DNA of 64,000 bases from an uncultured Candidatus Saccharibacteria bacterium. GTDB lineage: Bacteria > Patescibacteriota > Minisyncoccia > Phycocordibacterales > Phycocordibacteraceae. The notes beneath the pieces are model-generated. The model was not told the DNA's origin, did no database searches, and saw only the letters and a list, made by a program, of their open reading frames with translations. Positions 1-64,000 of the stretch are shown here, in pieces (the stretch's first letter is position 1; every line of letters starts with the position of its first letter). The stretch is taken from positions 921-64,920 of the forward strand of contig CAZWLE010000002.1 in the NCBI GenBank assembly GCA_964634305.1, given 5' to 3'. The translations under genes were made by a program, and so were the position numbers.

Positions 1-462
1 GGGGCAGCTATTATTGTCGCTATCGCGCTTGGTGCATGGCTCCTTATGTCTGGTGCTGAGCGCCCAGCGCCGCAGCTCGGTGCTGCTGCGTTTAATGTGT
101 TGTCGGAAGGACAGGATGCGGGGAGTATGACGGAGCGAAAGAACTACCGCATCAAAGATGCTGAGCAACTTCAGGCGCTCTGGCAGATGGTGAAAGGTGA
201 GGATGCACCGTTTGTTGATTTTGAGCGCTACGAAGTACTCGCCATTTTCGACGGCACGCGCGCGTCAGGCGGATACTCGGTTGCAGTAACGTCGGTGGAA
301 GACACCGCGACCGAACGCGCTATCACTATTACGCGTACCGCTCCGGGTGATACCTGTATCACGACGCAAGCAATCACAAGTCCGTACACTATTGTGGTAG
401 CACCAAAGACAGATGCTCCTATCGTGCGTACTGATGTTGAAGAAGTAGTTGAGTGCGAGTAA
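1..462 (+). CDS. Partial CDS with 5' end outside the window. It encodes an N-terminal TM helix followed by a PrcB_C-like domain (tentative).
   Basis: Frame 1 is open from nt 1 (GAAIIVAIALGAWLL is TM-like) and runs into the 46..462 ORF. The segment YEVLAIFDGTRASGGYSVAVTSVE...TSPYTIVVAPKTD resembles PrcB C-terminal domain signatures from memory. Confidence 0.5.
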   Translation, partial: GAAIIVAIALGAWLLMSGAERPAPQLGAAAFNVLSEGQDAGSMTERKNYRIKDAEQLQALWQMVKGEDAPFVDFERYEVLAIFDGTRASGGYSVAVTSVEDTATERAITITRTAPGDTCITTQAITSPYTIVVAPKTDAPIVRTDVEEVVECE

Positions 463-1777
463 TTCGCCACAAGGGAGTGCATGCGTTACGATGCCCGCAA
501 TGGACGCATCAGCGCATTTTCGCGGTAAGCGCATAACCCTCACGGGACTTGGCCTTCTGGGGCGAGGGGTAGGCGACGCACGGTATCTAGCAGAGTGTGG
601 TGCCGACCTCATCGTCACTGACCTAAAAACGGCGGAGGAACTTGCACCGAGTGTGAAGGCGCTTGAAGGCTTGCAGATAACGTTTGTACTCGGCGAGCAT
701 CGTCTCGAAGATTTTCAGAATAGAGAGTTGATTATCAAAGGTCCCAAAACCCCACTCGATTCTCCATACATACGAGAAGCAGAAAAGAATGGTATTCCGG
801 TCACGATGTCGACGGCGCTGTTTGCAAAATACGCAAAGGAGGCAGGAGCAACGATTGTTGGCACGACGGGTACGCGCGGCAAAACCACTACGACAGAAAT
901 GATTGCGCACATACTGCGCACGGCAGGGAAGAAGGTACTCCTTGGCGGTAATATTCGCGGCGTCTCAACACTCGCACTACTTCCACAGGTAACGAGTGAC
1001 ACTATTGCCGTGCTCGAGCTCGATTCGTGGCAGCTCCAAGGATTTGGTGCAGAGAAGATAAGTCCAGATGTGGCGGTATTCACGAACCTTATGCCTGACC
1101 ATCAGGACTACTACGGAAACATGGATGCGTACTTTGCAGATAAAGCAGAAATCTATCGGCACCAGAATGCAGGCGGCGTATTGATTACGACCGAAGGGTT
1201 ACGTGAGCGTGTAGGTGATGCGCATGGTGAAGTGCGTATTGCCACCGCCTACGACGGAACGCTTCTTGTCCCAGGAACGCATAACCGTATGAATGCAGGA
1301 TGCGCGCTCCTTGCAACTGACGCACTTGGTGTAGACGGACGCGACGCGCTCGCCTTGTTTGCAGGCGTTGAAGGACGGCTTGAACAAGTGCGTGAGAAAG
1401 ACGGTGTTCGTTTTTATAACGACACAACGGCAACGACACCAGAAGCGACCCGTGCTGCGCTCGCTGCAGTTGAAGGCGACATTGTGCTTATTATGGGAGG
1501 CTCAGACAAAGGTCTTGATATGGGTAATCTTCTTGTTGAGATACCAAAACGAGTAAAGCGACTCATTATGCTTCCGGGTACCGGCACGGACCGCGTTCTT
1601 GAATTCCTGCCAGGTGCATCAGTGTATGACTCTATGGAGACTGCGGTGAAAGAAGCGGCTCGCTCCGCAAGCGAGGGTGATGCAGTACTGCTCTCTCCAG
1701 CATTCGCCTCATTTGGTCTTTTTGCGAATGAATACGAACGTGGTGATGCGTTTGTGCAGTCGGTTACTGCGCTATGA
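449..1777 (+). CDS. murD: UDP-N-acetylmuramoyl-L-alanine--D-glutamate ligase (MurD); the start may instead be the ATG at 491 or 500.
   Basis: Mur-ligase P-loop GTTGTRGKTTTTEMIAHIL, motif NDTTATTPEATRAAL (like NDSKATN of MurD), and a GLGLLGRG N-terminal Rossmann motif. Confidence 0.8.
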   Translation: MSASNSPQGSACVTMPAMDASAHFRGKRITLTGLGLLGRGVGDARYLAECGADLIVTDLKTAEELAPSVKALEGLQITFVLGEHRLEDFQNRELIIKGPKTPLDSPYIREAEKNGIPVTMSTALFAKYAKEAGATIVGTTGTRGKTTTTEMIAHILRTAGKKVLLGGNIRGVSTLALLPQVTSDTIAVLELDSWQLQGFGAEKISPDVAVFTNLMPDHQDYYGNMDAYFADKAEIYRHQNAGGVLITTEGLRERVGDAHGEVRIATAYDGTLLVPGTHNRMNAGCALLATDALGVDGRDALALFAGVEGRLEQVREKDGVRFYNDTTATTPEATRAALAAVEGDIVLIMGGSDKGLDMGNLLVEIPKRVKRLIMLPGTGTDRVLEFLPGASVYDSMETAVKEAARSASEGDAVLLSPAFASFGLFANEYERGDAFVQSVTAL

Positions 1778-2415
1778 ACGAGGTAGATAACGCAGCACGG
1801 GTCGTGTGGGACTACATGCTGATGCATCAGGACATACAGCCTGCGGACGCCATTGTTGTACTCGGTTCTATCGATATGCGTGTTGCTGACCGTGGGGCAG
1901 AGCTATACGCAGCAGGTCTTGCTCCTCGTGTGGTCTGCACAGGATATAGAGGAAGAGGCACTGATGGATTCTCCGATACGGAAGGACGATTGCTTGCCAA
2001 TAGACTTATCGCATTGGGCGTTCCAGAAGAAGTGATTCTGATTGAAGAAGCAGCCACAAACACTGGTGAGAATGCGACGTATACACGCTCTCTTCTTGAA
2101 CGCGAAGGTATAGCGGTGCAGAGCATTATCGTCGTAACAAAGCCCTACATGGAGCGCCGCGCATACGCGACCTTTGCAAAACAATGGCCAGAGGTAACGG
2201 CATATATTACTTCGCCGCAACTTTCTTACGACACTTATTTTCCGGACGAAGCATTCAAAACCGACACCATTACCATGATGGTTGGGGACTTGGAACGCAT
2301 ACGTCGCTACGGTGCGGAAGGGTTTCAAATTCCTCAGGACATACCAGAGTCAGTTGAAACGGCATACAACGAGCTGATTGCACTTGGCTACAACCGCTAC
2401 GTTCCTCAATCATGA
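1774..2415 (+). CDS. DUF218 (YdcF/ElyC/SanA-like) protein
   Basis: Pattern IVVLGS...CTGYRG...EEAATNTGENA is typical of DUF218. It is start/stop-coupled to murD and murI. Confidence 0.65.
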   Translation: MNEVDNAARVVWDYMLMHQDIQPADAIVVLGSIDMRVADRGAELYAAGLAPRVVCTGYRGRGTDGFSDTEGRLLANRLIALGVPEEVILIEEAATNTGENATYTRSLLEREGIAVQSIIVVTKPYMERRAYATFAKQWPEVTAYITSPQLSYDTYFPDEAFKTDTITMMVGDLERIRRYGAEGFQIPQDIPESVETAYNELIALGYNRYVPQS

Positions 2416-3173
2416 TAGGTATCTTTGATTCCGGCGCTGGCGGGCTCACGGTCCTTTCTGCAGTACGGAAGCGGTTGCCACACTCTGACGTGGTCTATTT
2501 TGGCGACACCGCGTATGCGCCGTATGGTCCTCGCACCCGTGAAGAAATCACTGCACGCACGATAGAGGCAATGCGCGTGTTGGCGCGCGAGAAAGCAACG
2601 AGTGTTCTCTCAGCATGTAACAGCGTGTCTGCCTCTCTTGCTGTCTCATTGTTTGATGCGGCGGCACTTCCTGCAGAACGACTGATTGAAATGGTAGGAC
2701 CGACAGTTGCAAGCTTTAGAGGTTCCGAAGAGCGACTCCTTATCGCAGCAACGCCCGCTACTATCGCGTCTGGAATCTATCAGAATGCATTCCAGATGAT
2801 AGGGAAGGAGGTAACGATGCTACCTATTCCCGCACTTGCTGGCGCCCTTGAACAAGGTGCTGATGAAGCAGAACTCGACCGTATCGTGCACGAGGCTCTC
2901 GCACCTCTCGACCTTACGCAGTTTGATACGCTCGTACTCGCGTGTACGCACTATCCGCTCGCACTCTCGTCATTTGTACGTGCTGTTCAGGACCGCCTAC
3001 GCATTGCGGACCCTGCAGAAGCAGTAGCGGCGCGCGTTGAGCGTGATTGGTGGCCGCGTGAGGCAGGATACGGCACGACACGCTTTCTTATAAGCGGTGA
3101 ATCGGCGCCATTTCGTACGTTGGTGGCGAACCTCTTCCCTGAGAGCGCGGAAAAGATTGAAGTGCTAGAGTAG
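2412..3173 (+). CDS. murI: Glutamate racemase
   Basis: IGIFDSGAGGLTV N-terminal motif and LACTHYPL second catalytic-Cys motif. Confidence 0.9.
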   Translation: MIGIFDSGAGGLTVLSAVRKRLPHSDVVYFGDTAYAPYGPRTREEITARTIEAMRVLAREKATSVLSACNSVSASLAVSLFDAAALPAERLIEMVGPTVASFRGSEERLLIAATPATIASGIYQNAFQMIGKEVTMLPIPALAGALEQGADEAELDRIVHEALAPLDLTQFDTLVLACTHYPLALSSFVRAVQDRLRIADPAEAVAARVERDWWPREAGYGTTRFLISGESAPFRTLVANLFPESAEKIEVLE

Positions 3174-3178
3174 CCTCA

Positions 3179-4438
3179 ATGAAGGCATATTTCGTCGGTA
3201 TTGGCGGCATCGGCATGAGCGCCCTCGCGCAGCTCATGCAGGATGAGGGTACTGAGGTATCGGGTAGCGACCGGGAAGCAAGTCCGACCACGGAGTTGTT
3301 GGAGCGAAATAATATTGTCGTGACGATAGGGCAGGCAGCGGAGAATGTGCCTGCTGATGCAGACGTCGTTATATATACGGAAGCAGCATGGGAAGACAAT
3401 GTCGAACGTATGCGGGCGAAGGAACTTGGTCTTCGTCAGATGTCGTACTTTGAAGCGCTTGGCGAAGTGTCCGCACGAAAGCGCACCATTGCCGTTGCGG
3501 GTACGCACGGCAAGACCACGACCACGGCAATGACCGCACGTATATTGCGCGAGGCAGGCGTCGCACCCTATGCGGTCGTCGGTTCCATTGTGAAGGATTT
3601 CGGTAGTAACTATCTAGAAGGAGATTCTGATTGGTTGGTCGTTGAAGCGTGTGAGTACAAGCGCGACTTTCTTACGCTTTCGCCAGAGATTTTGGTGGTC
3701 ACCAATATTGAATGGGACCACACGGATTACTATCCAAACCTTGCTGCAGTGCAGGACGCATTCCGTGCACTCATGGAAAAAGCGAACGTAGTCGTTACAG
3801 ATACGAACCATCCAAACATCGCACCGCTTCTCGTCGGTCTTTCTGCACGCGTCGTTAACTACACAGGCATGCCGACATATGAGACGAAGCTGCCAGGCGC
3901 GTTTAATGCCATGAATGCACGCGCAGCAGCCGCAGCAGCAACGGCTGCATCGCAAGACATGCCGGAAGAAACGATACGTGCAGCGCTCGCCTCGTTTGAG
4001 GGAACCTGGCGTCGCTTTGAGTACAAAGGAAAGACAAAGCGGGGCGCAGACGTCTACGACGATTATGCGCATCATCCCACTGCGGTAGCGGGTACGCTCG
4101 CTGAAATGCGAGCGCGTACGAAAGGGAACCTCTACGTGGCATTTCATCCGCACCTCTATAGCCGCACGAAAGATTTGCTTGAAGGATTTGCAACGGCATT
4201 TGCGGCAGCAGATAAGGTACTGATTGCTCCTATATACCCGGCACGTGAAATCGATGACGGCACCATGAGTAACGACATTCTTGCAAAGAAGATTGCAGAA
4301 ACTGGGAAGGACGCAAAGGCTGCAGATTTCATAGAGATTCAGCGCTACTTTGAGACAGAACCAGGAGAGGGAGATACGGTCGTCACTATGGGTGCAGGAG
4401 ATATATATAAGGTAGCGGACGAATTGGTCGCGCCATAA
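3179..4438 (+). CDS. murC: UDP-N-acetylmuramate--L-alanine ligase
   Basis: YFVGIGGIGMSALAQL...VSGSD N-terminus and P-loop GTHGKTTTTAM. Confidence 0.9.
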   Translation: MKAYFVGIGGIGMSALAQLMQDEGTEVSGSDREASPTTELLERNNIVVTIGQAAENVPADADVVIYTEAAWEDNVERMRAKELGLRQMSYFEALGEVSARKRTIAVAGTHGKTTTTAMTARILREAGVAPYAVVGSIVKDFGSNYLEGDSDWLVVEACEYKRDFLTLSPEILVVTNIEWDHTDYYPNLAAVQDAFRALMEKANVVVTDTNHPNIAPLLVGLSARVVNYTGMPTYETKLPGAFNAMNARAAAAAATAASQDMPEETIRAALASFEGTWRRFEYKGKTKRGADVYDDYAHHPTAVAGTLAEMRARTKGNLYVAFHPHLYSRTKDLLEGFATAFAAADKVLIAPIYPAREIDDGTMSNDILAKKIAETGKDAKAADFIEIQRYFETEPGEGDTVVTMGAGDIYKVADELVAP

Positions 4439-4445
4439 AACACGA

Positions 4446-4469
4446 CGGCCGGCTCGTGAGAGCCGGCCG
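4446..4469. terminator. GC-rich hairpin between the convergent murC and the minus-strand ORF; possible bidirectional terminator.
   Basis: CGGCCGGCTC gtga GAGCCGGCCG is a perfect 10-bp stem. A T-rich tract is present only on the minus side. Confidence 0.45.
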
Positions 4470-4479
4470 CGGAACGTAT

Positions 4480-5043
4480 TCAGACGTCCCGAAGGAAGAT
4501 GTTCTTGGGCCATGCAAAGCAGTACTCGGCCAGGACATCGATGATGGTTCCTGATGGAGTCGCGGCGCCACGAATCTCGACGGTAGACTTGAGGGGACCA
4601 AGCGCCTTACGCAGAGCCGCTTTTGCTCGTGGCAGATGCCACCAGCGTGCGACCACATATATGGCCTCCTTTCTTCCCTCAAGCGGCATACGCTGCATAC
4701 GCTCCTTACGAAGCATGGTAGCGAATGCCTGCATTTCTCCGGCAGTGCGGAATTGAAAGCCTTTGACGTCGATTTTCTTGATGCGCACGTGCGCGTAACG
4801 TCTCTGCTTTTTGAAGTAGTCAGTCATGACCTCCTGACCACTCTTCCTAATGCCCGGCTTGTGGCCAGCGGCAGGACAAAGCTGTGCATCCGAATGCTTG
4901 AAGTACAGGTCGGCTGCTTTCCGGCAGATTTCCTGACTGTTAGGCTTAAGGGTGACATGGACCATCGAGTGCTCCCCGGGCCCAGGTAGACGTACACGCA
5001 GTTCGTCCCAGCCGGCGAGTAAAGGGATTATCCAGGTGGTCAA
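4480..5043 (-). CDS. Hypothetical basic protein, 187 aa, family not recognised.
   Basis: Longest ORF in the 4.44–5.14 kb gap. It is divergent from rsmI. It has a single HVTL (HxT) motif, with no second copy that would support a 2H phosphoesterase. Confidence 0.4.
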   Translation of the reverse strand: MTTWIIPLLAGWDELRVRLPGPGEHSMVHVTLKPNSQEICRKAADLYFKHSDAQLCPAAGHKPGIRKSGQEVMTDYFKKQRRYAHVRIKKIDVKGFQFRTAGEMQAFATMLRKERMQRMPLEGRKEAIYVVARWWHLPRAKAALRKALGPLKSTVEIRGAATPSGTIIDVLAEYCFAWPKNIFLRDV

Positions 5044-5137
5044 TTGACCCTCCCATCTGTGAAGTTACTCCCGTAGCGATAGTGCACTGTCTTGCGATAG
5101 AGGGCAACTATGGTGCCCGGAGAGAGTATATGAGACA

Positions 5138-5824
5138 GTGTCGGCTATGGGAACCCTCTCCATTGTCGGCACGCCTATCGGAAACCTCGGGGATATCACT
5201 CTTCGAGCACTCGAGACCTTAAAACAGGCAGACACTATCGCGTGCGAAGACACACGCGTAACGTCAAAGCTTCTGGCCAAGTACGACATTCAAAAACCGC
5301 TCCTCATTTTTCATGCGCAGAGCGGTCGGGCAGCATACGAACGGGTGCTTGCACAACTTGCAGAAGGGAAGCGGGTCGCACTCGTTACTGATGCCGGAAC
5401 GCCCGGTATCTCAGACCCAGGCACCGCGCTTGTGGCAACGGTGCGTAATCGGTTGCCGGACGTGCGCATAGAAGCGATACCAGGACCGTCAGCACTCGCT
5501 GCGGCACTCTCCATTGCGGGCGTACCTACCGACGCCTTCGTATTCCTCGGCTTCTTGCCGCACAAGAAAGGCCGTCAGACGTTGTTTAAGGAGATTGCTG
5601 CGGAAGAACGTACGGTAGTGTTCTATGAATCACCGCATCGCATAGAAAAGGCACTCGCGTCCCTTGAAGAGGTGCTTCCTGCAGAGAAGCAGGTGACGGT
5701 CGCACGCGAGCTCACCAAACTTCATGAATCTCTGGTGCAGGGCTCAGCGAGTGAAGTAGCCGCCTATTTTGCCAAGAAACAGGGAGAAGTCCGTGGAGAA
5801 TTTGTGGTCATAGTCTCTGCTTGA
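5138..5824 (+). CDS. rsmI: 16S rRNA (cytidine1402-2'-O)-methyltransferase RsmI (tetrapyrrole-methylase fold).
   Basis: IVGTPIGNLGDITLRALETLKQADTIACEDTRVTSKLL is the canonical RsmI N-terminus. Confidence 0.9.
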   Translation: MSAMGTLSIVGTPIGNLGDITLRALETLKQADTIACEDTRVTSKLLAKYDIQKPLLIFHAQSGRAAYERVLAQLAEGKRVALVTDAGTPGISDPGTALVATVRNRLPDVRIEAIPGPSALAAALSIAGVPTDAFVFLGFLPHKKGRQTLFKEIAAEERTVVFYESPHRIEKALASLEEVLPAEKQVTVARELTKLHESLVQGSASEVAAYFAKKQGEVRGEFVVIVSA

Positions 5825-5836
5825 TACGATGCATAC

Positions 5837-6031
5837 ATGCAAAAGCGCACTGTTCTTGTCGTTATCGGTATCATCATCGCGCTCTCACCGTTTGCGGGCC
5901 TCCCGTATTCAGCACTCATGTGGCTCCTTCCTATACTCGGCATCATTACGGCCGTGCTCGCATATCCGTTCCGTGCGCGACCGCGGGCAGTAGAGTCAGA
6001 CGCTCCACATGAGACGACGCCCGGTATCTAG
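5837..6031 (+). CDS. Small two-TM membrane protein, 64 aa (tentative).
   Basis: Two hydrophobic helices (VLVVIGIIIALSPFAGL and LMWLLPILGIITAVLAY). It sits between rsmI and the next gene and overlaps that gene by 23 nt. Confidence 0.35.
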   Translation: MQKRTVLVVIGIIIALSPFAGLPYSALMWLLPILGIITAVLAYPFRARPRAVESDAPHETTPGI

Positions 6032-7094
6032 GACCGAACTCACCATAGTGCTCGTTGCAGTCGTAGGATTTCTCATTGGTGGTCTTGCGATACCGCGTCT
6101 TGCCTCAACCACCTACTCAAAAGGGGAGCCTATAGAGGAAGCAACGACAGGACTGTTCACGAAAAAAGAACCTGAGCCAACGTTGGATAAGGATGCGTAT
6201 GACCGCAAGATGCGGTTTCTTGCACACATTGATGAGGCAGCGACGACGTCAACCTCAACCGTGAAGTCGCTTTGGCCGGTGACTGATGCGCCGTACCCCC
6301 TTCCTGGTGCCATTCTGCCGTTTAAGCGTATCGTCGCGTACTACGGCAATTTCTACTCAACCAAGATGGGTATTCTCGGAGAGTTTGATGAAGGGACGGT
6401 GCTCGCAAAGCTAAAGAGCGAGAAAGCGGCGTGGGAAGCAGCGGACCCTGAGACACCGGTCATTATGGCCATCGACTACATTGCGATTACCGCACAAGGC
6501 TCACCGCAGGCAGATAACACGTACAAACTCCGCATGCCAGGCGAGCACATTCAGCGCGCGATTGATATGGCCCGAAAAGTAGAGGGCATCACTATTCTTG
6601 AGATGCAAATTGGCTACTCAACTCTTGAAAGAGAGTTGCCACTCCTTGAGCAATATCTGAAGGAACCTGACGTCCATCTTGCCCTTGACCCAGAGTTCTC
6701 AATGAAACCAGGTGCGCTTCCACCGGGCGATGAGATTGGTACATTTTCTTCCGCCGACATCAACTACACCATCAACTACCTATCAGAAATCGTGAAGGCA
6801 AACAACTTGCCGCCAAAGATACTCGTCATCCATCGCTTTACGCAGAATATGGTTACGGGCTACGCAAATATTCACCCAACGCCTGAGGTACAGGTCGTTA
6901 TGGTTATGGACGGGTGGGGCTTTGGGGCAAAGAAGATAAACACCTACAACCAGGTTATCTATCCTGAGCCTGTGCAGTTCACCGGTTTCAAGATTTTCTA
7001 CAAGAACGACATGAAGCCACCATCAACCCGCCTTCTTTCACCTGCAGAAGTGCTCGAACTCACGCCGTCACCTTCGTTCATCCAGTATCAGTAG
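6009..7094 (+). CDS. Membrane-anchored exported protein of unknown function; possible TIM-barrel glycosidase-like fold.
   Basis: N-terminal TM (LTIVLVAVVGFLIGGLAI), then a 330-aa soluble region with alternating hydrophobic/acidic (beta/alpha-like) periodicity. No recognised catalytic motif. Confidence 0.55.
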   Translation: MRRRPVSRTELTIVLVAVVGFLIGGLAIPRLASTTYSKGEPIEEATTGLFTKKEPEPTLDKDAYDRKMRFLAHIDEAATTSTSTVKSLWPVTDAPYPLPGAILPFKRIVAYYGNFYSTKMGILGEFDEGTVLAKLKSEKAAWEAADPETPVIMAIDYIAITAQGSPQADNTYKLRMPGEHIQRAIDMARKVEGITILEMQIGYSTLERELPLLEQYLKEPDVHLALDPEFSMKPGALPPGDEIGTFSSADINYTINYLSEIVKANNLPPKILVIHRFTQNMVTGYANIHPTPEVQVVMVMDGWGFGAKKINTYNQVIYPEPVQFTGFKIFYKNDMKPPSTRLLSPAEVLELTPSPSFIQYQ

Positions 7095-7109
7095 CGGTAT
7101 ACTACGTGT

Positions 7110-8777
7110 ATGGATAACCCGGAACGGGTAACGTACTTTGCGGCAACGGATACACGCGGCAAGCGTGTGCCGTTTGGTATTAAGGAAAAAGACCGTGCGC
7201 GTCACATGTACGTTATTGGAAAGACGGGTATGGGTAAATCGACCATGCTCGAGAACATGGCAATTCAAGACATCCAAAACGGAGAAGGCATTTCGTTCAT
7301 TGACCCGCACGGTTCTACCGCTGAAAAACTGCTTGAGTACGTTCCGGAACACCGCATCAATGATGTTGTGTATTTCGCCCCGTTTGATCTCGACCATCCG
7401 ATTGCCTTCAACGTGATGGAGGATGTGGGGTACGACAAACGTCACCTCGTCGTGTCGGGCCTCATGGCGACCTTCAAGAAGATTTGGGTGGACGCGTGGA
7501 GCGCTCGTATGGAGTACATCCTCTCGAACACCCTCCTTGCGCTGCTGGAGTACCCTGATGCAACCCTTCTCGGGGTGAACCGTATGTATGTCGACAAGGG
7601 CTATCGAAAGAAAGTCGTCGATAACGTTAAAGACCCTGTCGTGAAGGACTTCTGGGTAAAGGAGTTCAACACGTATACCGACCGTTACACCCAAGAGGCA
7701 ACGCCGGCTATTCAGAACAAGATTGGTCAGTTCACGAGTAATCCTTTGATTCGTAACATCATCGGCCAGCCGAAGTCGTCGTTTGATATTCGTGATCTCA
7801 TGGATCAGAAGAAGATTCTCATCATGAATCTTTCGAAGGGACTGGTAGGAGAAACGAACATGAAGCTTCTCGGCTCGATGCTCACGACGCGCATTTTCCT
7901 TGGCGCTATGAGTCGTGCGGATGTAGCGGCTCGCGACATGTCACGATTGCCTAATAGTTTCTTTTTTGTGGACGAGTTCCAGAACTTCGCGAACGATACG
8001 TTTGCAGAAATTCTCTCTGAGGCGCGTAAGTACAAACTTAACCTTACGATTGCGCACCAGTACATCGAGCAAATGGAGGAAGAGGTACAGGCAGCCGTCT
8101 TTGGTAACGTCGGTACAACCGTGACGTTCCGTGTTGGTCCGTTTGATGCAGAAACACTGGAGACCGTGTTTTCACCTGAGTTCGAACAAGAGGACCTGGT
8201 GAATCTTGGCTTTGCGCAGATTTACCTGACGCTGATGATTGATGGCATTGGGTCACGACCGTTCTCTGCCCTCACTCTGCCGCCTATTGAGCCGCCGCGA
8301 CGTACGTTTAAGAAGGAGGTGGTGGAAGCGTCCAGAGCGCGCTTTGCGACGCCGCGTGAGAAAATAGAAACCGCTATCTACGATGAGCTCTCACTCATTA
8401 TGGATGCGACGGTTGAAGCAGCGCCACCACCACGACCAAAATGGGACGGACAGAAAAAGAAGAAACCGCAGCAGCAAGGTGGCGGCGGGGGAGGTGGTGA
8501 GAAAAAGAAACCCGCACCACCAGCTCCTTCTGCGCCGTCGCAGGATTTGCGTGCTGCTATTGAGGCGCTCACGAAGGACACAAAGCAGCAAGAGGCGCAC
8601 AAAGAAGCGGAGAAGCGTGAAGAGCTCAAAGAGACGATTGCACACGTCATTCCTCCTCCTGCTCCGCGTCCTACGCCGCCTCCTGCGCCCCAGCAGTCCG
8701 TCCCTCCTCCTCAGCCGAAGCGTGCAGGATTTGAGGTGCCTGAGGAAGAATTGAAGGCTATTTTTGAGGAGAAATAG
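7110..8777 (+). CDS. TraD/VirD4/TrwB-like (type IV coupling protein/DUF87) P-loop ATPase with a disordered Pro/Gly/Lys-rich C-terminal tail.
   Basis: Walker A VIGKTGMGKST, then FIDPHG (TrwB-like) and a FFVDEF Walker-B-like motif. The last ~120 aa are low complexity (KKKKPQQQGGGGGGGEKKKPAPPAP...PPPAPRPTPPPAP). Confidence 0.55.
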   Translation: MDNPERVTYFAATDTRGKRVPFGIKEKDRARHMYVIGKTGMGKSTMLENMAIQDIQNGEGISFIDPHGSTAEKLLEYVPEHRINDVVYFAPFDLDHPIAFNVMEDVGYDKRHLVVSGLMATFKKIWVDAWSARMEYILSNTLLALLEYPDATLLGVNRMYVDKGYRKKVVDNVKDPVVKDFWVKEFNTYTDRYTQEATPAIQNKIGQFTSNPLIRNIIGQPKSSFDIRDLMDQKKILIMNLSKGLVGETNMKLLGSMLTTRIFLGAMSRADVAARDMSRLPNSFFFVDEFQNFANDTFAEILSEARKYKLNLTIAHQYIEQMEEEVQAAVFGNVGTTVTFRVGPFDAETLETVFSPEFEQEDLVNLGFAQIYLTLMIDGIGSRPFSALTLPPIEPPRRTFKKEVVEASRARFATPREKIETAIYDELSLIMDATVEAAPPPRPKWDGQKKKKPQQQGGGGGGGEKKKPAPPAPSAPSQDLRAAIEALTKDTKQQEAHKEAEKREELKETIAHVIPPPAPRPTPPPAPQQSVPPPQPKRAGFEVPEEELKAIFEEK

Positions 8778-8819
8778 GAGATTTGAGAAAGAACCTCATT
8801 CATCCTATGCTAGGCATTC

Positions 8820-9671
8820 ATGGCTAAGAAGATACTCGTTACCGGTGGGGCAGGCTTTGTCGGCTCCGCCCTGTGTCGTCGCCTCAAGGAAGAGGGACAT
8901 ACCGTCATATCCCTCGATAACTATTTCACGGGCTCAAAGGACAACCATATCGAAGGGGTCGAATATCGCGAGGGACACACCAAGAACATAACGACGCTTG
9001 TTCCTGAGACTCCTGACCTTGTCTATCACCTTGGTGAATACTCACGTGTCGAGAAGAGTTTTGAAGACCCAGAATTGGTATGGGACCTCAACAAGGCGGG
9101 TACGTTTGGCGTTGCAGAATTCTGCAGAACACGTGGAGTGAAAATGGTATATGCCGGGTCTTCGACAAAGTTTGGTGATGGTGGTCTAGGCCGTGATCAG
9201 TCACCCTATGCTTGGACAAAAGCAACGAATACCGAGCTCGTACGTAATTACGGTGACTGGTACGGTATGAACTATGCCGTGACGTATTTCTATAACGTCT
9301 ATGGTCCTGGTGAACGTTCTGGTGCGTATGGAACGGTTATCGAGATTTTCCGTCAGAAACGAATGAAGGGAGAAACACTCATGGTTAATGCGCCAGGTAC
9401 GCAAATGCGCAATTTCACGCATATAGATGATATTGTCGACGGATTGCTGTTAGTGGGTGAGAAGGGAGAAGGAGATGATTTTGGTATTGGCGATGAGCGC
9501 GCGTATACCATACTCGAAGTGGCTCAAATGTTTGGTGGCGAGGTAGTGCTTGGTCCAGAAGTGCGTGGTAATCGTCAGACGAGCGAAATAGACACCTCAA
9601 AGACACGCGCACTAGGGTGGGAACCAAAACGTAGTCTTGCTGACTACATCAACCAGTCGCTACAGTCGTAG
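8820..9671 (+). CDS. NAD-dependent epimerase/dehydratase (extended SDR), UDP-sugar-modifying.
   Basis: VTGGAGFVGSALCRRL Rossmann motif and a YAWTK catalytic YxxxK motif. Confidence 0.8.
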   Translation: MAKKILVTGGAGFVGSALCRRLKEEGHTVISLDNYFTGSKDNHIEGVEYREGHTKNITTLVPETPDLVYHLGEYSRVEKSFEDPELVWDLNKAGTFGVAEFCRTRGVKMVYAGSSTKFGDGGLGRDQSPYAWTKATNTELVRNYGDWYGMNYAVTYFYNVYGPGERSGAYGTVIEIFRQKRMKGETLMVNAPGTQMRNFTHIDDIVDGLLLVGEKGEGDDFGIGDERAYTILEVAQMFGGEVVLGPEVRGNRQTSEIDTSKTRALGWEPKRSLADYINQSLQS

Positions 9672-10538
9672 CCCGCGACTTTCAATAATTGAGTGCTCAG
9701 CAGCACCGAGAATCTGTACAATGTCGCGTCCAAGCGTTACGTCGCTGTAAGGGCGGGTCCTATATTCGACTGTCTCGAGGAACGCACGTAGTTCTAGCGT
9801 GAGTGGCCACTCTGTAGCAAAGGGAAGGGACTCACTGCTGCCTTCCTTAGTGATGCGGGTGAGAGTCTTTGCTACATCGTCGTAGGTAAGTGACCCTTCC
9901 GTACCAATCACCTGAAAGATTCGTTTCTTTTCCGGTCCAATCCAGTCGCTCCGAATGGTGCCGTGTACATCATGGTTGAACATAAGTTCGAGTAACCCGC
10001 GGTCGTAGATGGTGCTCTCTGGTCGCGATAGTGCTTCTCCTTCTGCGCGAACCTCAAGTGGGAAGCCGGCGATATCAAGCATCATGGATAGGTCGTGCGG
10101 TGCTGAGTCCCAGAGCGTTGAATAGTCAGTACGTACCGGCCCTTCGTGTGATTCAGTGCCTTGCAAAGATATGAGCGTCCCTATTGAGGGAAGGGCGTCT
10201 TTAAGCGCGCGGAACGCAGGATTGTAGAGATGAACGTGCCCAACCATTACCGGTACGCCGGTCTTCTCTGAGGCGGCTACCAGGGCGTTCGCTTCCTCAA
10301 ACGAAAGCGTCATCGGCTTTTCTATGAATACCGGAATACCCTTCTCTATGAATGCGAGTGCTATCTCTGCATGTGTGGAAGGTGGAGTAGCAATGATAAC
10401 GCCGTCGATATCATCGTTCTCAAGTAACATTCGCCACTCGTGTGTTGCTTCATGCGCGAGCTCGCACGGAAGCGTCGCAAGTGTGGCGCGTATCTTTTGT
10501 CCCCATCTTCCAGCTCCGATGAGTGCGAGACGGGGCAT
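9660..10538 (-). CDS. Gfo/Idh/MocA-family NAD(P)-dependent oxidoreductase (sugar dehydrogenase).
   Basis: LALIGAGRWGQK N-terminal dinucleotide-binding motif and IATPPSTHAEIALAFIEKGIPVFIEKP. Confidence 0.8.
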   Translation of the reverse strand: MPRLALIGAGRWGQKIRATLATLPCELAHEATHEWRMLLENDDIDGVIIATPPSTHAEIALAFIEKGIPVFIEKPMTLSFEEANALVAASEKTGVPVMVGHVHLYNPAFRALKDALPSIGTLISLQGTESHEGPVRTDYSTLWDSAPHDLSMMLDIAGFPLEVRAEGEALSRPESTIYDRGLLELMFNHDVHGTIRSDWIGPEKKRIFQVIGTEGSLTYDDVAKTLTRITKEGSSESLPFATEWPLTLELRAFLETVEYRTRPYSDVTLGRDIVQILGAAEHSIIESRGLRL

Positions 10539-10541
10539 AGG

Positions 10542-11612
10542 TTATGTTGTGGTGTAACGCTCGTCGGTTTTTGCCCAATCGATGAAGCGACGTATGCCGT
10601 CCTCAAGAGATACTTCTGACGCGTATCCAAGATGCTCGCGTGCTTTGCTCAAATCTGGGCAGCGGCGCTGTGGTTCTCCTGCAGGGTAGGTATCTGGATA
10701 CGGAATGAGCGCATATGAAGCGCCACCGCCTTCAATGTCTGCAAAAAGCTTAGCGAGGTCCTTCATCGCTATCTCGTTATCTGCATTTCCAATGTTGTAC
10801 GCCTCTCCTGGCTTACCGGAGACCAAGACCTTAAGGAATCCAGTCATGGCATCAGTGATGTAGCAGAACGTGCGGGTCTGCACGCCGTCGCCGTGCACCG
10901 GAATGGTCTGCTTGTTAAGTGCTTGGTAGGCAAACATAGGAAGCACGCGTCGGTCTGCGTGTCCCATACCTGGTCCAAAGACATTGAACGGACGAACAAT
11001 TTTTGTTGGGACACCAAAACGTTCGTTGTAGATAGTCGCAATAGTTTCGCCAAGACGCTTCGATTCGTCGTAGCAGGCGCGTGGTCCTACTGATGACACA
11101 TAGCCGTGATACGTCTCTGGAGTGGGGACCGCAGAAGGGTCTGGATCTCCATAAATCTCACTCGAACTAAAGAAGAGAAAACCCTCAAGTTCCTTTTGCT
11201 TGCGTGCCAGTTCAAGAAGATTCTCGATGCCGCTAATAGCACTCTTGATGGTCTCCATTGGAAACTGTTTGTAATAGACCGGAGAAGCAAGACCTGCCGC
11301 GTGAATGATGTAGTGGATGTCTTCTCGAATAGGAAGAGGATGAGACACATCGCCCCATACCTCCATGATGTCAGCACGACCCTTATGATCGAAATGGGGA
11401 TGCGCCGAGCCGGTGATGAAGTTATCAACCGAGATTACCTTGGCAGGAGTCGTGAATACATGGTCATTGAGGTGGGCAATGGTGCCGATAATGTATTTAC
11501 CGAGGAAACCTGAGCCTCCAGATACGAGTATCGTTTTGCCCTCGAGCTTTTTGGCATCAGCGCCAAGCCCCTTCGCGATAGCCGCGATGTCTTCTTTTAC
11601 GATTGCCGACAT
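10542..11612 (-). CDS. NAD-dependent epimerase/dehydratase (UDP-glucuronate decarboxylase / 4,6-dehydratase-like extended SDR).
   Basis: VSGGSGFLGKYII Rossmann motif and a YDESKR catalytic YxxxK motif. Confidence 0.8.
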   Translation of the reverse strand: MSAIVKEDIAAIAKGLGADAKKLEGKTILVSGGSGFLGKYIIGTIAHLNDHVFTTPAKVISVDNFITGSAHPHFDHKGRADIMEVWGDVSHPLPIREDIHYIIHAAGLASPVYYKQFPMETIKSAISGIENLLELARKQKELEGFLFFSSSEIYGDPDPSAVPTPETYHGYVSSVGPRACYDESKRLGETIATIYNERFGVPTKIVRPFNVFGPGMGHADRRVLPMFAYQALNKQTIPVHGDGVQTRTFCYITDAMTGFLKVLVSGKPGEAYNIGNADNEIAMKDLAKLFADIEGGGASYALIPYPDTYPAGEPQRRCPDLSKAREHLGYASEVSLEDGIRRFIDWAKTDERYTTT

Positions 11613-11651
11613 GATAGGGGGATAGTAACAGAAACCCCCGCAGAGCGATAC

Positions 11652-12830
11652 TTACACCTCGCGTGGAGGAATGGGGATGAGATACCGATATGCGTTACCG
11701 GTTTTCTGTTTTATATCCTCAATATATTCGTAGGCGAATACCACCAAAAGGTCTGGCTTCTCAGCGTCGAGATGTTCTTTAGGGACGATAGGGATGTGCT
11801 TACCGGGACTCGTGCGTCCTTGTTTCAAGGGACTGTCATCGACGATGAATGGAATGAGGTCTATGCCAATGTCACCGAAGTTCGTAATGGTCGCAACACG
11901 AGCAGGAGAGCTGTAACCCGCTACCTTCACTCCCTCTGCCTTGTATGCTTCGAGCTTTTTCTTGAAGTCAGTAACATATTGCGTCGATGTCTCACAGAAT
12001 TCGATGAGTTTTGGAAGGGTGAGGGTCTCTGCTTCTTCTTTAAGCATTGTGGCGACGGCAATCGATTGTGCGGCAGAGGCGCTTTCTTTTTGAATGTAGA
12101 CCTGCAAAGAACCACCATGGGGTTCGATGTGCTTCACGTCAGTAATCTTCATGCCGTGACTCTTGAAGAGGTCGCGCAAAGATGTGAGTGAATAGTAGAA
12201 GGGCCGATCAAAGTAGAACCGTTCAAACTGAACTTTCTGCACAATGTCAGCGAGATACTCGACTTCGATAATGAAGACGCCTTCGTCAGTGATGAGATTT
12301 TTAACGTCCTCAATCACCTGATGTGGGTCTTCAAGATGCGTGAATACCGATGAGCAGATTATCGCGTCAGACTTTCCATACTTCTCAGTAATCTCTGTAA
12401 CACTCTCGGCATTGAAAAACGAGGTGATGGTTTCTAGCCCTTCGTCGTTAGCAAGCTTCGAAACGTTAATAGATGGTTCGACACCTACCGCTTGTACTCC
12501 TAGCTTCTTGAGTGGACGTAGCAAGATACCGTCATTTGAACCAATGTCGACCACCAATGCTGCATCTTTGAGTGTTTCCGCGAGTGCATCAAAGTGACGT
12601 ACGAGGCCAGGATTTACCGAAGAGAGATAGTAGTAGTCCTCGAACATCTCTTCGCGCGATATGAGTTCACCAAGCTGCACATTTTTGCAGGTCGTACAAA
12701 AAAACACCTGCATAGGATAGAACTTTTCTGCAGCAATCTGTTCGGGCTTTGGATACTTGTTAGCGAGGGGTTGCTGGCCGAGGCTGAAAAACTCTACTGC
12801 GGTATCGTTGTGGCAAAGACGGCATTCCAT
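11652..12830 (-). CDS. NDP-hexose C-methyltransferase (TylCIII-like), with an N-terminal Zn-ribbon and a C-terminal Methyltransf_14-like domain.
   Basis: N-terminal CRLCHNDTAVEFFSLGQQPLANKY (CxxC...GxQPLAN) and a class-I SAM motif VVDIGSNDGILL. Confidence 0.7.
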   Translation of the reverse strand: MECRLCHNDTAVEFFSLGQQPLANKYPKPEQIAAEKFYPMQVFFCTTCKNVQLGELISREEMFEDYYYLSSVNPGLVRHFDALAETLKDAALVVDIGSNDGILLRPLKKLGVQAVGVEPSINVSKLANDEGLETITSFFNAESVTEITEKYGKSDAIICSSVFTHLEDPHQVIEDVKNLITDEGVFIIEVEYLADIVQKVQFERFYFDRPFYYSLTSLRDLFKSHGMKITDVKHIEPHGGSLQVYIQKESASAAQSIAVATMLKEEAETLTLPKLIEFCETSTQYVTDFKKKLEAYKAEGVKVAGYSSPARVATITNFGDIGIDLIPFIVDDSPLKQGRTSPGKHIPIVPKEHLDAEKPDLLVVFAYEYIEDIKQKTGNAYRYLIPIPPREV

Positions 12831-12895
12831 ATGCGTCGAAGTCTATCCCGCGCTGCCTTTTAATAAAAGCGCCCTAATAAGGTAGGCTCTAGGGG

Positions 12896-14113
12896 ATGAA
12901 GAAGGTGCTCATCCTCTCCCTCAACTATTACCCTCGCTTTATAGGTGGGGCAGAGGTGGCTATAAAAGAGATAACCGACCGTATATCGCCGGAGGACATC
13001 GAGTTCCATATGGTGACCTTGCGGTTTGATGCGTCGCTTCCTGAGGTAGAGCAAATAGGGAATGTATTGGTACACCGTATTGGATTGACTCGTCAGAATC
13101 CCTCCATAGCTGACCTTCGTCGCTACCCGCTTCACCTAAATAAATACCTATTCCAGTTTATGGCAGCAGGGAAAGCCCATGCGCTCCACAAACAGCATCG
13201 ATACGACGCTATATGGGGCATGATGGCGCACGCAAGTGCTATTCCTGCTGGTCTGTTTAAAAAACAGCATCCCGACGTGCGCTACCTCCTTACGCTTCAG
13301 GAAGGTGACCCGCCAGAACACATTGAGCGTCTCATGCGACCAGTGTTTGGTCTTTTTAAACAAGGGTTTCGTAGTGCTGATGCCATGCAAACGATTTCTA
13401 CTTTTCTTCTCGCATGGGGTCGTCGTATGGGTTTTGAAGGACATGGCGAAGTGGTGCCAAATGGTGTCGACAGTAAACGATTCTCTACCGTACATGCACC
13501 CGAAGACATAGCACGGATGCAGCAGTCGCTTGGAAAGAAGGAGGGGGACGTATATATCGTGACGACCTCACGTCTGGTGCATAAGAACGGACTCGATGAT
13601 GTCATACGGGCGCTACCGCTCCTACCGGACACGGTGTCCTTTCTTATATATGGTATTGGTCCGGAAGAAGAAGCGTTGAAGCGCCTAGCAACCGCGCAGG
13701 GCGTCATGCATCGTGTTCGTTTTATGGGCACGATTACGCATGAAGATATGCCACGCATGCTTGCGGCATGTGACATTTTTGCTCGACCATCGCGCTCGGA
13801 GGGTATGGGTAACTCATTTGTTGAAGCCATGGCTGCCAGTATCCCCGTTATTGCAACGCAAGAGGGAGGATTGTCTGACTTTATTTTTGACAAAGAACGT
13901 AATCCACATAAGCCTGCGACGGCATGGGCGGTTGATAAAGATGCGCCCGAGCAAATAGCCACAGCAGTGAAGGCGATACTTGCGGACCCCTCTGCTACGC
14001 ATAAAACGGTCGCAACGGCCAAGGCACTTGCACTCTCCGAGTACGATTGGAATCTCGTTGCTACTAAGATGAAGGCAATATTCAGTCGTCTGTTTAAGGG
14101 CGGTAATATATAG
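12896..14113 (+). CDS. Glycosyltransferase family 4 (GT-B).
   Basis: C-terminal EGMGNSFVEAMAASIPVIATQEGG (E-x7-E GT1/GT4 motif). Confidence 0.8.
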   Translation: MKKVLILSLNYYPRFIGGAEVAIKEITDRISPEDIEFHMVTLRFDASLPEVEQIGNVLVHRIGLTRQNPSIADLRRYPLHLNKYLFQFMAAGKAHALHKQHRYDAIWGMMAHASAIPAGLFKKQHPDVRYLLTLQEGDPPEHIERLMRPVFGLFKQGFRSADAMQTISTFLLAWGRRMGFEGHGEVVPNGVDSKRFSTVHAPEDIARMQQSLGKKEGDVYIVTTSRLVHKNGLDDVIRALPLLPDTVSFLIYGIGPEEEALKRLATAQGVMHRVRFMGTITHEDMPRMLAACDIFARPSRSEGMGNSFVEAMAASIPVIATQEGGLSDFIFDKERNPHKPATAWAVDKDAPEQIATAVKAILADPSATHKTVATAKALALSEYDWNLVATKMKAIFSRLFKGGNI

Positions 14114-14116
14114 ACG

Positions 14117-15133
14117 ATGAAGTTGGTCATTGCGACACCGTTGTATCCTCCGGAACCGGGAGGCCCTGCAACGTACGTAAAACTTCTAGAAGAAGGATTA
14201 CCTTTGCGCGGTATTGAGGTGACCGTCGTTAAATTCTCCGATGTGCGTCGCTTCCCGAAAGTGTTTCGTCACATCGCATATCAAGGGAAGGTGACGAAGG
14301 CGCTCAAAGACGCCGATGCGGTGCTTGCACTTGATCCAGCATCTGTTGGCTATCCGGTAATGCTTGCTGCAAAGAAAGCGAAGAAACCCTTTTTTGTAAA
14401 AGTGGTAGGTGACTATGCGTGGGAACAGGGAACACAGCGGTTTGGCGTGACGCTCCCTCTCGATGAGTTTGTGAAAACAAATGACATACCGTTCCCGGTC
14501 AGTATGTTGCGAAAGATGCAGACGCTCGTCGCACGTGAGGCAAAGCGCGTCATTGTACCGAGTGACTATTTAAAGGACATCGTTACGGCATGGGGTATCT
14601 CGACAGAGAATATTGATGTCATCAATAACGCCATAGAGATTCCAGATGCATTACCAACGATTCCGCGCACGAGCACTGAATTTCTTGTGGTGTCGGTTGG
14701 TCGCGATGTGCCGTGGAAGGGATTTGATGCGATTCGTCGCATTGGCGCACGACATGTCGAAGATGGGTGGCGCGTAGAAATTATTTCCGACAAGACGCGC
14801 GATGAGGCGCTGGGGTGGATGAAGGCGGCTGACGTGTTCGTACTCAATTCTCGCTACGAAGGCTTCCCTCATACGTTGGTGGAAGCGATGACTATTGGAA
14901 CGCCTGTTATCGCTGCGGATAATCGGGGGAATGCCGCTCTCATAGAAAAAGGGAAAACGGGACTGTTGGTTCCTCAGGATGATGACGATGCGCTTGAGCG
15001 TGCACTGTTGAACGTTCGCGGACATCGCGCAGACGCCATGATGCGCGCAAGCATTGCCCGCGAGCGGGCGGAGGTATATACCGTTCCTCGCATGCTTGAT
15101 GCGACTGCGGCGTTCCTAAAAACGCATGTATGA
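14117..15133 (+). CDS. Glycosyltransferase family 4 (GT-B).
   Basis: EGFPHTLVEAMTIGTPVIAADNRGNAALI motif. Confidence 0.8.
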   Translation: MKLVIATPLYPPEPGGPATYVKLLEEGLPLRGIEVTVVKFSDVRRFPKVFRHIAYQGKVTKALKDADAVLALDPASVGYPVMLAAKKAKKPFFVKVVGDYAWEQGTQRFGVTLPLDEFVKTNDIPFPVSMLRKMQTLVAREAKRVIVPSDYLKDIVTAWGISTENIDVINNAIEIPDALPTIPRTSTEFLVVSVGRDVPWKGFDAIRRIGARHVEDGWRVEIISDKTRDEALGWMKAADVFVLNSRYEGFPHTLVEAMTIGTPVIAADNRGNAALIEKGKTGLLVPQDDDDALERALLNVRGHRADAMMRASIARERAEVYTVPRMLDATAAFLKTHV

Positions 15134-16254
15134 AAGCGCTCTTTATAAGTAACGACCCTAGTGCTTTTAATGCGTCGAGCGCAACTCGTGCCCGTCTGCG
15201 CGCGTATGCTGCGGTGATAGGTGAACTACATTTCCTTTCGCGCGGCAAAGGGAATGAGGAGCAGGACGGCTCGCTTTTTTTGCATCCTCTCTCTGGCGGC
15301 AAGGTCTCTGCGTTACTCTCCATGAAAGGGAAGGCGCGGAAGATAATTACGGAATGTGGTATCGAGGTCGTCTCAGCCCAAGACCCCTTTGAGCATGGAT
15401 GGATAGCGATGCATGCCGTACGTGGTACGAACGCGAAATTGCATCTTCAAGTGCACACCGATTTTCTCTCACCGTGGTTTGTGCGCTCAGGCATCTTCCG
15501 CTCCATGAAGATAAGTGTGCCACTCCTTAACCGTGTTCGATTGCATATTGCTGATGCTGTCGTGCCGCACGCGCACGGCATTCGTGTAGTCTCAGAGCGT
15601 ATTAAAGCGTCGCTGGTAGCAAAGTACCCAACGGCACCGATGCCGTCAGTGATTCCTGTATATGTAGAACCTACGGCGCCAGAACCAGTACCGTTTCCAG
15701 AACACGCCTTTTCATTCACCTTTGTCACAAGCGGAAGACTCGAGCCTGAAAAACGTATCGAGGACATCTTAATGGCACTCGGTCTTATTCAGCAGCACTA
15801 TCCGTCAGTAGGACTCGTTGTGATTGGTGATGGGAGCGAACGAGCGAAACTCGAGACGCTTGCGAAGAAACTCGGTCTCTCTGCTCGCGTCATGTTTATG
15901 GGTGAGCAAGGTATGAAGGCGTGGGCGTTCATCGGTAGTGCGCATGCGTACATACAAGCGAGTGCCTATGAAGGATACGGACGCACGCTCATTGAAGCAG
16001 CGCTCGCACGCGTACCTATAATTACGACCGACGTAGGTATCGTCGGGGAAGTGCTAAAAGGCTTTGAGCATGTGCTCGCAACCCCTCCTGCAGATGCTAA
16101 AAACCTCTCGGTACATATGGCAAGCCTCGTTGCCGACCAACAACTCCGTCGTTCACTGGTTCTAAACGCTGAAGCAGCAGTACGCGCTCATTTAGCAGCA
16201 TTTACTGACCAGCCACGATTAGTCGCCGAAGACCTTGCGAAAGCGGTACAATAG
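15130..16254 (+). CDS. Glycosyltransferase family 4 (GT-B).
   Basis: EGYGRTLIEAALARVPIITTDVGIVGEVL motif; start/stop-coupled with the upstream GT. Confidence 0.75.
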   Translation: MKALFISNDPSAFNASSATRARLRAYAAVIGELHFLSRGKGNEEQDGSLFLHPLSGGKVSALLSMKGKARKIITECGIEVVSAQDPFEHGWIAMHAVRGTNAKLHLQVHTDFLSPWFVRSGIFRSMKISVPLLNRVRLHIADAVVPHAHGIRVVSERIKASLVAKYPTAPMPSVIPVYVEPTAPEPVPFPEHAFSFTFVTSGRLEPEKRIEDILMALGLIQQHYPSVGLVVIGDGSERAKLETLAKKLGLSARVMFMGEQGMKAWAFIGSAHAYIQASAYEGYGRTLIEAALARVPIITTDVGIVGEVLKGFEHVLATPPADAKNLSVHMASLVADQQLRRSLVLNAEAAVRAHLAAFTDQPRLVAEDLAKAVQ

Positions 16255-16272
16255 AGGTACTACGGCATCTAC

Positions 16273-17238
16273 ATGAGAAACGTCGTGACCATAGGGGGCG
16301 GCACGGGCACCTTTGTCGTGCTCTCCGCCCTCCGTCGTATCCCAGGGCTCTCGCTTACTGCAATCGTCTCGTCCGCAGACGATGGAGGGTCTACGGGGCG
16401 TCTTCGTGATGCCTATGGTTTCTTGCCGCTTGGTGATGCACGCCAGGCGTTGGTGGCACTTGCGGAGGACGGTCAGGTCCTCCGTGACCTCTTTGCGTAC
16501 CGTTTTGCAAAGGGAGACATCCAAGGTCATAACCTCGGCAATCTCTTTCTTACAGCTCTTACCGACCTTCTTGGTTCGGATACGGCAGCACTTGAAGAAG
16601 CGTCAAAAATTCTACGTGTCTCGGGTCGGGTGATTCCTGCATCAGAAAAAGCAGGAACGCTCGTTGCCACATTTGCTGATGGCACTGAACTTGAAGGAGA
16701 ACATCATCTTGATGAGGTGGAGCCAGAGCGTGCACGCATTACCGCCCTTCGTCTCAAAGAATCGGTTGCTGCATCGACGGGTGCGCTACAAGCGCTTACA
16801 GAAGCCGATGTCATCATCATTGGTCCTGGTGACCTCTATGCTTCATCAATTGCGCCGCTCTTGCCAGAAGGCATGAAGGAGGCAGTCGCAACCTCAAAAG
16901 CGAAACTGGTATATATCGCAAACCTGTTCACTAAATCAGGTCAAACCGGTGGCATGACAGCCTCAGAGCATGTTGCTGAACTTACCCGGTACGTGGGTCG
17001 TGAAGCTGATTGTATTCTCTTTCATACAAACGGTGGTTTTGGTGCAGACGTTCTCGAGCTCTATGGGAAAGAGGGGGAAGAACCGATAGTTGATGATTTT
17101 GGTGATGACCTGCGTGTTACACGTACGTCAATAGCGTCGGTGCATATGGTACCTCCAGTCCCCGGTGACCCGGTGCCTCGCTCGCTTGCACGCCATGACC
17201 CTGAAAAGCTGGCCGCTGCGCTCACTACTTTGCTATGA
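16273..17238 (+). CDS. YvcK/CofD-like (UPF0052) protein; 2-phospho-L-lactate-transferase-family fold.
   Basis: VTIGGGTGTFVVLSAL...SSADDGGSTGRLR is the family hallmark. Confidence 0.7.
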   Translation: MRNVVTIGGGTGTFVVLSALRRIPGLSLTAIVSSADDGGSTGRLRDAYGFLPLGDARQALVALAEDGQVLRDLFAYRFAKGDIQGHNLGNLFLTALTDLLGSDTAALEEASKILRVSGRVIPASEKAGTLVATFADGTELEGEHHLDEVEPERARITALRLKESVAASTGALQALTEADVIIIGPGDLYASSIAPLLPEGMKEAVATSKAKLVYIANLFTKSGQTGGMTASEHVAELTRYVGREADCILFHTNGGFGADVLELYGKEGEEPIVDDFGDDLRVTRTSIASVHMVPPVPGDPVPRSLARHDPEKLAAALTTLL

Positions 17239-18101
17239 AGCGCATCGGATTCATTGGTCAAGGATGGATAGGAAAGCACTACGCTGATGATTTTGAGCGT
17301 CGCGGCTACGATGTTACGCGCTATGCGCTCGAAGAACCATATGCAAAAAATAAGAATGCGATTAAAGAATGCGATATTGTTTTTGTCGCTGTTCCTACTC
17401 CTACCACTAAAGAAGGCTTTGATGCGTCAATTGTACGTTCAGTACTGCCTCTTATTGGAGAGGGGAAGATAGCGGTATTGAAATCAACATTATTGCCTGG
17501 TACCACTAACGCTCTACAAGAAGAATTCCCTGACGTTATCGTTCTTCACTCTCCAGAGTTTTTGCGTGAAGCAAATGCCGCATATGATGCTGCACATCCA
17601 ACGCGAAATCTCGTTGGTATCCCTGAAGACAACGAGCGGTACCAGACAGCTGCAAAAGAGGTGCTTGCCGTTCTTCCACTCGCACCGTTTTCTGAAGTAA
17701 TGTCTGCGACGACTGCTGAACTTGTTAAGTACGCGGGCAATGTTTTTCTTGCTATGAAAGTCGTGTACGCCAACATGCTCTACGATCTCTCAGCACAGCT
17801 TGGCGTGCCGTATCAAGAATTGCGCGAAGCGCTTGGAGCAGACCCACGCATAGGTACTTCACATCTTTCTCCCGTTGATGCGAGCGGACATACTGACCAA
17901 AAAGGACGGGGCGCAGGAGGACATTGCTTCATTAAAGATCTCGAAGCATTTCGTCGACTCTACGCGGCTGAGGGAGATGCGGAAGGTGCTGCATTACTTG
18001 CTGCGATTGTTCGAAAAAACAACAAACTCCTCATAGACTCGGGTAAAGACGTAGAGCTCTTGAAGGGCGTGTACGATACAGAAAATGAAGTACTTCCTTG
18101 A
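17235..18101 (+). CDS. UDP-glucose/GDP-mannose dehydrogenase-family protein, short form (288 aa) lacking the C-terminal UDP-binding domain.
   Basis: IGFIGQGWIG NAD motif, SPEFLREANAAYDAAHPTRNLVGI, TAELVKYAGNVFLAMK, and a GAGGHCFIKD active-site Cys motif. The ORF stops ~100–130 aa short of canonical length. Confidence 0.65.
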   Translation: MKRIGFIGQGWIGKHYADDFERRGYDVTRYALEEPYAKNKNAIKECDIVFVAVPTPTTKEGFDASIVRSVLPLIGEGKIAVLKSTLLPGTTNALQEEFPDVIVLHSPEFLREANAAYDAAHPTRNLVGIPEDNERYQTAAKEVLAVLPLAPFSEVMSATTAELVKYAGNVFLAMKVVYANMLYDLSAQLGVPYQELREALGADPRIGTSHLSPVDASGHTDQKGRGAGGHCFIKDLEAFRRLYAAEGDAEGAALLAAIVRKNNKLLIDSGKDVELLKGVYDTENEVLP

Positions 18102-18678
18102 TTTTGATAGAACTCTGTTTGATACCGACGCATTCAATGCATCCTTGCCGGACGAGCCAGGCTGCGCCGCGTTTAAGGATGATTTAGAACGAGTACTTGC
18201 ACAAGGTCGTGACGATACACTCGCACCACCAGAACAACGTGCAATCGTATGGGAACGGATAACTCAAGCACTCAATTCTGGGGAGCTTTCCTTTGCGCCA
18301 GGATATCTTGAGCGATTTGTATATCCTGACGTTGCTGCATTTTTCTCACGCATTGATGATGAGGCAATCGTTGTTACCTATGGCGAAGAAACCCGTCAGC
18401 GTGCAAAAATTGAGAGTGCTCTCGCCAATGTCACCTCAGTACCTGTCCTCTATACGGGGGAGTTACCAAAAGCGGAGTTTCTTGCGTCCTGGTCAGGATA
18501 TAGCGGCGAGGAAGCGTATTTTATTGATGACCGAACACCCGAGCTGGTTAGAATCTCTGAACGATTCCCTGCACTCACGCTATATCGTATGCAGCGCAAC
18601 GGTGCACGCACTACTATCGAAGAACAGGAGCAGGAAACACGCTGGACGGATATTCATTCACTTGCAGAGCTCTCATGA
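18085..18678 (+). CDS. HAD-superfamily hydrolase-like protein (tentative).
   Basis: N-terminal DFDRTLFD matches HAD motif I (DxDxT). Confidence 0.45.
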   Translation: MKYFLDFDRTLFDTDAFNASLPDEPGCAAFKDDLERVLAQGRDDTLAPPEQRAIVWERITQALNSGELSFAPGYLERFVYPDVAAFFSRIDDEAIVVTYGEETRQRAKIESALANVTSVPVLYTGELPKAEFLASWSGYSGEEAYFIDDRTPELVRISERFPALTLYRMQRNGARTTIEEQEQETRWTDIHSLAELS

Positions 18679-19694
18679 GGTTACTTATAACCACGCAGAC
18701 GGTCGACATGCACAATCCAGGTCTTGGATTCTTTCATCATTGGCTTGAAGTATTTGCACCTCGCTTTGAATCCATTGAGGTAATCTGCCTGTCGGAAGGT
18801 ACGCACGCCCTGCCTGCGAATGTGCGAGTGCATAGCCTTGGCAAAGAAAAGGGAGGGAATCGATTCCAGTACATCACGCGCTTTCTGTCATTGGTATGGA
18901 AGCTACGTAACAACTACGACGCTGTGTTTGTTCATATGAATCCCGAGTATGTACTTCTCGCTGCTGATATATGGCTGCTGACACGAAAGAGAGTAGCTAT
19001 TTGGTACAACCATGAAGTTGGTTCTCTTGCGCTACGGCTTGCAGCTCCCGTTGCGTCAGTTATTTTTCACACCTCACCGTATGCATACACTGCTCGATAT
19101 AAGAAAGCAGTGCGTATGCCGGCAGGTATCGACACCACGCTTTTTAGTCCTGCTTCTGTTGTGCGCGACCCGTTTGGGGTGTATTTCCAAGGTCGCGTAT
19201 CAAAAGCGAAACGTGTCCATGTACTCCTTGCGGCGTTACGTAGATTACGTGACCGGGTACCAGCAAGTGTCACCGTTGTTGGGCCAGAAGATGCGTCATA
19301 TGTAACGCACTTGCGACACGAGTACAACGACCTTATTGATGCAGGTGCTCTCCGATTTCTGGGCCCTAAGAAAAACGAGGAGACACCAGCACTCTATAGT
19401 GCGCACGCAGTTGCCATTAATCTGACCGCTGACGGAAACTTCGATAAGACGGTACTCGAAGCTGCTGCATGTGAGACACCGGTCATTGTCTCCTCAAAAG
19501 CGTTTGAAGGAATCATCCCTTCTGACTGGACCGTGCCACATGACGAGATACCAGCACTCGTAGACACCCTTGAGCGATTCCTGTTGCTTACTGAAGAAGA
19601 ACGCAAGGCACTGGGAACCGCAGAGCGCACTGCAGTAATGGAGCAGCATAGTCTCACTGCACTAAGAGACGCGCTCGTAGCAAACCTCACCTAA
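18675..19694 (+). CDS. Glycosyltransferase (GT-B, GT1/GT4-like).
   Basis: DKTVLEAAACETPVIVSS matches the acceptor/nucleotide-binding motif region; co-operonic with GT genes. Confidence 0.55.
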   Translation: MRLLITTQTVDMHNPGLGFFHHWLEVFAPRFESIEVICLSEGTHALPANVRVHSLGKEKGGNRFQYITRFLSLVWKLRNNYDAVFVHMNPEYVLLAADIWLLTRKRVAIWYNHEVGSLALRLAAPVASVIFHTSPYAYTARYKKAVRMPAGIDTTLFSPASVVRDPFGVYFQGRVSKAKRVHVLLAALRRLRDRVPASVTVVGPEDASYVTHLRHEYNDLIDAGALRFLGPKKNEETPALYSAHAVAINLTADGNFDKTVLEAAACETPVIVSSKAFEGIIPSDWTVPHDEIPALVDTLERFLLLTEEERKALGTAERTAVMEQHSLTALRDALVANLT

Positions 19695-19701
19695 CCGTTC
19701 T

Positions 19702-20796
19702 ATGGATGCAGGGACTACCGAAACACGCAGCCGTGATATCGTGCTCGATTTTTGGCGCGGCGCGAGTATTGCGCTCGTCGTGTTCCATCATCTGGTGTAT
19801 TTCCGGTACCGCGCAGACCTAGAAGCTTTCATGAGTGTATTGCGTGCGACCGGCGAGACATTCGCAGGTGCCTACGCTACGGCGATACTTCTCATGCTTG
19901 AAATTGCTGAGCGCGTCGGTCCATACGGAGTGAAGTTCTTTTTCGTCATTAGTGGGTACCTCATCACGAAACTCATGATGGAGGATGAAGAACGGAAGGG
20001 AAGTATGAGCCTTTTTCGTTTTTACGCTCGACGCGTCTTTCGCATCCTTCCCGCCTATGTCGTATATCTGCTTGCAGTGTTACTTGCGGGAGCTGTAGGT
20101 CTTATTGCTCGTGAGCCAGGGGAAGTCGCCCTTGCGGGCGGGTTTATGTGTAATACCGGGTTAGGGGGGTGTGGATGGGCAACGGTTCACACCTGGACGC
20201 TCGCTATAGAGGAGCAATTCTATATTGTCTGGCCGTTAGTATTTTTGCTTATTCCGCAGCGGTTCCGTACGCCATTTCTTGCAACGGTGCTTGGTCTGCT
20301 TATTCTCGCAAGTGCAAACGGTCTCTTGGTCGTGAACGGGTGGCTTGATAACGCGCTTGCGTTTGCCTGTATTGCCGCAGGTGCGCTATATGCTGCAAGT
20401 GGCAGAGTACGTACGGTGGTAACGAAGCGGGGGGTTCTCATCATTGCGCTCTTATCGTTGGTAGTGGCGGTTGCAGCGCTTGTGTCGGTCGATATAGCGC
20501 GTGTACTTTTCTATGCCTTTGTACCTGCGCTCCTCCTCATCATTATTATGAGCACGTACCGTCTGCCGAGCATCGTGCGCACCAGGGTGTTTTCACTCGT
20601 TGCGACACTAGGCCTCGTCTCATATAGCTTGTATCTCTGGCAGCAACTATTTCTCGCTACCCCTGATTTCTACACGTTTGAGATACATCCCTTGGTTACA
20701 CTATTCCTCATACCTATTACCCTCGCGTCCTACTTTCTGGTAGAGAAACCTGCGATACGATGGGGTAAATTGCTGCTTGCTCGCCACCATGCCTAG
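19702..20796 (+). CDS. Acyltransferase family 3 (membrane O-acyltransferase).
   Basis: N-terminal LDFWRGASIALVVFHHL and ~10 predicted TM helices. Confidence 0.75.
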   Translation: MDAGTTETRSRDIVLDFWRGASIALVVFHHLVYFRYRADLEAFMSVLRATGETFAGAYATAILLMLEIAERVGPYGVKFFFVISGYLITKLMMEDEERKGSMSLFRFYARRVFRILPAYVVYLLAVLLAGAVGLIAREPGEVALAGGFMCNTGLGGCGWATVHTWTLAIEEQFYIVWPLVFLLIPQRFRTPFLATVLGLLILASANGLLVVNGWLDNALAFACIAAGALYAASGRVRTVVTKRGVLIIALLSLVVAVAALVSVDIARVLFYAFVPALLLIIIMSTYRLPSIVRTRVFSLVATLGLVSYSLYLWQQLFLATPDFYTFEIHPLVTLFLIPITLASYFLVEKPAIRWGKLLLARHHA

Positions 20797-21859
20797 CCCG
20801 TTAAAACTCTACGTAAATAAAGCACTCGCCGCTCCAGGCATGAGTCATTTACCATTGCTCTATCCGTTCTGGGGGAGAATACAGAAAGACACGGTGCTCT
20901 ATATGGTGTCTGCAACTGAGCAACATGGGTACGACGCCACTTGCTTTACCTTTGTTGAGGATAGTGCTGACGCTGAATACGTCCTGATTCCTCACGACTA
21001 TTTTTTGCTCCGTAGCAGGCGCCCTGACTTGCTCGCGCGCATGATAGAAGAGGCGCAAACGGCAGGAAAGCCCATACTCATCGATGCCTCAAGTGACCAT
21101 GCTGGGGTTGTGTCTGTACCCAATGCCGTAGTGCTTCGTATCAATCAATATCGTTTCGAACTCCCGCCCTACGAGATTACGGTTCCGGTTGCATGCGAAG
21201 ACCTACTCGAGCAATACGGGAACGGCACGCTCCAGATACGTGAGAAACAAGAGCGAGCATCGGTGGGGTTTGTGGGGTGGGCGAATATGAAGCTCGTCCA
21301 ACGAATCCGTTCTCTTACTAAGGAGCTGCCCGTGCGGTGTATGTCACTGTTTGATGCGCGACAGGCAGCAAAGATAAAAGGAGTATTTTGGCGTGAACGG
21401 GCCAACCCTCTCTTTGTACGTTCCGCGCGCGTGGACGCTCATTTCATTATTCGCTCTTCCTATTCAGGACATACCGGAACCGTTGAGGGCGATGCTAAGA
21501 AGAATCGTCAGGAATTTATCGATAACCTTCTTGCTAATGATTACGCGCTCATTATTCGAGGTGACGCAAACGCTGCTACTCGTTTTTATGAGGCCCTTTC
21601 TCTTGGACGTATACCGGTCATTATCGATACGGCAATGGTGTTCCCGTTAGAAGACCGTATTACGTATCAGGAGTTCTGTCTCATCATTCCTCATCAAGAG
21701 TTTGAACGAGCGCCAGACATTCTTGCAGATTTCCACGCTTCGTTGTCGCCAGAGGCGTTTATTGCAATGCAACGTAAAGCTCGAGAGGTATTTGAGCAGT
21801 ACCTTCGATTCGATTCGTTTTCGCCTTACTTGGTTGACATGCTACGTAGCCGTCTATGA
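20777..21859 (+). CDS. Exostosin (GT47)-like glycosyltransferase (tentative).
   Basis: C-terminal IIRGDANAATRFYEALSLGRIPVIIDTAMVFPLED resembles the exostosin C-terminal signature (S.RFFEAL..GCIPVI...LPF) from memory. Confidence 0.45.
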   Translation: MLATMPSPLKLYVNKALAAPGMSHLPLLYPFWGRIQKDTVLYMVSATEQHGYDATCFTFVEDSADAEYVLIPHDYFLLRSRRPDLLARMIEEAQTAGKPILIDASSDHAGVVSVPNAVVLRINQYRFELPPYEITVPVACEDLLEQYGNGTLQIREKQERASVGFVGWANMKLVQRIRSLTKELPVRCMSLFDARQAAKIKGVFWRERANPLFVRSARVDAHFIIRSSYSGHTGTVEGDAKKNRQEFIDNLLANDYALIIRGDANAATRFYEALSLGRIPVIIDTAMVFPLEDRITYQEFCLIIPHQEFERAPDILADFHASLSPEAFIAMQRKAREVFEQYLRFDSFSPYLVDMLRSRL

Positions 21860-22668
21860 TTAACCCCGCTCTATCGTTTATGAAATGGGTGAACGGGATG
21901 CCGTTCCCGTTCACCATGCGTCACTATCAGATATTTGGTGCCTCCACAGACCACATGAAAGATGCAGCGCTCATGTCGTCTGATTCGTGGGATACGCTAC
22001 GTGAAGAACATCCCTTCTTTGCGATAGCAGAGACGCGTGAGGCATGGCTTGAGGCGAGTGAATTACGAATAAAAAAGGATGGGCAAGATGAGCGTCTCAT
22101 TGAGCGCGCTAAGGATATTGCGACACTCGTTACCAATCAAGGATTCGACCGTATTTTTTCTGTAGGCGCAGGTGGTGCTGCACTTGAGTACCAACTCACC
22201 AAGCTTCTTCCAGGCGTACCTATTGTTTGTTCTGATTATTCCAGTACTACGGTAGAGCGACTCAAAACGGTGTTCACTGAGGCTGCAGATGTAGTCACGT
22301 TCGATATTTTGGAAGGCGATTGGCGTAAGGTAAACGAAACGTATCTTGGCCAGAAAGGACTCTGTCTTATCTATCGCCTTGACGCAGGATTCTCTGACGA
22401 CGATTGGCGTCGTATCTTTGCTCGTATGCATGACGCCGCTATTCGTAACGTTCTTGTTATACCGACCGGAACGCTTACGTTGCTCTCTGTGTACAACCGG
22501 AAGCGCCGAGAGCTCAGTTGGGTGGTTGCGGGAACGAAGCGCATTTGGAGTGGGTATGTTCGCACTAAGACCGCATTCCTGAAGCAATGGAGTAAGGGGT
22601 ATCACGCAAAAGAGGGGAGATTTGGAGGTCTTGTCGGCTTCCTCCTTCAGGACCACCGAGGTTCGTAG
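21856..22668 (+). CDS. Hypothetical protein, possibly a class-I SAM-dependent methyltransferase.
   Basis: FSVGAGGAALEYQL is a possible GxGxG motif I; weak. Confidence 0.4.
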   Translation: MINPALSFMKWVNGMPFPFTMRHYQIFGASTDHMKDAALMSSDSWDTLREEHPFFAIAETREAWLEASELRIKKDGQDERLIERAKDIATLVTNQGFDRIFSVGAGGAALEYQLTKLLPGVPIVCSDYSSTTVERLKTVFTEAADVVTFDILEGDWRKVNETYLGQKGLCLIYRLDAGFSDDDWRRIFARMHDAAIRNVLVIPTGTLTLLSVYNRKRRELSWVVAGTKRIWSGYVRTKTAFLKQWSKGYHAKEGRFGGLVGFLLQDHRGS

Positions 22669-23959
22669 TACTATGCCCGCATCTATGTCAGGCACCGATA
22701 TTCAACGCGCAGCGATAGAACCCCTTTGCCGCACCGTATCTACGTGTCGCATGTGTCATTCGAAGGAATTGGCCCTCTACCTTGATTTAGGTACGCATCC
22801 GCCGTCTGATCAGTTCCGTACTAAGGAAGAGCTCGATATACCGGAAGTTCGCTACCCGCTTCGGGTCCTGCTTTGCACTACTTGCGGACTCTCACAGCTT
22901 TCCCATGTCGTTGACCCTCGCGTGCTGTATCAACATGACTATCCCTACGAATCATCGACCACCAAGACGGGTAAGAAGCATTGGGATGAGTTAGCAGCAG
23001 CAGTAAAAGCACGACTCTCATTGCCGGAAGGTTCTCTGGTGGTTGATTTCGGCAGTAACGTAGGTACATTACTCGATTCATTCAAATCAGTTGGTATGAA
23101 GGTCGCGGGTATCGACCCGGCGCCGAACATGGTCGAGAAAGCGAATGCAGCAGGCATTCCCACTATTTGTGACTTCTATGGCAGTGCTGCTGCAAAACAG
23201 GTACGTGCCACACATGGCAAGGCAGCGGTCATCGTTGGTACGAATGTGTTTGCTCACATAGATGACCTCGACGCCGTTATGGCAGCACATAAAGAACTAC
23301 TCGCAGACGATGGAGTGTTTATCTTTGAGTCGCCACACATGGGTCCGCTTGTAGAACACCTTGAGTACGACACGGTGTATCACGAGCATCTCTCCTATCT
23401 TTCCCTCGAACCGGTAACGCTCTTTGCGGAGCGTCATGGGTTGGAAGTATTTGCCGTTGAAGAGAGTCAGATACACGGAGGTTCATTCCGCGTATATATC
23501 GGTGCGAAGCATCAACACCCGATTGATGCTAGTGTTGCAGCGCTTATCGAGCGTGAACGAGCGCAAGGTCTTCATAACCTTGAGCAACTGCATGTATTTG
23601 CAGAGTGTGTACGACAAAATCGAGAAGCGCTTCGTCGCTTAGTCGAAGGTGTGCTCGCAGAAGGGAAGACTATTGCTGCGGTGTCAGCACCAGCGAAAGG
23701 CATGACCCTCCTTAATTACTGTGGATTTACTACTCGTGAGCTTCCGTTTGTTACTGAGAAAGCAGCCATAAAGATTGGGCGGTACACTCCTGGCGGCTAT
23801 ATTCCGATTGTTGCAGATGAGGAGCTACTAGTACGCAAACCAGATTACGCACTGTTGCTTGCATGGAATTTTGCAAAGGAAATCATGGAGAATAATGCGG
23901 CGTATCGCGAGGCGGGAGGCAAATTTATCATTCCTGTCCCCGCCCCAAAAATCGTGTAG
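22622..23959 (+). CDS. NDP-hexose C-methyltransferase (TylCIII-like), second copy. The true start is probably the ATG at 22673, just after the upstream stop.
   Basis: CRMCHSKELALYLDLGTHPPSDQF Zn-ribbon motif, a VVDFGSNVGTLL SAM motif, and a Methyltransf_14-like C-terminus. Confidence 0.7.
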   Translation: MEVLSASSFRTTEVRSTMPASMSGTDIQRAAIEPLCRTVSTCRMCHSKELALYLDLGTHPPSDQFRTKEELDIPEVRYPLRVLLCTTCGLSQLSHVVDPRVLYQHDYPYESSTTKTGKKHWDELAAAVKARLSLPEGSLVVDFGSNVGTLLDSFKSVGMKVAGIDPAPNMVEKANAAGIPTICDFYGSAAAKQVRATHGKAAVIVGTNVFAHIDDLDAVMAAHKELLADDGVFIFESPHMGPLVEHLEYDTVYHEHLSYLSLEPVTLFAERHGLEVFAVEESQIHGGSFRVYIGAKHQHPIDASVAALIERERAQGLHNLEQLHVFAECVRQNREALRRLVEGVLAEGKTIAAVSAPAKGMTLLNYCGFTTRELPFVTEKAAIKIGRYTPGGYIPIVADEELLVRKPDYALLLAWNFAKEIMENNAAYREAGGKFIIPVPAPKIV

Positions 23960-23961
23960 TA

Positions 23962-24357
23962 TTGAGCACAATGGATATCCAGCGCAAAGAGCCAAATCAC
24001 ACGGATGACCGAGGTGAGATACGTGACATCCTCGCGCACGAGGAATTCGATGCGGTTACCTATATTACGTATACGAAGGGTGCCATCCGTGCGAACCACT
24101 ACCACGAGAAAACAGTACAGTGGGACTACGTTATCTCTGGTTCTTTGGAATGCTATTCCCGCGATGGGTTCGATGCGCCAGTAGAAATGCATATCATTGG
24201 CCCTGGAGATTTGGTCAAACATCCGGTAGGTGAGCATCATGCTCTTCGTGCGCTTGAGGATTCAGTTACGCTCGCGCTTGCGAAAGGTCCGCGTCAGGGC
24301 GATGAGTATGAGAACGATGTAATTCGTCTTGAGGGCGACCAGAAGCTCGTTTCTTAA
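23962..24357 (+). CDS. WxcM/FdtA-like cupin (NDP-4-keto-6-deoxyhexose 3,4-ketoisomerase-like).
   Basis: 131 aa. DDRGEIRDIL...ANHYHEKTVQWDYVISGS is a cupin His-rich motif, and the size matches FdtA/QdtA. Confidence 0.5.
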   Translation: MSTMDIQRKEPNHTDDRGEIRDILAHEEFDAVTYITYTKGAIRANHYHEKTVQWDYVISGSLECYSRDGFDAPVEMHIIGPGDLVKHPVGEHHALRALEDSVTLALAKGPRQGDEYENDVIRLEGDQKLVS

Positions 24358-24362
24358 CGTAT

Positions 24363-25484
24363 ATGCACGTCCCTGTCGGAAAACCCCTCTTCGGTGACGT
24401 AGAGCGAGAATATGTTAATGATGCGCTCACTAAGACGGAAATCTCCGGCTTTTCGGGTGGATACACTACGAAGTTTGAGCAGGCATTCGCTGCGTTTTGC
24501 GGCACTAAAGAAGCGGTAACGGCATCAAGCGGTACCACGGCGCTTCATCTTGCGCTTGCCGGTCTTCGTATCGGTCCTGGCGATGAAGTCATTACACAGT
24601 CGTTTACCAACATGGCGACCTTTTTCGCCATTCTCTACCAAGGTGCTGTTCCGGTACCAGTCGATTCAGAACCAGATACGCTCAACATCGACCCTGCTCT
24701 TATTGAGGCGAAGATAACGTCACGCACAAAAGCGATTATGGTGGTCCATATATATGGTCACCCTGTCGACATGGGCCCGGTCATGGAGATAGCGCGTAAG
24801 CATAATCTGCTCGTCATTGAGGACGCAGCAGAAGCGCATGGCGCAGAATATAACGGTCAACGGGTCGGCAGCTTCGGAGACGCTGCGTGCTTTAGTTTTT
24901 ATGCCAACAAGATAATCACGACAGGGGAGGGTGGCATGGTGACCACGAATAATCCAGAACTTGCCGCACGTATGCGAAGTCTGAAGGGTCTTGCCTTTGG
25001 TAAGGAAAACAAGTTCATGCACGAAGATATTGGATACAACTACCGTATGACCAATCTCCAGGCAGCGTTTGGGGCAGCACAGATGACGCATGCCGAAGAC
25101 TTGGTAGCGCGTAAACGTGCTATCGCGGCGTACTACCTCACACACCTTCAAGGTCTTTCAGGCGTTCGTCTTCCTGTAGAGAAGCCCTATGCAAAGAATG
25201 TGTACTGGATGTTCAACGTAGTACTCGAAGGTGCCCTTGAAGGAAAGCGTGCTGACGTTATGCGTGAACTTCTCGCGCGCGGTGTGGAAACGCGAGAAGA
25301 TTTTCTTCCTGCAAACGACCAGGACATCTTCCAGGCTCGCGGGTTCACGAAGGCTGAAGACTGTCCCCATGCAAGCTACGCAGGGAAGAACGGATTCTAT
25401 CTCCCAAGTGGCACTGATATTAGTGAAGAGGAGCAAGCGCATGTTGTGACGATGATGAAAGAGGTCGTCGCTACACTGACGTAG
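24363..25484 (+). CDS. DegT/DnrJ/EryC1/StrS-family PLP-dependent sugar aminotransferase.
   Basis: SSGTTALHLALAGL, DAAEAHGA, and SFYANKIITTGEGGMV (PLP-lysine motif). Confidence 0.85.
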   Translation: MHVPVGKPLFGDVEREYVNDALTKTEISGFSGGYTTKFEQAFAAFCGTKEAVTASSGTTALHLALAGLRIGPGDEVITQSFTNMATFFAILYQGAVPVPVDSEPDTLNIDPALIEAKITSRTKAIMVVHIYGHPVDMGPVMEIARKHNLLVIEDAAEAHGAEYNGQRVGSFGDAACFSFYANKIITTGEGGMVTTNNPELAARMRSLKGLAFGKENKFMHEDIGYNYRMTNLQAAFGAAQMTHAEDLVARKRAIAAYYLTHLQGLSGVRLPVEKPYAKNVYWMFNVVLEGALEGKRADVMRELLARGVETREDFLPANDQDIFQARGFTKAEDCPHASYAGKNGFYLPSGTDISEEEQAHVVTMMKEVVATLT

Positions 25485-25485
25485 T

Positions 25486-27755
<2,270 letters not shown>

Positions 27756-27828
27756 CTTTCTTTTTCGCAGGAACGTGTTATTTTGTGAGTCCCTGACCTC
27801 ATGGTCGTAGTCGAAAAGGGAGGCGTCT

Positions 27829-28143
27829 ATGGCGCTTTTGCACACCGTCCTTGTGTCATTTTGGGATGATGTTACTCCCGACACCACGAGGGAATACATC
27901 TACAAGAAGTATCAGACGCTTGCCGAAAAATGCGGTGGCGCTGATGCAGGCATCCTGAAATGCCATGTCGGCTGGAACAAGGACCTTCGGAAGAAGGTCG
28001 GGAGAGAGTGGCATCTCTCAATAGTCATTTGGTTCCGTGATGACGATGCTCTCCAGGCATTCCGACGCCATCCAGAACATACGGAGCTCACCAACCTTCT
28101 TCGCACGTGCGGTGATTGGGTGGTGGCTGACATCGACATCTGA
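27829..28143 (+). CDS. Dabb-like stress-responsive alpha/beta-barrel protein.
   Basis: 104 aa; the LHTVLVSFWDD...AFRRHPEH pattern matches the Dabb family. Confidence 0.5.
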   Translation: MALLHTVLVSFWDDVTPDTTREYIYKKYQTLAEKCGGADAGILKCHVGWNKDLRKKVGREWHLSIVIWFRDDDALQAFRRHPEHTELTNLLRTCGDWVVADIDI

Positions 28144-28228
28144 TTGGTAGTCAGCAATACACGCCTCGGGACATAGTTCCTGGGGCGTTGCTGTTACCTG
28201 TATTCGCAAAGGGTATACTGCCCCTATC

Positions 28229-29308
28229 ATGAGGATTACCTACCTCTCTACTGCCCGTATTCCCGATGAATGGGGGCATGTCATACAGATACTGAAGATG
28301 TGTGAGGCGTTTGCGGACCTCGGTCATACGGTGGAATTAGTAGTGCCTATGCGCGCTGCTACACCAACCACTGACCCATACGAGTACGTCGGCGCAAAGC
28401 GGAATTTCCGTATCACAAAACTTCCATGTCTCGATTTCTCTGCGACCGGAGAGGGAAAGTTTTTCTATTGGCTCCGTACACTCTCGTTTCTCATAGTTGC
28501 GTGTCTCTATCTTTTCTTTCGTCGTAACGAACTTATATATACACGCGAGCCTGCTGCTTCGCTCTTTTTCCGTGACTTTGCCTTTGAAGCACATGCAGTG
28601 ACGCCCGGCCTTAGTGGAGCATTAAAAAACGCTCGCACCGTTATTGCGATTACCTCATTCATAAAAGAGGAACTCGTCGCGGCAGGAGTGCCTACAGAGC
28701 GTGTCTTCATCGCGCCTGACGCAGTTGATCTCGCACCGTTCTCTTCGACCGAAGGGAAAGCAGAAGCTCGAGCACGTCTTGGTCTGCCTGATGGAAAGCT
28801 TGCGCTCTACCTTGGGCGCGTCGACGCGTGGAAAGGGTATGACGCACTGTTTGGTGCCGCTGTGCTTCTCGAGGACGTGACCGTTGTGGTAATAGGCGCT
28901 GAAGAAAAAGACCTTCCGTCCTTGCGCGCTGCGCACCCACGCGTAGTGTTTGTGCCGTTCCGACCATATAAAGAAGTAGCGGACAACCAGGCTGCTGCTG
29001 ACGTATTGCTCCTTCCCAACACTGCAAAGAACTCGATGTCCGCTCGGTATACGTCGCCGCTAAAACTCTTTACCTACATGGCCTCTGGCGTACCAATCGT
29101 TGCGTCCGATTTGCCATCGATACGGGAAATTCTCGATGAGTCGACGGCGTATCTAGTGTCGCCTGATGATGCCAAGGCACTCGCGGTAGGTATACGTACT
29201 GCGCTCGCACATTCTGACGAAGCAAAAGCACGTGCCAAGGCTGCTCGAGAAAAGGTAGAAAACTACACGTGGCGCAGCCGTGCAGAGCGTATCCTTGCTT
29301 CGTTGTAA
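28229..29308 (+). CDS. Glycosyltransferase family 4 (GT-B).
   Basis: N-terminal Glyco_trans_4-like region, and a C-terminus with NTAKNSMSARYTSPLKLFTYMASGVPIVASD. Confidence 0.75.
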   Translation: MRITYLSTARIPDEWGHVIQILKMCEAFADLGHTVELVVPMRAATPTTDPYEYVGAKRNFRITKLPCLDFSATGEGKFFYWLRTLSFLIVACLYLFFRRNELIYTREPAASLFFRDFAFEAHAVTPGLSGALKNARTVIAITSFIKEELVAAGVPTERVFIAPDAVDLAPFSSTEGKAEARARLGLPDGKLALYLGRVDAWKGYDALFGAAVLLEDVTVVVIGAEEKDLPSLRAAHPRVVFVPFRPYKEVADNQAAADVLLLPNTAKNSMSARYTSPLKLFTYMASGVPIVASDLPSIREILDESTAYLVSPDDAKALAVGIRTALAHSDEAKARAKAAREKVENYTWRSRAERILASL

Positions 29309-29921
29309 TATGGCGCACGACACACAGACTGATTTTTTTAAAAAGCAGATAACGCGTATCTTCGCTGAGAAGAAGGTAATTATCGATATTGGCGGGGGAT
29401 TGCGTATCGACCAAGCGCGGAACAATCGGTACGAAGAAGGCTACACATGGATTCATCCCTATTTGGATACGGTTGACTACAAAGTGCTCGACAAAGTCTC
29501 CGATTTCAACCCAGACATTGTTGGCGACATCCACGCACTCCCGCTTCCTGATGAGAGCGTTGATGCGATTGTATGCATCGCCGTGCTCGAACATGTTGAG
29601 GAGCCACAGAAAGCCGTACGAGAAATGCATCGTGTGCTAAAGCCTGGTGGATACTGTTTTATCTTTGCACCGTTTCTCTACTACTATCACGCAGAGAAAG
29701 GCTACTACGGTGACTTCTATCGATTCACGGAGGACGGTATGTGGTACATGACCAAGGAGTTTTCTTCCGTCGAGATTGACCCTGTACGTGGTCCTATCAC
29801 CACACTCCTTAATCTCATCCCGTTCTTTTCAAAGCGTACGGGGTGGGCATCATTTCTTGATCGATTCGCGCGACCAGGCAGTAAGCAGGTGAGTGGCTGC
29901 AATGTGTTCTGCATAAAATAG
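29280..29921 (+). CDS. Class-I SAM-dependent methyltransferase.
   Basis: IDIGGGLR motif I, and the post-I/II region DAIVCIAVLEHVEEPQKAVREMHRVLKPGGYCFI. Confidence 0.7.
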   Translation: MQSVSLLRCNMAHDTQTDFFKKQITRIFAEKKVIIDIGGGLRIDQARNNRYEEGYTWIHPYLDTVDYKVLDKVSDFNPDIVGDIHALPLPDESVDAIVCIAVLEHVEEPQKAVREMHRVLKPGGYCFIFAPFLYYYHAEKGYYGDFYRFTEDGMWYMTKEFSSVEIDPVRGPITTLLNLIPFFSKRTGWASFLDRFARPGSKQVSGCNVFCIK

Positions 29922-29923
29922 TC

Positions 29924-30616
29924 ATGACCCATTTTGACCATCTCCAAAGTTTAGTGCCAGGGCTTTCAAGTAAACGCATCCTTGATTTGGGAGCAGGACG
30001 TGGAGGCTTTCTCATAGGACTCGCCAAGCAGGGTATTAGCGCTAAGGGTGTCGAGTATAGCGACACGTATATAAAAGAGGCAAAGGAACGAGCTGAGAAC
30101 GAGGGAGTTGTCATTGATGTGGTGCAGGGTGCCGCAGAAGCATTACCTTTTACTGAGGGATCATTCGATTTTATTAACGCCTGTGAGGTGATTGAGCACG
30201 TGCAGAGTCCTGAACTTATGCTCAGAGAGATACATCGCGTACTTGTATCAGGCGGTGCAGCGTACGTATCAGTCCCAAATCGATTTGGCATGAAAGACCA
30301 ACATTTCCATCTATATGGTGTTAACTGGGTACCACGCGCGTGGTCAGATACATACATTAGCCTCTTTGGAACACATAAGAAGTATGAGGACGCATCCGCG
30401 GGCCATCAGCGACTTCGTAGCATGCATTACTACACATTTACGACTATATGTGCACTTGTGGAATCAGCCGGATTGCAGGCACAAGACATACGGCTTCGTC
30501 GGATACGTTCGGAGTACAGCGGGCTAAAGCGTAGTTTCGCGTTGATACTATACCCGTTTCTTCGCTCCTTCTATTTTGATTCTTTTCACCTTCTTCTAAT
30601 AAAACCACAGAAGTAA
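29924..30616 (+). CDS. Class-I SAM-dependent methyltransferase.
   Basis: ILDLGAGRGGFL motif I and FDFINACEVIEHVQSPELMLREIHRVLVSGGAAYVSVP. Confidence 0.75.
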   Translation: MTHFDHLQSLVPGLSSKRILDLGAGRGGFLIGLAKQGISAKGVEYSDTYIKEAKERAENEGVVIDVVQGAAEALPFTEGSFDFINACEVIEHVQSPELMLREIHRVLVSGGAAYVSVPNRFGMKDQHFHLYGVNWVPRAWSDTYISLFGTHKKYEDASAGHQRLRSMHYYTFTTICALVESAGLQAQDIRLRRIRSEYSGLKRSFALILYPFLRSFYFDSFHLLLIKPQK

Positions 30617-30661
30617 GAATGCATGACGATACATCTTGGCATATAAGCGCCACGTAGGTAT

Positions 30662-31930
30662 TTATGAATTTACCGGATGTTTATAGAAATGTACGAGACC
30701 AGAAAGAAGTATTAAATTAAACAAACGACCGAGAATGCGTGCAACAATCGCACCCATGAGCCCATATCCTATGATTCCAACCACCAGAACTATCATCTGA
30801 AAGATTGGACTCAATATATTGAATATATATAGTTCACGTTTTGCGGCCTGGGCTTCAAGCAGAGTATATGGAATTGCATTTGAGATTAATAACAGTGAAA
30901 TGGCAAACACCTGTGAGTACAGCACAGCTTCTGGATATGCAGGGAAGAGAATACGGAAGATAAACGGTGCAAGTACGATGTAAACGAGTGCAACTAGTGC
31001 AAGCATGAGAGTGAATAGCCCCATTCGTTTCCAGAAATTACCAAGTACTTCATGCATTGGTCGATTTGAGAACTTAGGAAAGGCCAATGTGGCTACACTG
31101 TTTACTGTAGATTTTGCCTGTTCTGGCAACGCAGTAGCAAATGTGTAAACAGCCAAAGGAACCGCTCCAAGAAAGTGAAAAACGAGAATCTTGTCTGCTT
31201 GTTGTGAAATGGTGCTAATGACATTCATGGCACTGAAGTGTGCTGAAAGAGAAAAGAGCTCAGGACTTGTGTCGCCTTGTGGTTTGTAGATGCGATAGGT
31301 GTGTAAACACAGCAATAGACCAATAACGATGTTGCCGCCTAAATAAGCAAGTAAGAACATGACAGGGTCACTGGTTACTGTCATGAGTCCAAGAATCAGG
31401 GCACCAGTTACAGCATTCAGTACAATGCCGTAAAGCGCCATGCGTTTAAAATCCTTCTTACCTTCCAAAAACGACCCATAAAGCAGAGATACCTGCATGA
31501 GTGGTCCAAGGACCGCTATGGTGAGCATGCCACCTGCGAGCAGCAGATTATCGTTGAGTGCGTAATAGCCGGACATCGCAAGCGCTATCACAAGGAGTGG
31601 AGTACTGCCCATGAGACTAAGCGTGAATGCTTTACGGTACGTACCATCGAATCCACGGGCTATTGCACGTGAGAGAGCGGTCGGCAATCCAGTTAGTGAA
31701 AATGCGGTTAGTACCCAGAAGACAGAGAGCAAAAAGCGGTATGTACCATACGCATCTTTGGGAACTAAGTGAGAGAACGCGACCGAGAGTCCGAGCGCTA
31801 TGAGTCCGAGCGCAATCTGCCCTAAAGTGAGCCAAAAACCCCCTTTCACGAGATAACGCATATCAGTTTTTGTTACGCGCTCAGCTATCCCAAGACCCCG
31901 TTGGAGTAGTCGCTCAGATGAAGGGTCCAT
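30662..31930 (-). CDS. Wzx-type oligosaccharide flippase (MOP/polysaccharide biosynthesis protein). The start is placed at the internal Met (MDPSSER...); the longer 32149 start would overlap the divergent gene by 180 nt.
   Basis: ~12 predicted TM helices. The polar N-terminal extension of the longer ORF is unlikely to be real. Confidence 0.7.
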   Translation of the reverse strand: MDPSSERLLQRGLGIAERVTKTDMRYLVKGGFWLTLGQIALGLIALGLSVAFSHLVPKDAYGTYRFLLSVFWVLTAFSLTGLPTALSRAIARGFDGTYRKAFTLSLMGSTPLLVIALAMSGYYALNDNLLLAGGMLTIAVLGPLMQVSLLYGSFLEGKKDFKRMALYGIVLNAVTGALILGLMTVTSDPVMFLLAYLGGNIVIGLLLCLHTYRIYKPQGDTSPELFSLSAHFSAMNVISTISQQADKILVFHFLGAVPLAVYTFATALPEQAKSTVNSVATLAFPKFSNRPMHEVLGNFWKRMGLFTLMLALVALVYIVLAPFIFRILFPAYPEAVLYSQVFAISLLLISNAIPYTLLEAQAAKRELYIFNILSPIFQMIVLVVGIIGYGLMGAIVARILGRLFNLILLSGLVHFYKHPVNS

Positions 31931-31970
31931 TGGAGCAGTATACCGAGGGTAAGTGGTATAGTCTCCCCAT

Positions 31971-34121
31971 ATGGCATTAAAAAGCGTGGCGCTCTGGACC
32001 GTCCTTGGTGCGTTGTTTATTATCCCGTTCCTCCCTTTATACGTAGCCAGTGACCTATTTTTTCCGTTTATTTCCTCCAAGGGCTTTGCATTTCGCATCA
32101 TTATTGAGCTTGCCGCAGGCGCGTACCTCCTTCTTGCCATTGCCGACAAGCGCTATCGTCCGCGCTGGTCATGGACCCTCGTTATCTATGGAGCGTTTGT
32201 AGCATGGATGTTCATTGCGAATCTCTTTGCTGAGAATGCACACAAGGCATTCTGGTCTAATTACGAGCGCATGGACGGGTGGGTCACGCTCGTCCACGTC
32301 TTCGTTTTCTTTATTATTGCCGGTGCAGTCTTGTCTGCTGACAAACTCTGGAAGCGGTGGTGGCTGACGGTACTTGGTGCCTCTGCGCTCGTATCCGTTC
32401 ATGGTGTCTGGCAGCTCTTAGGATACGCAGAGATTCACCAAGGTGGTGCGCGTCTTGATGCGAACTTCGGTAACGCCATTTACCTGGCGGTGTATCTGAT
32501 GTTCACCATCCTGATTGCGACATGGCAGGCAGTCGTGTCGAAGGGGTGGTTACGATGGTGTCTCATTGCTCTTGCTGCGCTCCAAGTCGTTCTGCTCTTT
32601 GCTACCGCAACTCGTGGTGTGGTACTGGCGCTGTTTGGTGCCTCAATTTTGATGGGCCTTGCATGGGTAGCGACGTCAGCTGCAGGGAAGGGAAAGGTGA
32701 TTGCGGGCGCTGCGGTAGGGCTGTTGCTCGTTCTTGGTGCAGGGTTCTATCTGGTGCGTGATAGTTCCTTTATTCAAAATGAACCCGCGCTCGCACGTCT
32801 TGCAACGGTCTTTAATTCCAACGAACTCACGGTACGTGCAACGCTCTGGAGCATGGCCTTTGAGGGGGCAGCGGAGCGTCCTATTACCGGTTGGGGTCAG
32901 GAAGGTTACAACTTTGTATTCAACACGTATTACAAGCCAACGCTCTACGGTCAGGAGCCGTGGTTTGATCGTGCGCACAATGAATACCTTGATTGGCTTG
33001 TTGCGGGCGGATACCCAGCATTGCTTCTCTTCGTAGCGTTATTGCTCTCGGTGCTATATGCCTTCTTCAAAAAGAAGGATGACCCGGTAGCACGTGTCTT
33101 TTTGGGTGGGGTATTGGTTGCATATGCTCTACAGGCCGTCACTGCTTTTGATAACCTGTTGTCATATATTCTTGCTGCTGCGCTCTTTGCAATGGCGCAC
33201 GATGCGAGTGCGCGCCCCATTCCCGCGCTTGAGCGTGCAGAGGAATCACGTGGAGATACGCTTGCAACCATAGGTGCGCCCGTGGTGCTTGTAGTGACGT
33301 TTGCAGTGGTGTGGTTTGTAAATGTGCCGAACATCAGTGCAGGCACCGACCTTATTCGCGCAGCCGGTGCAAAAGACGCATCTGCAGCTCTTGCTGCGTA
33401 TGAGTCTGCACTGGCGCATGAATCGTTTGCTCGCCAGGAGATACGAGAACAATTACTTAGCTTTGCAGGCAGCATTGCACAGAACGGGAGTATACCGGTC
33501 GAGGTGCGCCAGGCGGCTGTGAAGCTTGCGTTCGAACAGGCAGAGGAAGGGATTGCTGAAGTACCAAACGACGCTCGCGGCCACCTTATGTATGCGCAAG
33601 CACTCCGTCTTGCTGGAAACGGTGAAGGCGCCCTACGTGAAATAGATGCTGCACTTGCACTTTCTCCAAAAAAACAAACGACACTCATGCAGCGCGGAGC
33701 GGCAAAATGGCAGATTAATGATATGGCAGGTGCCGTAGCCGATTTTGAGGCAGCATATAACCTCGATCGTCGTAACAAGAATGCTGCGGGCTATCTTGCA
33801 GCAGGGCGTATTCTTCAAGGCGACGTTGCAGGTGGTAAGGCGCTACTCCAAGAAGTGTATGGCTCAACCGTTGTGGACCTTGATGTGCTGCGTGCTGCCT
33901 ACTTTGAGACGAAGCGCTATGCTGATCTTGTTGAGGTAGTGAAACTTTCGTCGCAGAACGAGCCTGGAAATGTACAGAAGCGTCTCCTTCTGGTACAGGC
34001 GTATGCACTCGCTGGACGCGCTGCTGAAGCGCGCACAGAAGCGGACGCGATTCGTGCAGCGCACCCAGAAGCTGCAGCGACGGTTACCACACTCTTGGTA
34101 CAGCTCGGCCTTTCGAAATGA
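31971..34121 (+). CDS. O-antigen ligase (Wzy_C/PglL-like) family membrane protein with a C-terminal TPR-repeat periplasmic domain.
   Basis: ~11 TM helices in the first ~430 aa, with a large loop containing WSMAFEGAAERPITGWGQEGYNFVF...RAHNEYLDWL (Wzy_C-like). The C-terminal ~280 aa form TPR-like helical repeats (AYNLDRRNKNAAGYLAAGRI...). Confidence 0.75.
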   Translation: MALKSVALWTVLGALFIIPFLPLYVASDLFFPFISSKGFAFRIIIELAAGAYLLLAIADKRYRPRWSWTLVIYGAFVAWMFIANLFAENAHKAFWSNYERMDGWVTLVHVFVFFIIAGAVLSADKLWKRWWLTVLGASALVSVHGVWQLLGYAEIHQGGARLDANFGNAIYLAVYLMFTILIATWQAVVSKGWLRWCLIALAALQVVLLFATATRGVVLALFGASILMGLAWVATSAAGKGKVIAGAAVGLLLVLGAGFYLVRDSSFIQNEPALARLATVFNSNELTVRATLWSMAFEGAAERPITGWGQEGYNFVFNTYYKPTLYGQEPWFDRAHNEYLDWLVAGGYPALLLFVALLLSVLYAFFKKKDDPVARVFLGGVLVAYALQAVTAFDNLLSYILAAALFAMAHDASARPIPALERAEESRGDTLATIGAPVVLVVTFAVVWFVNVPNISAGTDLIRAAGAKDASAALAAYESALAHESFARQEIREQLLSFAGSIAQNGSIPVEVRQAAVKLAFEQAEEGIAEVPNDARGHLMYAQALRLAGNGEGALREIDAALALSPKKQTTLMQRGAAKWQINDMAGAVADFEAAYNLDRRNKNAAGYLAAGRILQGDVAGGKALLQEVYGSTVVDLDVLRAAYFETKRYADLVEVVKLSSQNEPGNVQKRLLLVQAYALAGRAAEARTEADAIRAAHPEAAATVTTLLVQLGLSK

Positions 34122-35134
34122 TGCTCAAGGAACGTGTGCCTCTCGCTACACTGACGACCTTGAAGGTTGGCGGTGAAGCACGCTACGTCGCGTTTGTAGA
34201 AAGTGAACAGGACGTACATGAGGCGGTGACGTTTGCGCGTGAGCACGACGTTTCGTTCTACGTACTTGGTGAAGGGTCCAACGTGCTCCCAAGTGATGCG
34301 GGATATGACGGGGTAGTAATTGTCATGCGTATCGCTGGTATGGAAACGAGTGAAGAGAAAGGTGTTGTTCGTATACAAGGTGGCGCCGGCGTCTCATGGG
34401 ATGCGGTAGTGCGCGAAGCAGCGGCGCAAAACGCATGGGGTATTGAAAACCTTGCCGGCATTCCTGGCACGCTTGGTGCCGCACCAGTACAAAATATTGG
34501 TGCGTACGGTGCAGAGCTTGCACAGGTTCTTGAAGAAGTGCGAGTGTATGACACAACGTCTGGAGAAGTGCGTACGTTATCTGCTGCAGACTGTACGCTT
34601 GGCTACCGTGATAGTCGATTCAAGCACGATGCATCACTCATCATTATTGGCGTTACGCTCGTCCTTCGTACTGATGCAAGCGCACGACTCGACTACAGTG
34701 ACTTAGCGCGTGCCAAGGAAGCAGGCGAAGACCTGTCGACGCCGGCAAAGATAGGGGACGTGGTGCGCGCGATTCGTGCCAAGAAATTCCCTGACCTTTC
34801 TGAGTACGGGACGGCAGGGTCATTCTTCAAAAACCCGGTCATGAGTGAAGAAGTGTATTCGGCTCTTTCAGAGAAGTATGGCGAAGCACCACGATTTCCG
34901 AACGTGAATGGTGTAAAAGTTCCGCTTGCGTTCATCCTTGATAAAGCACTCGGACTCCGTGGGTTCCGTCTTGGTCCTGCATCTCTCTTTGGCGCACAGC
35001 CACTCGTGCTTGTGGCTGAACGTGGTGCTACCGCACAGGATGTTGATGCGCTTGCCCGCGAAGTAGAATCACGCGTGTATGACGCAACAGGCATTACGAT
35101 TGAACGCGAAGTGCGCACCATGCCGCAGAAATAA
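34118..35134 (+). CDS. murB: UDP-N-acetylenolpyruvoylglucosamine reductase.
   Basis: LATLTTLKVGGEARYVAFVESEQDV, FYVLGEGSNVL (FAD-binding), and a C-terminal MurB_C-like region. Confidence 0.85.
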   Translation: MMLKERVPLATLTTLKVGGEARYVAFVESEQDVHEAVTFAREHDVSFYVLGEGSNVLPSDAGYDGVVIVMRIAGMETSEEKGVVRIQGGAGVSWDAVVREAAAQNAWGIENLAGIPGTLGAAPVQNIGAYGAELAQVLEEVRVYDTTSGEVRTLSAADCTLGYRDSRFKHDASLIIIGVTLVLRTDASARLDYSDLARAKEAGEDLSTPAKIGDVVRAIRAKKFPDLSEYGTAGSFFKNPVMSEEVYSALSEKYGEAPRFPNVNGVKVPLAFILDKALGLRGFRLGPASLFGAQPLVLVAERGATAQDVDALAREVESRVYDATGITIEREVRTMPQK

Positions 35135-35311
35135 TTTCTTTTCGTAAAAAATTATTTGTAAGAGTTATCCACAGCTACAACTTTTTTCGTACAAAAAAGT
35201 TTTTTGCGCGCAATAATAGTTTGTAGAACACTTTGTACGAGAAAACATTTCGCAAGAAACATTTTCTCGCACCTAAGTGGGTCGATTATTCGTCATTCTA
35301 ACTATCGCACC

Positions 35312-35386
35312 ATGGCTGCAAAGAAGAAGGCAAAGAAGACCGCAAAGAAGACCACCAAGCGCAAGAAGACCGCTAAGCGCAAGTAG
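35312..35386 (+). CDS. 24-aa poly-lysine micro-ORF (MAAKKKAKKTAKKTTKRKKTAKRK); candidate leader peptide or small basic peptide.
   Basis: ATG at 35312 and TAG at 35384. 11 of 24 codons are AAG/AAA Lys. A strong intrinsic terminator starts 13 nt after the stop. The upstream part of the 60-aa ORF (35204..) is AT-rich and not protein-like. Confidence 0.3.
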   Translation: MAAKKKAKKTAKKTTKRKKTAKRK

Positions 35387-35397
35387 TCCGCTTTAAC

Positions 35398-35433
35398 GAA
35401 AACCCCCGCACTCGCGGGGGTTTTCGTTTTCTT
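35398..35433 (+). terminator. Rho-independent terminator or attenuator hairpin, 16 nt upstream of the secA start.
   Basis: AAAACCCCCGC actc GCGGGGG TTTTCGTTTTCTT: a 7-bp G/C stem followed by a U-run. Confidence 0.7.
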
Positions 35434-35448
35434 GTATAGTGCCCTGAT

Positions 35449-37968
35449 ATGGCGAGCTTTCTTGGCCGCATCTTCGCCCAGAACGAATCCGCGGCCTTTA
35501 TAAAGGGTGCGGCCCCTATCGTATCCCGTGCTGCAGCTCTTGAGGCAGAGCTTGAAGTGCTTTCCCGCGATGAGCTTGCGGCTCGTCTCCTCTATATAAA
35601 GGAACGTGTCGGTGGGGTACCTACGGCTGAGGCAGATATTGCAGAGGTGTTCGCCCTGACGCGTGAGGCAGCACGTCGTACCCTCAAGCAGCGTCATTTT
35701 GATGTGCAGCTTATTGGTGGGTTTGCGCTCTCCTCGGGCAAAATCGCTGAGATGCGTACCGGTGAAGGAAAGACGTTGGTGGCAACCTCTGCTGCCGTCC
35801 TTCGCTCACTTTCAGGAAAGGGGGTGCACGTTGTGACGGTGAACGATTATCTTGCTCGTCGCGACGCCGCATGGATGGGGCAGGTATATGACTACCTTGG
35901 CCTTTCGCTTGGTGTCATCACAAGCCAGGGTGCATATCGCTACGACCCGTCGCACGTAGAAGAAGGAGAGGATGAAAAACGTGATGAAGAAGGGTCCTTT
36001 AAGGTGTTCTACGATTACCTTCGTCCCGTTAGTAAGAAAGAGGCGTATGACGCTGATATCACGTATGCGACGAACAATGAGCTCGGCTTTGATTACCTTC
36101 GTGACAACACCGCGTACGAGACCTCACAGATTTCGCAGCGCGGTCATCACTTTGCGATTATCGATGAAATAGACTCGATTCTTATCGACGAGGCACGCAC
36201 GCCGCTTATCATTTCTGGCCCCGCAGGTGATGCGGAAGGACTCTACGAACGATTCTCTGGCATTGTACGTTCCTTTGAGGAAGGTCCTGATTACTCTGTC
36301 GATGAGAAACAGCGTGCTGTGCAGATTACTGAAGACGGTATACGTAAAGCAGAAACAGCCCTGGGTATTGATAATCTCTACACCGAAGGCGGGATGCGCT
36401 ACGCACATCACCTTGAGACGGCCGTGCGCGCGAAGGCGCTCTTTAAGAAAGATAAGGAGTACGTCGTTAAAGACGGTGAAATCATCATCGTTGATGAATT
36501 CACAGGTCGCCTCCAGCCAGGACGTCGCTGGTCAGAAGGGTTGCATCAGGCAGTGGAAGCAAAGGAAGGCGTACCGGTTCGCAAAGAGACCCGCACCTAT
36601 GCGAGCGTGACGTTCCAGAACTACTTCCGTATGTACGAAGGTCTTGCGGGCATGACCGGTACAGGTGCCTCTTCTGAGGAAGAGTTTTATACGGTGTACA
36701 AGCTTGAGGTGGTCGTAGTGCCAACCAACCGTGAAGTAAAACGTATTGACCGTGATGACCTTATCTTCCAGACCGTACGGGGTAAGTACGAAGCCCTCAC
36801 GGCACAGGTAAAAGCACTCCACGAGAAGGGACAGCCGGTACTTATTGGTACGGTCGCGATTGAAGATAACGAAGTAGTGAGTGACGCGCTCCGTAAGGCG
36901 GGCGTACCGCACGAAGTACTGAACGCAAAGAACCACGAGCGCGAAGGAGAAATTATTGCGCAAGCAGGACGAAAGGGTGGGGTAACGGTTGCAACCAACC
37001 TTGCTGGTCGTGGTGTCGACATTAAGCTCGGTGGCGCCACTGCGTCCTCGGAAGAACGAGACGAGGTGGTGTCGCTTGGCGGTCTCTATGTCATTGGTAC
37101 CGAGCGTCACGAGGCACGTCGTATCGATAACCAGCTACGTGGTCGTTCTGGTCGTCAGGGTGACCCCGGCGAGACAAGATTCTATGTCTCTCTTGAAGAC
37201 AAGCTCATGCGTGTCTTCGCTTCCGATATGGTCAAGAACGTTATGGGTACGTTCAAGATTCCTGAGAATGAACCGATTGAGAGCGGGATGATAACGCGCT
37301 CCCTTGAGACGGCACAGAAGCGTATCGAGGGCTTTAACTTCGACTCTCGCAAGCAGGTCTTGGCCTACGACGACGTACTGAACACCCAGCGCCTCACAAT
37401 TTACGCACGTCGCCGCACTGCGCTCCAGGGCACGGCTGATGAAGTAGAAGCAACTATTCGCGCGATAGTGCAGGGCGATGAGGCTGCAGAGAAAGCAATA
37501 GAGGAGAAGCGCGCCCTCTTTGGTGATTCGTTCCCACACGTACTGCGCCGCTTGCTTCTTCAGGTCGTCGATAGTTTCTGGCTTGAGCACCTGGAAACCA
37601 TGGATTATCTACGTCGCTCCGTATCCCTTCGTGCCTACGGTCAGCGCGACCCACTTATTGAATACCGAAAGGAAGGTCTTGCGCGCTTCCACCAGCTTGA
37701 AGCGTCTATTGATACCGCTATTCGCGAAGCGCTCCCTCGCATACGTCCTGCTGATGATGCAGCGGTAAAAGCGCAAGAAGAGAAGACGCGTAAAGCGCTC
37801 CTTGCCGCTTCTTCTGGAAATGGAGAGTCGACCGCACAAGAACCGGTAAAGAAGGCAGATGCACCAGGACGTAACGATACTGTTACTATTCGCAGCGGCG
37901 ATAAGACGATGACTCTCAAGTACAAGAAGGCAGAGCCATATATTGCTGAAGGGTGGGAGCTCGTGTAG
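35449..37968 (+). CDS. secA: Preprotein translocase ATPase SecA.
   Basis: 839 aa. Contains ALSSGKIAEMRTGEGKTLVAT (Walker A), DEIDSILIDEARTPLIISG (DEAD-like), and LAGRGVDIKLGG. Confidence 0.95.
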   Translation: MASFLGRIFAQNESAAFIKGAAPIVSRAAALEAELEVLSRDELAARLLYIKERVGGVPTAEADIAEVFALTREAARRTLKQRHFDVQLIGGFALSSGKIAEMRTGEGKTLVATSAAVLRSLSGKGVHVVTVNDYLARRDAAWMGQVYDYLGLSLGVITSQGAYRYDPSHVEEGEDEKRDEEGSFKVFYDYLRPVSKKEAYDADITYATNNELGFDYLRDNTAYETSQISQRGHHFAIIDEIDSILIDEARTPLIISGPAGDAEGLYERFSGIVRSFEEGPDYSVDEKQRAVQITEDGIRKAETALGIDNLYTEGGMRYAHHLETAVRAKALFKKDKEYVVKDGEIIIVDEFTGRLQPGRRWSEGLHQAVEAKEGVPVRKETRTYASVTFQNYFRMYEGLAGMTGTGASSEEEFYTVYKLEVVVVPTNREVKRIDRDDLIFQTVRGKYEALTAQVKALHEKGQPVLIGTVAIEDNEVVSDALRKAGVPHEVLNAKNHEREGEIIAQAGRKGGVTVATNLAGRGVDIKLGGATASSEERDEVVSLGGLYVIGTERHEARRIDNQLRGRSGRQGDPGETRFYVSLEDKLMRVFASDMVKNVMGTFKIPENEPIESGMITRSLETAQKRIEGFNFDSRKQVLAYDDVLNTQRLTIYARRRTALQGTADEVEATIRAIVQGDEAAEKAIEEKRALFGDSFPHVLRRLLLQVVDSFWLEHLETMDYLRRSVSLRAYGQRDPLIEYRKEGLARFHQLEASIDTAIREALPRIRPADDAAVKAQEEKTRKALLAASSGNGESTAQEPVKKADAPGRNDTVTIRSGDKTMTLKYKKAEPYIAEGWELV

Positions 37969-38011
37969 AGCGCGTATCGCGCACACGGGAAGCGTGGTAG
38001 GGTGATTTTAT

Positions 38012-38992
38012 ATGGCGTTTGTAGACGAGATACGTATTCACGCACAGGCCGGCCACGGTGGTCCGGGCGTTGTGCGTTGGCTCCATATCCGTGGCAAGGA
38101 TAAGGGTGGCCCATCGGGAGGCGACGGCGGTCGTGGTGGTGACATTGTGCTCGAAGGAGTCCGTGACCTCGCCGTGCTCGCAAGCTATCGCTTCACAAAA
38201 AAAGTGCGCGCAGAAAATGGTAAACCAGGAGGCAGCAACGATAAGCATGGTGCCGACGGTGTTCCAACGGTGTTGAAGGTACCTGTAGGTACGGTCGCGC
38301 GCGTCGTGACGACTCGTGAGGAATTTGAAATCCTTGAGGAAGGACAGCGTATCGTCATCTTTAAGGGTGGTCCTGGTGGATACGGGAACGCCCACTTTAA
38401 AAGCTCCACAAATCAGAATCCCGACTCTGCAAAGGAGGGTAAAAAGGGACAGGTTGGGGATATCGAAATCACCCTAAAACTCATTGCTGACGCTGGGTTT
38501 ATAGGGTTCCCAAATGCCGGGAAGTCGTCTCTTTTGAATGCGCTTACCCGCGCTGATTCGAAGGTGGGCGCGTACCCCTTCACCACCCTCGACCCTCACC
38601 TCGGGGACTTCTATGGCCACCTTCTTGCTGACATTCCGGGTCTTATTGAGGGTGCCTCGTCAGGCCGAGGTCTTGGTTCTAAGTTCCTTCGTCACGTAGA
38701 ACGTACAGGTTTGCTTGTACATCTTGTCTCGGCTGAACAAGAAGACGTCGCCGCATCCTATAGGGCCATACGAGAGGAACTTTCTGCCTTTGGTCGCGGT
38801 CTCGCAGAGAAAGCAGAGCTCGTCGTGCTCTCAAAGTCCGACCTTGTGACTCCGGAAGAGCTCGAAGAACGCCGAACGGCGCTCCAAGCTGCGGTAGGGG
38901 AGCGGGAGGTAATCACTCTTTCGGTCATCGACGATGACGCCCTAAAGGCCTTTTCGGACCGACTTGCTCGCTTGCTCGAGACTAAGTCCTAG
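38012..38992 (+). CDS. obg: GTPase Obg/CgtA.
   Basis: N-terminal Gly-rich Obg fold (GGPGVVRW...GGDGGRGGDIVL), and G-domain motifs GFPNAGKSSLLNAL and DIPGLIEGAS. Confidence 0.9.
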   Translation: MAFVDEIRIHAQAGHGGPGVVRWLHIRGKDKGGPSGGDGGRGGDIVLEGVRDLAVLASYRFTKKVRAENGKPGGSNDKHGADGVPTVLKVPVGTVARVVTTREEFEILEEGQRIVIFKGGPGGYGNAHFKSSTNQNPDSAKEGKKGQVGDIEITLKLIADAGFIGFPNAGKSSLLNALTRADSKVGAYPFTTLDPHLGDFYGHLLADIPGLIEGASSGRGLGSKFLRHVERTGLLVHLVSAEQEDVAASYRAIREELSAFGRGLAEKAELVVLSKSDLVTPEELEERRTALQAAVGEREVITLSVIDDDALKAFSDRLARLLETKS

Positions 38993-38998
38993 GGCAGG

Positions 38999-40405
38999 AT
39001 GAGGGCAATGAGCCCCTCCTATCGCCCGACCATAGGACTTGAGATACACGCGGAATTGAAGACGCAGACGAAGATGTTCTGCGCCTCAAAAAACGACCCT
39101 GACGAGGAGCGTCCGAACACCAACGTATGTCCGGTGTGTCTTGCGCACCCTGGTACACTTCCGGTCGCAAACAAAGAAGCGGTTCATCATGTGCTTCGGG
39201 TCGGTACCGCACTTGGCGCAACACTTGCTGACTACACAGAGTTTGACCGTAAAAGTTATTTCTACCCGGATATTCCAAAGGGGTATCAGATAAGTCAGTA
39301 TGAGCACCCGCTTGTTGCGGGCGGTAAGCTCAACGGCGTCGCGATTACGCGGGTACACCTTGAAGAAGACACGGCACGCTCATCACACGCAAAGGATGCG
39401 TCACTCGTTGATTTCAACCGTGCTGGTGTACCGCTTATGGAGTTGGTGACTGAACCGGTTATTCATGATGCAAAGACAGCGGGGGAGTTTGCACGCGAGC
39501 TACAGTTGCTCCTTCGCTCGCTTGGGGTATCCGACGCAAATCTTGAAAAAGGAGAGATGCGCATCGAAGCGAATATTTCTGTCTCAAAAACGGAAGAGTA
39601 TGGAACTAAGGTCGAGGTCAAAAATCTCAACTCCTTCCGTTCAGTTGAACGTGCGATTGAATATGAAATTAGCCGACAGAGCAAATTGATTGAATCGGGG
39701 GGTGCGGTCCAGCAGGAGACCCGCGGCTGGAACGAGGAGAAGCAGGAAACCTTCCATCAGCGGTTCAAAGAAGGCAGTGCAGACTACCGGTACTTCCCAG
39801 AACCTGATTTGCCTAAGCTCGTCATTTCGGAGATTCCAGAATTTGCGCACGATGTGCTGCGTGCCTCAATGCCAGAGCTTCCTTGGGAAAAGCGTGAGCG
39901 ACTCATTGCAGAAGGTATCAACGTTGAAGCAGCAAATATTCTTGTGAGCGATGCTGACTACGGCGCTCTCTACGACGAAGAAATTGCTGGTATCACCGAT
40001 ACTAAAGCCCGCATCGCCGCCGTTAATATACTCATGAGTGATGTACGCGGTAAGAATCCTGACGGTGACATGCTTACAAGACTGCGTGGCGCGTTTACGC
40101 CGGTGATGACGCAGTTTGTAGAAGGTAAGCTCTCATCGACGAATGCAAAGGCTGCTATCACGGACGTTATGGCAGGAAAGAGCGTAGAGGAGGCTCTCGC
40201 CGGCAAAGTACAGGTAAGTGATGAAGGAGCGCTTCTAGAGGCCGTCAGAAAGGTGATTGAGGAGCAGCCTGCAGCGGTAGCGGAGTATCAGGGCGGCAAA
40301 GAGAATGCACTCCAGTTCCTCGTAGGACAGGGTATGAAGGCTACCAAGGGAGCAGGCAATCCAGGTGTTCTGAGGGAGCTTTTCGCGAAGGAACTCGGGA
40401 AATAA
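38999..40405 (+). CDS. gatB: Asp-tRNA(Asn)/Glu-tRNA(Gln) amidotransferase subunit B.
   Basis: IGLEIHAELKTQTKMFC...CPVCLAHPGTLPV, then GatB/YqeY C-terminal domain-like sequence. Confidence 0.9.
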   Translation: MRAMSPSYRPTIGLEIHAELKTQTKMFCASKNDPDEERPNTNVCPVCLAHPGTLPVANKEAVHHVLRVGTALGATLADYTEFDRKSYFYPDIPKGYQISQYEHPLVAGGKLNGVAITRVHLEEDTARSSHAKDASLVDFNRAGVPLMELVTEPVIHDAKTAGEFARELQLLLRSLGVSDANLEKGEMRIEANISVSKTEEYGTKVEVKNLNSFRSVERAIEYEISRQSKLIESGGAVQQETRGWNEEKQETFHQRFKEGSADYRYFPEPDLPKLVISEIPEFAHDVLRASMPELPWEKRERLIAEGINVEAANILVSDADYGALYDEEIAGITDTKARIAAVNILMSDVRGKNPDGDMLTRLRGAFTPVMTQFVEGKLSSTNAKAAITDVMAGKSVEEALAGKVQVSDEGALLEAVRKVIEEQPAAVAEYQGGKENALQFLVGQGMKATKGAGNPGVLRELFAKELGK

Positions 40406-40489
40406 GCCACTAATTCCAAGACATCTCGTCTTGCACAGATTGGTGAAAAGTCTCTTCTAAAAGAGACGAGATATCCTATACTTCAAGGA

Positions 40490-41320
40490 ATGGATGAGCT
40501 TACTATCGATGGGAAAATCTATGTATCGTCTAAACGGGCCGCTGCCATAACCGGGTATGCGAAGGACTACATAGGGCAGCTGTGCCGTGAGGGGCGTGTT
40601 GAAGCGAAATTAGTGGGACGCAGCTGGTACGTATACGAGCCGTCTCTCAAGAAGCATCGCTTTAATGATGAGGAAGAGCAGCCTGAGGTGCCAAAAGCAG
40701 AGACAGCGTGGGGAAGTCTTCCAACAGAAGAGCCAATACCAGCTCCTTCTTCTCCTGAACTATCCGAAAACACTAGTATTCAGGCCGTTTGGGATGCACC
40801 AACCTACGCAGCAGAGGAAGTAGAACCGCTGCCTGAACTTGAGCCAGTCGTTGAAGAACCAGCTCAAGAACCACTTACTGATATGCAGTCAGCGTGGCAG
40901 GAATGGTTTGCAAACCGCCCTGAAGAGGCGCCAGTAACCGAATTAGTGGCAGAAGAGGTTGTAGAAGCTCCTAGAGCTCCTGAAGAGTCAAAAGAAGAAC
41001 CTAAAGAGGCCCCTGTAGCAGAAGCAGTACCGTTGAAGGTCATTGTGAGCGATATACAGCCTGTACGGGAGGAACGTGTAGTACCTGCAGCCCCTGCTGT
41101 GCGAGTAGCGCCAGTAGCATCACCTGTACGTATCCTGCAGAGAAAGACGGTCAAAAAGGGAAATAATCGCCTTATGGAAGCAGCGCTTATCTTGGTTATG
41201 GTGGTGAGTGCATCAATAGCTCTCATTTCAACAGGCGCTATAGAGATGCTTCATGTTGGTGGTACCTCAAGCGTGCCTCCTATCCAATATCTTGAAGGTT
41301 CGATACTGATAGAAAGATAG
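40490..41320 (+). CDS. Membrane protein with an N-terminal excisionase/MerR-like HTH (HTH_17-like), an acidic Pro/Glu-rich linker and a C-proximal TM anchor. Its N-terminus is paralogous to that of the giant protein.
   Basis: SSKRAAAITGYAKDYIGQLCREGRVEAKLVGRSWYVYEPSL aligns with ISTRDASALSGYHSDYLARLCREEKIVGSRIGRSWVLDRASL of the 41864 gene. The TM is AALILVMVVSASIALISTGAI (nt ~41180–41245). Confidence 0.7.
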   Translation: MDELTIDGKIYVSSKRAAAITGYAKDYIGQLCREGRVEAKLVGRSWYVYEPSLKKHRFNDEEEQPEVPKAETAWGSLPTEEPIPAPSSPELSENTSIQAVWDAPTYAAEEVEPLPELEPVVEEPAQEPLTDMQSAWQEWFANRPEEAPVTELVAEEVVEAPRAPEESKEEPKEAPVAEAVPLKVIVSDIQPVREERVVPAAPAVRVAPVASPVRILQRKTVKKGNNRLMEAALILVMVVSASIALISTGAIEMLHVGGTSSVPPIQYLEGSILIER

Positions 41321-41402
41321 CCTATATATTGATTATCTCGTCTCGTATAAACGAGTAGCTAAAAATAGCTCAGGTACAGCGAAAACGTACTAAAGAGAAA
41401 AC

Positions 41403-41434
41403 GACCTGAGTAATTCAGGTCGGTTTCTTATTAT
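41403..41434 (+). terminator. Rho-independent terminator after the 40490 gene.
   Basis: GACCTGA gtaa TTCAGGTC followed by GGTTTCTTATTAT. Confidence 0.55.
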
Positions 41435-41633
41435 CGTCGTAGAAAATGTCATTACTGCGTAAATAAAGCGTGTTTTTAGTCTGTAGTTCACAAAAATAAG
41501 ACGTGCGTATGGATTATGAGAACAATCTACTCTGAAGCTCTCTTCTTTTGAACTCAATGACTGGTTGTGCAGAGACTTTTATAGCCGAGATTCTATATGG
41601 CTTATTTATTACTTATTTCGGATAGATTTTATG

Positions 41634-41861
41634 ACGCGTGTTTGTGATGTTTGTTCAGAAATTACATCCACAGACTCATTTTTGACTTCAAATGTTCTTT
41701 AAACACGCGTGAATGATGCTTGCGTAAGTACGTTGTTAAAACGTTTTGAAATATATTTTTTACTTCAACGTAGTTGCGTGAAATTTTTTTCATTTTATCC
41801 CCAAACTTTTCTAGGTACATGCGAATTTCACGCGATAAAATCTAGTTACTTCGGATATCCG
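41634..41861. promoter_or_regulatory. AT-rich leader of the giant gene carrying three perfect palindromic/inverted-repeat elements; candidate operator/promoter region.
   Basis: IR1 is ACGCGTGTTT (41634–41643) / AAACACGCGT (41701–41710). IR2 is GCGTGAAATT (41776–41785) / AATTTCACGC (41825–41834). A 10-bp palindrome CGGATATCCG (41852–41861) ends 2 nt before the ATG. Confidence 0.3.
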
Positions 41862-41863
41862 AC

Positions 41864-44800
41864 ATGTCATTGCTCCTTGATTCAAATCTAATTTCTACTC
41901 GAGACGCATCGGCGCTTTCTGGGTATCACTCCGACTATCTCGCGCGCCTCTGCCGCGAAGAAAAAATTGTTGGAAGTCGCATTGGTCGTTCATGGGTACT
42001 CGACCGTGCATCGCTTGATGCGTTTATACGCGACCAAGAGCTCGCAAAGAAAGAACATGCCGTTGCTCTTACTCGTCAGCGTGAGCAGGAATACCGTGAA
42101 GCACAGAAAGTACACGAGACTATCGCCGTTGTAGAGGCAGAACAGGCTTCAGAGACGCCTGTAGAGGCTCCTGAAGTAGTTTCTGTGCCTGTTACAACAC
42201 CCGTATCAGCACCAGAACGCTCGTACGTGCCGATTCCAAGTCCATACGCGGAGCTTCACCCGATTCGTAACAGTGCCGTTGCTGCTCTGATTGCAGTTGT
42301 TTCTGTTGGTAGTGGCTTGGTTGCTGCTGAGGCTCGCATTGTTGAGCATGTAGCACGCATTTCAGTAGAAAACGTAGCAATTGCTAGCGATATCGGATAC
42401 GAAGCGCTCGCATCTGCAGCTACAGCGACGCTCGCGTTTGAGACAGAACTTGGCCGTTCCATCATTAGTGGTGTCGATACCCTCGCTACTCTCACGCGCG
42501 CCGAGCATCAAAGCGACACGGCTGCCTCAATTCGCTTTGCCTATGACGCAGGGGCACTGCTCCATGCACCAACGCTCCAGACCATTCCGGAGGCACTGTA
42601 TGGAGCACAACTCTCAATCGGTACTACGCTTATCGGAACATCTGATGCAATACTCGCAGCGCATCACACCGGTACGAATGCATGGGTTGAGGGTAGCGAC
42701 ATTGTGCCGCGTCGCGTTATTGCTGCTATCTACGGCGTTGGTGATGAGTTCCAGCGTGTTGCACTTCTTGCACCGCACGCTGCTGCAACGACTGCAGATA
42801 CTGCTATTGTTGCGCTCGCCGGCGAGACGCGCACCGTTGCAAACAACGCCGTTGATGCGATTTCATCGTCGCGTGATGTATTCGCACGAGCATTCAACAC
42901 ACGATTGGTTGAGCCGCGCGCAACACTTGCAGCGGTACCGCATGAAGACACGTTGGGCCCTGCACGTGCGCTTGCACTCTTTACGTACGAAACACTCAAC
43001 AGCTTCTTTGACGCGACGAGTCGTACGCTCGCAATGCTTTTCGCACCGCTTGCGCCAAACGTTGCCTACGCACCAGAACTTACTGTGCCTGGTACAGGTA
43101 CCACTTCTGTCTCTCGCCAGGTCGTTGAAGTCAGCCGAGTAGTAAATGAAATAACGAACGTTACGTACTCAAGCCCGATTACCTACGTGTACGGTGGCGT
43201 CACTATGGAGTACGTTCGTGCGGCTATAGAGAACCTCCGCGATGACGTTGCTGATGCTGATTATGGCTCAGGGGATGGCGGCCTCGCAGACATCACTGGC
43301 TCCTCTATAGAAGAGCTTTCTGACGTGGGTACCATGGCTAAGACCTGGGGCGATTTACTCTTCTGGGATGGTACTGAGTGGTCGAACCTCGCAACATCAA
43401 GCCTTGGTATTACGGGTAGTGGTATTCCAGGTGGCGCACCAGGCTACGTGCAATACAACGTTGGTGGAAACTTTGGAGGTGACGCCGCTTTTACGTTTGA
43501 TGCTGCTGCAGACCGCCTCTCCTTTACGTACGGTTCGACCACCGCATTTTCAACGGGATTCCTGAATGCAACGAGCGCAGTCATCGATACACTCTCATCA
43601 ACGGTTGCAACGGTCACCAGTCTTATTGCAACGAATGCTACTACTACTAACGCAACGTCGACGAATCTCACAGCGCTTAACTCGTTCGCACTTGGTGCTG
43701 ACCGCATCACTGATCTCACCGGCTCAGGTCTAACAGTAACGGCAGGTGCGCTCGCTGTTGATGATGTAACGCCGGCGATGCTTCAAGCGGCAGACTTTGG
43801 TGATTTCACTTGTAACGGTACGTCATGTTCATTTGATGCGGACACAGTGTCTGACAGTGAGCTCGATTACGGCACGGTCACACTAACTGACTTCACCAAC
43901 GATGCAGGGTTTATCACTGGTATTGGTGCGTTCTCGATTGAAGACCTATCGGATGTTGCCGCGATGACAGAGAGCTATGGCAACCTTCTCTCCTGGAACG
44001 GGAGCGCGTGGACGAACATTGCGACCTCGACGTTGAACATTGCCCTCAGCAACACGACAGGCATTCTTCCTATTAGTAGAGGAGGCACCGGTACTTCTAC
44101 CGTTCCGACCTACGGACAGCTACTCGTAGGTGACGGCCTCGGGGGCTATGCACTACTTGCGACCTCTTCTCTGGGTATTTCCGGCAGCGGCGGTACGCCA
44201 GGTGGGCTTACAGGTCAGGTGCAGTTTAATAGCGCAGGTACGTTCGCAGGAGACACTGGCTTTACCTACGACGCAGCGGCTGACCGTTTGACTGTAACCT
44301 ATGCGTCTTCGACAGCCTTCTCCTCTATATATGCCTCGTCAACGAACGTATTTGCGGGGAATCTGACCGTTGGCTCACTCACGGGCATCTTGAAAGCTAC
44401 GGGCGGGGTAGTCTCTGCAGCGACTGCCGGTACTGACTATGAGAACCCCCTTACCTTTGCCTATCCTCTGACGCGCTCAGTGAATACTGTTTCTCTCGCG
44501 TTTGGTACCACGACGACTAACACCTGGGTACATCAAATCTTCTCGTCCCTCGTTGCAACAAATGCGTCTTCAACCAACGCCACGACGAGCCAGCTGGCCG
44601 TCACGTCACTGCCGTCACAGCTCCTACGCACGGATGGTACGGGACGCCTTGCAGGGACGACTATAGGTACGGGCCTTACCTTCGACGGTACGACGCTCTC
44701 AGCAACAGGTGGCGGCGGGACAGGTAACGTTTCAACCTCAAGCAGTGAGACCGCAGGACAGGTACCGTACTGGACGACCACGGCAGGCTCTCCAGCGCGT

Positions 44801-47800
44801 CTTGGTAGTGTTGCGACCACAACCTTTGCCGTTTCTGGTCCGTTTAACGTCTCTGGAAGCCTTGGCTCGCTCATTGGCGGTACGAACGCGACGATTTCAT
44901 ACTACGGCCTTGCTACTACCTCGAATATTAGTCAGGGTCAGGTGCTCTACGGCACGAGTGCTTCAGGGGTCGCCTCAGTTGCTACTTCAACACCAGCACT
45001 TTCTACGGCCTTTAGTTACTCTGGCACGCTTGGTTCGTTTGTAGGTGGAGCCTCAGGTACGCTCTCGCTTGCAAATAATGGTGTAGCGCTCACCAATCTT
45101 GCGCAGATTGCAGCGAACACTGTTCTCGCTAATCCAACGGGAGCAATCGGTAACGTGCAAGCGATTGCGACCTCAACCTTCTTTGGAACAGGCACCGGTG
45201 GCTACGTGCTTGCTTGGAACAACGGCGCACCAACGTGGGTAGGTACCTCATCTATACAAAACGGCGTCGCAGCAATAGGTCCTGCAGGACAGACACAGAC
45301 GGGTACGGTACTTATTGCTACGAGCACGAGCGGTACTGACATTACGGTAACGGCTACTGGTGGCACTATTACCTTTAATATCCCATCAGCATCCGCGTCT
45401 GCACGCGGTCTTCTTACCAGTACCGACTGGAACACCTTCAACAACAAGATTAGCTCTACCTCGCTCTCTGGTGGTACGGGTATTAGCTACAACAGTGGCT
45501 CAGGTGTCATCACCAACACCGGTGTTACTTCGCTCTCTGGTACGACCAATCAAATAACGGCATCTGCGGCTACCGGTGCGGTTACGGTCTCTCTTCCTGG
45601 TCTCGTCGCATTCCCGAACGCCTACACCGCAAGCTACGGCACTACCACCTACGCCTCTTCAACGGCGCTCTCCTCCGTATACGCATCGTCAACAAACGCA
45701 TCCTTTGGAAATCTTTCAGTTGGCACACTGACTGGTCCGCTCCAGGCTGTCAACGGCGTTGTCTCAGCATCGTCGACACTCTCTGTTGTATATGGCGGCA
45801 CTGGCTGGAACGCAGTGCAGTCTGGTGCGCTTTTGTACGGTAATGGCGCTGGTCGTTTAGCGACGACAACGCAAGGTACCGGTGGTCAGGTGCTTGCGTG
45901 GTTGAACGGTATCCCTACGTGGACTGCGACGTCCTCCATACAAAACGGTGTGTCTTCAGTGCAGCAGTCCTTTGGCGCTGCACAAACCGGTGCCATCACA
46001 CTCGCCACAAGCTCAGACACAAACGTGCTGCTCTCCATTACTAACTCTGGTGGCACCTTTACCTTTACTCCGTCGTGGACAGGTACGCTTGCGTACGGTC
46101 GTGGCGGTACAGGCACAACGACTGCGCCCGCAGGTCAGTTGTTGTATGGCGGTACGACAGCCTATCAGTCGGTGGCAACATCAACGGTTTCTGCAGGAAC
46201 GGGTATTGGGTTTACGGGTACGCCAGGGTATCTCGTGGGAGGAACTAATCTCACGATTACCAACAACGGTGTCACAAGTATAAGTGGCACCACTAACCAG
46301 ATAACGGCATCTGCTGGTACTGGTGCAGTAACGTTGTCGCTTCCAGGTCTCGTCGCATTCCCGAACGCCTACACCGCAAGCTACGGCACTACCACCTACG
46401 CCTCTTCAACGGCGCTTAGTGCGGCGTACGCTTCATCTACCAATCTCTTCGTCGGCAATTTCACTCTCGGTACGCTTAATGGTCCATTGCAAGCAAACAA
46501 CGGTGTCGTATCAGCGACTACCACTATTGGTGCGATTTATGGTGGTACTGGTCAGAGTAGCTACGCAGCAGGCGATCTTCTCTATGCAGATTCCGCGACG
46601 TCACTTGCACGTCTGCCAGTTTCAACCAACGGCTTGGTCTTGAAGCTAGTGGGTGGGCTACCAAGTTGGCAGCCAGACCTTACGACGGGTGGCGGTGGTG
46701 GTGCGGGAGCGTGGAGCACGACGACTGATAGTCTCGCAATTTACCCTTCAGATACCTCTGACGTGGTCATTATAGGAGCCTCGGCTACCTCCACCACAGG
46801 CAGCATCTTTGAAGTCGCAGGTCGTTCCTATTTCTCAAACACACTCAGTATCGGTACCACCTCTGGTTCATCGCTATTCCGTCTTGCGGTGCAGGGTAAT
46901 GGCCTTTTCTCCGGAAATCTTTCAACGGCGAATCTTACTGCGACGGGTACAGTATCAACGGCAAATCTTACTGCAACGGCGGCAACCACCACGTACCTAG
47001 GCATCAACAACGAAACCTTCACCGACCTCACTGGCACGGGTCTTCAGAACGTTGGTGGTGCGCTTACGATTAACGCTACCGGCGATTGGACAGGAACATT
47101 TGACGGACAGGAAGGCACCTATTATCTCAACCGCGCAAATCACACAGGCACGCAGCTTGCATCGACGATTTCTGACTTCGATGGTGCGGTCAATACCTAC
47201 ATCGCTGGTTCCACCACGATTCCAAAGACCTATAGCGCGAACACCTTCACCGGCGCTCAGGTATTTAGCAGCGGCGTTACTATAGGTACCCTTAATGGTC
47301 CTTTGCAGGCAAATAATGGTGTCGTTTCAGCTACGACGTCTGTTGGCGTCCTCTACGGAGGCACTGGTCTTACTACTGCACCAAGTTACGGGCAGATTCT
47401 CGTGGGCAATAGTAGTGGTGGGTATACCCTGACCGCTACCTCTTCACTTGGTTTGGTTACGAGCGCAGTTACCGCTATTGGTCCGGCAGGGCAGGCACAA
47501 ACGGGACCAACGGTAACGTTCGCGACGAGCTCAACGGCGTACAACGGTCTTACGGCGTCAACGACGATTACAGCAACAGGAAACACTATTACATTTGCTA
47601 ATACACTCGCTGGTCTCCTTGGTGTAGCAGGTGGCGGTACTGGTTCAACAACGTTGGGCGGTATTCTCACCGGTAACGGCACCGGTCAGGTAACGAGCGC
47701 GACGGTGTCTGCGCCCCTTAGCTTCAGTGGCAATACGCTCTCTATTTCGCAGGCCAATGGCTCGACCAACGGCTATCTTTCTTCAACCGACTGGAACACC

Positions 47801-50800
47801 TTCAACAACAAGATTAGCTCTACCTCACTTTCTGGTGCGTCAGTGATTAGCTACACCTCTGGTACTGGTGTCATTACAACGACCGGTGGCACGTTTGGCG
47901 CTGGTAACTACGTGTTCCCGTCAGCGCTCACGGTCCAGGGTGCCTCAAGCTTCCAGAACGCATCAACGACGAACTTGTCGGCTAACACGCTTGCGGTGGG
48001 CGGCACAGGTACTACAAGCGTGAGTGCAACGGGTGCACTCACGACACCATCACTCACCATTGGTTCTCTTACCGGTATTCTTAAAGCAACCGCTGGCCTC
48101 GTCTCGGTGGCGACCGGTGGCACTGACTACGAAAATCCGCTCACTTTCGTATATCCGCTCACACGTGCGGTTAACAGCATCTCGCTTGCGTTTGGTACGA
48201 CGACTGCAAACACATGGGGCGCTCAGCAAACGTTCAGTGGATTGTTTGCCACAAATGCATCAACGACGAACGCGACGACCACCTCGCTTGGCATCAACAA
48301 CGAAACCTTCACCGACCTCACTGGCACGGGTCTTCAGAACGTTGGTGGTGCGCTTACGATTAACGCTACCGGCGATTGGACAGGAACATTTGACGGACAG
48401 GAAGGCACCTATTATCTCAACCGCGCAAATCACACAGGCACGCAACTTGCGTCTACTATCTCGAACTTCGACGCCACGGTTAATGCGTACATCCATGGCT
48501 CAACGACAATCCCTAAGACATATACCGCAAATACATTCACTGCAGCGCAGGTATTTAGTGGTGGGGTAACCATTGGTACGCTCAACGGTCCTCTGCAAGC
48601 AAACAATGGAGTAGTGAGCGCGACTACGTCTATCGGTGTACTTTATGGCGGCACAGGCCTTACGACGGCGCCTACATACGGTCAGATTCTCGTGGGTAAT
48701 AGCTCTGGCGGCTACACGCTCACTGCGACATCCTCACTTGGTTTGGTAACGAGCGCAGTTACCGCTATTGGTCCGGCAGGGCAGACACAAACGGGACCAA
48801 CCATAACGCTTGCGACGAGCTCTACTGCATTCAATGGTCTGACAGCGTCTACGACCATAACTGGTACCGGGAATGTCATTACATTCTCAAACACCCTTGC
48901 CGGTGTGCTTGGTGTAGCAGGTGGCGGTACTGGTTCAACAACGTTGGGCGGTATTCTCACCGGTAACGGCACCGGTCAGGTAACGAGCGCGACGGTGTCT
49001 GCGCCCCTTAGCTTCAGTGGCAATACGCTCTCTATTTCGCAGGCCAACGGCTCGACCAACGGCTACCTCAGCAGTACTGATTGGAATACCTTTAATAATA
49101 AGATTTCTTCAACGTCGCTCTCTGGCGGTACCGGTATTAGCTACAACAGTGGCTCAGGCGTCATCACCAACACCGGTGTTACTTCGCTCTCTGGTACGAC
49201 TAATCAAATAACGGCATCTGCGGCTACGGGGGCAGTCACGCTCTCTCTCCCGGGTCTCGTTGCGTTCCCGAACGCATACACAGCAACATACGGCACCACT
49301 ACGTATGCCTCTTCGACGGCACTCTCAACTGTCTACGCCTCATCAACAAACGCATTCTTCGGCAATCTCTCTGTCGGTGCACTTACGGGTCCACTCCAAG
49401 CTCTCAACGGGACCGTAAGCGCATCGTCGACGCTCTCGGTTGCCTACGGGGGCACTGGCTGGAATAGCATTCAAGCGAATGCCGTACTCTACGGCAACGG
49501 CGCCGGACGCCTCGCAACGACATCTGCAGGCACGAACGGTCAGGTTCTTGCGCTAGTCAACGGCGTACCAACGTGGGTAGCAACGTCGTCGATAAACAAC
49601 GGTGTCTCCTCGATACGGCAAAGTTTCGGTGCTGCACAAACTGGTGCCATCACACTCGCCACAAGCTCAGATACAAACGTCTTGCTTTCCATTACTAACT
49701 CTGGTGGCACCTTCACGTTCGCACCAAGCTGGACGGGTCAGCTTGCGGTGGCTCGTGGTGGTACGGGCGCTGGGTCGTTTACCTCTGGTCAGCTGGTCTA
49801 TGGTGCAGGTACCGGAGCTCTACAAAGCGTAGCGACCTCAACCTTTGCGGTCTCTGGTCCATTTACTACCTCAGGTACGCTCGGTTCACTGGTCGGTGGT
49901 ACAAATGCGACGGTCACGTACTACGGTCTTGCAACTACTTCTGCTATTTCTCAAGGTCAGGTGCTCTACGCAACTGGTGCGGCAGGGGTTGCGTCCGTCG
50001 CTACGTCAACACCAACGCTCTCCGCAGCCTTTAGCTACTCCGGTACGCTCGGCAGCTTTGTAGGTGGAGTCAATGGCACGCTCTCACTCGCTACCAATGG
50101 TGTTGCGCTTAATAATCTTGCGCAAATTGCAGCAAACACGGTACTTGCAAATCCAACGGGGGCAACAGGGAACGTGCAGGCCATTGCCACCTCTACCTTC
50201 TTTGGTACGGGTACGGGTGGTCAGGTGCTTACGTGGAATAACGGGGTTCCTCAGTGGGTAGCAACGACGACGTATGCAAACGGTACCGGTATCTCTACAT
50301 CGTTTGCAAACGGACAACTTACGATAACGAACACTGGTGTTACGTCATTGTCTGGTACGACTAATCAAATAACAGCGTCAGCGGGCACGGGTGCCGTCAC
50401 ACTCTCACTGCCATCCTTGGTGGCATTCCCGAACGCATATACCGCAACATATGGCACCACTACGTATGCCTCGTCGACTGCGCTCTCGTCGGTGTACGCA
50501 TCGTCAACGAACGTCTTTGCAGGAAACCTCAGTATCGGCGCTCTTACCGGCATCCTCAAGGCAACGGCAGGCGTAGTGTCTACTGCGGTTGCGGGGACAG
50601 ACTATGTAGCTGGTGGAGCAGGTGCCGCTACGACCACGCTCTCCTTCAGTGGTCCATTCACTACGTCTGCAACGCCAGTAGTGTTTGGTTCCTCACCAAT
50701 TACGACAACGTACTATGGCCTTGCAACGACCTCAGCTATTTCTCAAGGTCAGGTGCTGTACGGCACCTCTGCCTCAGGTGTTGCTTCAGTTGCAACCTCT

Positions 50801-53800
50801 TCTGTGTCTGCGGGAACGGGGATTGGTTTTACTGGCACGCCAGGGGCGCTGGTTGGTGGAACGGCACTCACCATAACGAACACCGGAGTTACCTCGCTCT
50901 CTGGCACTACTAATCAGATTACTGCTTCTGCAGGTACAGGCGCTGTAACCCTTTCTATCCCGTCTCTCTTCTCCATACAGCAGGCATCAACGACGATGTT
51001 GTCATCAAATGGTCCTTTCTTTGTCGGTACCACCTCAACGACAACCATCTGGGGTAATGCAACATCGACGTTCTCAGGCGGCATCAATTTGACTAATGGT
51101 GGATGCTACGCCATTGGCGGAACGTGTATTGGTGCACTGGGTGCATCCGGTACCGTTAATAACGGTACAACAGGTCAGATTCCGTACTACGCTGCAAACG
51201 GAAATATTCTTACTGCCACCTCAAGTATCTTTATTGCAGCTAGTAGTGACGTAGGTATTGGAACGAACGCGCCTACTAACTACGGTGCAGGATATAGAAC
51301 ACTTGCGATAGATGGTGCAGCGTCGGGTGTGCTTGATGTGATGAGTAACGGTACGCTTTCCGGAACCCTCTATAACGATGGTTCGACGTTCCGTGTAGGA
51401 AATAGGAACCCAAGTGCATTTGAGCTTATTACTGACAATACACCGCGCCTTACCATAAGCGGCGGTGGTGATGTCACCATAAACGGTGGTTCGCTCACCA
51501 TCGGCACCCTCTCAGGCCTTTTGAAGGCAACGAACGGTCTTGTCTCCGCTGCCACCGCAGGCACCGACTACATCGCAGGGGGCGCAGGCGCTGCCACCTC
51601 TTCTGTCTCCTGTGCGGGTACCGCGTCCTGTACCAGCTTTGTCGCGTTCTCTGCAACCCCTATTACGATTACGGGCACCGGTCTTTCTGCATACGATGCG
51701 TGGACGCATCCCGCAGCAGGGCAGTCAGCAACGACGTCACTTATTCTTCTTGACGGCAACGCCTCAACCACACAGCTCTCTGCAACGCGTGCGTATTTTG
51801 GTGGTACGGCCACTTCAACGTTCACCGCTACCGGCGCACTTGGTATTGCCACTACCTCTCCTCAGGGATTACTGGAAATAGGCAATAACGATACGGGCAC
51901 CATTGGCGCATACATCACCAACGCGAATACGTCTATTGGTACGCCCCGAGCCTTACTCTCTATTCGTAATAACTACGCTGCTACCGGTCTCAACCTCTAT
52001 GCTCTAGGTTCTAGTCACTTTAATAACGGACGATTCCGCCAAGATGGCGCGCTCATAGAAGCTGGTTCTAGCCTCTCTGGTGGTCTCTCAATAGCAACAG
52101 AGACGACTGCGCCGATACGTTTCTATACTAATGGTGATAACGAACGTCTCCGTATTACAGAAACAGGACTCGTTGGTATTGGTACCACCTCCCCTCAATT
52201 CCTTCTTCAGCTAGCGGCTGCGACCAGCCCTCAACTCACGCTCTCAGACGGCTCCTTGACCGCTGCACCGTTCAATTTCCGTGCAATCAATAATACCCTC
52301 TATCTCTCAACGTCTTCTCCGACGACGTTCGCTACTACCTCGACTGCATTTGCCTCATTCAACAATACAACTGGCTCTACCAGTCTCCTCAAACTTGATG
52401 TTACGGGCAGTGCTACCTCATCTTTCGCTGGAGGTATTAATCTTACGACTGGCTGCTACGCCATCAACGGCACTTGTTTGCCAACCACTGCTGGTCTTGC
52501 GTCATACGACGCCTGGACGCATCCCGCAGCAGGGCAGTCAGCGACCACGTCTTTGATGTTGTTCAACGGTAATGCATCAACGACTCAGCTCTCTGCAACG
52601 CGTGCGTATTTTGGTGGTACGGCAACGACCACTATCACTGCCGCAGGCTTTGTGGGTGTCGGCTCCTCAACTCCGTGGGCACAGCTGTCAATCAATCCTA
52701 CGAGTGCAAATGGTTCCGCGCCGTCGTTTGTAATTGGTTCGTCTACGGGTACTCGATTTGTAGTCAGAAACGACGGTGCGGTCGGTATTGGTACTGCTGC
52801 GCCAACTGACGCACTGTATATCCAAGACCCTAATGGAAGAGGAATGACCATTAATCAGGGTTCTATCAGTCTCTTAAATCCATCAGGAAACGCCGGACGC
52901 CTTTCCTTTAATGGCGGTAGTGACACGAGCCGATTCTGGTTTAGTCCGAGCCACGAACAAAACTACATCTCATTTGACGATGTAGGTGATGGATATTCAC
53001 ACGTACTTGCAATTGAGGGAGGAGCAGGAACAGATACAGGACTGCTGTACTTCGACTCTAGTGAAAATCTGGGAGTTGCGACCAGCTCCCCATACGCGCG
53101 TCTCTCGGTCTGGGGCAATTCGACGGGGAAAATCTTTGAGGCAGTCACTGCTGCTTCCTCAAGCGCTCTGTCTGTCTCTGCAACTGGGTTTGGTACGACG
53201 ACCGTGTCAGGTCTTACGATTTCGGGTTCGGCAACCTCTACGTCGAACGTTGGTTTCAACATCACCACTGGGTGTTATGCCATAAACGGGACGTGTATCT
53301 CTGGGGGCGGAAGTGGCCTCTCTTCATACGACGCCTGGACTCACGCGTCTATCTATCAGTCAGCAACGACATCGATGATGGGCTTTGGTACGACGACGCC
53401 ACGATGGGCACTCCAAGTTGCGTCGTCAACCGCGCCGCAACTCACGCTTTCTGACGCTACTGGTGGTCATTGGTCATTCCGTTCTATTAATGGCAACCTC
53501 TACATCGCGACCTCAAGTGCTACGACCTTCGCGACTACGTCAACTACGGCACTGACGATTAACACGGTAGGCAATATAGGTATTGGTAGTAGTTCTCCAT
53601 GGGGTCAGCTTTCTATCAATGCGAACGGTGGCGTCACTGGTTCTAATCCTCTCTTTGCTATCGGTTCGTCGACATCAAATCTCCTTGTAGTTGATTACGC
53701 GGGTCGCATGGGACTTGGAACCACGTCGCCGTATGCGAAGCTCTCGGTCGTTGGTGAGACCGTATCTACCTTCTTTACAGCAACGTCGACGAGCGCCACT

Positions 53801-56800
53801 TCAACGTTTGCGGGCGGGTTGAATGTTGGCTCAGGAGCACTCACGCATGACTTTACGTCAGGCGTGACGTCGATAGGCAATCTTGCTATAGGCGCAATGA
53901 CGTTTGATACCAACTCAGGTGTTATTTCCTGGGTTGATATGCCTGTTACTTCTACTGCTTCTGCCGGCACGGTCCAAAGCTATAGTGCGCAGTTGGATGG
54001 TACTTCGGTGCTTACCGTCTATGCGGTTTCAGATGGCGCTGGAGGTATCGCCTCGACCTCTGTGGGTATTTCTTCATCAACACCGTGGGGTATGTTCTCG
54101 GTTGAGCAGACAAACGGTACGACCTCACCTGTCTTTGTTGTAGGTGATCAGGGAACCTCTACGCCGCATCTGTATATCGGTGCAAACGGAAGGGTAGGTG
54201 TTGGTACGACCTCGCCATGGGCCCGTACGTCACTCAATGCTCCTGCAGGGGAAGCAGCATTTGCTATCGGTTCTTCGACACGCAACCTCTTCTATGTAAC
54301 ATCGCTTGGCACCACCACCATTGGCCGTGGCCTCGACATTATTGGCGCCGTTGCTACTTCCTCTTCCAATGTGGGTTGGAATATCACCACTGGATGTTAT
54401 GCCGTTAATAACACGTGTCTTTCAGGTGGCCTCTCCTCATACGACGCATGGACCCACGCGTCTATCTATCAGTCAGCAACGACGTCGATGATGGGCTTTG
54501 GCACCACGACCCCACGATGGGCACTCCAAGTTGCGTCATCCACTGCGCCGCAGCTCGCACTCTCTGATGGTTCGCTTACTTCAAATCACTGGACTTTCCG
54601 CAACGCAGGTGGCGGTCTCTTTATCGGTACCTCCTCACCGCTTACCTTCGCCACAACCAGCATCTCCGCACTCACCATTAACGCAAGCGGCAACCTTGGT
54701 ATCGGTACCACCTCACCGTCCTCACGACTTACCGTTGCAGGCTCCGGTTTCTTTGAAGGCTCCAACAACTATATAAACTTCGCAACGACAACAGGTGCGA
54801 ACGGCTACGGCTTCCGCGATAACGGCGGTGTTATGGAGTTTAAGAACATGGGCGGCACGTGGCAGGGCGTCACAACGGCAACAACAGGGCCGAGTTTCTC
54901 AGTACATAAAAACAGCTCTGATCAGACGGTCACTGCTGGTATCGATACGCTCCTCACGTGGGCTACTGAGGAATATGATACGAACAACAATTTCAATCTC
55001 GGTACTGGACGGTTCCAGCCGACGGTCCCTGGTAAATACGTCATTTACTTGCAGGTTCGTACTACTAACGGTAGTTCAGCGGTTGCATCGATATATAAGA
55101 ACGGCAGCTTGTATAAACTGGGAATTGTCAGCAGTGCTCTTATTGCAAATGTGACTGCTGTTGTCGACATGAATGGTAGTACCGATTATGTTGACGCATA
55201 CGTAACAAACACAGGTGGCACGACTATCAGCGGTAACATCACGCAAACATATTTTAGCGGCATTATGGTTGCTCCACTGAACAACAACGTCGCCACCAAC
55301 CTTAACCTCCAATACGATGGCACGCAGACTACGCAAGTGGACCAGACCAAGTTCTTCGGTCTCGGTACGTCGACGCCATGGGGTCAGTTTGCTATAAATC
55401 CGCTCGCATCCAACGGTAATGCTCCGTCGTTCGTTATTGGTTCTTCGACTGCTACCAACTTCATTGTTACAAATGCAGGAAATGTCGGTATCGGAACCAC
55501 AAGCCCTGCAAGTAAGCTCCACATTTTTGCGAGCACTGGAGCAGCACAGCTTGACTTTGATGCATCGGCAAGTCAATTCCGTGGCTTCACCGTTAAAACT
55601 GGAAACTCTACACGTTGGGCGGTGGGCGGTGGTACAAGTGTTGCAGAAAGTGGAAGTAACGTTGGGTCGAACCTGTTCATAGATCGTTACTCCGACTCAG
55701 GTTCCTATCTTGGCACTGCGATGACCTTTATTCGCAGTAGCGGTTATGTAGGTATCGGTACTACGACCCCCGCGTGGAATTTAAACATAGCCGACGCTAC
55801 GAGATCGCAGCTTACGCTTTCTGACGGATCTGTAACTCAGAACCCATGGAGCTTCCGCAGTATTAACGGCAACCTATATATTGCAACCTCGTCACCCTCT
55901 ACGTTCGCAACGTCGACCGTTGCTGCGCTCACTATAAATAGCAACGGTACGGTTCTTGTAGGTAATGGTCTTGGCAAACTCACCATTGGTACCTTGGACC
56001 CGGTCTACACCGTCAACGGTACGGCGTACGCAACGTACATGGCAGGCATGATTGGTGTAAAGGAAGAAACAACCGGTAATGCCGTTATTGACACACCCCT
56101 TACCGCTGAAGATGGCAGTACGGGATACGTCGCCGTACTCGACTTTGATGAATTAGAGCCAGGCAGTGACTTGTGGCTCTTCTCGCAAACGACTCATATT
56201 CGCAAGAACATTGATAAGCTCGTCGTGCTTCTCACTGCAGAAAATGGTGGGAAGGTTTGGTATGAGATAGACAAGGCAGAGCGTAAGGTCTACCTCTTAG
56301 CCGATAGACCAACGCGTGTCTCGTATCGTATGACGGCGCCGCGGTTTGATTCTGAATCATGGACAAACTTCAACCATGACGGCGTCATCGGCTTTACTCC
56401 ACCGTCTGATGATTTAACGGTGTACTTCACTGACGAACATGCGTTGTCGTTTGGTAATGCAAACCTGGTCTCCGGCACGTCAACGCTCGCAACGTTGCTT
56501 GAGGAATATGACGAAGAAGGTGAAGAAGAACTCAAGCCATGGACCGCGGCACTCGTTGAGGCAAGTGACGGGTTGAAGACCGCTATGGATGACCTGTCGA
56601 ATCAGGTGATTGAAGTCATGCACGGCGCTCAGTACTTTGCTGACGGTATCTTTAAGCGCATCTTTGCGCAGGAAGTATATACAGACAAAATCTGTGTGAC
56701 CGACGCAGAGGGAGAGACGTGTCTGACTCGTGCGCAGCTTAACCAGCTCTTATCAGGCGCAGCGGCCTCTGGCGGTGGCAATACTAGTGGTGGTTCTGGT

Positions 56801-56983
56801 GATACTTCTGGCGGAGACACAGGCGGCGGAGATACCGGTGGTGGCGAAGGCGATACTGGCGGAGGTGATACGGGTGGTGACACCGGCGGCGGAGATACCG
56901 GCGGAGGCGACTCTGGCGGAGATTCCGGAGGTGGCGGAAGTGAGGGTGGGGACTCGGGCGGCGGAGAGGGTGGCGCTCCTTAA
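41864..56983 (+). CDS. Giant (5,039 aa) repeat-rich cell-surface protein with an N-terminal HTH_17-like domain and a single TM anchor. The ~4,850-aa predicted extracytoplasmic region is rich in Ser/Thr/Gly/Ala/Asn and built from beta-solenoid-like modules. It ends in a conserved C-terminal domain, a Cys pair, and an acidic Gly/Asp/Thr tail.
   Basis: A single uninterrupted 15.1-kb ORF. The N-terminus is paralogous to the 40490 protein. The TM is AVAALIAVVSVGSGLVAA (aa ~135–155). Repeated modules include LTGILKATxGVVSAATAGTDY, LYGGTGxTTAP, SYDAWTHPAAGQSATTSL and GCYAINGTC. The tail is GGDTGGGDTGGGEGDTGGG... Confidence 0.85.
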   Translation: MSLLLDSNLISTRDASALSGYHSDYLARLCREEKIVGSRIGRSWVLDRASLDAFIRDQELAKKEHAVALTRQREQEYREAQKVHETIAVVEAEQASETPVEAPEVVSVPVTTPVSAPERSYVPIPSPYAELHPIRNSAVAALIAVVSVGSGLVAAEARIVEHVARISVENVAIASDIGYEALASAATATLAFETELGRSIISGVDTLATLTRAEHQSDTAASIRFAYDAGALLHAPTLQTIPEALYGAQLSIGTTLIGTSDAILAAHHTGTNAWVEGSDIVPRRVIAAIYGVGDEFQRVALLAPHAAATTADTAIVALAGETRTVANNAVDAISSSRDVFARAFNTRLVEPRATLAAVPHEDTLGPARALALFTYETLNSFFDATSRTLAMLFAPLAPNVAYAPELTVPGTGTTSVSRQVVEVSRVVNEITNVTYSSPITYVYGGVTMEYVRAAIENLRDDVADADYGSGDGGLADITGSSIEELSDVGTMAKTWGDLLFWDGTEWSNLATSSLGITGSGIPGGAPGYVQYNVGGNFGGDAAFTFDAAADRLSFTYGSTTAFSTGFLNATSAVIDTLSSTVATVTSLIATNATTTNATSTNLTALNSFALGADRITDLTGSGLTVTAGALAVDDVTPAMLQAADFGDFTCNGTSCSFDADTVSDSELDYGTVTLTDFTNDAGFITGIGAFSIEDLSDVAAMTESYGNLLSWNGSAWTNIATSTLNIALSNTTGILPISRGGTGTSTVPTYGQLLVGDGLGGYALLATSSLGISGSGGTPGGLTGQVQFNSAGTFAGDTGFTYDAAADRLTVTYASSTAFSSIYASSTNVFAGNLTVGSLTGILKATGGVVSAATAGTDYENPLTFAYPLTRSVNTVSLAFGTTTTNTWVHQIFSSLVATNASSTNATTSQLAVTSLPSQLLRTDGTGRLAGTTIGTGLTFDGTTLSATGGGGTGNVSTSSSETAGQVPYWTTTAGSPARLGSVATTTFAVSGPFNVSGSLGSLIGGTNATISYYGLATTSNISQGQVLYGTSASGVASVATSTPALSTAFSYSGTLGSFVGGASGTLSLANNGVALTNLAQIAANTVLANPTGAIGNVQAIATSTFFGTGTGGYVLAWNNGAPTWVGTSSIQNGVAAIGPAGQTQTGTVLIATSTSGTDITVTATGGTITFNIPSASASARGLLTSTDWNTFNNKISSTSLSGGTGISYNSGSGVITNTGVTSLSGTTNQITASAATGAVTVSLPGLVAFPNAYTASYGTTTYASSTALSSVYASSTNASFGNLSVGTLTGPLQAVNGVVSASSTLSVVYGGTGWNAVQSGALLYGNGAGRLATTTQGTGGQVLAWLNGIPTWTATSSIQNGVSSVQQSFGAAQTGAITLATSSDTNVLLSITNSGGTFTFTPSWTGTLAYGRGGTGTTTAPAGQLLYGGTTAYQSVATSTVSAGTGIGFTGTPGYLVGGTNLTITNNGVTSISGTTNQITASAGTGAVTLSLPGLVAFPNAYTASYGTTTYASSTALSAAYASSTNLFVGNFTLGTLNGPLQANNGVVSATTTIGAIYGGTGQSSYAAGDLLYADSATSLARLPVSTNGLVLKLVGGLPSWQPDLTTGGGGGAGAWSTTTDSLAIYPSDTSDVVIIGASATSTTGSIFEVAGRSYFSNTLSIGTTSGSSLFRLAVQGNGLFSGNLSTANLTATGTVSTANLTATAATTTYLGINNETFTDLTGTGLQNVGGALTINATGDWTGTFDGQEGTYYLNRANHTGTQLASTISDFDGAVNTYIAGSTTIPKTYSANTFTGAQVFSSGVTIGTLNGPLQANNGVVSATTSVGVLYGGTGLTTAPSYGQILVGNSSGGYTLTATSSLGLVTSAVTAIGPAGQAQTGPTVTFATSSTAYNGLTASTTITATGNTITFANTLAGLLGVAGGGTGSTTLGGILTGNGTGQVTSATVSAPLSFSGNTLSISQANGSTNGYLSSTDWNTFNNKISSTSLSGASVISYTSGTGVITTTGGTFGAGNYVFPSALTVQGASSFQNASTTNLSANTLAVGGTGTTSVSATGALTTPSLTIGSLTGILKATAGLVSVATGGTDYENPLTFVYPLTRAVNSISLAFGTTTANTWGAQQTFSGLFATNASTTNATTTSLGINNETFTDLTGTGLQNVGGALTINATGDWTGTFDGQEGTYYLNRANHTGTQLASTISNFDATVNAYIHGSTTIPKTYTANTFTAAQVFSGGVTIGTLNGPLQANNGVVSATTSIGVLYGGTGLTTAPTYGQILVGNSSGGYTLTATSSLGLVTSAVTAIGPAGQTQTGPTITLATSSTAFNGLTASTTITGTGNVITFSNTLAGVLGVAGGGTGSTTLGGILTGNGTGQVTSATVSAPLSFSGNTLSISQANGSTNGYLSSTDWNTFNNKISSTSLSGGTGISYNSGSGVITNTGVTSLSGTTNQITASAATGAVTLSLPGLVAFPNAYTATYGTTTYASSTALSTVYASSTNAFFGNLSVGALTGPLQALNGTVSASSTLSVAYGGTGWNSIQANAVLYGNGAGRLATTSAGTNGQVLALVNGVPTWVATSSINNGVSSIRQSFGAAQTGAITLATSSDTNVLLSITNSGGTFTFAPSWTGQLAVARGGTGAGSFTSGQLVYGAGTGALQSVATSTFAVSGPFTTSGTLGSLVGGTNATVTYYGLATTSAISQGQVLYATGAAGVASVATSTPTLSAAFSYSGTLGSFVGGVNGTLSLATNGVALNNLAQIAANTVLANPTGATGNVQAIATSTFFGTGTGGQVLTWNNGVPQWVATTTYANGTGISTSFANGQLTITNTGVTSLSGTTNQITASAGTGAVTLSLPSLVAFPNAYTATYGTTTYASSTALSSVYASSTNVFAGNLSIGALTGILKATAGVVSTAVAGTDYVAGGAGAATTTLSFSGPFTTSATPVVFGSSPITTTYYGLATTSAISQGQVLYGTSASGVASVATSSVSAGTGIGFTGTPGALVGGTALTITNTGVTSLSGTTNQITASAGTGAVTLSIPSLFSIQQASTTMLSSNGPFFVGTTSTTTIWGNATSTFSGGINLTNGGCYAIGGTCIGALGASGTVNNGTTGQIPYYAANGNILTATSSIFIAASSDVGIGTNAPTNYGAGYRTLAIDGAASGVLDVMSNGTLSGTLYNDGSTFRVGNRNPSAFELITDNTPRLTISGGGDVTINGGSLTIGTLSGLLKATNGLVSAATAGTDYIAGGAGAATSSVSCAGTASCTSFVAFSATPITITGTGLSAYDAWTHPAAGQSATTSLILLDGNASTTQLSATRAYFGGTATSTFTATGALGIATTSPQGLLEIGNNDTGTIGAYITNANTSIGTPRALLSIRNNYAATGLNLYALGSSHFNNGRFRQDGALIEAGSSLSGGLSIATETTAPIRFYTNGDNERLRITETGLVGIGTTSPQFLLQLAAATSPQLTLSDGSLTAAPFNFRAINNTLYLSTSSPTTFATTSTAFASFNNTTGSTSLLKLDVTGSATSSFAGGINLTTGCYAINGTCLPTTAGLASYDAWTHPAAGQSATTSLMLFNGNASTTQLSATRAYFGGTATTTITAAGFVGVGSSTPWAQLSINPTSANGSAPSFVIGSSTGTRFVVRNDGAVGIGTAAPTDALYIQDPNGRGMTINQGSISLLNPSGNAGRLSFNGGSDTSRFWFSPSHEQNYISFDDVGDGYSHVLAIEGGAGTDTGLLYFDSSENLGVATSSPYARLSVWGNSTGKIFEAVTAASSSALSVSATGFGTTTVSGLTISGSATSTSNVGFNITTGCYAINGTCISGGGSGLSSYDAWTHASIYQSATTSMMGFGTTTPRWALQVASSTAPQLTLSDATGGHWSFRSINGNLYIATSSATTFATTSTTALTINTVGNIGIGSSSPWGQLSINANGGVTGSNPLFAIGSSTSNLLVVDYAGRMGLGTTSPYAKLSVVGETVSTFFTATSTSATSTFAGGLNVGSGALTHDFTSGVTSIGNLAIGAMTFDTNSGVISWVDMPVTSTASAGTVQSYSAQLDGTSVLTVYAVSDGAGGIASTSVGISSSTPWGMFSVEQTNGTTSPVFVVGDQGTSTPHLYIGANGRVGVGTTSPWARTSLNAPAGEAAFAIGSSTRNLFYVTSLGTTTIGRGLDIIGAVATSSSNVGWNITTGCYAVNNTCLSGGLSSYDAWTHASIYQSATTSMMGFGTTTPRWALQVASSTAPQLALSDGSLTSNHWTFRNAGGGLFIGTSSPLTFATTSISALTINASGNLGIGTTSPSSRLTVAGSGFFEGSNNYINFATTTGANGYGFRDNGGVMEFKNMGGTWQGVTTATTGPSFSVHKNSSDQTVTAGIDTLLTWATEEYDTNNNFNLGTGRFQPTVPGKYVIYLQVRTTNGSSAVASIYKNGSLYKLGIVSSALIANVTAVVDMNGSTDYVDAYVTNTGGTTISGNITQTYFSGIMVAPLNNNVATNLNLQYDGTQTTQVDQTKFFGLGTSTPWGQFAINPLASNGNAPSFVIGSSTATNFIVTNAGNVGIGTTSPASKLHIFASTGAAQLDFDASASQFRGFTVKTGNSTRWAVGGGTSVAESGSNVGSNLFIDRYSDSGSYLGTAMTFIRSSGYVGIGTTTPAWNLNIADATRSQLTLSDGSVTQNPWSFRSINGNLYIATSSPSTFATSTVAALTINSNGTVLVGNGLGKLTIGTLDPVYTVNGTAYATYMAGMIGVKEETTGNAVIDTPLTAEDGSTGYVAVLDFDELEPGSDLWLFSQTTHIRKNIDKLVVLLTAENGGKVWYEIDKAERKVYLLADRPTRVSYRMTAPRFDSESWTNFNHDGVIGFTPPSDDLTVYFTDEHALSFGNANLVSGTSTLATLLEEYDEEGEEELKPWTAALVEASDGLKTAMDDLSNQVIEVMHGAQYFADGIFKRIFAQEVYTDKICVTDAEGETCLTRAQLNQLLSGAAASGGGNTSGGSGDTSGGDTGGGDTGGGEGDTGGGDTGGDTGGGDTGGGDSGGDSGGGGSEGGDSGGGEGGAP
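45481..45669 (+). repeat. Intragenic repeat patches: 45481–45572 matches 49135–49226 with two mismatches (each at a codon third position, eye-aligned), and 45601–45669 matches 46348–46416 perfectly (69 bp).
   Basis: Direct alignment by eye of the quoted DNA stretches. Confidence 0.7.
47001..47755 (+). repeat. Copy A of a ~1.29-kb-period intragenic direct repeat; mosaic of perfectly identical and synonymously diverged patches relative to copy B.
   Basis: 47001–47146 is identical to 48291–48436 (146 bp). 47619–47755 is nearly identical to 48909–49045. The intervening segments encode the same peptide with many synonymous differences. Confidence 0.75.
48291..49045 (+). repeat. Copy B of the ~1.29-kb-period intragenic direct repeat.
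   Basis: See copy A; the offset between copies is 1,290 nt. Confidence 0.75.
53330..53460 (+). repeat. Near-identical ~130-bp patch repeated at 54437–54567 (period ~1.1 kb) inside the SYDAWTH/GCYAxNxTC module series.
   Basis: The stretch tacgacgc(c/a)tggac(t/c)cacgcgtctatctatcagtcagcaacgac(a/g)tcgatgatgggctttgg... is present in both. Confidence 0.65.
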
Positions 56984-56986
56984 TAT

Positions 56987-59338
56987 ATGCGATACCTATC
57001 CTTCATTCTCATCACGATAGTGCTGGTAGCAGGAGGTGTCGCATACCTACGTCCTGAGCATATTAGTCAGCTTGTTGCTCCGCCGCTCGTGGTGACAAAA
57101 ACCACGACTATTCCGAGTGCACCCTCGACTGCTACTACCAGTATTAATCACTACCATTACGAGACGGTAGGGGTTTCCTATGACTATCTTGAGCGCCGGC
57201 TTGCTGAACTCATGGTTGAACGAACTATCATTATTGATAGACGTAGTGAAAGCGGCAGTAGACGTGGTGGTTCGAGCGGTGGGTCTGCGACGGTTGATGA
57301 CGTCACGCCAGACCAACTTGCTGCTGCTGATTTTGGTGACTTTACCTGCAACGGTACTACGTGTGATTTAGATATAGAGAGTTATGGCCTCGAGGACCTT
57401 TCTGATGTGGGAGCGATGACTGAAACATTTGGTGATGTACTTATGTGGAATGGCACTATGTGGACCAATGTTGCTACGTCATCGCTTGGTATTGGGGCAG
57501 GTAGTGGTTCGCCAGGCGGTGCAAACACGCAGGTCCAGTTTAATAACGGTGGCGTGTTTGCGGGTGATGCTGGATTCACCTACGACGCTGCCGCAGACCG
57601 TGTTACCGCAACGTATGCATCTACGACTGGCATTAGTGCATCATATGCATCATCAACGAACGCATTTTTCGGTGCACTTACGCTTGGAGGTGACACACTG
57701 ACTGATTTCACTGGCGCAGGTCTCTCTGTTTCAAGTGGCGCGCTCACTATATCTACCGCGGGCGACTGGACGGGACTCTTTGATGGTCAGGAGGGTAGTT
57801 ACTATCTTGCTAATTCATTTAGTTCGACATCGGCTACGCATTTCGTGCACTCTTCAACAACGATTCCAAAGACGTATACCGCCAATACATTTACCAGCGC
57901 TCAAGTGTTTAGTGGTGGAGTAACGATTGGAACGTTGAACGGACCGCTCCAGGCAAATAATGGTGTTATTTCCGCTACCACCTCTGTTGGTGTGTTGTAT
58001 GGAGGTACAGGACTTACGACGGCACCGACGTACGGACAGGTACTTGTCGGTAATGCCTCTGGAGGGTATACGCTTACGGCGACGAGTTCGCTTGGTCTTG
58101 GAGGCAGTTCCGGTCTCACTTCCTATGATGCCTGGACGCATCCAGCAGCAGGGCAGTCTGCGACAACCTCACTGATGTTGTTTAATGGGAACGCGTCCTC
58201 GACACAGTTCTCTGCGATGCAGGCGTACTTTGGCGGCACCGCAACGACGACCTTCACCGCAGCAGGGTTCCTTGGTGTCGGTTCCTCAAGTCCATGGGCA
58301 CAACTCTCGATTAATCCGACAAGTGCAAACGGCAGTGCACCAGCGTTTGCTATTGGAAGCTCAACTGCAACAAGTTTTGTTATCACAAACGCAGGTAATG
58401 TTGGTATCGGATCGACCTCACCGGCAGCGCGCCTTGGCGTTGCGGGCAACATCTATACAACAGGTGATTTAGTGCTTGGTGGTGGTACCGGAAAACTCAC
58501 CGTCGGTACGGTTGACCCGGTCTACACGGTCGACGGCGTGAACTACGCAACGTATGTCTCGGGCATGGTGGGTATTAAAGAAGAGGTGACGGGTGCCGCA
58601 GATATTCATACACCAGTCACGGCAGATGATGGCAGCTCAGGCTACGTTGCAGTGCTCGATTTTGATGATGAGCTTCCGGGAAGTGACTTGTGGCTCTTTG
58701 CACAAGCAACACATATCCGTAAGCATATAGACCGTCTGATAGTGCTCCTCTCCGCAGAGAACGGTGCACGAGTCTGGTATGAAATCGACGAAGCAGAACG
58801 AAAGGTGTATCTCCTTTCGGATACCCCAACCCGCGTGTCGTACCGTATGACGGCACCACGCTTTGATACCGCCGAGTGGACGAACTACAACCTTGATGGC
58901 ATCACGGGCTTTAAACCGCCGTCAAACGACATAGGGGACTATTTCTCTGAATTGTTCACACTGTCGTTTGGATCTACGACCGCGTATCTCTCTGACGGTC
59001 TTACGGAAGCGCTTCGCACATGGTTTGCAGACGCAACAAACGGTATTGGGTCCATGATGGCGAATGTGTTTAGCGCTAAGGAGAAAATCTGTGTCGATGG
59101 CGAATGTCTTACGAAGGATGACATTCGAGTACTACTTCGTCTCGTGGGAGAGGAACGGGGAGGAGCGGGCGGCGGAGAACCACCAGTGGAACCAGAGGAC
59201 CCACCGGTTGAAGAAGGGCTAACCCCGACTCCAGAGACCCCCCTTCCTGAAGAAGAACCTGAACCTGAGCCAAAAGTGCCAGAAGAGCCACCAAGTACTC
59301 CCGAAGAACCTGCAGGTGAGACGCCGCCTGGTCCGTAG
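56987..59338 (+). CDS. 783-aa paralog ('mini' version) of the giant protein. It has an N-terminal signal-anchor TM, the same repeat modules and the same conserved C-terminal domain, and ends in a Pro/Glu-rich acidic tail.
   Basis: TM is MRYLSFILITIVLVAGGVAYL. VDDVTPDQLAAADFGDFTCNGTTC matches VDDVTPAMLQAADFGDFTCNGTSC in the giant protein. The C-terminal ~170 aa (KLTVGTVDPVYTVDGVNYATY...RVSYRMTAPRFD...) are ~70% identical to the giant's C-terminal domain. The start codon is 4 nt after the giant gene's stop. Confidence 0.8.
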   Translation: MRYLSFILITIVLVAGGVAYLRPEHISQLVAPPLVVTKTTTIPSAPSTATTSINHYHYETVGVSYDYLERRLAELMVERTIIIDRRSESGSRRGGSSGGSATVDDVTPDQLAAADFGDFTCNGTTCDLDIESYGLEDLSDVGAMTETFGDVLMWNGTMWTNVATSSLGIGAGSGSPGGANTQVQFNNGGVFAGDAGFTYDAAADRVTATYASTTGISASYASSTNAFFGALTLGGDTLTDFTGAGLSVSSGALTISTAGDWTGLFDGQEGSYYLANSFSSTSATHFVHSSTTIPKTYTANTFTSAQVFSGGVTIGTLNGPLQANNGVISATTSVGVLYGGTGLTTAPTYGQVLVGNASGGYTLTATSSLGLGGSSGLTSYDAWTHPAAGQSATTSLMLFNGNASSTQFSAMQAYFGGTATTTFTAAGFLGVGSSSPWAQLSINPTSANGSAPAFAIGSSTATSFVITNAGNVGIGSTSPAARLGVAGNIYTTGDLVLGGGTGKLTVGTVDPVYTVDGVNYATYVSGMVGIKEEVTGAADIHTPVTADDGSSGYVAVLDFDDELPGSDLWLFAQATHIRKHIDRLIVLLSAENGARVWYEIDEAERKVYLLSDTPTRVSYRMTAPRFDTAEWTNYNLDGITGFKPPSNDIGDYFSELFTLSFGSTTAYLSDGLTEALRTWFADATNGIGSMMANVFSAKEKICVDGECLTKDDIRVLLRLVGEERGGAGGGEPPVEPEDPPVEEGLTPTPETPLPEEEPEPEPKVPEEPPSTPEEPAGETPPGP

Positions 59339-59356
59339 TGTACTAACGCCCTCCCT

Positions 59357-61696
59357 ATGCTGGTACGATTGCTATACTACGGACATATGGTCAGCAGAGC
59401 AGCAGTCCTCATGGTGCTTCTAGGTATCGTCGGTACCACGTTTGCGCCGTCGCTTCACGCACAGGAAGCACCCGTACCCGAGCTACTGACGAGTACGCTT
59501 TCCAGAGGCGACGAATCAGCAGAGGTGCGATTGTTGCAGGAGTGGCTTGGTATCGAAGCACCAAACGGCATCTATGGTGATGCAACCGTTGCTGCGGTGG
59601 AGGCATACCAAGAAGAACAGCGGGTGATACTCCTTAGTCCATCCGGTGACCTTGGGTATGGCATTGTTGGACCGCTTACGCGCGCAAGTCTCAATAGTGA
59701 ATTCTCAAACACGCAAGGCGGTACGCCGCTCGTCGAGGCAGCATACGGTGATGCAGCAAAATTCGATGGCACCTCATTTGTACCGTTTACCGAAGCAACG
59801 TACGAAGTAAGCGGCACACTGACGAGTCGTATGGATGTATGGGTAAAGCCGACTGCACTCACGGATTACGACACCATACTCTTCACTAACGAAGACAATC
59901 ACCGGATTGGCCTTACGGAGAATGGAAAGATATTTGCTGATGCACCGGCTGGTCGTGCTATCACCAAACGCGCGTACATAACGGCAGGGGAGTGGCAGCA
60001 TCTTTCTATTCTCTATACCCGTGATGATGCGGTGTTCCTCCATAACAATCAGGTGGTTGAAATAGTCCCGCTTACGACGGTTGGTGTCATTCCAACCTTC
60101 TTCGAGCGATTCTTTAAATCTGCATCGGATTCCATAGTGTCCATTTTTACTCCAAAGACGAAAATGACACCTACGACGATGCTTGAGCGTAGTGAATATA
60201 CCGGTGAAGCACCAAAAGCACCTGGCATCTTTGGCTCCATCGTTTCTTTTGCTAAAGGTCTTTTTGGGGGTGATACCGGCACGACTCCCTCTGAGCCGGT
60301 CCCTGCGGCCGGTCCGGTAGTGCTTGAGCCAGCACCAGTAGTGGTAGAGCCGGCGGTTGAACCAGCGCCCGTTCTCCCGGTGATTCCAACCAAGCCGCTC
60401 ACATCGCCATTACAGCCAAAGCCGTCTGACACCGCACCGCTTATTACGACAACGGTTGTGACGGTACCCGCGACAACGACTACTAGTACAAGCACCGCTA
60501 CTTCTACGACGACCGTCATTGCAAGTGCAGGCAGCACTACCACTGTATCGACTACGAGCGGGTCAAAAGGTTCCTCAGGTGGTGGTTCAGTCAGAAATTC
60601 AACGCCTGTTATTAAGCTCGTAGGTAGTTCGAAAGTAACGATACAGCTTGGTGAAATTTATACCGACCCAGGCGCCTCTGCCGAAGATAAAGAAGATGGT
60701 GATATCTCAAATAACGTGGTCATTGGTGGTGATGTTGTTGATCATAATGATGCTGGCACCTATATCATCACGTATAACGTCACTGACTCGAGTGGTACAA
60801 AAGCAAAAGAAGTAAAACGCACCGTAATCGTTAAAGCGCCACCAAGTCTCTCTCAGGGAGAACAGGAGCCAGAATATCCGCTTGGACCTGCAGGACAGTC
60901 AGTGTCACTTTCCGTTTCAAACGCCTCAGGCGCAGATCCGAAATTCTCATCGGTTGATATCTCGCCGCTTCATGTGTACGTAGGTGATACACAAACCTTT
61001 ACAGTGAAAGTCAGCTCGGCTAGCGGAATTGATTCGGTGACTGCAGTGACGAAACTCGATACCTCAACGCATACGCTTCCACTCGTTGAGACATCACCTG
61101 GTACGTACTCAGCATCATGGGTGGTGCATGACACACACACGCAGATTTACCGCACCAAGTTCACTGCCGTAAACGGGAACGGCGATACGAACTCGGTAAC
61201 TATGGCATGGTCCGATCCGTGTTCAGGTATTACGCAAGGCAGTAATGGATCGTTGAGTGCCGATTGTGCTGTTTCGATTGTAGACGGTCTTGATTCCGGA
61301 ACGTTAACTATTCCCGCAGGCCGTACTTTGACCATTAATAACGGCGGTACGTGGGCATTTAATCCCGGCACTTCTATTATCGTTGACGGCGCAATCGTAA
61401 AGGCAAGCGGTGGGCAGTTGAAGAAGGGATACCTTTACTATGTAGGTGCCACCAATGCTTCCGCAAATACGGGGACCATGGTCTTCGATACAGCGTCGAG
61501 CTTGTCAGGCCATGTACGTGTTGGTACCTACACGCAAGCGTCTTACTACAGCCAAGGCTACTATCAGGGGTATTACTACGGCCAGGGATATTACCAAGGC
61601 TATTATTATGGCCAAGGCTACTACTACGGTCAGGGCTATTACTATGGCCAAGGGTATTATGAATCTCAGTACTACTCTCAGGTGATGTACAAATAA
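59357..61696 (+). CDS. Exported multidomain protein: signal/TM, a PG_binding_1-like domain, a LamG/ConA-like domain, a Pro/Thr/Ser-rich linker, an Ig-like (DUF5011-like) domain, a beta-rich region, and a C-terminal Tyr/Gly-rich (GQGYYY)n tail.
   Basis: LSRGDESAEVRLLQEWLGIEAPNGIYGDATVAAVEAYQ (PG_binding_1-like). DGTSFVPF...GEWQHLSILYTRDDAVFLHNNQVV (LamG-like). PVIKLVGSSKVTIQLGEIYTDPGASAEDKEDGDIS...YNVTDSSGTKA (Ig-like/DUF5011-like). C-terminus SQGYYQGYYYGQGYYQGYYYGQGYYYGQGYYYGQGYYESQYYSQ. Confidence 0.8.
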   Translation: MLVRLLYYGHMVSRAAVLMVLLGIVGTTFAPSLHAQEAPVPELLTSTLSRGDESAEVRLLQEWLGIEAPNGIYGDATVAAVEAYQEEQRVILLSPSGDLGYGIVGPLTRASLNSEFSNTQGGTPLVEAAYGDAAKFDGTSFVPFTEATYEVSGTLTSRMDVWVKPTALTDYDTILFTNEDNHRIGLTENGKIFADAPAGRAITKRAYITAGEWQHLSILYTRDDAVFLHNNQVVEIVPLTTVGVIPTFFERFFKSASDSIVSIFTPKTKMTPTTMLERSEYTGEAPKAPGIFGSIVSFAKGLFGGDTGTTPSEPVPAAGPVVLEPAPVVVEPAVEPAPVLPVIPTKPLTSPLQPKPSDTAPLITTTVVTVPATTTTSTSTATSTTTVIASAGSTTTVSTTSGSKGSSGGGSVRNSTPVIKLVGSSKVTIQLGEIYTDPGASAEDKEDGDISNNVVIGGDVVDHNDAGTYIITYNVTDSSGTKAKEVKRTVIVKAPPSLSQGEQEPEYPLGPAGQSVSLSVSNASGADPKFSSVDISPLHVYVGDTQTFTVKVSSASGIDSVTAVTKLDTSTHTLPLVETSPGTYSASWVVHDTHTQIYRTKFTAVNGNGDTNSVTMAWSDPCSGITQGSNGSLSADCAVSIVDGLDSGTLTIPAGRTLTINNGGTWAFNPGTSIIVDGAIVKASGGQLKKGYLYYVGATNASANTGTMVFDTASSLSGHVRVGTYTQASYYSQGYYQGYYYGQGYYQGYYYGQGYYYGQGYYYGQGYYESQYYSQVMYK

Positions 61697-61738
61697 GGGC
61701 TGCTTTAGGGGCTGCGCGAAAACGGGTACAATGCCCTC

Positions 61739-62947
61739 ATGATTGAGCGGCGCCGGCTCCTTTTTTCACTCGCATTCCTTCTGGTTGTAGGGTCTATAGG
61801 CGCTGTCGGGCTTTGGTACGAACGACAGCAGCAGACCTACCCTGAGATGGCCGAGCTTGCTGCAAGCAACCGTACATTCCAAGAATATTCGGATTATTTC
61901 CGCCGCCTCTCGGAAGAGAAAGGTGCTGAATATGCCTATCAGGTATTACTGCGTGCACCTCTTGCGACAGGGACTGATTTGCACCTTCTTGGTCATGTCG
62001 TCGGCGATATGCTCTATAAGCAGCAGGGCATTAAAGGCATCAATAGTTGTACACAGGATTTTCGTAACGCGTGCTCGCATTCAGTGGTTATTGGCATACT
62101 GAGTGAACATGGTGAAGGCGCGTTGAGTGAAATAGCAGCAACGTGCAAGAAGGCACCAGGAGGGCAAGGCGCATATACGATGTGCTTCCATGGTCTTGGA
62201 CACGGTGTCCTTGCGTACAACGGATATCGCCTTGAGCGCGCCGTAGAGATGTGCAAATTAACTGGCACGCCTGAATACGGGTATCAGGAATACGCACAAT
62301 GTGTCGGTGGCGCCAGTATGGAGATGGTGGCAGGCGTACACGATCGAGAAGTATGGCAGAGCCAGTACGGGAATTATTTTAGTGACACCGACCCGCTCGC
62401 TCCATGTAACCAAACATATATGGATGACGCGGTACGTCCATTTTGTTACATGCACCTGACGCCACGGCTGTTTGAAGCAGCAGGTATGGACCTGGGTGCA
62501 CCCGACCCGTCAGTGCTTCCAGAAGCTTTTTCCTATTGTGATGCCATTCCTGTTACCGATGAGCGAGATAGAGCAGCGTGCTATGGCGGGTTTGGTAAGG
62601 AATTCATTGTGCTTGCACAATGGCGCGATATTCGCCAAATAAGTGAAACCGACGAGGCAACGCTCCGTACCGTACGCGAATGGTGTGCGTACGCGGGTGA
62701 CGAGACGGGAGAAGATGACTGTAACTCGTCAGCGCTCGACTCGTTATATTGGGGAGGAGAGATTGAACCAGACGCCGCGTTTCGTTTTTGTGCGATTGCA
62801 GAAGGAGGTGAACAGGCTGCGTGTTACGACAAACTTGCGACGCTGACTAGCTATTTCCTCCCGAAAGGATTGAAGCGTCATGCGGTGTGTGAACGATTGC
62901 CGGAAGAATATCAGGAACGATGTAAAGCTATGGATACCGGCATATGA
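61739..62947 (+). CDS. Cys/His-rich membrane-anchored exported protein, unknown family; paralog of the next gene.
   Basis: N-terminal TM LLFSLAFLLVVGSIGAVGLW. 18 Cys. Shared motifs with 62944 include LLGHVVGDMLY / LLGEAIYD and CFHGLGHG / CQHGLGHG. Confidence 0.7.
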   Translation: MIERRRLLFSLAFLLVVGSIGAVGLWYERQQQTYPEMAELAASNRTFQEYSDYFRRLSEEKGAEYAYQVLLRAPLATGTDLHLLGHVVGDMLYKQQGIKGINSCTQDFRNACSHSVVIGILSEHGEGALSEIAATCKKAPGGQGAYTMCFHGLGHGVLAYNGYRLERAVEMCKLTGTPEYGYQEYAQCVGGASMEMVAGVHDREVWQSQYGNYFSDTDPLAPCNQTYMDDAVRPFCYMHLTPRLFEAAGMDLGAPDPSVLPEAFSYCDAIPVTDERDRAACYGGFGKEFIVLAQWRDIRQISETDEATLRTVREWCAYAGDETGEDDCNSSALDSLYWGGEIEPDAAFRFCAIAEGGEQAACYDKLATLTSYFLPKGLKRHAVCERLPEEYQERCKAMDTGI

Positions 62948-63924
62948 CGGCCCGCACGTATATCCGCACAGCCCTGGTGATTGGCCTTCTTGCTCTCGGT
63001 ATCTATGCGATGGTGCAGTATGTTCGCCCAGAACCAGTTGTCAGTTCTGTGTCTGCTACGCGTGAGGGTATTGAAGCGTTGGTAAAAAAAGAAGGTCCTG
63101 CAGATGCCTACGTAGTGCTCAAGAAACAGTACGCGGGTACCAACTACGATTTACAGCACAACGTATCGCATCTTCTTGGGGAAGCTATTTACGATGCTGA
63201 CGGTCTTGCGGCGGTGCGCGTATGCGATGCAGAGTTTAACTACGGGTGCTATCACGGCTTCTTTAAGAGAGCGGTATCCGAACAGGGCGTCAGTGTTCTA
63301 CAGGAGCTCGATGGCGAGTGTGCGCAGTTTACTGACGGACGTTCGTCACAATGCCAGCACGGACTTGGTCACGGACTCATTGAGTTCTTTGGCATGAAAG
63401 GACTACCGAAGGCACTGGAAGCATGCGCAACCCTTCCACAACCAGACCCAGTCGCGGGATGCTCGTCGGGTGTCTTCATGGGTTACAACTTACGATTCGA
63501 GCCAACGGGGAAGGATGGCTTTATAACCGTGGCGCGTCCGATTGCGTCTGGTGAATCGGCATACACTCCATGCGATACGGTAGCTGAATCGTTTGCCGAA
63601 TCCTGTTACTACCAACTACCACAGTGGTGGAACCAGGTGTTCGATAAGGACTTCTCAAAATTTGGGTCACTCTGTGCGGCTCTCTCAAGTGACGTGGTGC
63701 GGTCGCGATGCTTCCAAGGCATCGGCAACATCGCAGCCTCGTCTGGAGGATATGACGTCGCGCGTACCAAGGAACTCTGTGCACTCATGCCAAGTGCTGA
63801 AGGAGAGGCAACGTGTGTGGTCGTTGCAAGTTGGGCATTTGAGAAAAATATCTTTGACCACGAGAAAGCACTCGAGATGTGTGCAGACGTTGCGCCAGAC
63901 GCAAAAACCTATTGTCCTGTATGA
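62944..63924 (+). CDS. Cys/His-rich membrane-anchored exported protein; paralog of 61739.
   Basis: N-terminal TM ALVIGLLALGIYAMV. Conserved CxHGLGHG motif and a similar Cys spacing. ATGA start/stop overlap with the next gene. Confidence 0.7.
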   Translation: MTARTYIRTALVIGLLALGIYAMVQYVRPEPVVSSVSATREGIEALVKKEGPADAYVVLKKQYAGTNYDLQHNVSHLLGEAIYDADGLAAVRVCDAEFNYGCYHGFFKRAVSEQGVSVLQELDGECAQFTDGRSSQCQHGLGHGLIEFFGMKGLPKALEACATLPQPDPVAGCSSGVFMGYNLRFEPTGKDGFITVARPIASGESAYTPCDTVAESFAESCYYQLPQWWNQVFDKDFSKFGSLCAALSSDVVRSRCFQGIGNIAASSGGYDVARTKELCALMPSAEGEATCVVVASWAFEKNIFDHEKALEMCADVAPDAKTYCPV

Positions 63925-64000
63925 CGTCTCGCTCCTACACCTATATAGGTATCGCACTTGCAGCGCTCGTAGGTGGATGGCTCATCCTGCATGCTCTGTA
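63921..64000 (+). CDS. Partial CDS (3' end outside window) beginning with a TM-like segment.
   Basis: ATG at 63921 overlapping the upstream TGA; encodes MTSRSYTYIGIALAALVGGWLILHAL... Confidence 0.4.
   Translation, partial: MTSRSYTYIGIALAALVGGWLILHAL

Follow-up and report, generated by a model that had tools for sequence, protein, structure and literature searches.

The window analysed here, a stretch of 64,000 nucleotides from an uncultured Patescibacterium, carries one giant gene that adjoins an envelope-glycan cluster and is preceded by a small partner gene. The features of this region are as follows.

40490..41320, + strand: gene for a small HTH protein with a C-terminal TM helix, its N-terminus paralogous to that of the giant protein
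41864..56983, + strand: giant ORF of 5039 aa, one HTH–TM–fibre protein gene of ~15 kb
41891..42037, + strand: HTH_17-like domain (aa 10-58; Pfam PF12728), presumably cytoplasmic
42269..42343, + strand: single predicted TM helix (aa ~136-160), from a Kyte-Doolittle scan
54881..55288, + strand: predicted C1q/TNF-like jelly-roll knob (aa ~4340-4475) within the fibre, from AF2 and Foldseek

The protein runs from the N-terminal HTH_17-like domain through the TM helix and a long, modular fibre, rich in Thr, Ser, Gly and Ala and with the C1q-like knob in its interior, to a Gly/Asp-rich C-terminal tail. PF12728 (HTH_17) scores 26.6 bits in the window protein vs a Pfam gathering cut-off of 27, and reaches 37 bits for the homologous N-termini of two related loci, L006 and L009. 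No signal peptide was predicted, and the lone TM helix follows the predicted cytoplasmic HTH domain, an order from which the protein would be anchored N-in/C-out. The AF2 model of the knob has a pLDDT of 82.5, and in Foldseek searches against the PDB it ranks gC1q domains top (E 7e-9, target TM 0.77-0.83), with further matches to the BclA-like ENA tip and a phage spike knob; the Pfam C1q profile scores 22.1 bits, under its cut-off of 23.7. The knob is confidently predicted to be C1q/TNF-like, its model matching the ten-strand jelly-roll of gC1q.

The repeat modules of the fibre were assigned to no family by Pfam, NCBIfam or PDB sequence searches. Tail-fibre profiles of PHROGs match the C-terminal half weakly, GGTG/NHTGTQ-type fibre motifs are common to the giant protein and short tail-fibre-like proteins, and the sole tblastn match against phages is a motif of 28-40 aa in Rhodococcus phages. 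In these profile matches and motifs the protein resembles phage tail fibres, and in its knob the BclA/ENA tip fibrillum and phage spike knobs. Unlike all of these, it is chromosomal, 5039 aa long and begins with an HTH domain and a TM helix, and no phage context was found. The AF2 monomer model of one 430-aa repeat unit is poor (pLDDT 53), which is expected because the fibre is probably trimeric. The TM helix, the C1q-like knob, the fibre-like composition, the weak tail-fibre matches and the neighbouring glycan cluster together suggest that the giant protein is probably displayed at the cell surface, lending reasonable support to the surface protein of the original prediction. The small HTH–TM gene is conserved as the upstream partner of the giant gene in related genomes. 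A paralogue downstream of the giant gene has protein motifs in common with it, and nothing further.

The fibre-coding region contains two homologous module copies, A and B, within which perfectly identical patches alternate with diverged sequence.

46979..47905, + strand: module copy A, 927 bp, homologous to copy B at an offset of 1290
48269..49195, + strand: module copy B, 927 bp, a chimera
47000..47154, + strand: patch 1 in copy A, 155 bp, identical to 48290-48444 with 0 mismatches, dS 0
48290..48444, + strand: patch 1 in copy B, 155 bp, identical to 47000-47154
47618..47757, + strand: patch 2 in copy A, 140 bp, identical to 48908-49047 with 0 mismatches, dS 0
48908..49047, + strand: patch 2 in copy B, 140 bp, identical to 47618-47757
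47405..47518, + strand: putative older, partly decayed A-B conversion tract, dS 0.56

Copies A and B share 81.4% of their nucleotides and 279 of 310 amino acids (~90%), with overall identities of 0.92, 0.93 and 0.595 at codon positions 1, 2 and 3. Repeat units of ~1.29 kb had been described from the sequence earlier; the repeat pair holds, but 1290 bp is the spacing of the copies and their homology covers 927 bp. The ~360 bp that follow copy A (47906-48268) are without a counterpart after copy B, which from 49055 on is instead homologous to an upstream block (block C, 45401-46123) and not to the continuation of A, and is therefore a chimera. The identical stretches first noted as 146 bp and ~137 bp are real and slightly longer, being exact over 155 and 140 bp; both are offset by 1290 and start at codon position 1. 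Patch 1 encodes GINNETFTDLTGTGLQNVGGALTINATGDWTGTFDGQEGTYYLNRANHTGT.

In the two longest runs between A and B, third positions match without a break over 51 and 46 codons. No run in 200,000 shuffles exceeded 32 codons, so that neither length was reached even once, and P is estimated analytically at ~4e-10. Identity in the flanks is only ~70%, and the longest exact run outside the tracts is 17 bp. The three diverged A/B segments contain 136 codon pairs for the same amino acid, of which 47 are identical, and random synonymous draws with the giant gene's own codon usage predict 46.8; NG86 dS is undefined (saturated) in these segments, at a dN of 0.08-0.16. This random-level codon match, together with the low third-position identity, bears out the synonymous divergence of the flanks that had been proposed. 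Divergence beyond saturation, as from selection against identity, is rejected, since the codons are identical just as often as random draws predict. The tract at 47405-47518 has 22 identical codons vs 11.4 expected and an exact core of 36 bp (47459-47494, equal to 48749-48784).

The mosaic extends to the upstream block and to further modules of the same gene.

45401..46123, + strand: block C, homologous to 49055-49777 at an offset of 3654
45422..45462, + strand: exact C=A tract of 41 bp, equal to 47786-47826
45599..45669, + strand: exact patch of 71 bp, equal to 46346-46416 at an offset of 747, with diverged flanks

Block C is itself a mosaic, in which near-identical sub-blocks (dS 0.38-0.56) alternate with diverged sequence (dS 1.46). 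The additional patches described earlier as linking 45.5, 46.3 and 49.1 kb are also real, namely the exact 71-bp patch and a stretch of 95 bp with 2 mismatches (45479-45573 vs 49133-49227). When modules C, A and B at 45.4, 47.8 and 49.1 kb are aligned together, the pattern flips abruptly from A=B to C=A and then to C=B. Within 45422-45462, B differs at 11 synonymous sites, and directly downstream C matches B instead; the informative sites are sharply clustered and in conflict, and comprise 12 C=A and 4 C=B at 45417-45462, and 2 C=A and 17 C=B downstream (Fisher P 1.4e-4). The dS values of the tracts form a continuum (0, 0.05, 0.2, 0.38, 0.56, saturated), in which the tracts of 0.2-0.56 appear to be of intermediate age.

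Module scans of genome and metagenome collections, with the patch-1 domain as query, gave 154 related Patescibacteria loci. None of these is a strain-level relative, the closest having ~83% aa identity or 84% nt identity over 150 bp. Between genomes, same-amino-acid codons in the two patch regions match at 0.41 and 0.29, about the random level. At equal amino acid identity, copies of the patch-1 domain have a synonymous codon identity of 0.52-0.77 within loci vs 0.41-0.46 between them. Near-identical copies of this domain lie inside one gene in four independent genomes (the window, L003, L009 and L077), and pairs from different genomes all stay below 90% nt. The 154 loci contain 119 exact repeats of 60 bp or more, of which 112 fall inside one long ORF at in-frame offsets; the repeats mostly have diverged or non-homologous flanks and hit many different sub-module types. 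A special role of the patch-1 domain as a recombination node is unsupported, since the relatives' patches lie on many sub-modules and this domain had itself served to find the loci. Gene architecture varies strongly among related genomes; distant relatives have genes of 2304 to >5700 codons, with 1 to 6 copies of the patch-1 domain. In the related loci, an HMM of four N-termini gave 115 matches. Several giant genes of this kind are present in relatives.

These data bear on two readings in which the patches would not record recombination. The giant gene is highly repetitive, its patches of 140-155 bp are about as long as short reads, which makes phasing across them uncertain, and suspicious repeats of exactly 55 bp occur in some related SPAdes contigs; repeat collapse, read mis-mapping or wrong de Bruijn threading during assembly or polishing might therefore have created the identity. 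We consider such an artefact very improbable. Identity between sequences with a difference at roughly every third base is not something that assemblers invent. The patches keep the reading frame, start at codon boundaries and preserve a single ORF of 5039 aa, and similar patches of 60-710 bp are found in 52 independent assemblies, including those of L016 and L045, which we take from their contig names to be long-read assemblies. Perfect repeats of 140-155 bp in diverged modules are nevertheless sites of potential short-read mis-phasing, so that the module order needs a long-read check.

The second reading is that the patches are DNA or RNA elements under selection, for instance internal promoters, RNA structures or binding sites for proteins, which would fit with the homogenised tract spanning the same DWTGTFDGQEG…NHTGTQ domain in four genomes. 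However, when genomes are compared, identity at the synonymous sites of the domain is at the random level, and the patches of related genes lie on many sub-modules, in loci that were ascertained with that very domain. Moreover, the patches themselves gave no signal of RNA structure (folding z-scores +0.4 to +0.9), no Rfam matches and no promoter-like sites, leaving nucleotide-level constraint with hardly any credibility.

The mosaic is most likely the result of recurrent short-tract intragenic gene conversion (concerted evolution) between fibre modules. Three signs of gene conversion are seen, namely identical tracts longer than the background divergence would permit, conflicting signals along the alignment of the three paralogues, and paralogues within a genome that are closer to each other at silent sites than homologues from different genomes; these, with the graded tract ages, support the intragenic conversion that the original prediction had proposed. 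On this reading the A/B/C mosaic is a statistically firm example of a well-known process and involves no new mechanism.

An unlikely alternative history is a recent duplication of 927 bp, of which segments were later overwritten by homologous DNA that natural transformation brought in from distant relatives, the patches being the leftovers. Natural competence has been reported for Patescibacteria (PMC12455944), the synonymous distance between the diverged segments equals that between copies from different genomes, and related genomes differ strongly in gene architecture, all of which would accord with imports. At least three or four of them would be needed in ~900 bp, however, each on DNA of ~70% identity, and the C=A and C=B tracts at distances of 2.4-3.7 kb as well as the graded tract ages would be left unexplained. 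Neither collection scanned contains a donor-like sequence above 84% nt.

Under intragenic gene conversion, the paralogous fibre modules would be old, with saturated synonymous sites and proteins held ~88-90% identical by purifying selection. Stretches of ~40-155 bp would have been copied repeatedly and non-reciprocally between modules of the same gene, the newest events leaving tracts with zero differences and older tracts having partly decayed, and the patchwork would arise because different pairs (A-B, C-A, C-B, C-D) exchanged different segments. The most likely route would be RecA-type homologous recombination between sister or intramolecular copies, and Patescibacteria are reported to keep homologous-recombination genes and competence (PMC12455944). 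RecA-independent template switching could also have served as the route. De novo RecA-dependent exchange between sequences of ~70% identity should be very inefficient; with flanks at this level and exact runs of at most 17 bp, the mechanism may differ or may depend on pre-existing islands. As identity is a requirement of recombination, islands once converted would remain good substrates and be converted again, and the sequence between them would have escaped conversion and drifted to saturation. We infer both this enzymology and the self-sustaining dynamics of the islands. It is plausible that the in-frame repeats of 155 and 140 bp, 1290 bp apart, could mediate the loss or gain of a 430-aa module. 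When the exchanging modules all belong to one expressed ORF, conversion would mainly homogenise them rather than diversify them.

In the pilE/pilS, vlsE, msp2 and MgpB/MgPar systems, diversity is generated from silent donor cassettes outside the expression site. The giant gene is similar to these in its short non-reciprocal tracts, its mosaic coding sequence and its probable surface product, and the pilE/pilS- or vlsE-type appearance of the tracts in a probable surface fibre would be compatible with the footprint of a dedicated antigenic or phase variation system, whether by cassette conversion, a diversity-generating retroelement or an invertase shufflon. Unlike in those systems, both donor and recipient are part of one expressed ORF, with homogenisation as the net effect. 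There is no exact match of at least 25 bp to the giant gene elsewhere in the 64-kb window, so that silent copies of the cassette type are absent from it, and no inverted repeats were found at 40-60 kb. Slippage tracts were likewise not found, the sole simple repeat being a weak 15-bp array in the C-terminal tail. The scanned ORFs of the window yielded neither a reverse transcriptase nor a recombinase, and the A/B mismatches are at third positions and of all base types rather than adenine-specific, which speaks against a diversity-generating retroelement. Programmed variation is accordingly a most improbable source of the patches, and the phase- or antigenically variable protein envisaged at first is unsupported.

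Intragenic gene conversion of the kind proposed here has a parallel in assembly-line polyketide synthase genes, where module-to-module conversion, including that of GRINS, has been described (Nivina et al. 2021, PMC8256042). Both cases concern giant multimodular bacterial genes in which stretches are copied between paralogous modules, leaving high-identity regions in otherwise diverged modules and paralogues more alike than orthologues. GRINS are defined by >500 bp at >80% identity and mean |GC| and |TA| skews >0.15 in 150-nt windows (PMC8256042). The A/B pair is borderline in length and identity, with 927 bp at 81.4% as an average of perfect and ~70% segments, and its skews in both copies (|GC| 0.084, |TA| 0.09-0.11) equal those of the rest of the window, so that it is not a GRINS. 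The giant gene further departs from GRINS in its perfect tracts of only 40-155 bp, in coding for a structural fibre and not an enzyme, and in belonging to a Patescibacterium.

In periscope proteins (SasG, Rib, Sgo_0707, CdrA and others), intragenic recombination acts on the repeats (Whelan et al. 2021, PMC8201768). They are long, repetitive, surface-anchored stalks, as the giant protein would probably be, and DNA identity is in both cases the proposed substrate of repeat gain and loss. Their repeats are tandem, highly identical over their full length and variable in number between strains (PMC8201768). In contrast, the giant gene has only two copies, which agree at 81% nt and are saturated at silent sites between small identical islands, and its modules are heterogeneous and shuffled, with sub-modules of different types as neighbours rather than a tandem array; the anchor of its product would be the N-terminal TM helix behind the HTH domain. 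Giant1-3 of Apilactobacillus kunkeei are extracellular surface proteins of 3000-8000 aa; short recombination events within the genes are held mainly responsible for their diversification, and dS varies strongly along the genes (PMC12863079). There, population data pointed to recombination between strains and alleles, whereas here a single assembly points to exchange between modules of one gene, and the proteins are unrelated in fold and lineage.

A broader reading, which we offer as a tentative and rather doubtful one, is that HTH–TM–giant-fibre genes and their small HTH–TM partners constitute a lineage-wide family of host-attachment fibres that is continually shuffled intragenically, with self-sustaining identity islands as in-frame recombination nodes. 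If this is true, cells of one population would differ in module number, module order and fibre length, and the family would be a CPR counterpart to periscope proteins and to the mosaicism of phage tail fibres, with the fibre possibly coupled to gene regulation via the cytoplasmic HTH domain. The ultra-small CPR bacteria have ~1-Mb genomes, yet ~15 kb is devoted here to a single gene. The family-wide pattern provides a concrete target for read-level population analysis. If the fibres serve for attachment to host cells, their length and binding modules could be altered at little cost by frequent recombination within the gene.

The whole mosaic lies in one giant gene, whose product is probably a trimeric cell-surface fibre anchored at its N-terminus. 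The protein begins with an HTH_17-like segment (26.6 bits, below the cut-off of 27; two homologues score 37 bits), has no signal peptide and carries a single hydrophobic helix (aa ~136-160), after which ~4800 residues form recurring Thr/Ser/Gly/Ala-rich modules in varied order. The C-terminal half gives weak matches to PHROG tail-fibre profiles. The top PDB matches of the predicted jelly-roll domain are gC1q domains, and a BclA-like ENA tip and a phage spike knob also match; the domain is located ~560 residues ahead of the C-terminus, not at the tip, and its homologues are mostly stand-alone short proteins (150-330 aa) in metagenomes. GC skew is negative across the gene (-0.02 to -0.07, 42001-56000), probably owing to Thr/Ala/Ser codon content rather than replication, and nearly all + strand genes around it have a positive skew.

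Giant gene, its jelly-roll domain and its identical patches
41864-56983, + strand: giant ORF, 5039 aa, containing the whole mosaic
54881-55288, + strand: C1q/TNF-like jelly roll, aa ~4340-4475, confident predicted fold (pLDDT 82.5)
47000-47154 = 48290-48444, + strand: patch 1, 155 bp perfect, offset 1290, in frame
47618-47757 = 48908-49047, + strand: patch 2, 140 bp perfect, offset 1290, in frame
45599-45669 = 46346-46416, + strand: further patch, 71 bp exact
45479-45573 and 49133-49227, + strand: further patch, 95 bp with 2 mismatches
45422-45462 = 47786-47826, + strand: further patch, 41 bp exact

The original prediction described two ~1.29-kb repeat units sharing essentially identical stretches of 146 and ~137 bp. 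Both stretches are present and slightly longer, at 155 and 140 bp, and their spacing is indeed 1290 bp; however, this is not the length of a full repeat unit, as copies A (46979-47905) and B (48269-49195) are homologous over 927 bp only (81.4% nucleotide identity, 279/310 aa identical). What follows copy A has no counterpart after copy B, which runs on into a block homologous to 45401-46123 (block C). The additional patches proposed to link 45.5, 46.3 and 49.1 kb were also found (71 bp exact and 95 bp with 2 mismatches), as was the third-position divergence of flanks encoding the same amino acids: A/B identity at codon positions 1/2/3 is 0.92/0.93/0.595. Of the 136 codon pairs for the same amino acid in the three diverged segments, 47 are identical, and drawing synonymous codons at random with the giant gene's own codon usage would give 46.8; NG86 dS in these segments is undefined (saturated) with a dN of 0.08-0.16, whereas dS is 0 in the patches. 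In 200,000 shuffles the longest run of third-position matches was 32 codons, short of the observed runs of 51 and 46 (P ~4e-10 by the analytic estimate). Creation of the patches by misassembly is unlikely, given that roughly one base in three differs in the flanks, that the reading frame is unbroken and that many independent assemblies show the same pattern. Short exact patches (29-38 bp) within blocks 80-90% identical are also present in the C-terminal half (51773-51810 = 52586-52623, offset 813; 53342-53370 = 54455-54483, offset 1113), and the mosaic therefore extends beyond the 45.4-50 kb originally described.

Alternatively, the patches could be conserved as functional elements at the nucleotide level. 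In 334 tblastn alignments between the window and related loci, however, codons for the same amino acid agree with those of the window no more often than at random (0.41 and 0.29 in the two patch regions); folding z-scores of the patches are +0.4 to +0.9, and neither an Rfam family nor a promoter-like site was found in them.

Exchange between modules is further indicated by a three-way alignment of the DWNTFNNK sub-module copies C (45401), A (47765) and B (49055). Informative sites fall into sharp clusters: A=B covers the initial ~12 nt, C=A follows and C=B comes last. The C=A tract (45422-45462) has 11 such sites and 0 C=B, and downstream C=B prevails by 17 to 2 (Fisher P 1.4e-4, conservative boundaries). 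No single tree fits this alignment, and segments have therefore been exchanged between different module pairs. Tract dS forms a continuum from 0 (patches 1 and 2) through 0.05 (71-bp patch), 0.2 (C/A) and 0.38-0.56 (C/B sub-blocks and the A/B tract 47405-47518) to saturation, and such graded ages fit a recurrent process rather than a single event. With 0 differences in 295 bp, the newest tracts have a dS below about 0.04 by our own estimate (roughly 72 silent sites). A recent duplication followed by foreign imports is possible but of low probability, since it requires more events and leaves the C=A and C=B tracts unexplained. Together, the exact tracts beyond shuffles, the three-way switching and the graded dS sustain the reading of intragenic gene conversion.

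All 154 related loci retrieved with the module as query are from Patescibacteria (CPR) MAGs or environmental metagenomes, and relatives occur in groundwater metagenomes. Together these loci (1.83 Mb) contain 119 direct repeats that are exact over 60 bp or more, spread over 54 of the 154. Of the 119, 112 fall inside a single long reading frame (median length 2390 codons) with spacings that are multiples of three. Repeat lengths run from 60 to 710 bp, many sub-module types are involved, and the flanks have mostly diverged or are non-homologous. At matched amino-acid identity, synonymous codon identity of the patch-1 domain is 0.52-0.77 within a locus versus 0.41-0.46 between loci; near-identical pairs occur in the window and in related loci L003, L009 and L077, and no between-genome pair reaches 90% nucleotide identity. 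This greater homogeneity within loci is the signature of concerted evolution. In the closest genome (contig CAYWQN010000005.1), SecA and GatB are syntenic and two family genes (2304 and >3489 aa) replace the single 5039-aa gene, and related loci carry 1 to 6 patch-1 domains; architecture therefore changes quickly between lineages. Separately, several exact repeats of precisely 55 bp in SPAdes 'NODE' contigs (L015, L021, L025, L034, L064, L068, L071), with flanks at or below random identity (down to 0.08-0.10), look as if they came from joins in a k=55 assembly graph and not from biology, and module order in these contigs is unreliable.

Phase or antigenic variation of the giant protein, which the original prediction considered potential, is unproven, and variation of the cassette type is not supported. 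A programmed variation system is opposed by the lack of exact matches of at least 25 bp between the giant gene and the rest of the 64-kb window, of inverted repeats between 40 and 60 kb, and of a reverse transcriptase or recombinase among the window ORFs scanned. The only simple-repeat tract in the gene is a weak 15-bp array (56842-56921; 5.5 copies, 73% matches) encoding the Gly/Asp/Thr-rich C-terminal tail (GGDTGGG…). The downstream 783-aa protein (56987-59338), with an N-terminal TM or signal segment, has modules in common with the giant protein (VDDVTP.QLAAADFGDFTCNGT.C; EDLSDVGAMTE.FG..L.WNG; QVQFN..G.FAGD.GFTYD). Its gene has no exact match of at least 25 bp to the giant gene, and it is therefore a diverged paralogue, not a recent conversion partner.

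The giant gene neighbours SecA, Obg, GatB, MurB, an O-antigen-ligase-like protein and a long glycosyltransferase/sugar-modification cluster. Just upstream of the SecA-Obg-GatB-fibre block, a long cluster of sugar-nucleotide enzymes (~8820-35134) includes many GT4 glycosyltransferases, C-methyltransferases, an acyltransferase, a flippase-like protein and a Wzy_C/O-antigen-ligase-like protein. Because the fibre is extremely Thr/Ser-rich, it may be glycosylated. ORF 7110-8777 has coupling-protein domains of TrwB/TraG/VirD4 type, consistent with the type IV secretion systems that have been described in Patescibacteria. The giant gene's upstream partner encodes a small protein (40490-41320) with one C-terminal TM helix; in the giant protein the TM helix follows the HTH. 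In dozens of independent Patescibacteria genomes, a gene for a small protein (~210-380 aa) with an HTH_17-like domain at its N-terminus directly precedes, in the same orientation, a giant fibre gene (1000 to >5700 codons) whose product begins with an HTH of that type (related loci including L002, L003, L012-L014, L016, L019, L021, L022, L026, L030, L033, L035, L038, L040, L050, L056, L058-L060, L062, L064, L067, L074, L078, L079, L092, L094 and L105).

The process agrees with that in polyketide synthase genes, where conversion takes place from module to module (PMC8256042), and with the intragenic recombination of further giant surface proteins (PMC12863079). Classification of the copies as GRINS was rejected, their skews of 0.08-0.11 being under the defining 0.15 (PMC8256042). 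The logic of periscope proteins is shared, but their defining uniform, highly identical tandem arrays are absent (PMC8201768). No description of the fibre gene family or its mosaicism was found in the literature searched, and the giant gene adds a new and well-supported case of an evolutionary process already known, here in a CPR fibre family that is uncharacterised.

We attribute the mosaic to recurrent short-tract intragenic gene conversion. A difficulty for this mechanism is that the diverged flanks are ~70% identical, with the longest exact run outside the tracts at most 17 bp, falling far short of what RecA exchanges efficiently. The simplest answer is that islands of identity would be self-sustaining, exchange beginning within an existing island and homogenising it anew, and that the regions between them would have escaped conversion and then drifted. 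The engine is likely homologous recombination, which Patescibacteria are reported to keep (PMC12455944); RecA-independent template switching between nearby repeats would be an alternative. Crossover between the 155-bp or 140-bp repeats is predicted to cause in-frame deletion or duplication of a 430-aa unit of the fibre.

Follow-up and report, generated by a model that had tools for sequence, protein, structure and literature searches.

A tyrosine-rich tandem repeat at the C-terminus of a Patescibacteria surface protein as a candidate aromatic sticker module

Short repeats rich in tyrosine, glycine and glutamine are known from several eukaryotic structural and prion-like proteins. In the low-complexity domains of the FUS family, patterned as [G/S]Y[G/S]Q, aromatic 'stickers' are set on Gly/Ser/Gln 'spacers'. 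Wheat high-molecular-weight glutenin (PGQGQQ/GYYPTSPQQ) and spider MaSp2 (GPGQQ/GPGGY) are secreted and consist of short tandem Gly-Gln-Tyr units, including GYY, in variable copy number. Resilin, Bacillus CotC/CotU and mussel Mfp-3/5 are Tyr- and Gly-rich extracellular materials or adhesives, and the collagen-like region of Bacillus BclA is a simple tandem surface repeat whose copy number differs among close relatives. Here, we describe an array of QGYY and [GSAT][QE]GYYY units in a surface protein of Patescibacteria, which, by analogy, we class as a putative variant of the Tyr/Gly/Gln low-complexity repeats of eukaryotes.

The array resembles the FUS-family domains in its uncharged Gly/Gln/Tyr make-up, predicted disorder, repeated tyrosines and tolerance of length change, but it is bacterial and extracellular, shares no sequence homology with them, and carries ~47% Tyr, compared to roughly 12% in FUS LC, with the tyrosines grouped in twos and threes instead of isolated. 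Similarly, it differs from glutenin and MaSp2 in the lack of proline, the far higher Tyr content, the length of 35-170 aa instead of hundreds, and the attachment to adhesin-like folded domains. Unlike resilin, CotC and the mussel proteins, it has no associated oxidase or tyrosinase that we could find, nor is it rich in Lys/Arg as mussel foot proteins are. Finally, in contrast to the BclA region, it is not a (GXX)n triple helix but is predicted to be disordered, and it is terminal rather than an interdomain stalk.

The array closes a gene at 59357..61696 of the window, i.e., the whole 64-kb stretch of DNA analyzed here (+ strand, as are all parts of the protein located below). The gene opens with ATG (M11, at 59387, is a possible alternative start), ends with a stop codon at 61694-61696, has known orthologues, and specifies a multidomain surface protein of 779 aa, secreted and wall-associated, from a Patescibacteria (CPR) bacterium. 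Both the open reading frame and the C-terminal tail claimed for it in the original prediction are real, the latter letter for letter (SQGYYQGYYYGQGYYQGYYYGQGYYYGQGYYYGQGYYESQYYSQVMYK up to the stop). Sequence inspection points to a probable signal peptide at aa 1-35 (59357..59461; ...PSLHA|QE), with a helix at residues 2-29 in the AF2 model. It is followed by a PG_binding_1-like helical domain (aa 55-116, 59519..59704), which matches PDB entry 1lbu in a profile search (6e-4) and stays below the Pfam threshold in the window copy (18.4 bits against a cut-off of 23), where the alignment reveals a 7-aa deletion in the PF01471 region; across the family, PG_binding_1 is found at E <= 0.01 in 9 of the 10 members (best 5.5e-9; 31.2 bits in P0001, 28.5 in P0008). 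The next region (aa 125-240, 59729..60076) is modeled as an all-beta, LamG/ConA-like sandwich (pLDDT 72-89). Laminin_G_3 (PF13385) has no Pfam match in the window copy and is present in 7 of the 10 orthologues (best 3.1e-9; in P0008, 30.1 bits against a cut-off of 27.6), and the top Foldseek matches bearing on the LamG-like assignment are Ig modules rather than LamG.

A disordered linker (aa 242-413, 60080..60595; pLDDT 25-46) contains two conserved amphipathic helices, at 248-261 and 291-302, as judged by AF2 and the alignment, and then Pro-rich and Thr/Ser-rich parts. Beyond it lies a DUF5011/Bact_surface_Ig-like domain (aa 419-492, 60611..60832), the sole domain of the window protein above its Pfam cut-off (PF16403, 5.1e-19, 68.5 bits against 27); it is matched in all 10 family members and in PDB entry 2kpn (2.9e-10). 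A second Ig-like beta-sandwich (aa 516-619, 60902..61213) was recognized in the AF2 model and through Foldseek similarity to adhesins with Ig modules in tandem, SiiE among them, and the fold matches of the protein are generally adhesin BIg/Ig modules. The last folded part is a small beta-solenoid-like module (aa 630-721, 61244..61519) with short regular strands in the AF2 model and the motif DGLDxGxLTIxxGxTLTIN, common to many other Patescibacteria surface proteins; the Ig and solenoid region has 616 representatives, with homology to L089 at 3e-12. Thus, of the PG-binding, LamG and Ig-like domains originally proposed, the Ig-like one stands in the window copy itself, where the PG-binding domain is sub-threshold and LamG unmatched, and the latter two calls are borne out at the level of the family. 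The inference of a wall-associated, adhesin-like architecture also agrees with the order of signal peptide, PG-binding-like domain, LamG-like sandwich, Pro/Thr linker, 2 Ig-like domains and beta-solenoid.

The Tyr-rich tail (aa 725-779, 61529..61693) consists of a conserved junction, YTQASYYSQ, the array of QGYY and QGYYYG units, which begins at 61550, and a cap, ESQYYSQVMYK. Tyrosine accounts for 21 of the 48 residues of the tail as originally quoted (44%; ~49% in the 35-aa core), short of the ~55% first given, and for 3.3% of the protein outside the tail; the arrays of the family, when pooled, contain ~47% Y, 22% G and 14% Q. No other open reading frame in the 64-kb window has a Tyr-rich stretch, and a degenerate pattern for YYG[QE]GYYYG[QE]GYY matches the window twice, against 0.00 matches expected from shuffled sequences. 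At the DNA level, all 4 QGYYY units are distinct, as originally noticed, with third-position identity of 0.33-0.43 and a TAT:TAC ratio of 10:11; the longest exact repeated word is 13 nt, and TRF inter-unit matches amount to 76-79%. Because the peptide units are identical whereas their synonymous sites are randomized, the array peptide is under purifying selection, with the copy number free to vary, and the view that selection rather than recent slippage maintains the repeat is upheld.

The modeling results are consistent with intrinsic disorder of the tail and its QGYY and [GSAT][QE]GYYY units: the tail lacks secondary structure in the AF2 model, with a pLDDT of 22-25 that, derived from a 10-sequence alignment, is weak evidence of disorder. 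Its composition is of the prion-like, FUS type, i.e., disordered and uncharged polar with spaced aromatic residues. A regular solenoid fold of the hexapeptide- or pentapeptide-repeat type was rejected given that units of 4 and 6 mix irregularly and the model is structureless. Nor does the tail appear to be a sorting signal (LPXTG/sortase, PEP-CTERM or GlyGly-CTERM), because the last 55 aa include no hydrophobic stretch and match none of the NCBIfam models, and also because the array occurs internally and N-proximally in other proteins. Components of functional amyloids (curli, Fap, TasA, chaplins) have no Pfam or NCBIfam match in the gene cluster, and the modeled tail contains no beta-structure. 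The dityrosine cross-linking and the amyloid- or prion-like behavior raised in the original prediction stand as analogies.

Giant surface protein genes, the gene of the 779-aa protein and tandem genes for membrane-anchored alpha-solenoid paralogues form, in this order, a conserved operon-like cluster. In the window, it comprises a gene for a giant surface protein of 5039 aa (41864..56983, +), the C-terminal ~300-aa module of which is a conserved feature immediately ahead of the family in relatives; a gene for a 783-aa paralogue sharing this module (56987..59338, +); and, downstream, two conserved neighbors, p402 (61739..62947, +), a membrane-anchored Cys/His-rich alpha-solenoid protein, and its paralogue p326 (62944..63924, +). 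The intergenic gaps span 3-42 nt, p402 starting 42 nt past the stop codon of the tail, and contain no promoter or terminator signals above chance. The co-occurrence with the giant gene, which the original prediction had proposed to check, holds throughout, as in the ~20 orthologues the family always lies between a giant surface-protein gene and the tandem Cys-rich alpha-solenoid genes. The alpha-solenoid of p402 is modeled with confidence (pLDDT 92.8), its sequence has no match in Pfam, NCBIfam or PDB, and its best structural match in PDB, at E 0.06, falls short of significance. Named homologues of p402 contribute to the placement in Patescibacteria.

The ~20 orthologues of the 779-aa protein all come from Patescibacteria metagenome-assembled genomes. 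Had the tail been absent from or poorly conserved in these proteins, its original interpretation would have failed; instead, all but one carry a Tyr-rich segment at the equivalent position, with a length of 8 to 108 aa, and the window tail is an expanded form of this conserved family segment. The array closes the chain, save for a final 5-11 residues, in the window protein and no fewer than 8 relatives. The tail of P0004 is 12 aa long even though this protein is sister, in a rough neighbor-joining tree, to an orthologue with a 106-aa tail, and hence a long array is non-essential to the family. Exact repeats that mark recent duplication, one 44 nt long and another of 59 nt or more, are seen in two longer arrays, those of L091 (108 aa) and L088. 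One orthologous contig, L015, stops within its own array.

In most orthologues, the Tyr-rich segment is directly followed by a ~133-aa HINT autoprocessing domain of the bacterial intein-like (BIL) type; at least 11 distinct orthologues have a short Tyr-rich junction just before it. These domains score above the Pfam cut-offs for PT-HINT and Hom_end_hint, and in PDB they match the BIL domain 2lwy best (1e-7). They resemble A-type BIL domains in the intact Cys1, xxEH block and C-terminal HN, in the absence of the +1 nucleophile, and in their setting, a variable region of a secreted protein (PMC5874633). They differ in that only 5-9 residues flank them on the C-terminal side, so that excision would set free neither a toxin nor any other domain. 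The window protein is HINT-less, with no Pfam match to the domain; a hidden or decayed copy was also sought and rejected, as the best tblastn hit across the window had an E-value of 0.15 and only 42 nt separate the tail from the next conserved gene. The arrays of HINT-less proteins are 12-108 aa long (median 52) versus 8-35 aa (median 15) in HINT-bearing ones, a relation that comes from few independent lineages placed in a rough tree; the basal branches of this tree are HINT-less with long arrays, and L013 combines HINT with a 35-aa array. The HINT domain should cut itself out, so that the mature protein would terminate with the Tyr-rich segment, and the window gene would then directly encode the form that the HINT-bearing orthologues reach by excision. 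The HINT domain, the conserved Tyr-rich segment that precedes it, and the reuse of the repeat at internal and N-terminal sites of other secreted proteins had escaped the original prediction.

Arrays of [GSAT][QE]GYYY are present in at least 5 unrelated secreted proteins (L085/L093, L086/L087, L089, L090 and L092), on contigs whose taxonomy is established only in part. These proteins have signal-like N-termini, differ in their domains, and carry the array at different sites, within the chain or right behind the signal peptide; in L086, L089, L090, L092 and L093, it is internal or membrane-proximal. Taken over all the other secreted proteins, the array sites are N-proximal, internal and C-terminal. 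Thus, the repeat, which had seemed unexpected on a bacterial PG-binding protein, is no oddity peculiar to this one.

Tentatively, we consider the array to be a cell-envelope module that would work as a multivalent aromatic 'sticker', that is, a sticky anchoring or assembly element, a reading that the sequence features make plausible, if somewhat less than probable. Numerous Tyr side chains, set close together along a pliable Gly/Gln backbone, would make weak, additive pi-pi, hydrogen-bond and CH-pi contacts, which would keep the far, C-terminal end of the protein, together with other array proteins, in a shared extracellular layer. Candidate partners include other arrays, glycans of the wall or the host, or the adjacent alpha-solenoid proteins, and avidity would be set by the copy number. 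Such a role fits all the array positions observed. Conversely, a segment with ~47% Tyr could be collapsed or insoluble, or carry covalent modifications. One could go further and envisage the arrays as a new bacterial extracellular assembly domain, which would join several secreted Patescibacteria proteins in a tyrosine-zipper or hydrogel-like coat or dock on p402/p326, in the way that karyopherins bind Tyr-rich low-complexity domains, and which, in the HINT-bearing orthologues, would be ligated through a Tyr|Cys thioester from its Tyr-rich end to a nucleophile of the wall or the host, in a Hedgehog-like, sortase-independent manner; we regard this extension as quite improbable.

Alternatively, the array could be a passive spacer or elastic stalk that sets only distance or elasticity, comparable to Pro/Thr linkers or to the collagen-like part of BclA, with the sequence relevant to stiffness or elasticity alone. 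The internal or membrane-proximal arrays of the other secreted proteins, the extreme variability in length, and a G/Q/Y composition reminiscent of elastomeric glutenin and silk repeats are all compatible with this possibility. However, the terminal arrays cannot be linkers between domains because the cap is only 5-11 aa, leaving nothing to space; a Pro/Thr linker of ~170 aa is present in the protein anyway; and the retention of costly tyrosine, at 47%, under purifying selection would be hard to explain, so that a spacer role seems unlikely. We also deem it unlikely that the tyrosines are substrates of covalent chemistry, being cross-linked, via dityrosine or similar bonds, or O-glycosylated to yield an insoluble or heavily modified tail. 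Tyr-rich repeats do serve as cross-linking sites in resilin, spore-coat and plant-wall proteins, and the window includes a large glycan cluster with a Wzy_C and TPR protein (31971-34121), from a family that includes protein O-oligosaccharyltransferases. Nevertheless, this cluster is 25 kb away, with SecA, Obg and GatB in between, and a Tyr-modifying enzyme was sought among the conserved neighbors and not found: within the 64 kb of genome covered, the conserved cluster encodes no peroxidase, laccase, tyrosinase or radical-SAM protein, and the alpha-solenoids of p402 and p326 have no enzyme fold. Furthermore, in groundwater, the home of many such organisms, oxidants may be scarce.

Under a different scenario, the Tyr-rich stretch mattered only as the N-terminal flank of HINT and, once HINT was lost, drifted without function and expanded by slippage. 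The short junctions preceding HINT, the prevalence of long arrays in HINT-less proteins, and the recent DNA duplications in L088 and L091 would be accounted for in this way. Yet the window units, identical in peptide but synonymously randomized, point to purifying selection; L013 has both a 35-aa array and HINT; arrays also occur in HINT-free proteins unrelated to the family; and HINT-less proteins with long arrays occupy the basal positions in the rough tree. We therefore give such a vestigial origin little credence. An assembly artefact in a low-complexity region is extremely improbable: arrays can disrupt assemblies, as the break in L015 indicates, but the window array, in which the longest exact repeated word is 13 nt, is unique for k-mers of the sizes that assemblers use, the reading frame continues undisturbed to the stop codon shortly ahead of the conserved p402, and equivalent arrays are found in independent assemblies.

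Patescibacteria account for much of bacterial diversity and spend their lives fixed to other cells, and their surface biology is barely known. In these bacteria, a repeat of ~47% Tyr is selectively retained despite minimal biosynthetic capacity, reused in secreted proteins and clustered with giant surface proteins, a combination that suggests a lineage-specific means of building the envelope or sticking to hosts. Should the array prove self-associating or adhesive, bacteria would have their first extracellular equivalent of the aromatic sticker low-complexity domains of eukaryotes, which would also provide a small, naturally evolved template for adhesives or hydrogels based on Tyr. Furthermore, the orthologues with and without HINT, whose cleavage site lies just past the Tyr-rich segment, offer a natural system for exploring the role of a C-terminal BIL domain in a surface protein.

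The repeat is rare. A degenerate-DNA motif scan recovered 9 contigs among 241 million metagenome records and no matches among viral contigs, and no model in Pfam or NCBIfam covers the array. A protein search with the tail alone produced 40 word-sharing candidates, none at E <= 10, probably owing to the composition correction of HMMER. In the literature searched, GQGYYY and YYYGQG are absent, every match to GYYY is an antibody CDR3, and no Tyr-rich repeats are described in Patescibacteria. Among more distant module relatives, tails of the YSYAY and GYGYGQGYYY types again occupy the C-terminus.

The Tyr-rich QGYY/QGYYY repeat tail (the array) of the 779-aa surface protein encoded at 59357-61696 (+), hereafter the target, is, judging by its sequence, a conserved and selected Tyr/Gly/Gln low-complexity module of secreted proteins of Patescibacteria, apparently with no earlier description. 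It is the same sort of sequence as the known aromatic-rich low-complexity repeats, but bacterial and extracellular. The original observation holds with small corrections, and the interpretation given with it finds partial support. Neither Pfam nor NCBIfam has a model over the array, and the strings GQGYYY and YYYGQG did not occur in the literature searched. The target ends in SQGYYQGYYYGQGYYQGYYYGQGYYYGQGYYYGQGYYESQYYSQVMYK followed by the stop codon, the ORF and the tail being as originally predicted, except that Tyr accounts for 44% of the quoted tail (21 of 48 residues) rather than ~55%, versus 3.3% of the remainder of the protein. No second Tyr-rich stretch of this kind was found among the other ORFs of the 64-kb window, and the back-translated pattern YYG[QE]GYYYG[QE]GYY matches twice in the window, against 0.00 matches expected from shuffles. 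The proposed synonymous codon variation is borne out: the 4 QGYYY units have 4 distinct DNA sequences, with third-position identity of 0.33-0.43, about random, and a TAT:TAC ratio of 10:11 in the tail. Given these near-random third positions and repeated exact DNA words of at most 13 nt (TRF matches the units to each other at just 76-79%), the array is old at the DNA level; because the peptide units are still identical, this indicates purifying selection on the tail peptide, as opposed to recent slippage. The array is also unique at assembler k-mer sizes, which speaks against an assembly artefact.

Full-length relatives of the target (38-51% identity) are confined to metagenomes and to MAGs of Patescibacteria or "uncultured Candidatus Saccharibacteria". 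With the orthologue ORFs extracted and anchored via the conserved ...G[HY]xRxxxY[TSA]Q motif, a Tyr-rich segment is found at the same position in all members but P0009, so that the tail cannot be considered absent from orthologues. Fourteen sequences, about 11 of them distinct, have a segment of 8-35 aa, e.g., ASYYSQAYYEAYYESFY or GSYYSEGSYYTEPGY, that is directly followed by a Cys and a ~133-aa bacterial-intein-like autoprocessing (HINT) domain; HINT-bearing orthologues are P0001-P0003, P0005-P0008, L011, L013 (which combines a 35-aa array and HINT in one protein), L014, L016, P0124, and P0128. Members without HINT have a segment of 12 aa (P0004), 35 aa (L010), 52 aa (window), 81 aa (L012), 106 aa (L088), 108 aa (L091), or at least 49 aa (L015, at a contig end), sister orthologues differing by up to 12 vs 106 aa. 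The Tyr-rich character of the segment is conserved; its length is hypervariable. Exact DNA repeats are present in two of the long arrays, L088 (at least 59 nt) and L091 (44 nt), and therefore recent duplications do happen in some lineages. The L015 contig (CAYQYW010000007.1) carries two family copies, at about nt 1000-3650 and 5848-8469, with homologues of the downstream neighbours p402 and p326 between them; the array of the second copy runs off the contig end, which shows that arrays of more uniform DNA can break assemblies.

The C-terminal domain of the orthologues scores above the Pfam cut-offs for PT-HINT and Hom_end_hint, and its closest solved structure is the bacterial intein-like (BIL) domain 2lwy (1e-7). 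The domain invariably has Cys1, an xxEH block near position 69, and [VI]HN at its end; HN is followed by A, F, K, I or M, and a Cys/Ser/Thr +1 nucleophile was never seen in these domains. The same motif pattern characterizes A-type BIL domains, for which self-cleavage at the N- or C-terminus and, in some cases, splicing through an alternative route are described (PMC5874633). Just 5-9 residues follow HINT (stubs AKGEIP, KGMHGLPP, KINPP), and because some relatives without HINT have similar ends (FEFIP, DVIP, DIIP), HINT looks like an insertion near a C-terminus that was Tyr-rich beforehand. Its self-excision would yield mature orthologues resembling the direct product of the window gene. The window holds no HINT remnant: the best tblastn hit has E 0.15, and the gap between the end of the target and the conserved gene that follows is just 42 nt. 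In the target family, the array module is tied to a BIL domain, which the window copy is without. In P0002, two HINT domains stand in tandem, two residues apart.

Among 241 million metagenome records scanned, a degenerate array motif occurs in 9 contigs only; a separate scan of viral contigs gave zero matches. Two of these are additional orthologues (L088 and L091), and the others encode proteins of other kinds, whose N-termini all look like signals or anchors. Their parts are, in the order given, a Cys-rich domain, an array of ~120 aa, and Ig and PKD domains (L085/L093); an unknown domain, a ~170-aa array, and an Ig-like domain (L086/L087); the beta-solenoid module of the target (E 3e-12), other segments, the array, and a Cys-rich end (L089); or an array right after an N-terminal hydrophobic segment (L090 and L092, the latter contig also coding for the C-terminal module of the upstream giant protein and its paralogue p783; E 2e-24). 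Thus, the array is indeed present on the target, as noted originally when such a tail was called unexpected on a peptidoglycan-binding protein, but it is not confined to it. The Ig + solenoid module is widespread (616 representatives in an exhaustive search with aa 500-779), and a few more distant members end in Tyr-rich tails of other flavours, of 77 aa and YSYAY type in P0137 and of 112 aa and GYGYGQGYYY type in P0141. Over 7 family arrays, Tyr runs are of length 3 in 51 cases and of length 2 in 27, separated by GQG, AQG, QG, TQG, SQG or GEG, with periodicities of 6 and 4 irregularly intermixed and a composition of 47% Y, 22% G, and 14% Q.

Of the peptidoglycan-binding, LamG, and Ig-like domains first assigned to the target, only the last passes the Pfam threshold in the window copy, as a DUF5011 domain (aa 419-492, 68.5 bits); PG_binding_1 reaches 18.4 bits against a threshold of 23, and LamG yields no Pfam call. 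Both find support at the family level (PG_binding_1 in 9/10 members, Laminin_G_3 in 7/10), and the family profile matches a peptidoglycan-binding domain with a solved structure, 1lbu. The window copy is missing 7 residues of the PG_binding_1-like domain at 59585-59600 (aa ~77-82), where the orthologues read LYPEQVV; this explains its sub-threshold score. In the AF2 model (mean pLDDT 55.7, alignment of 10 sequences), an N-terminal hydrophobic helix, by inspection a signal peptide, precedes a small helical domain and a confidently predicted beta-sandwich (aa 125-240). A disordered Pro/Thr-rich linker of ~170 aa, which includes two conserved amphipathic helices, leads from there to the DUF5011 Ig domain. 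Next come another Ig-like sandwich (aa 516-619), a small beta-solenoid-like module (aa 630-721), and the Tyr-rich tail (aa 724-779; pLDDT 22-25, without secondary structure). Foldseek matches of the model are tandem Ig modules of adhesins, e.g., SiiE. Given this domain make-up and these matches, the target is best modelled as a wall-associated, adhesin-like surface protein, in agreement with the original prediction; its N-terminal end would be anchored and its tail distal. The linker helices, FFERFFKSASDSIVSIF and GIFGSIVSFAKGLFGG (60098-60262, aa 248-302), are kept across orthologues amid disorder and might associate with the membrane or wall.

The target lies in an operon-like arrangement, with intergenic gaps of 3, 18, and 42 nt, one 4-nt overlap, and no promoter or terminator signals above chance in the window cluster. 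Upstream are the genes for the 5039-aa giant protein (41864-56983) and p783 (56987-59338), which have in common a C-terminal module (aa ~4630-4980 and ~460-720; ..DPVYTVDGVNYATY..GIKEEV..) without a Pfam match. Co-occurrence with the giant gene is supported: this ~300-aa module is upstream in all 10 related loci with enough upstream sequence, directly in 9 and about 2.9 kb off in L001, a count that sets apart L015, where a second family copy and p402/p326 lie upstream. Downstream, 2-5 tandem p402/p326 paralogues follow the target in 12/12 loci with downstream sequence (L001, L004, and L007-L016), as at 61739-62947 (p402) and 62944-63924 (p326) in the window. This very large, uncharacterised Patescibacteria family, without a Pfam or NCBIfam model, has a C-x-H-G-x-G-H motif besides Cys pairs that are invariant; the >1100 p402 homologues are all hypothetical, the named ones all from Patescibacteria. 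The p402 model (pLDDT 92.8) combines an N-terminal TM helix with an alpha-solenoid carrying invariant Cys and His and has no significant match in PDB (best E 0.06); p402 looks like a scaffold or binder and not like a recognisable enzyme. In the P0004 genome, an Lnt (apolipoprotein N-acyltransferase) gene on the opposite strand (L001, 6114-7604, minus) separates the orthologue of the target from the tandem p402/p326 genes.

From its anatomy and distribution, we tentatively favor, at somewhat below an even chance, a role of the array as a multivalent aromatic "sticker", because this role is compatible with terminal, internal, and membrane-proximal positions alike. The array would hold array-bearing proteins together in a common extracellular layer or, alternatively, would attach them to a partner (a glycan, the host or an alpha-solenoid protein), and its copy number would set the avidity. 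A pure spacer would fit poorly at the terminal arrays, which have merely a 5-11 aa cap behind them, and a neutral vestige conflicts both with purifying selection on the peptide and with the presence of arrays in unrelated proteins. A sorting signal was rejected, given that there is no hydrophobic helix and that internal arrays exist. The tail Tyr may instead be covalently cross-linked or glycosylated, but no supporting enzyme is recognisable in the conserved cluster, the sole lead, for glycosylation, being a glycan cluster at 25 kb upstream with a Wzy_C + TPR protein among its products.

This large surface-glycan biosynthesis cluster (12896-34121) encodes at least 6 GT4 glycosyltransferases, CofD-like, Acyl_transf_3, sugar C-methyltransferase, and DegT aminotransferase proteins, and the O-antigen-ligase-like Wzy_C + TPR protein, and could glycosylate Thr- or Tyr-rich segments of surface proteins; SecA, Obg, and GatB come next.
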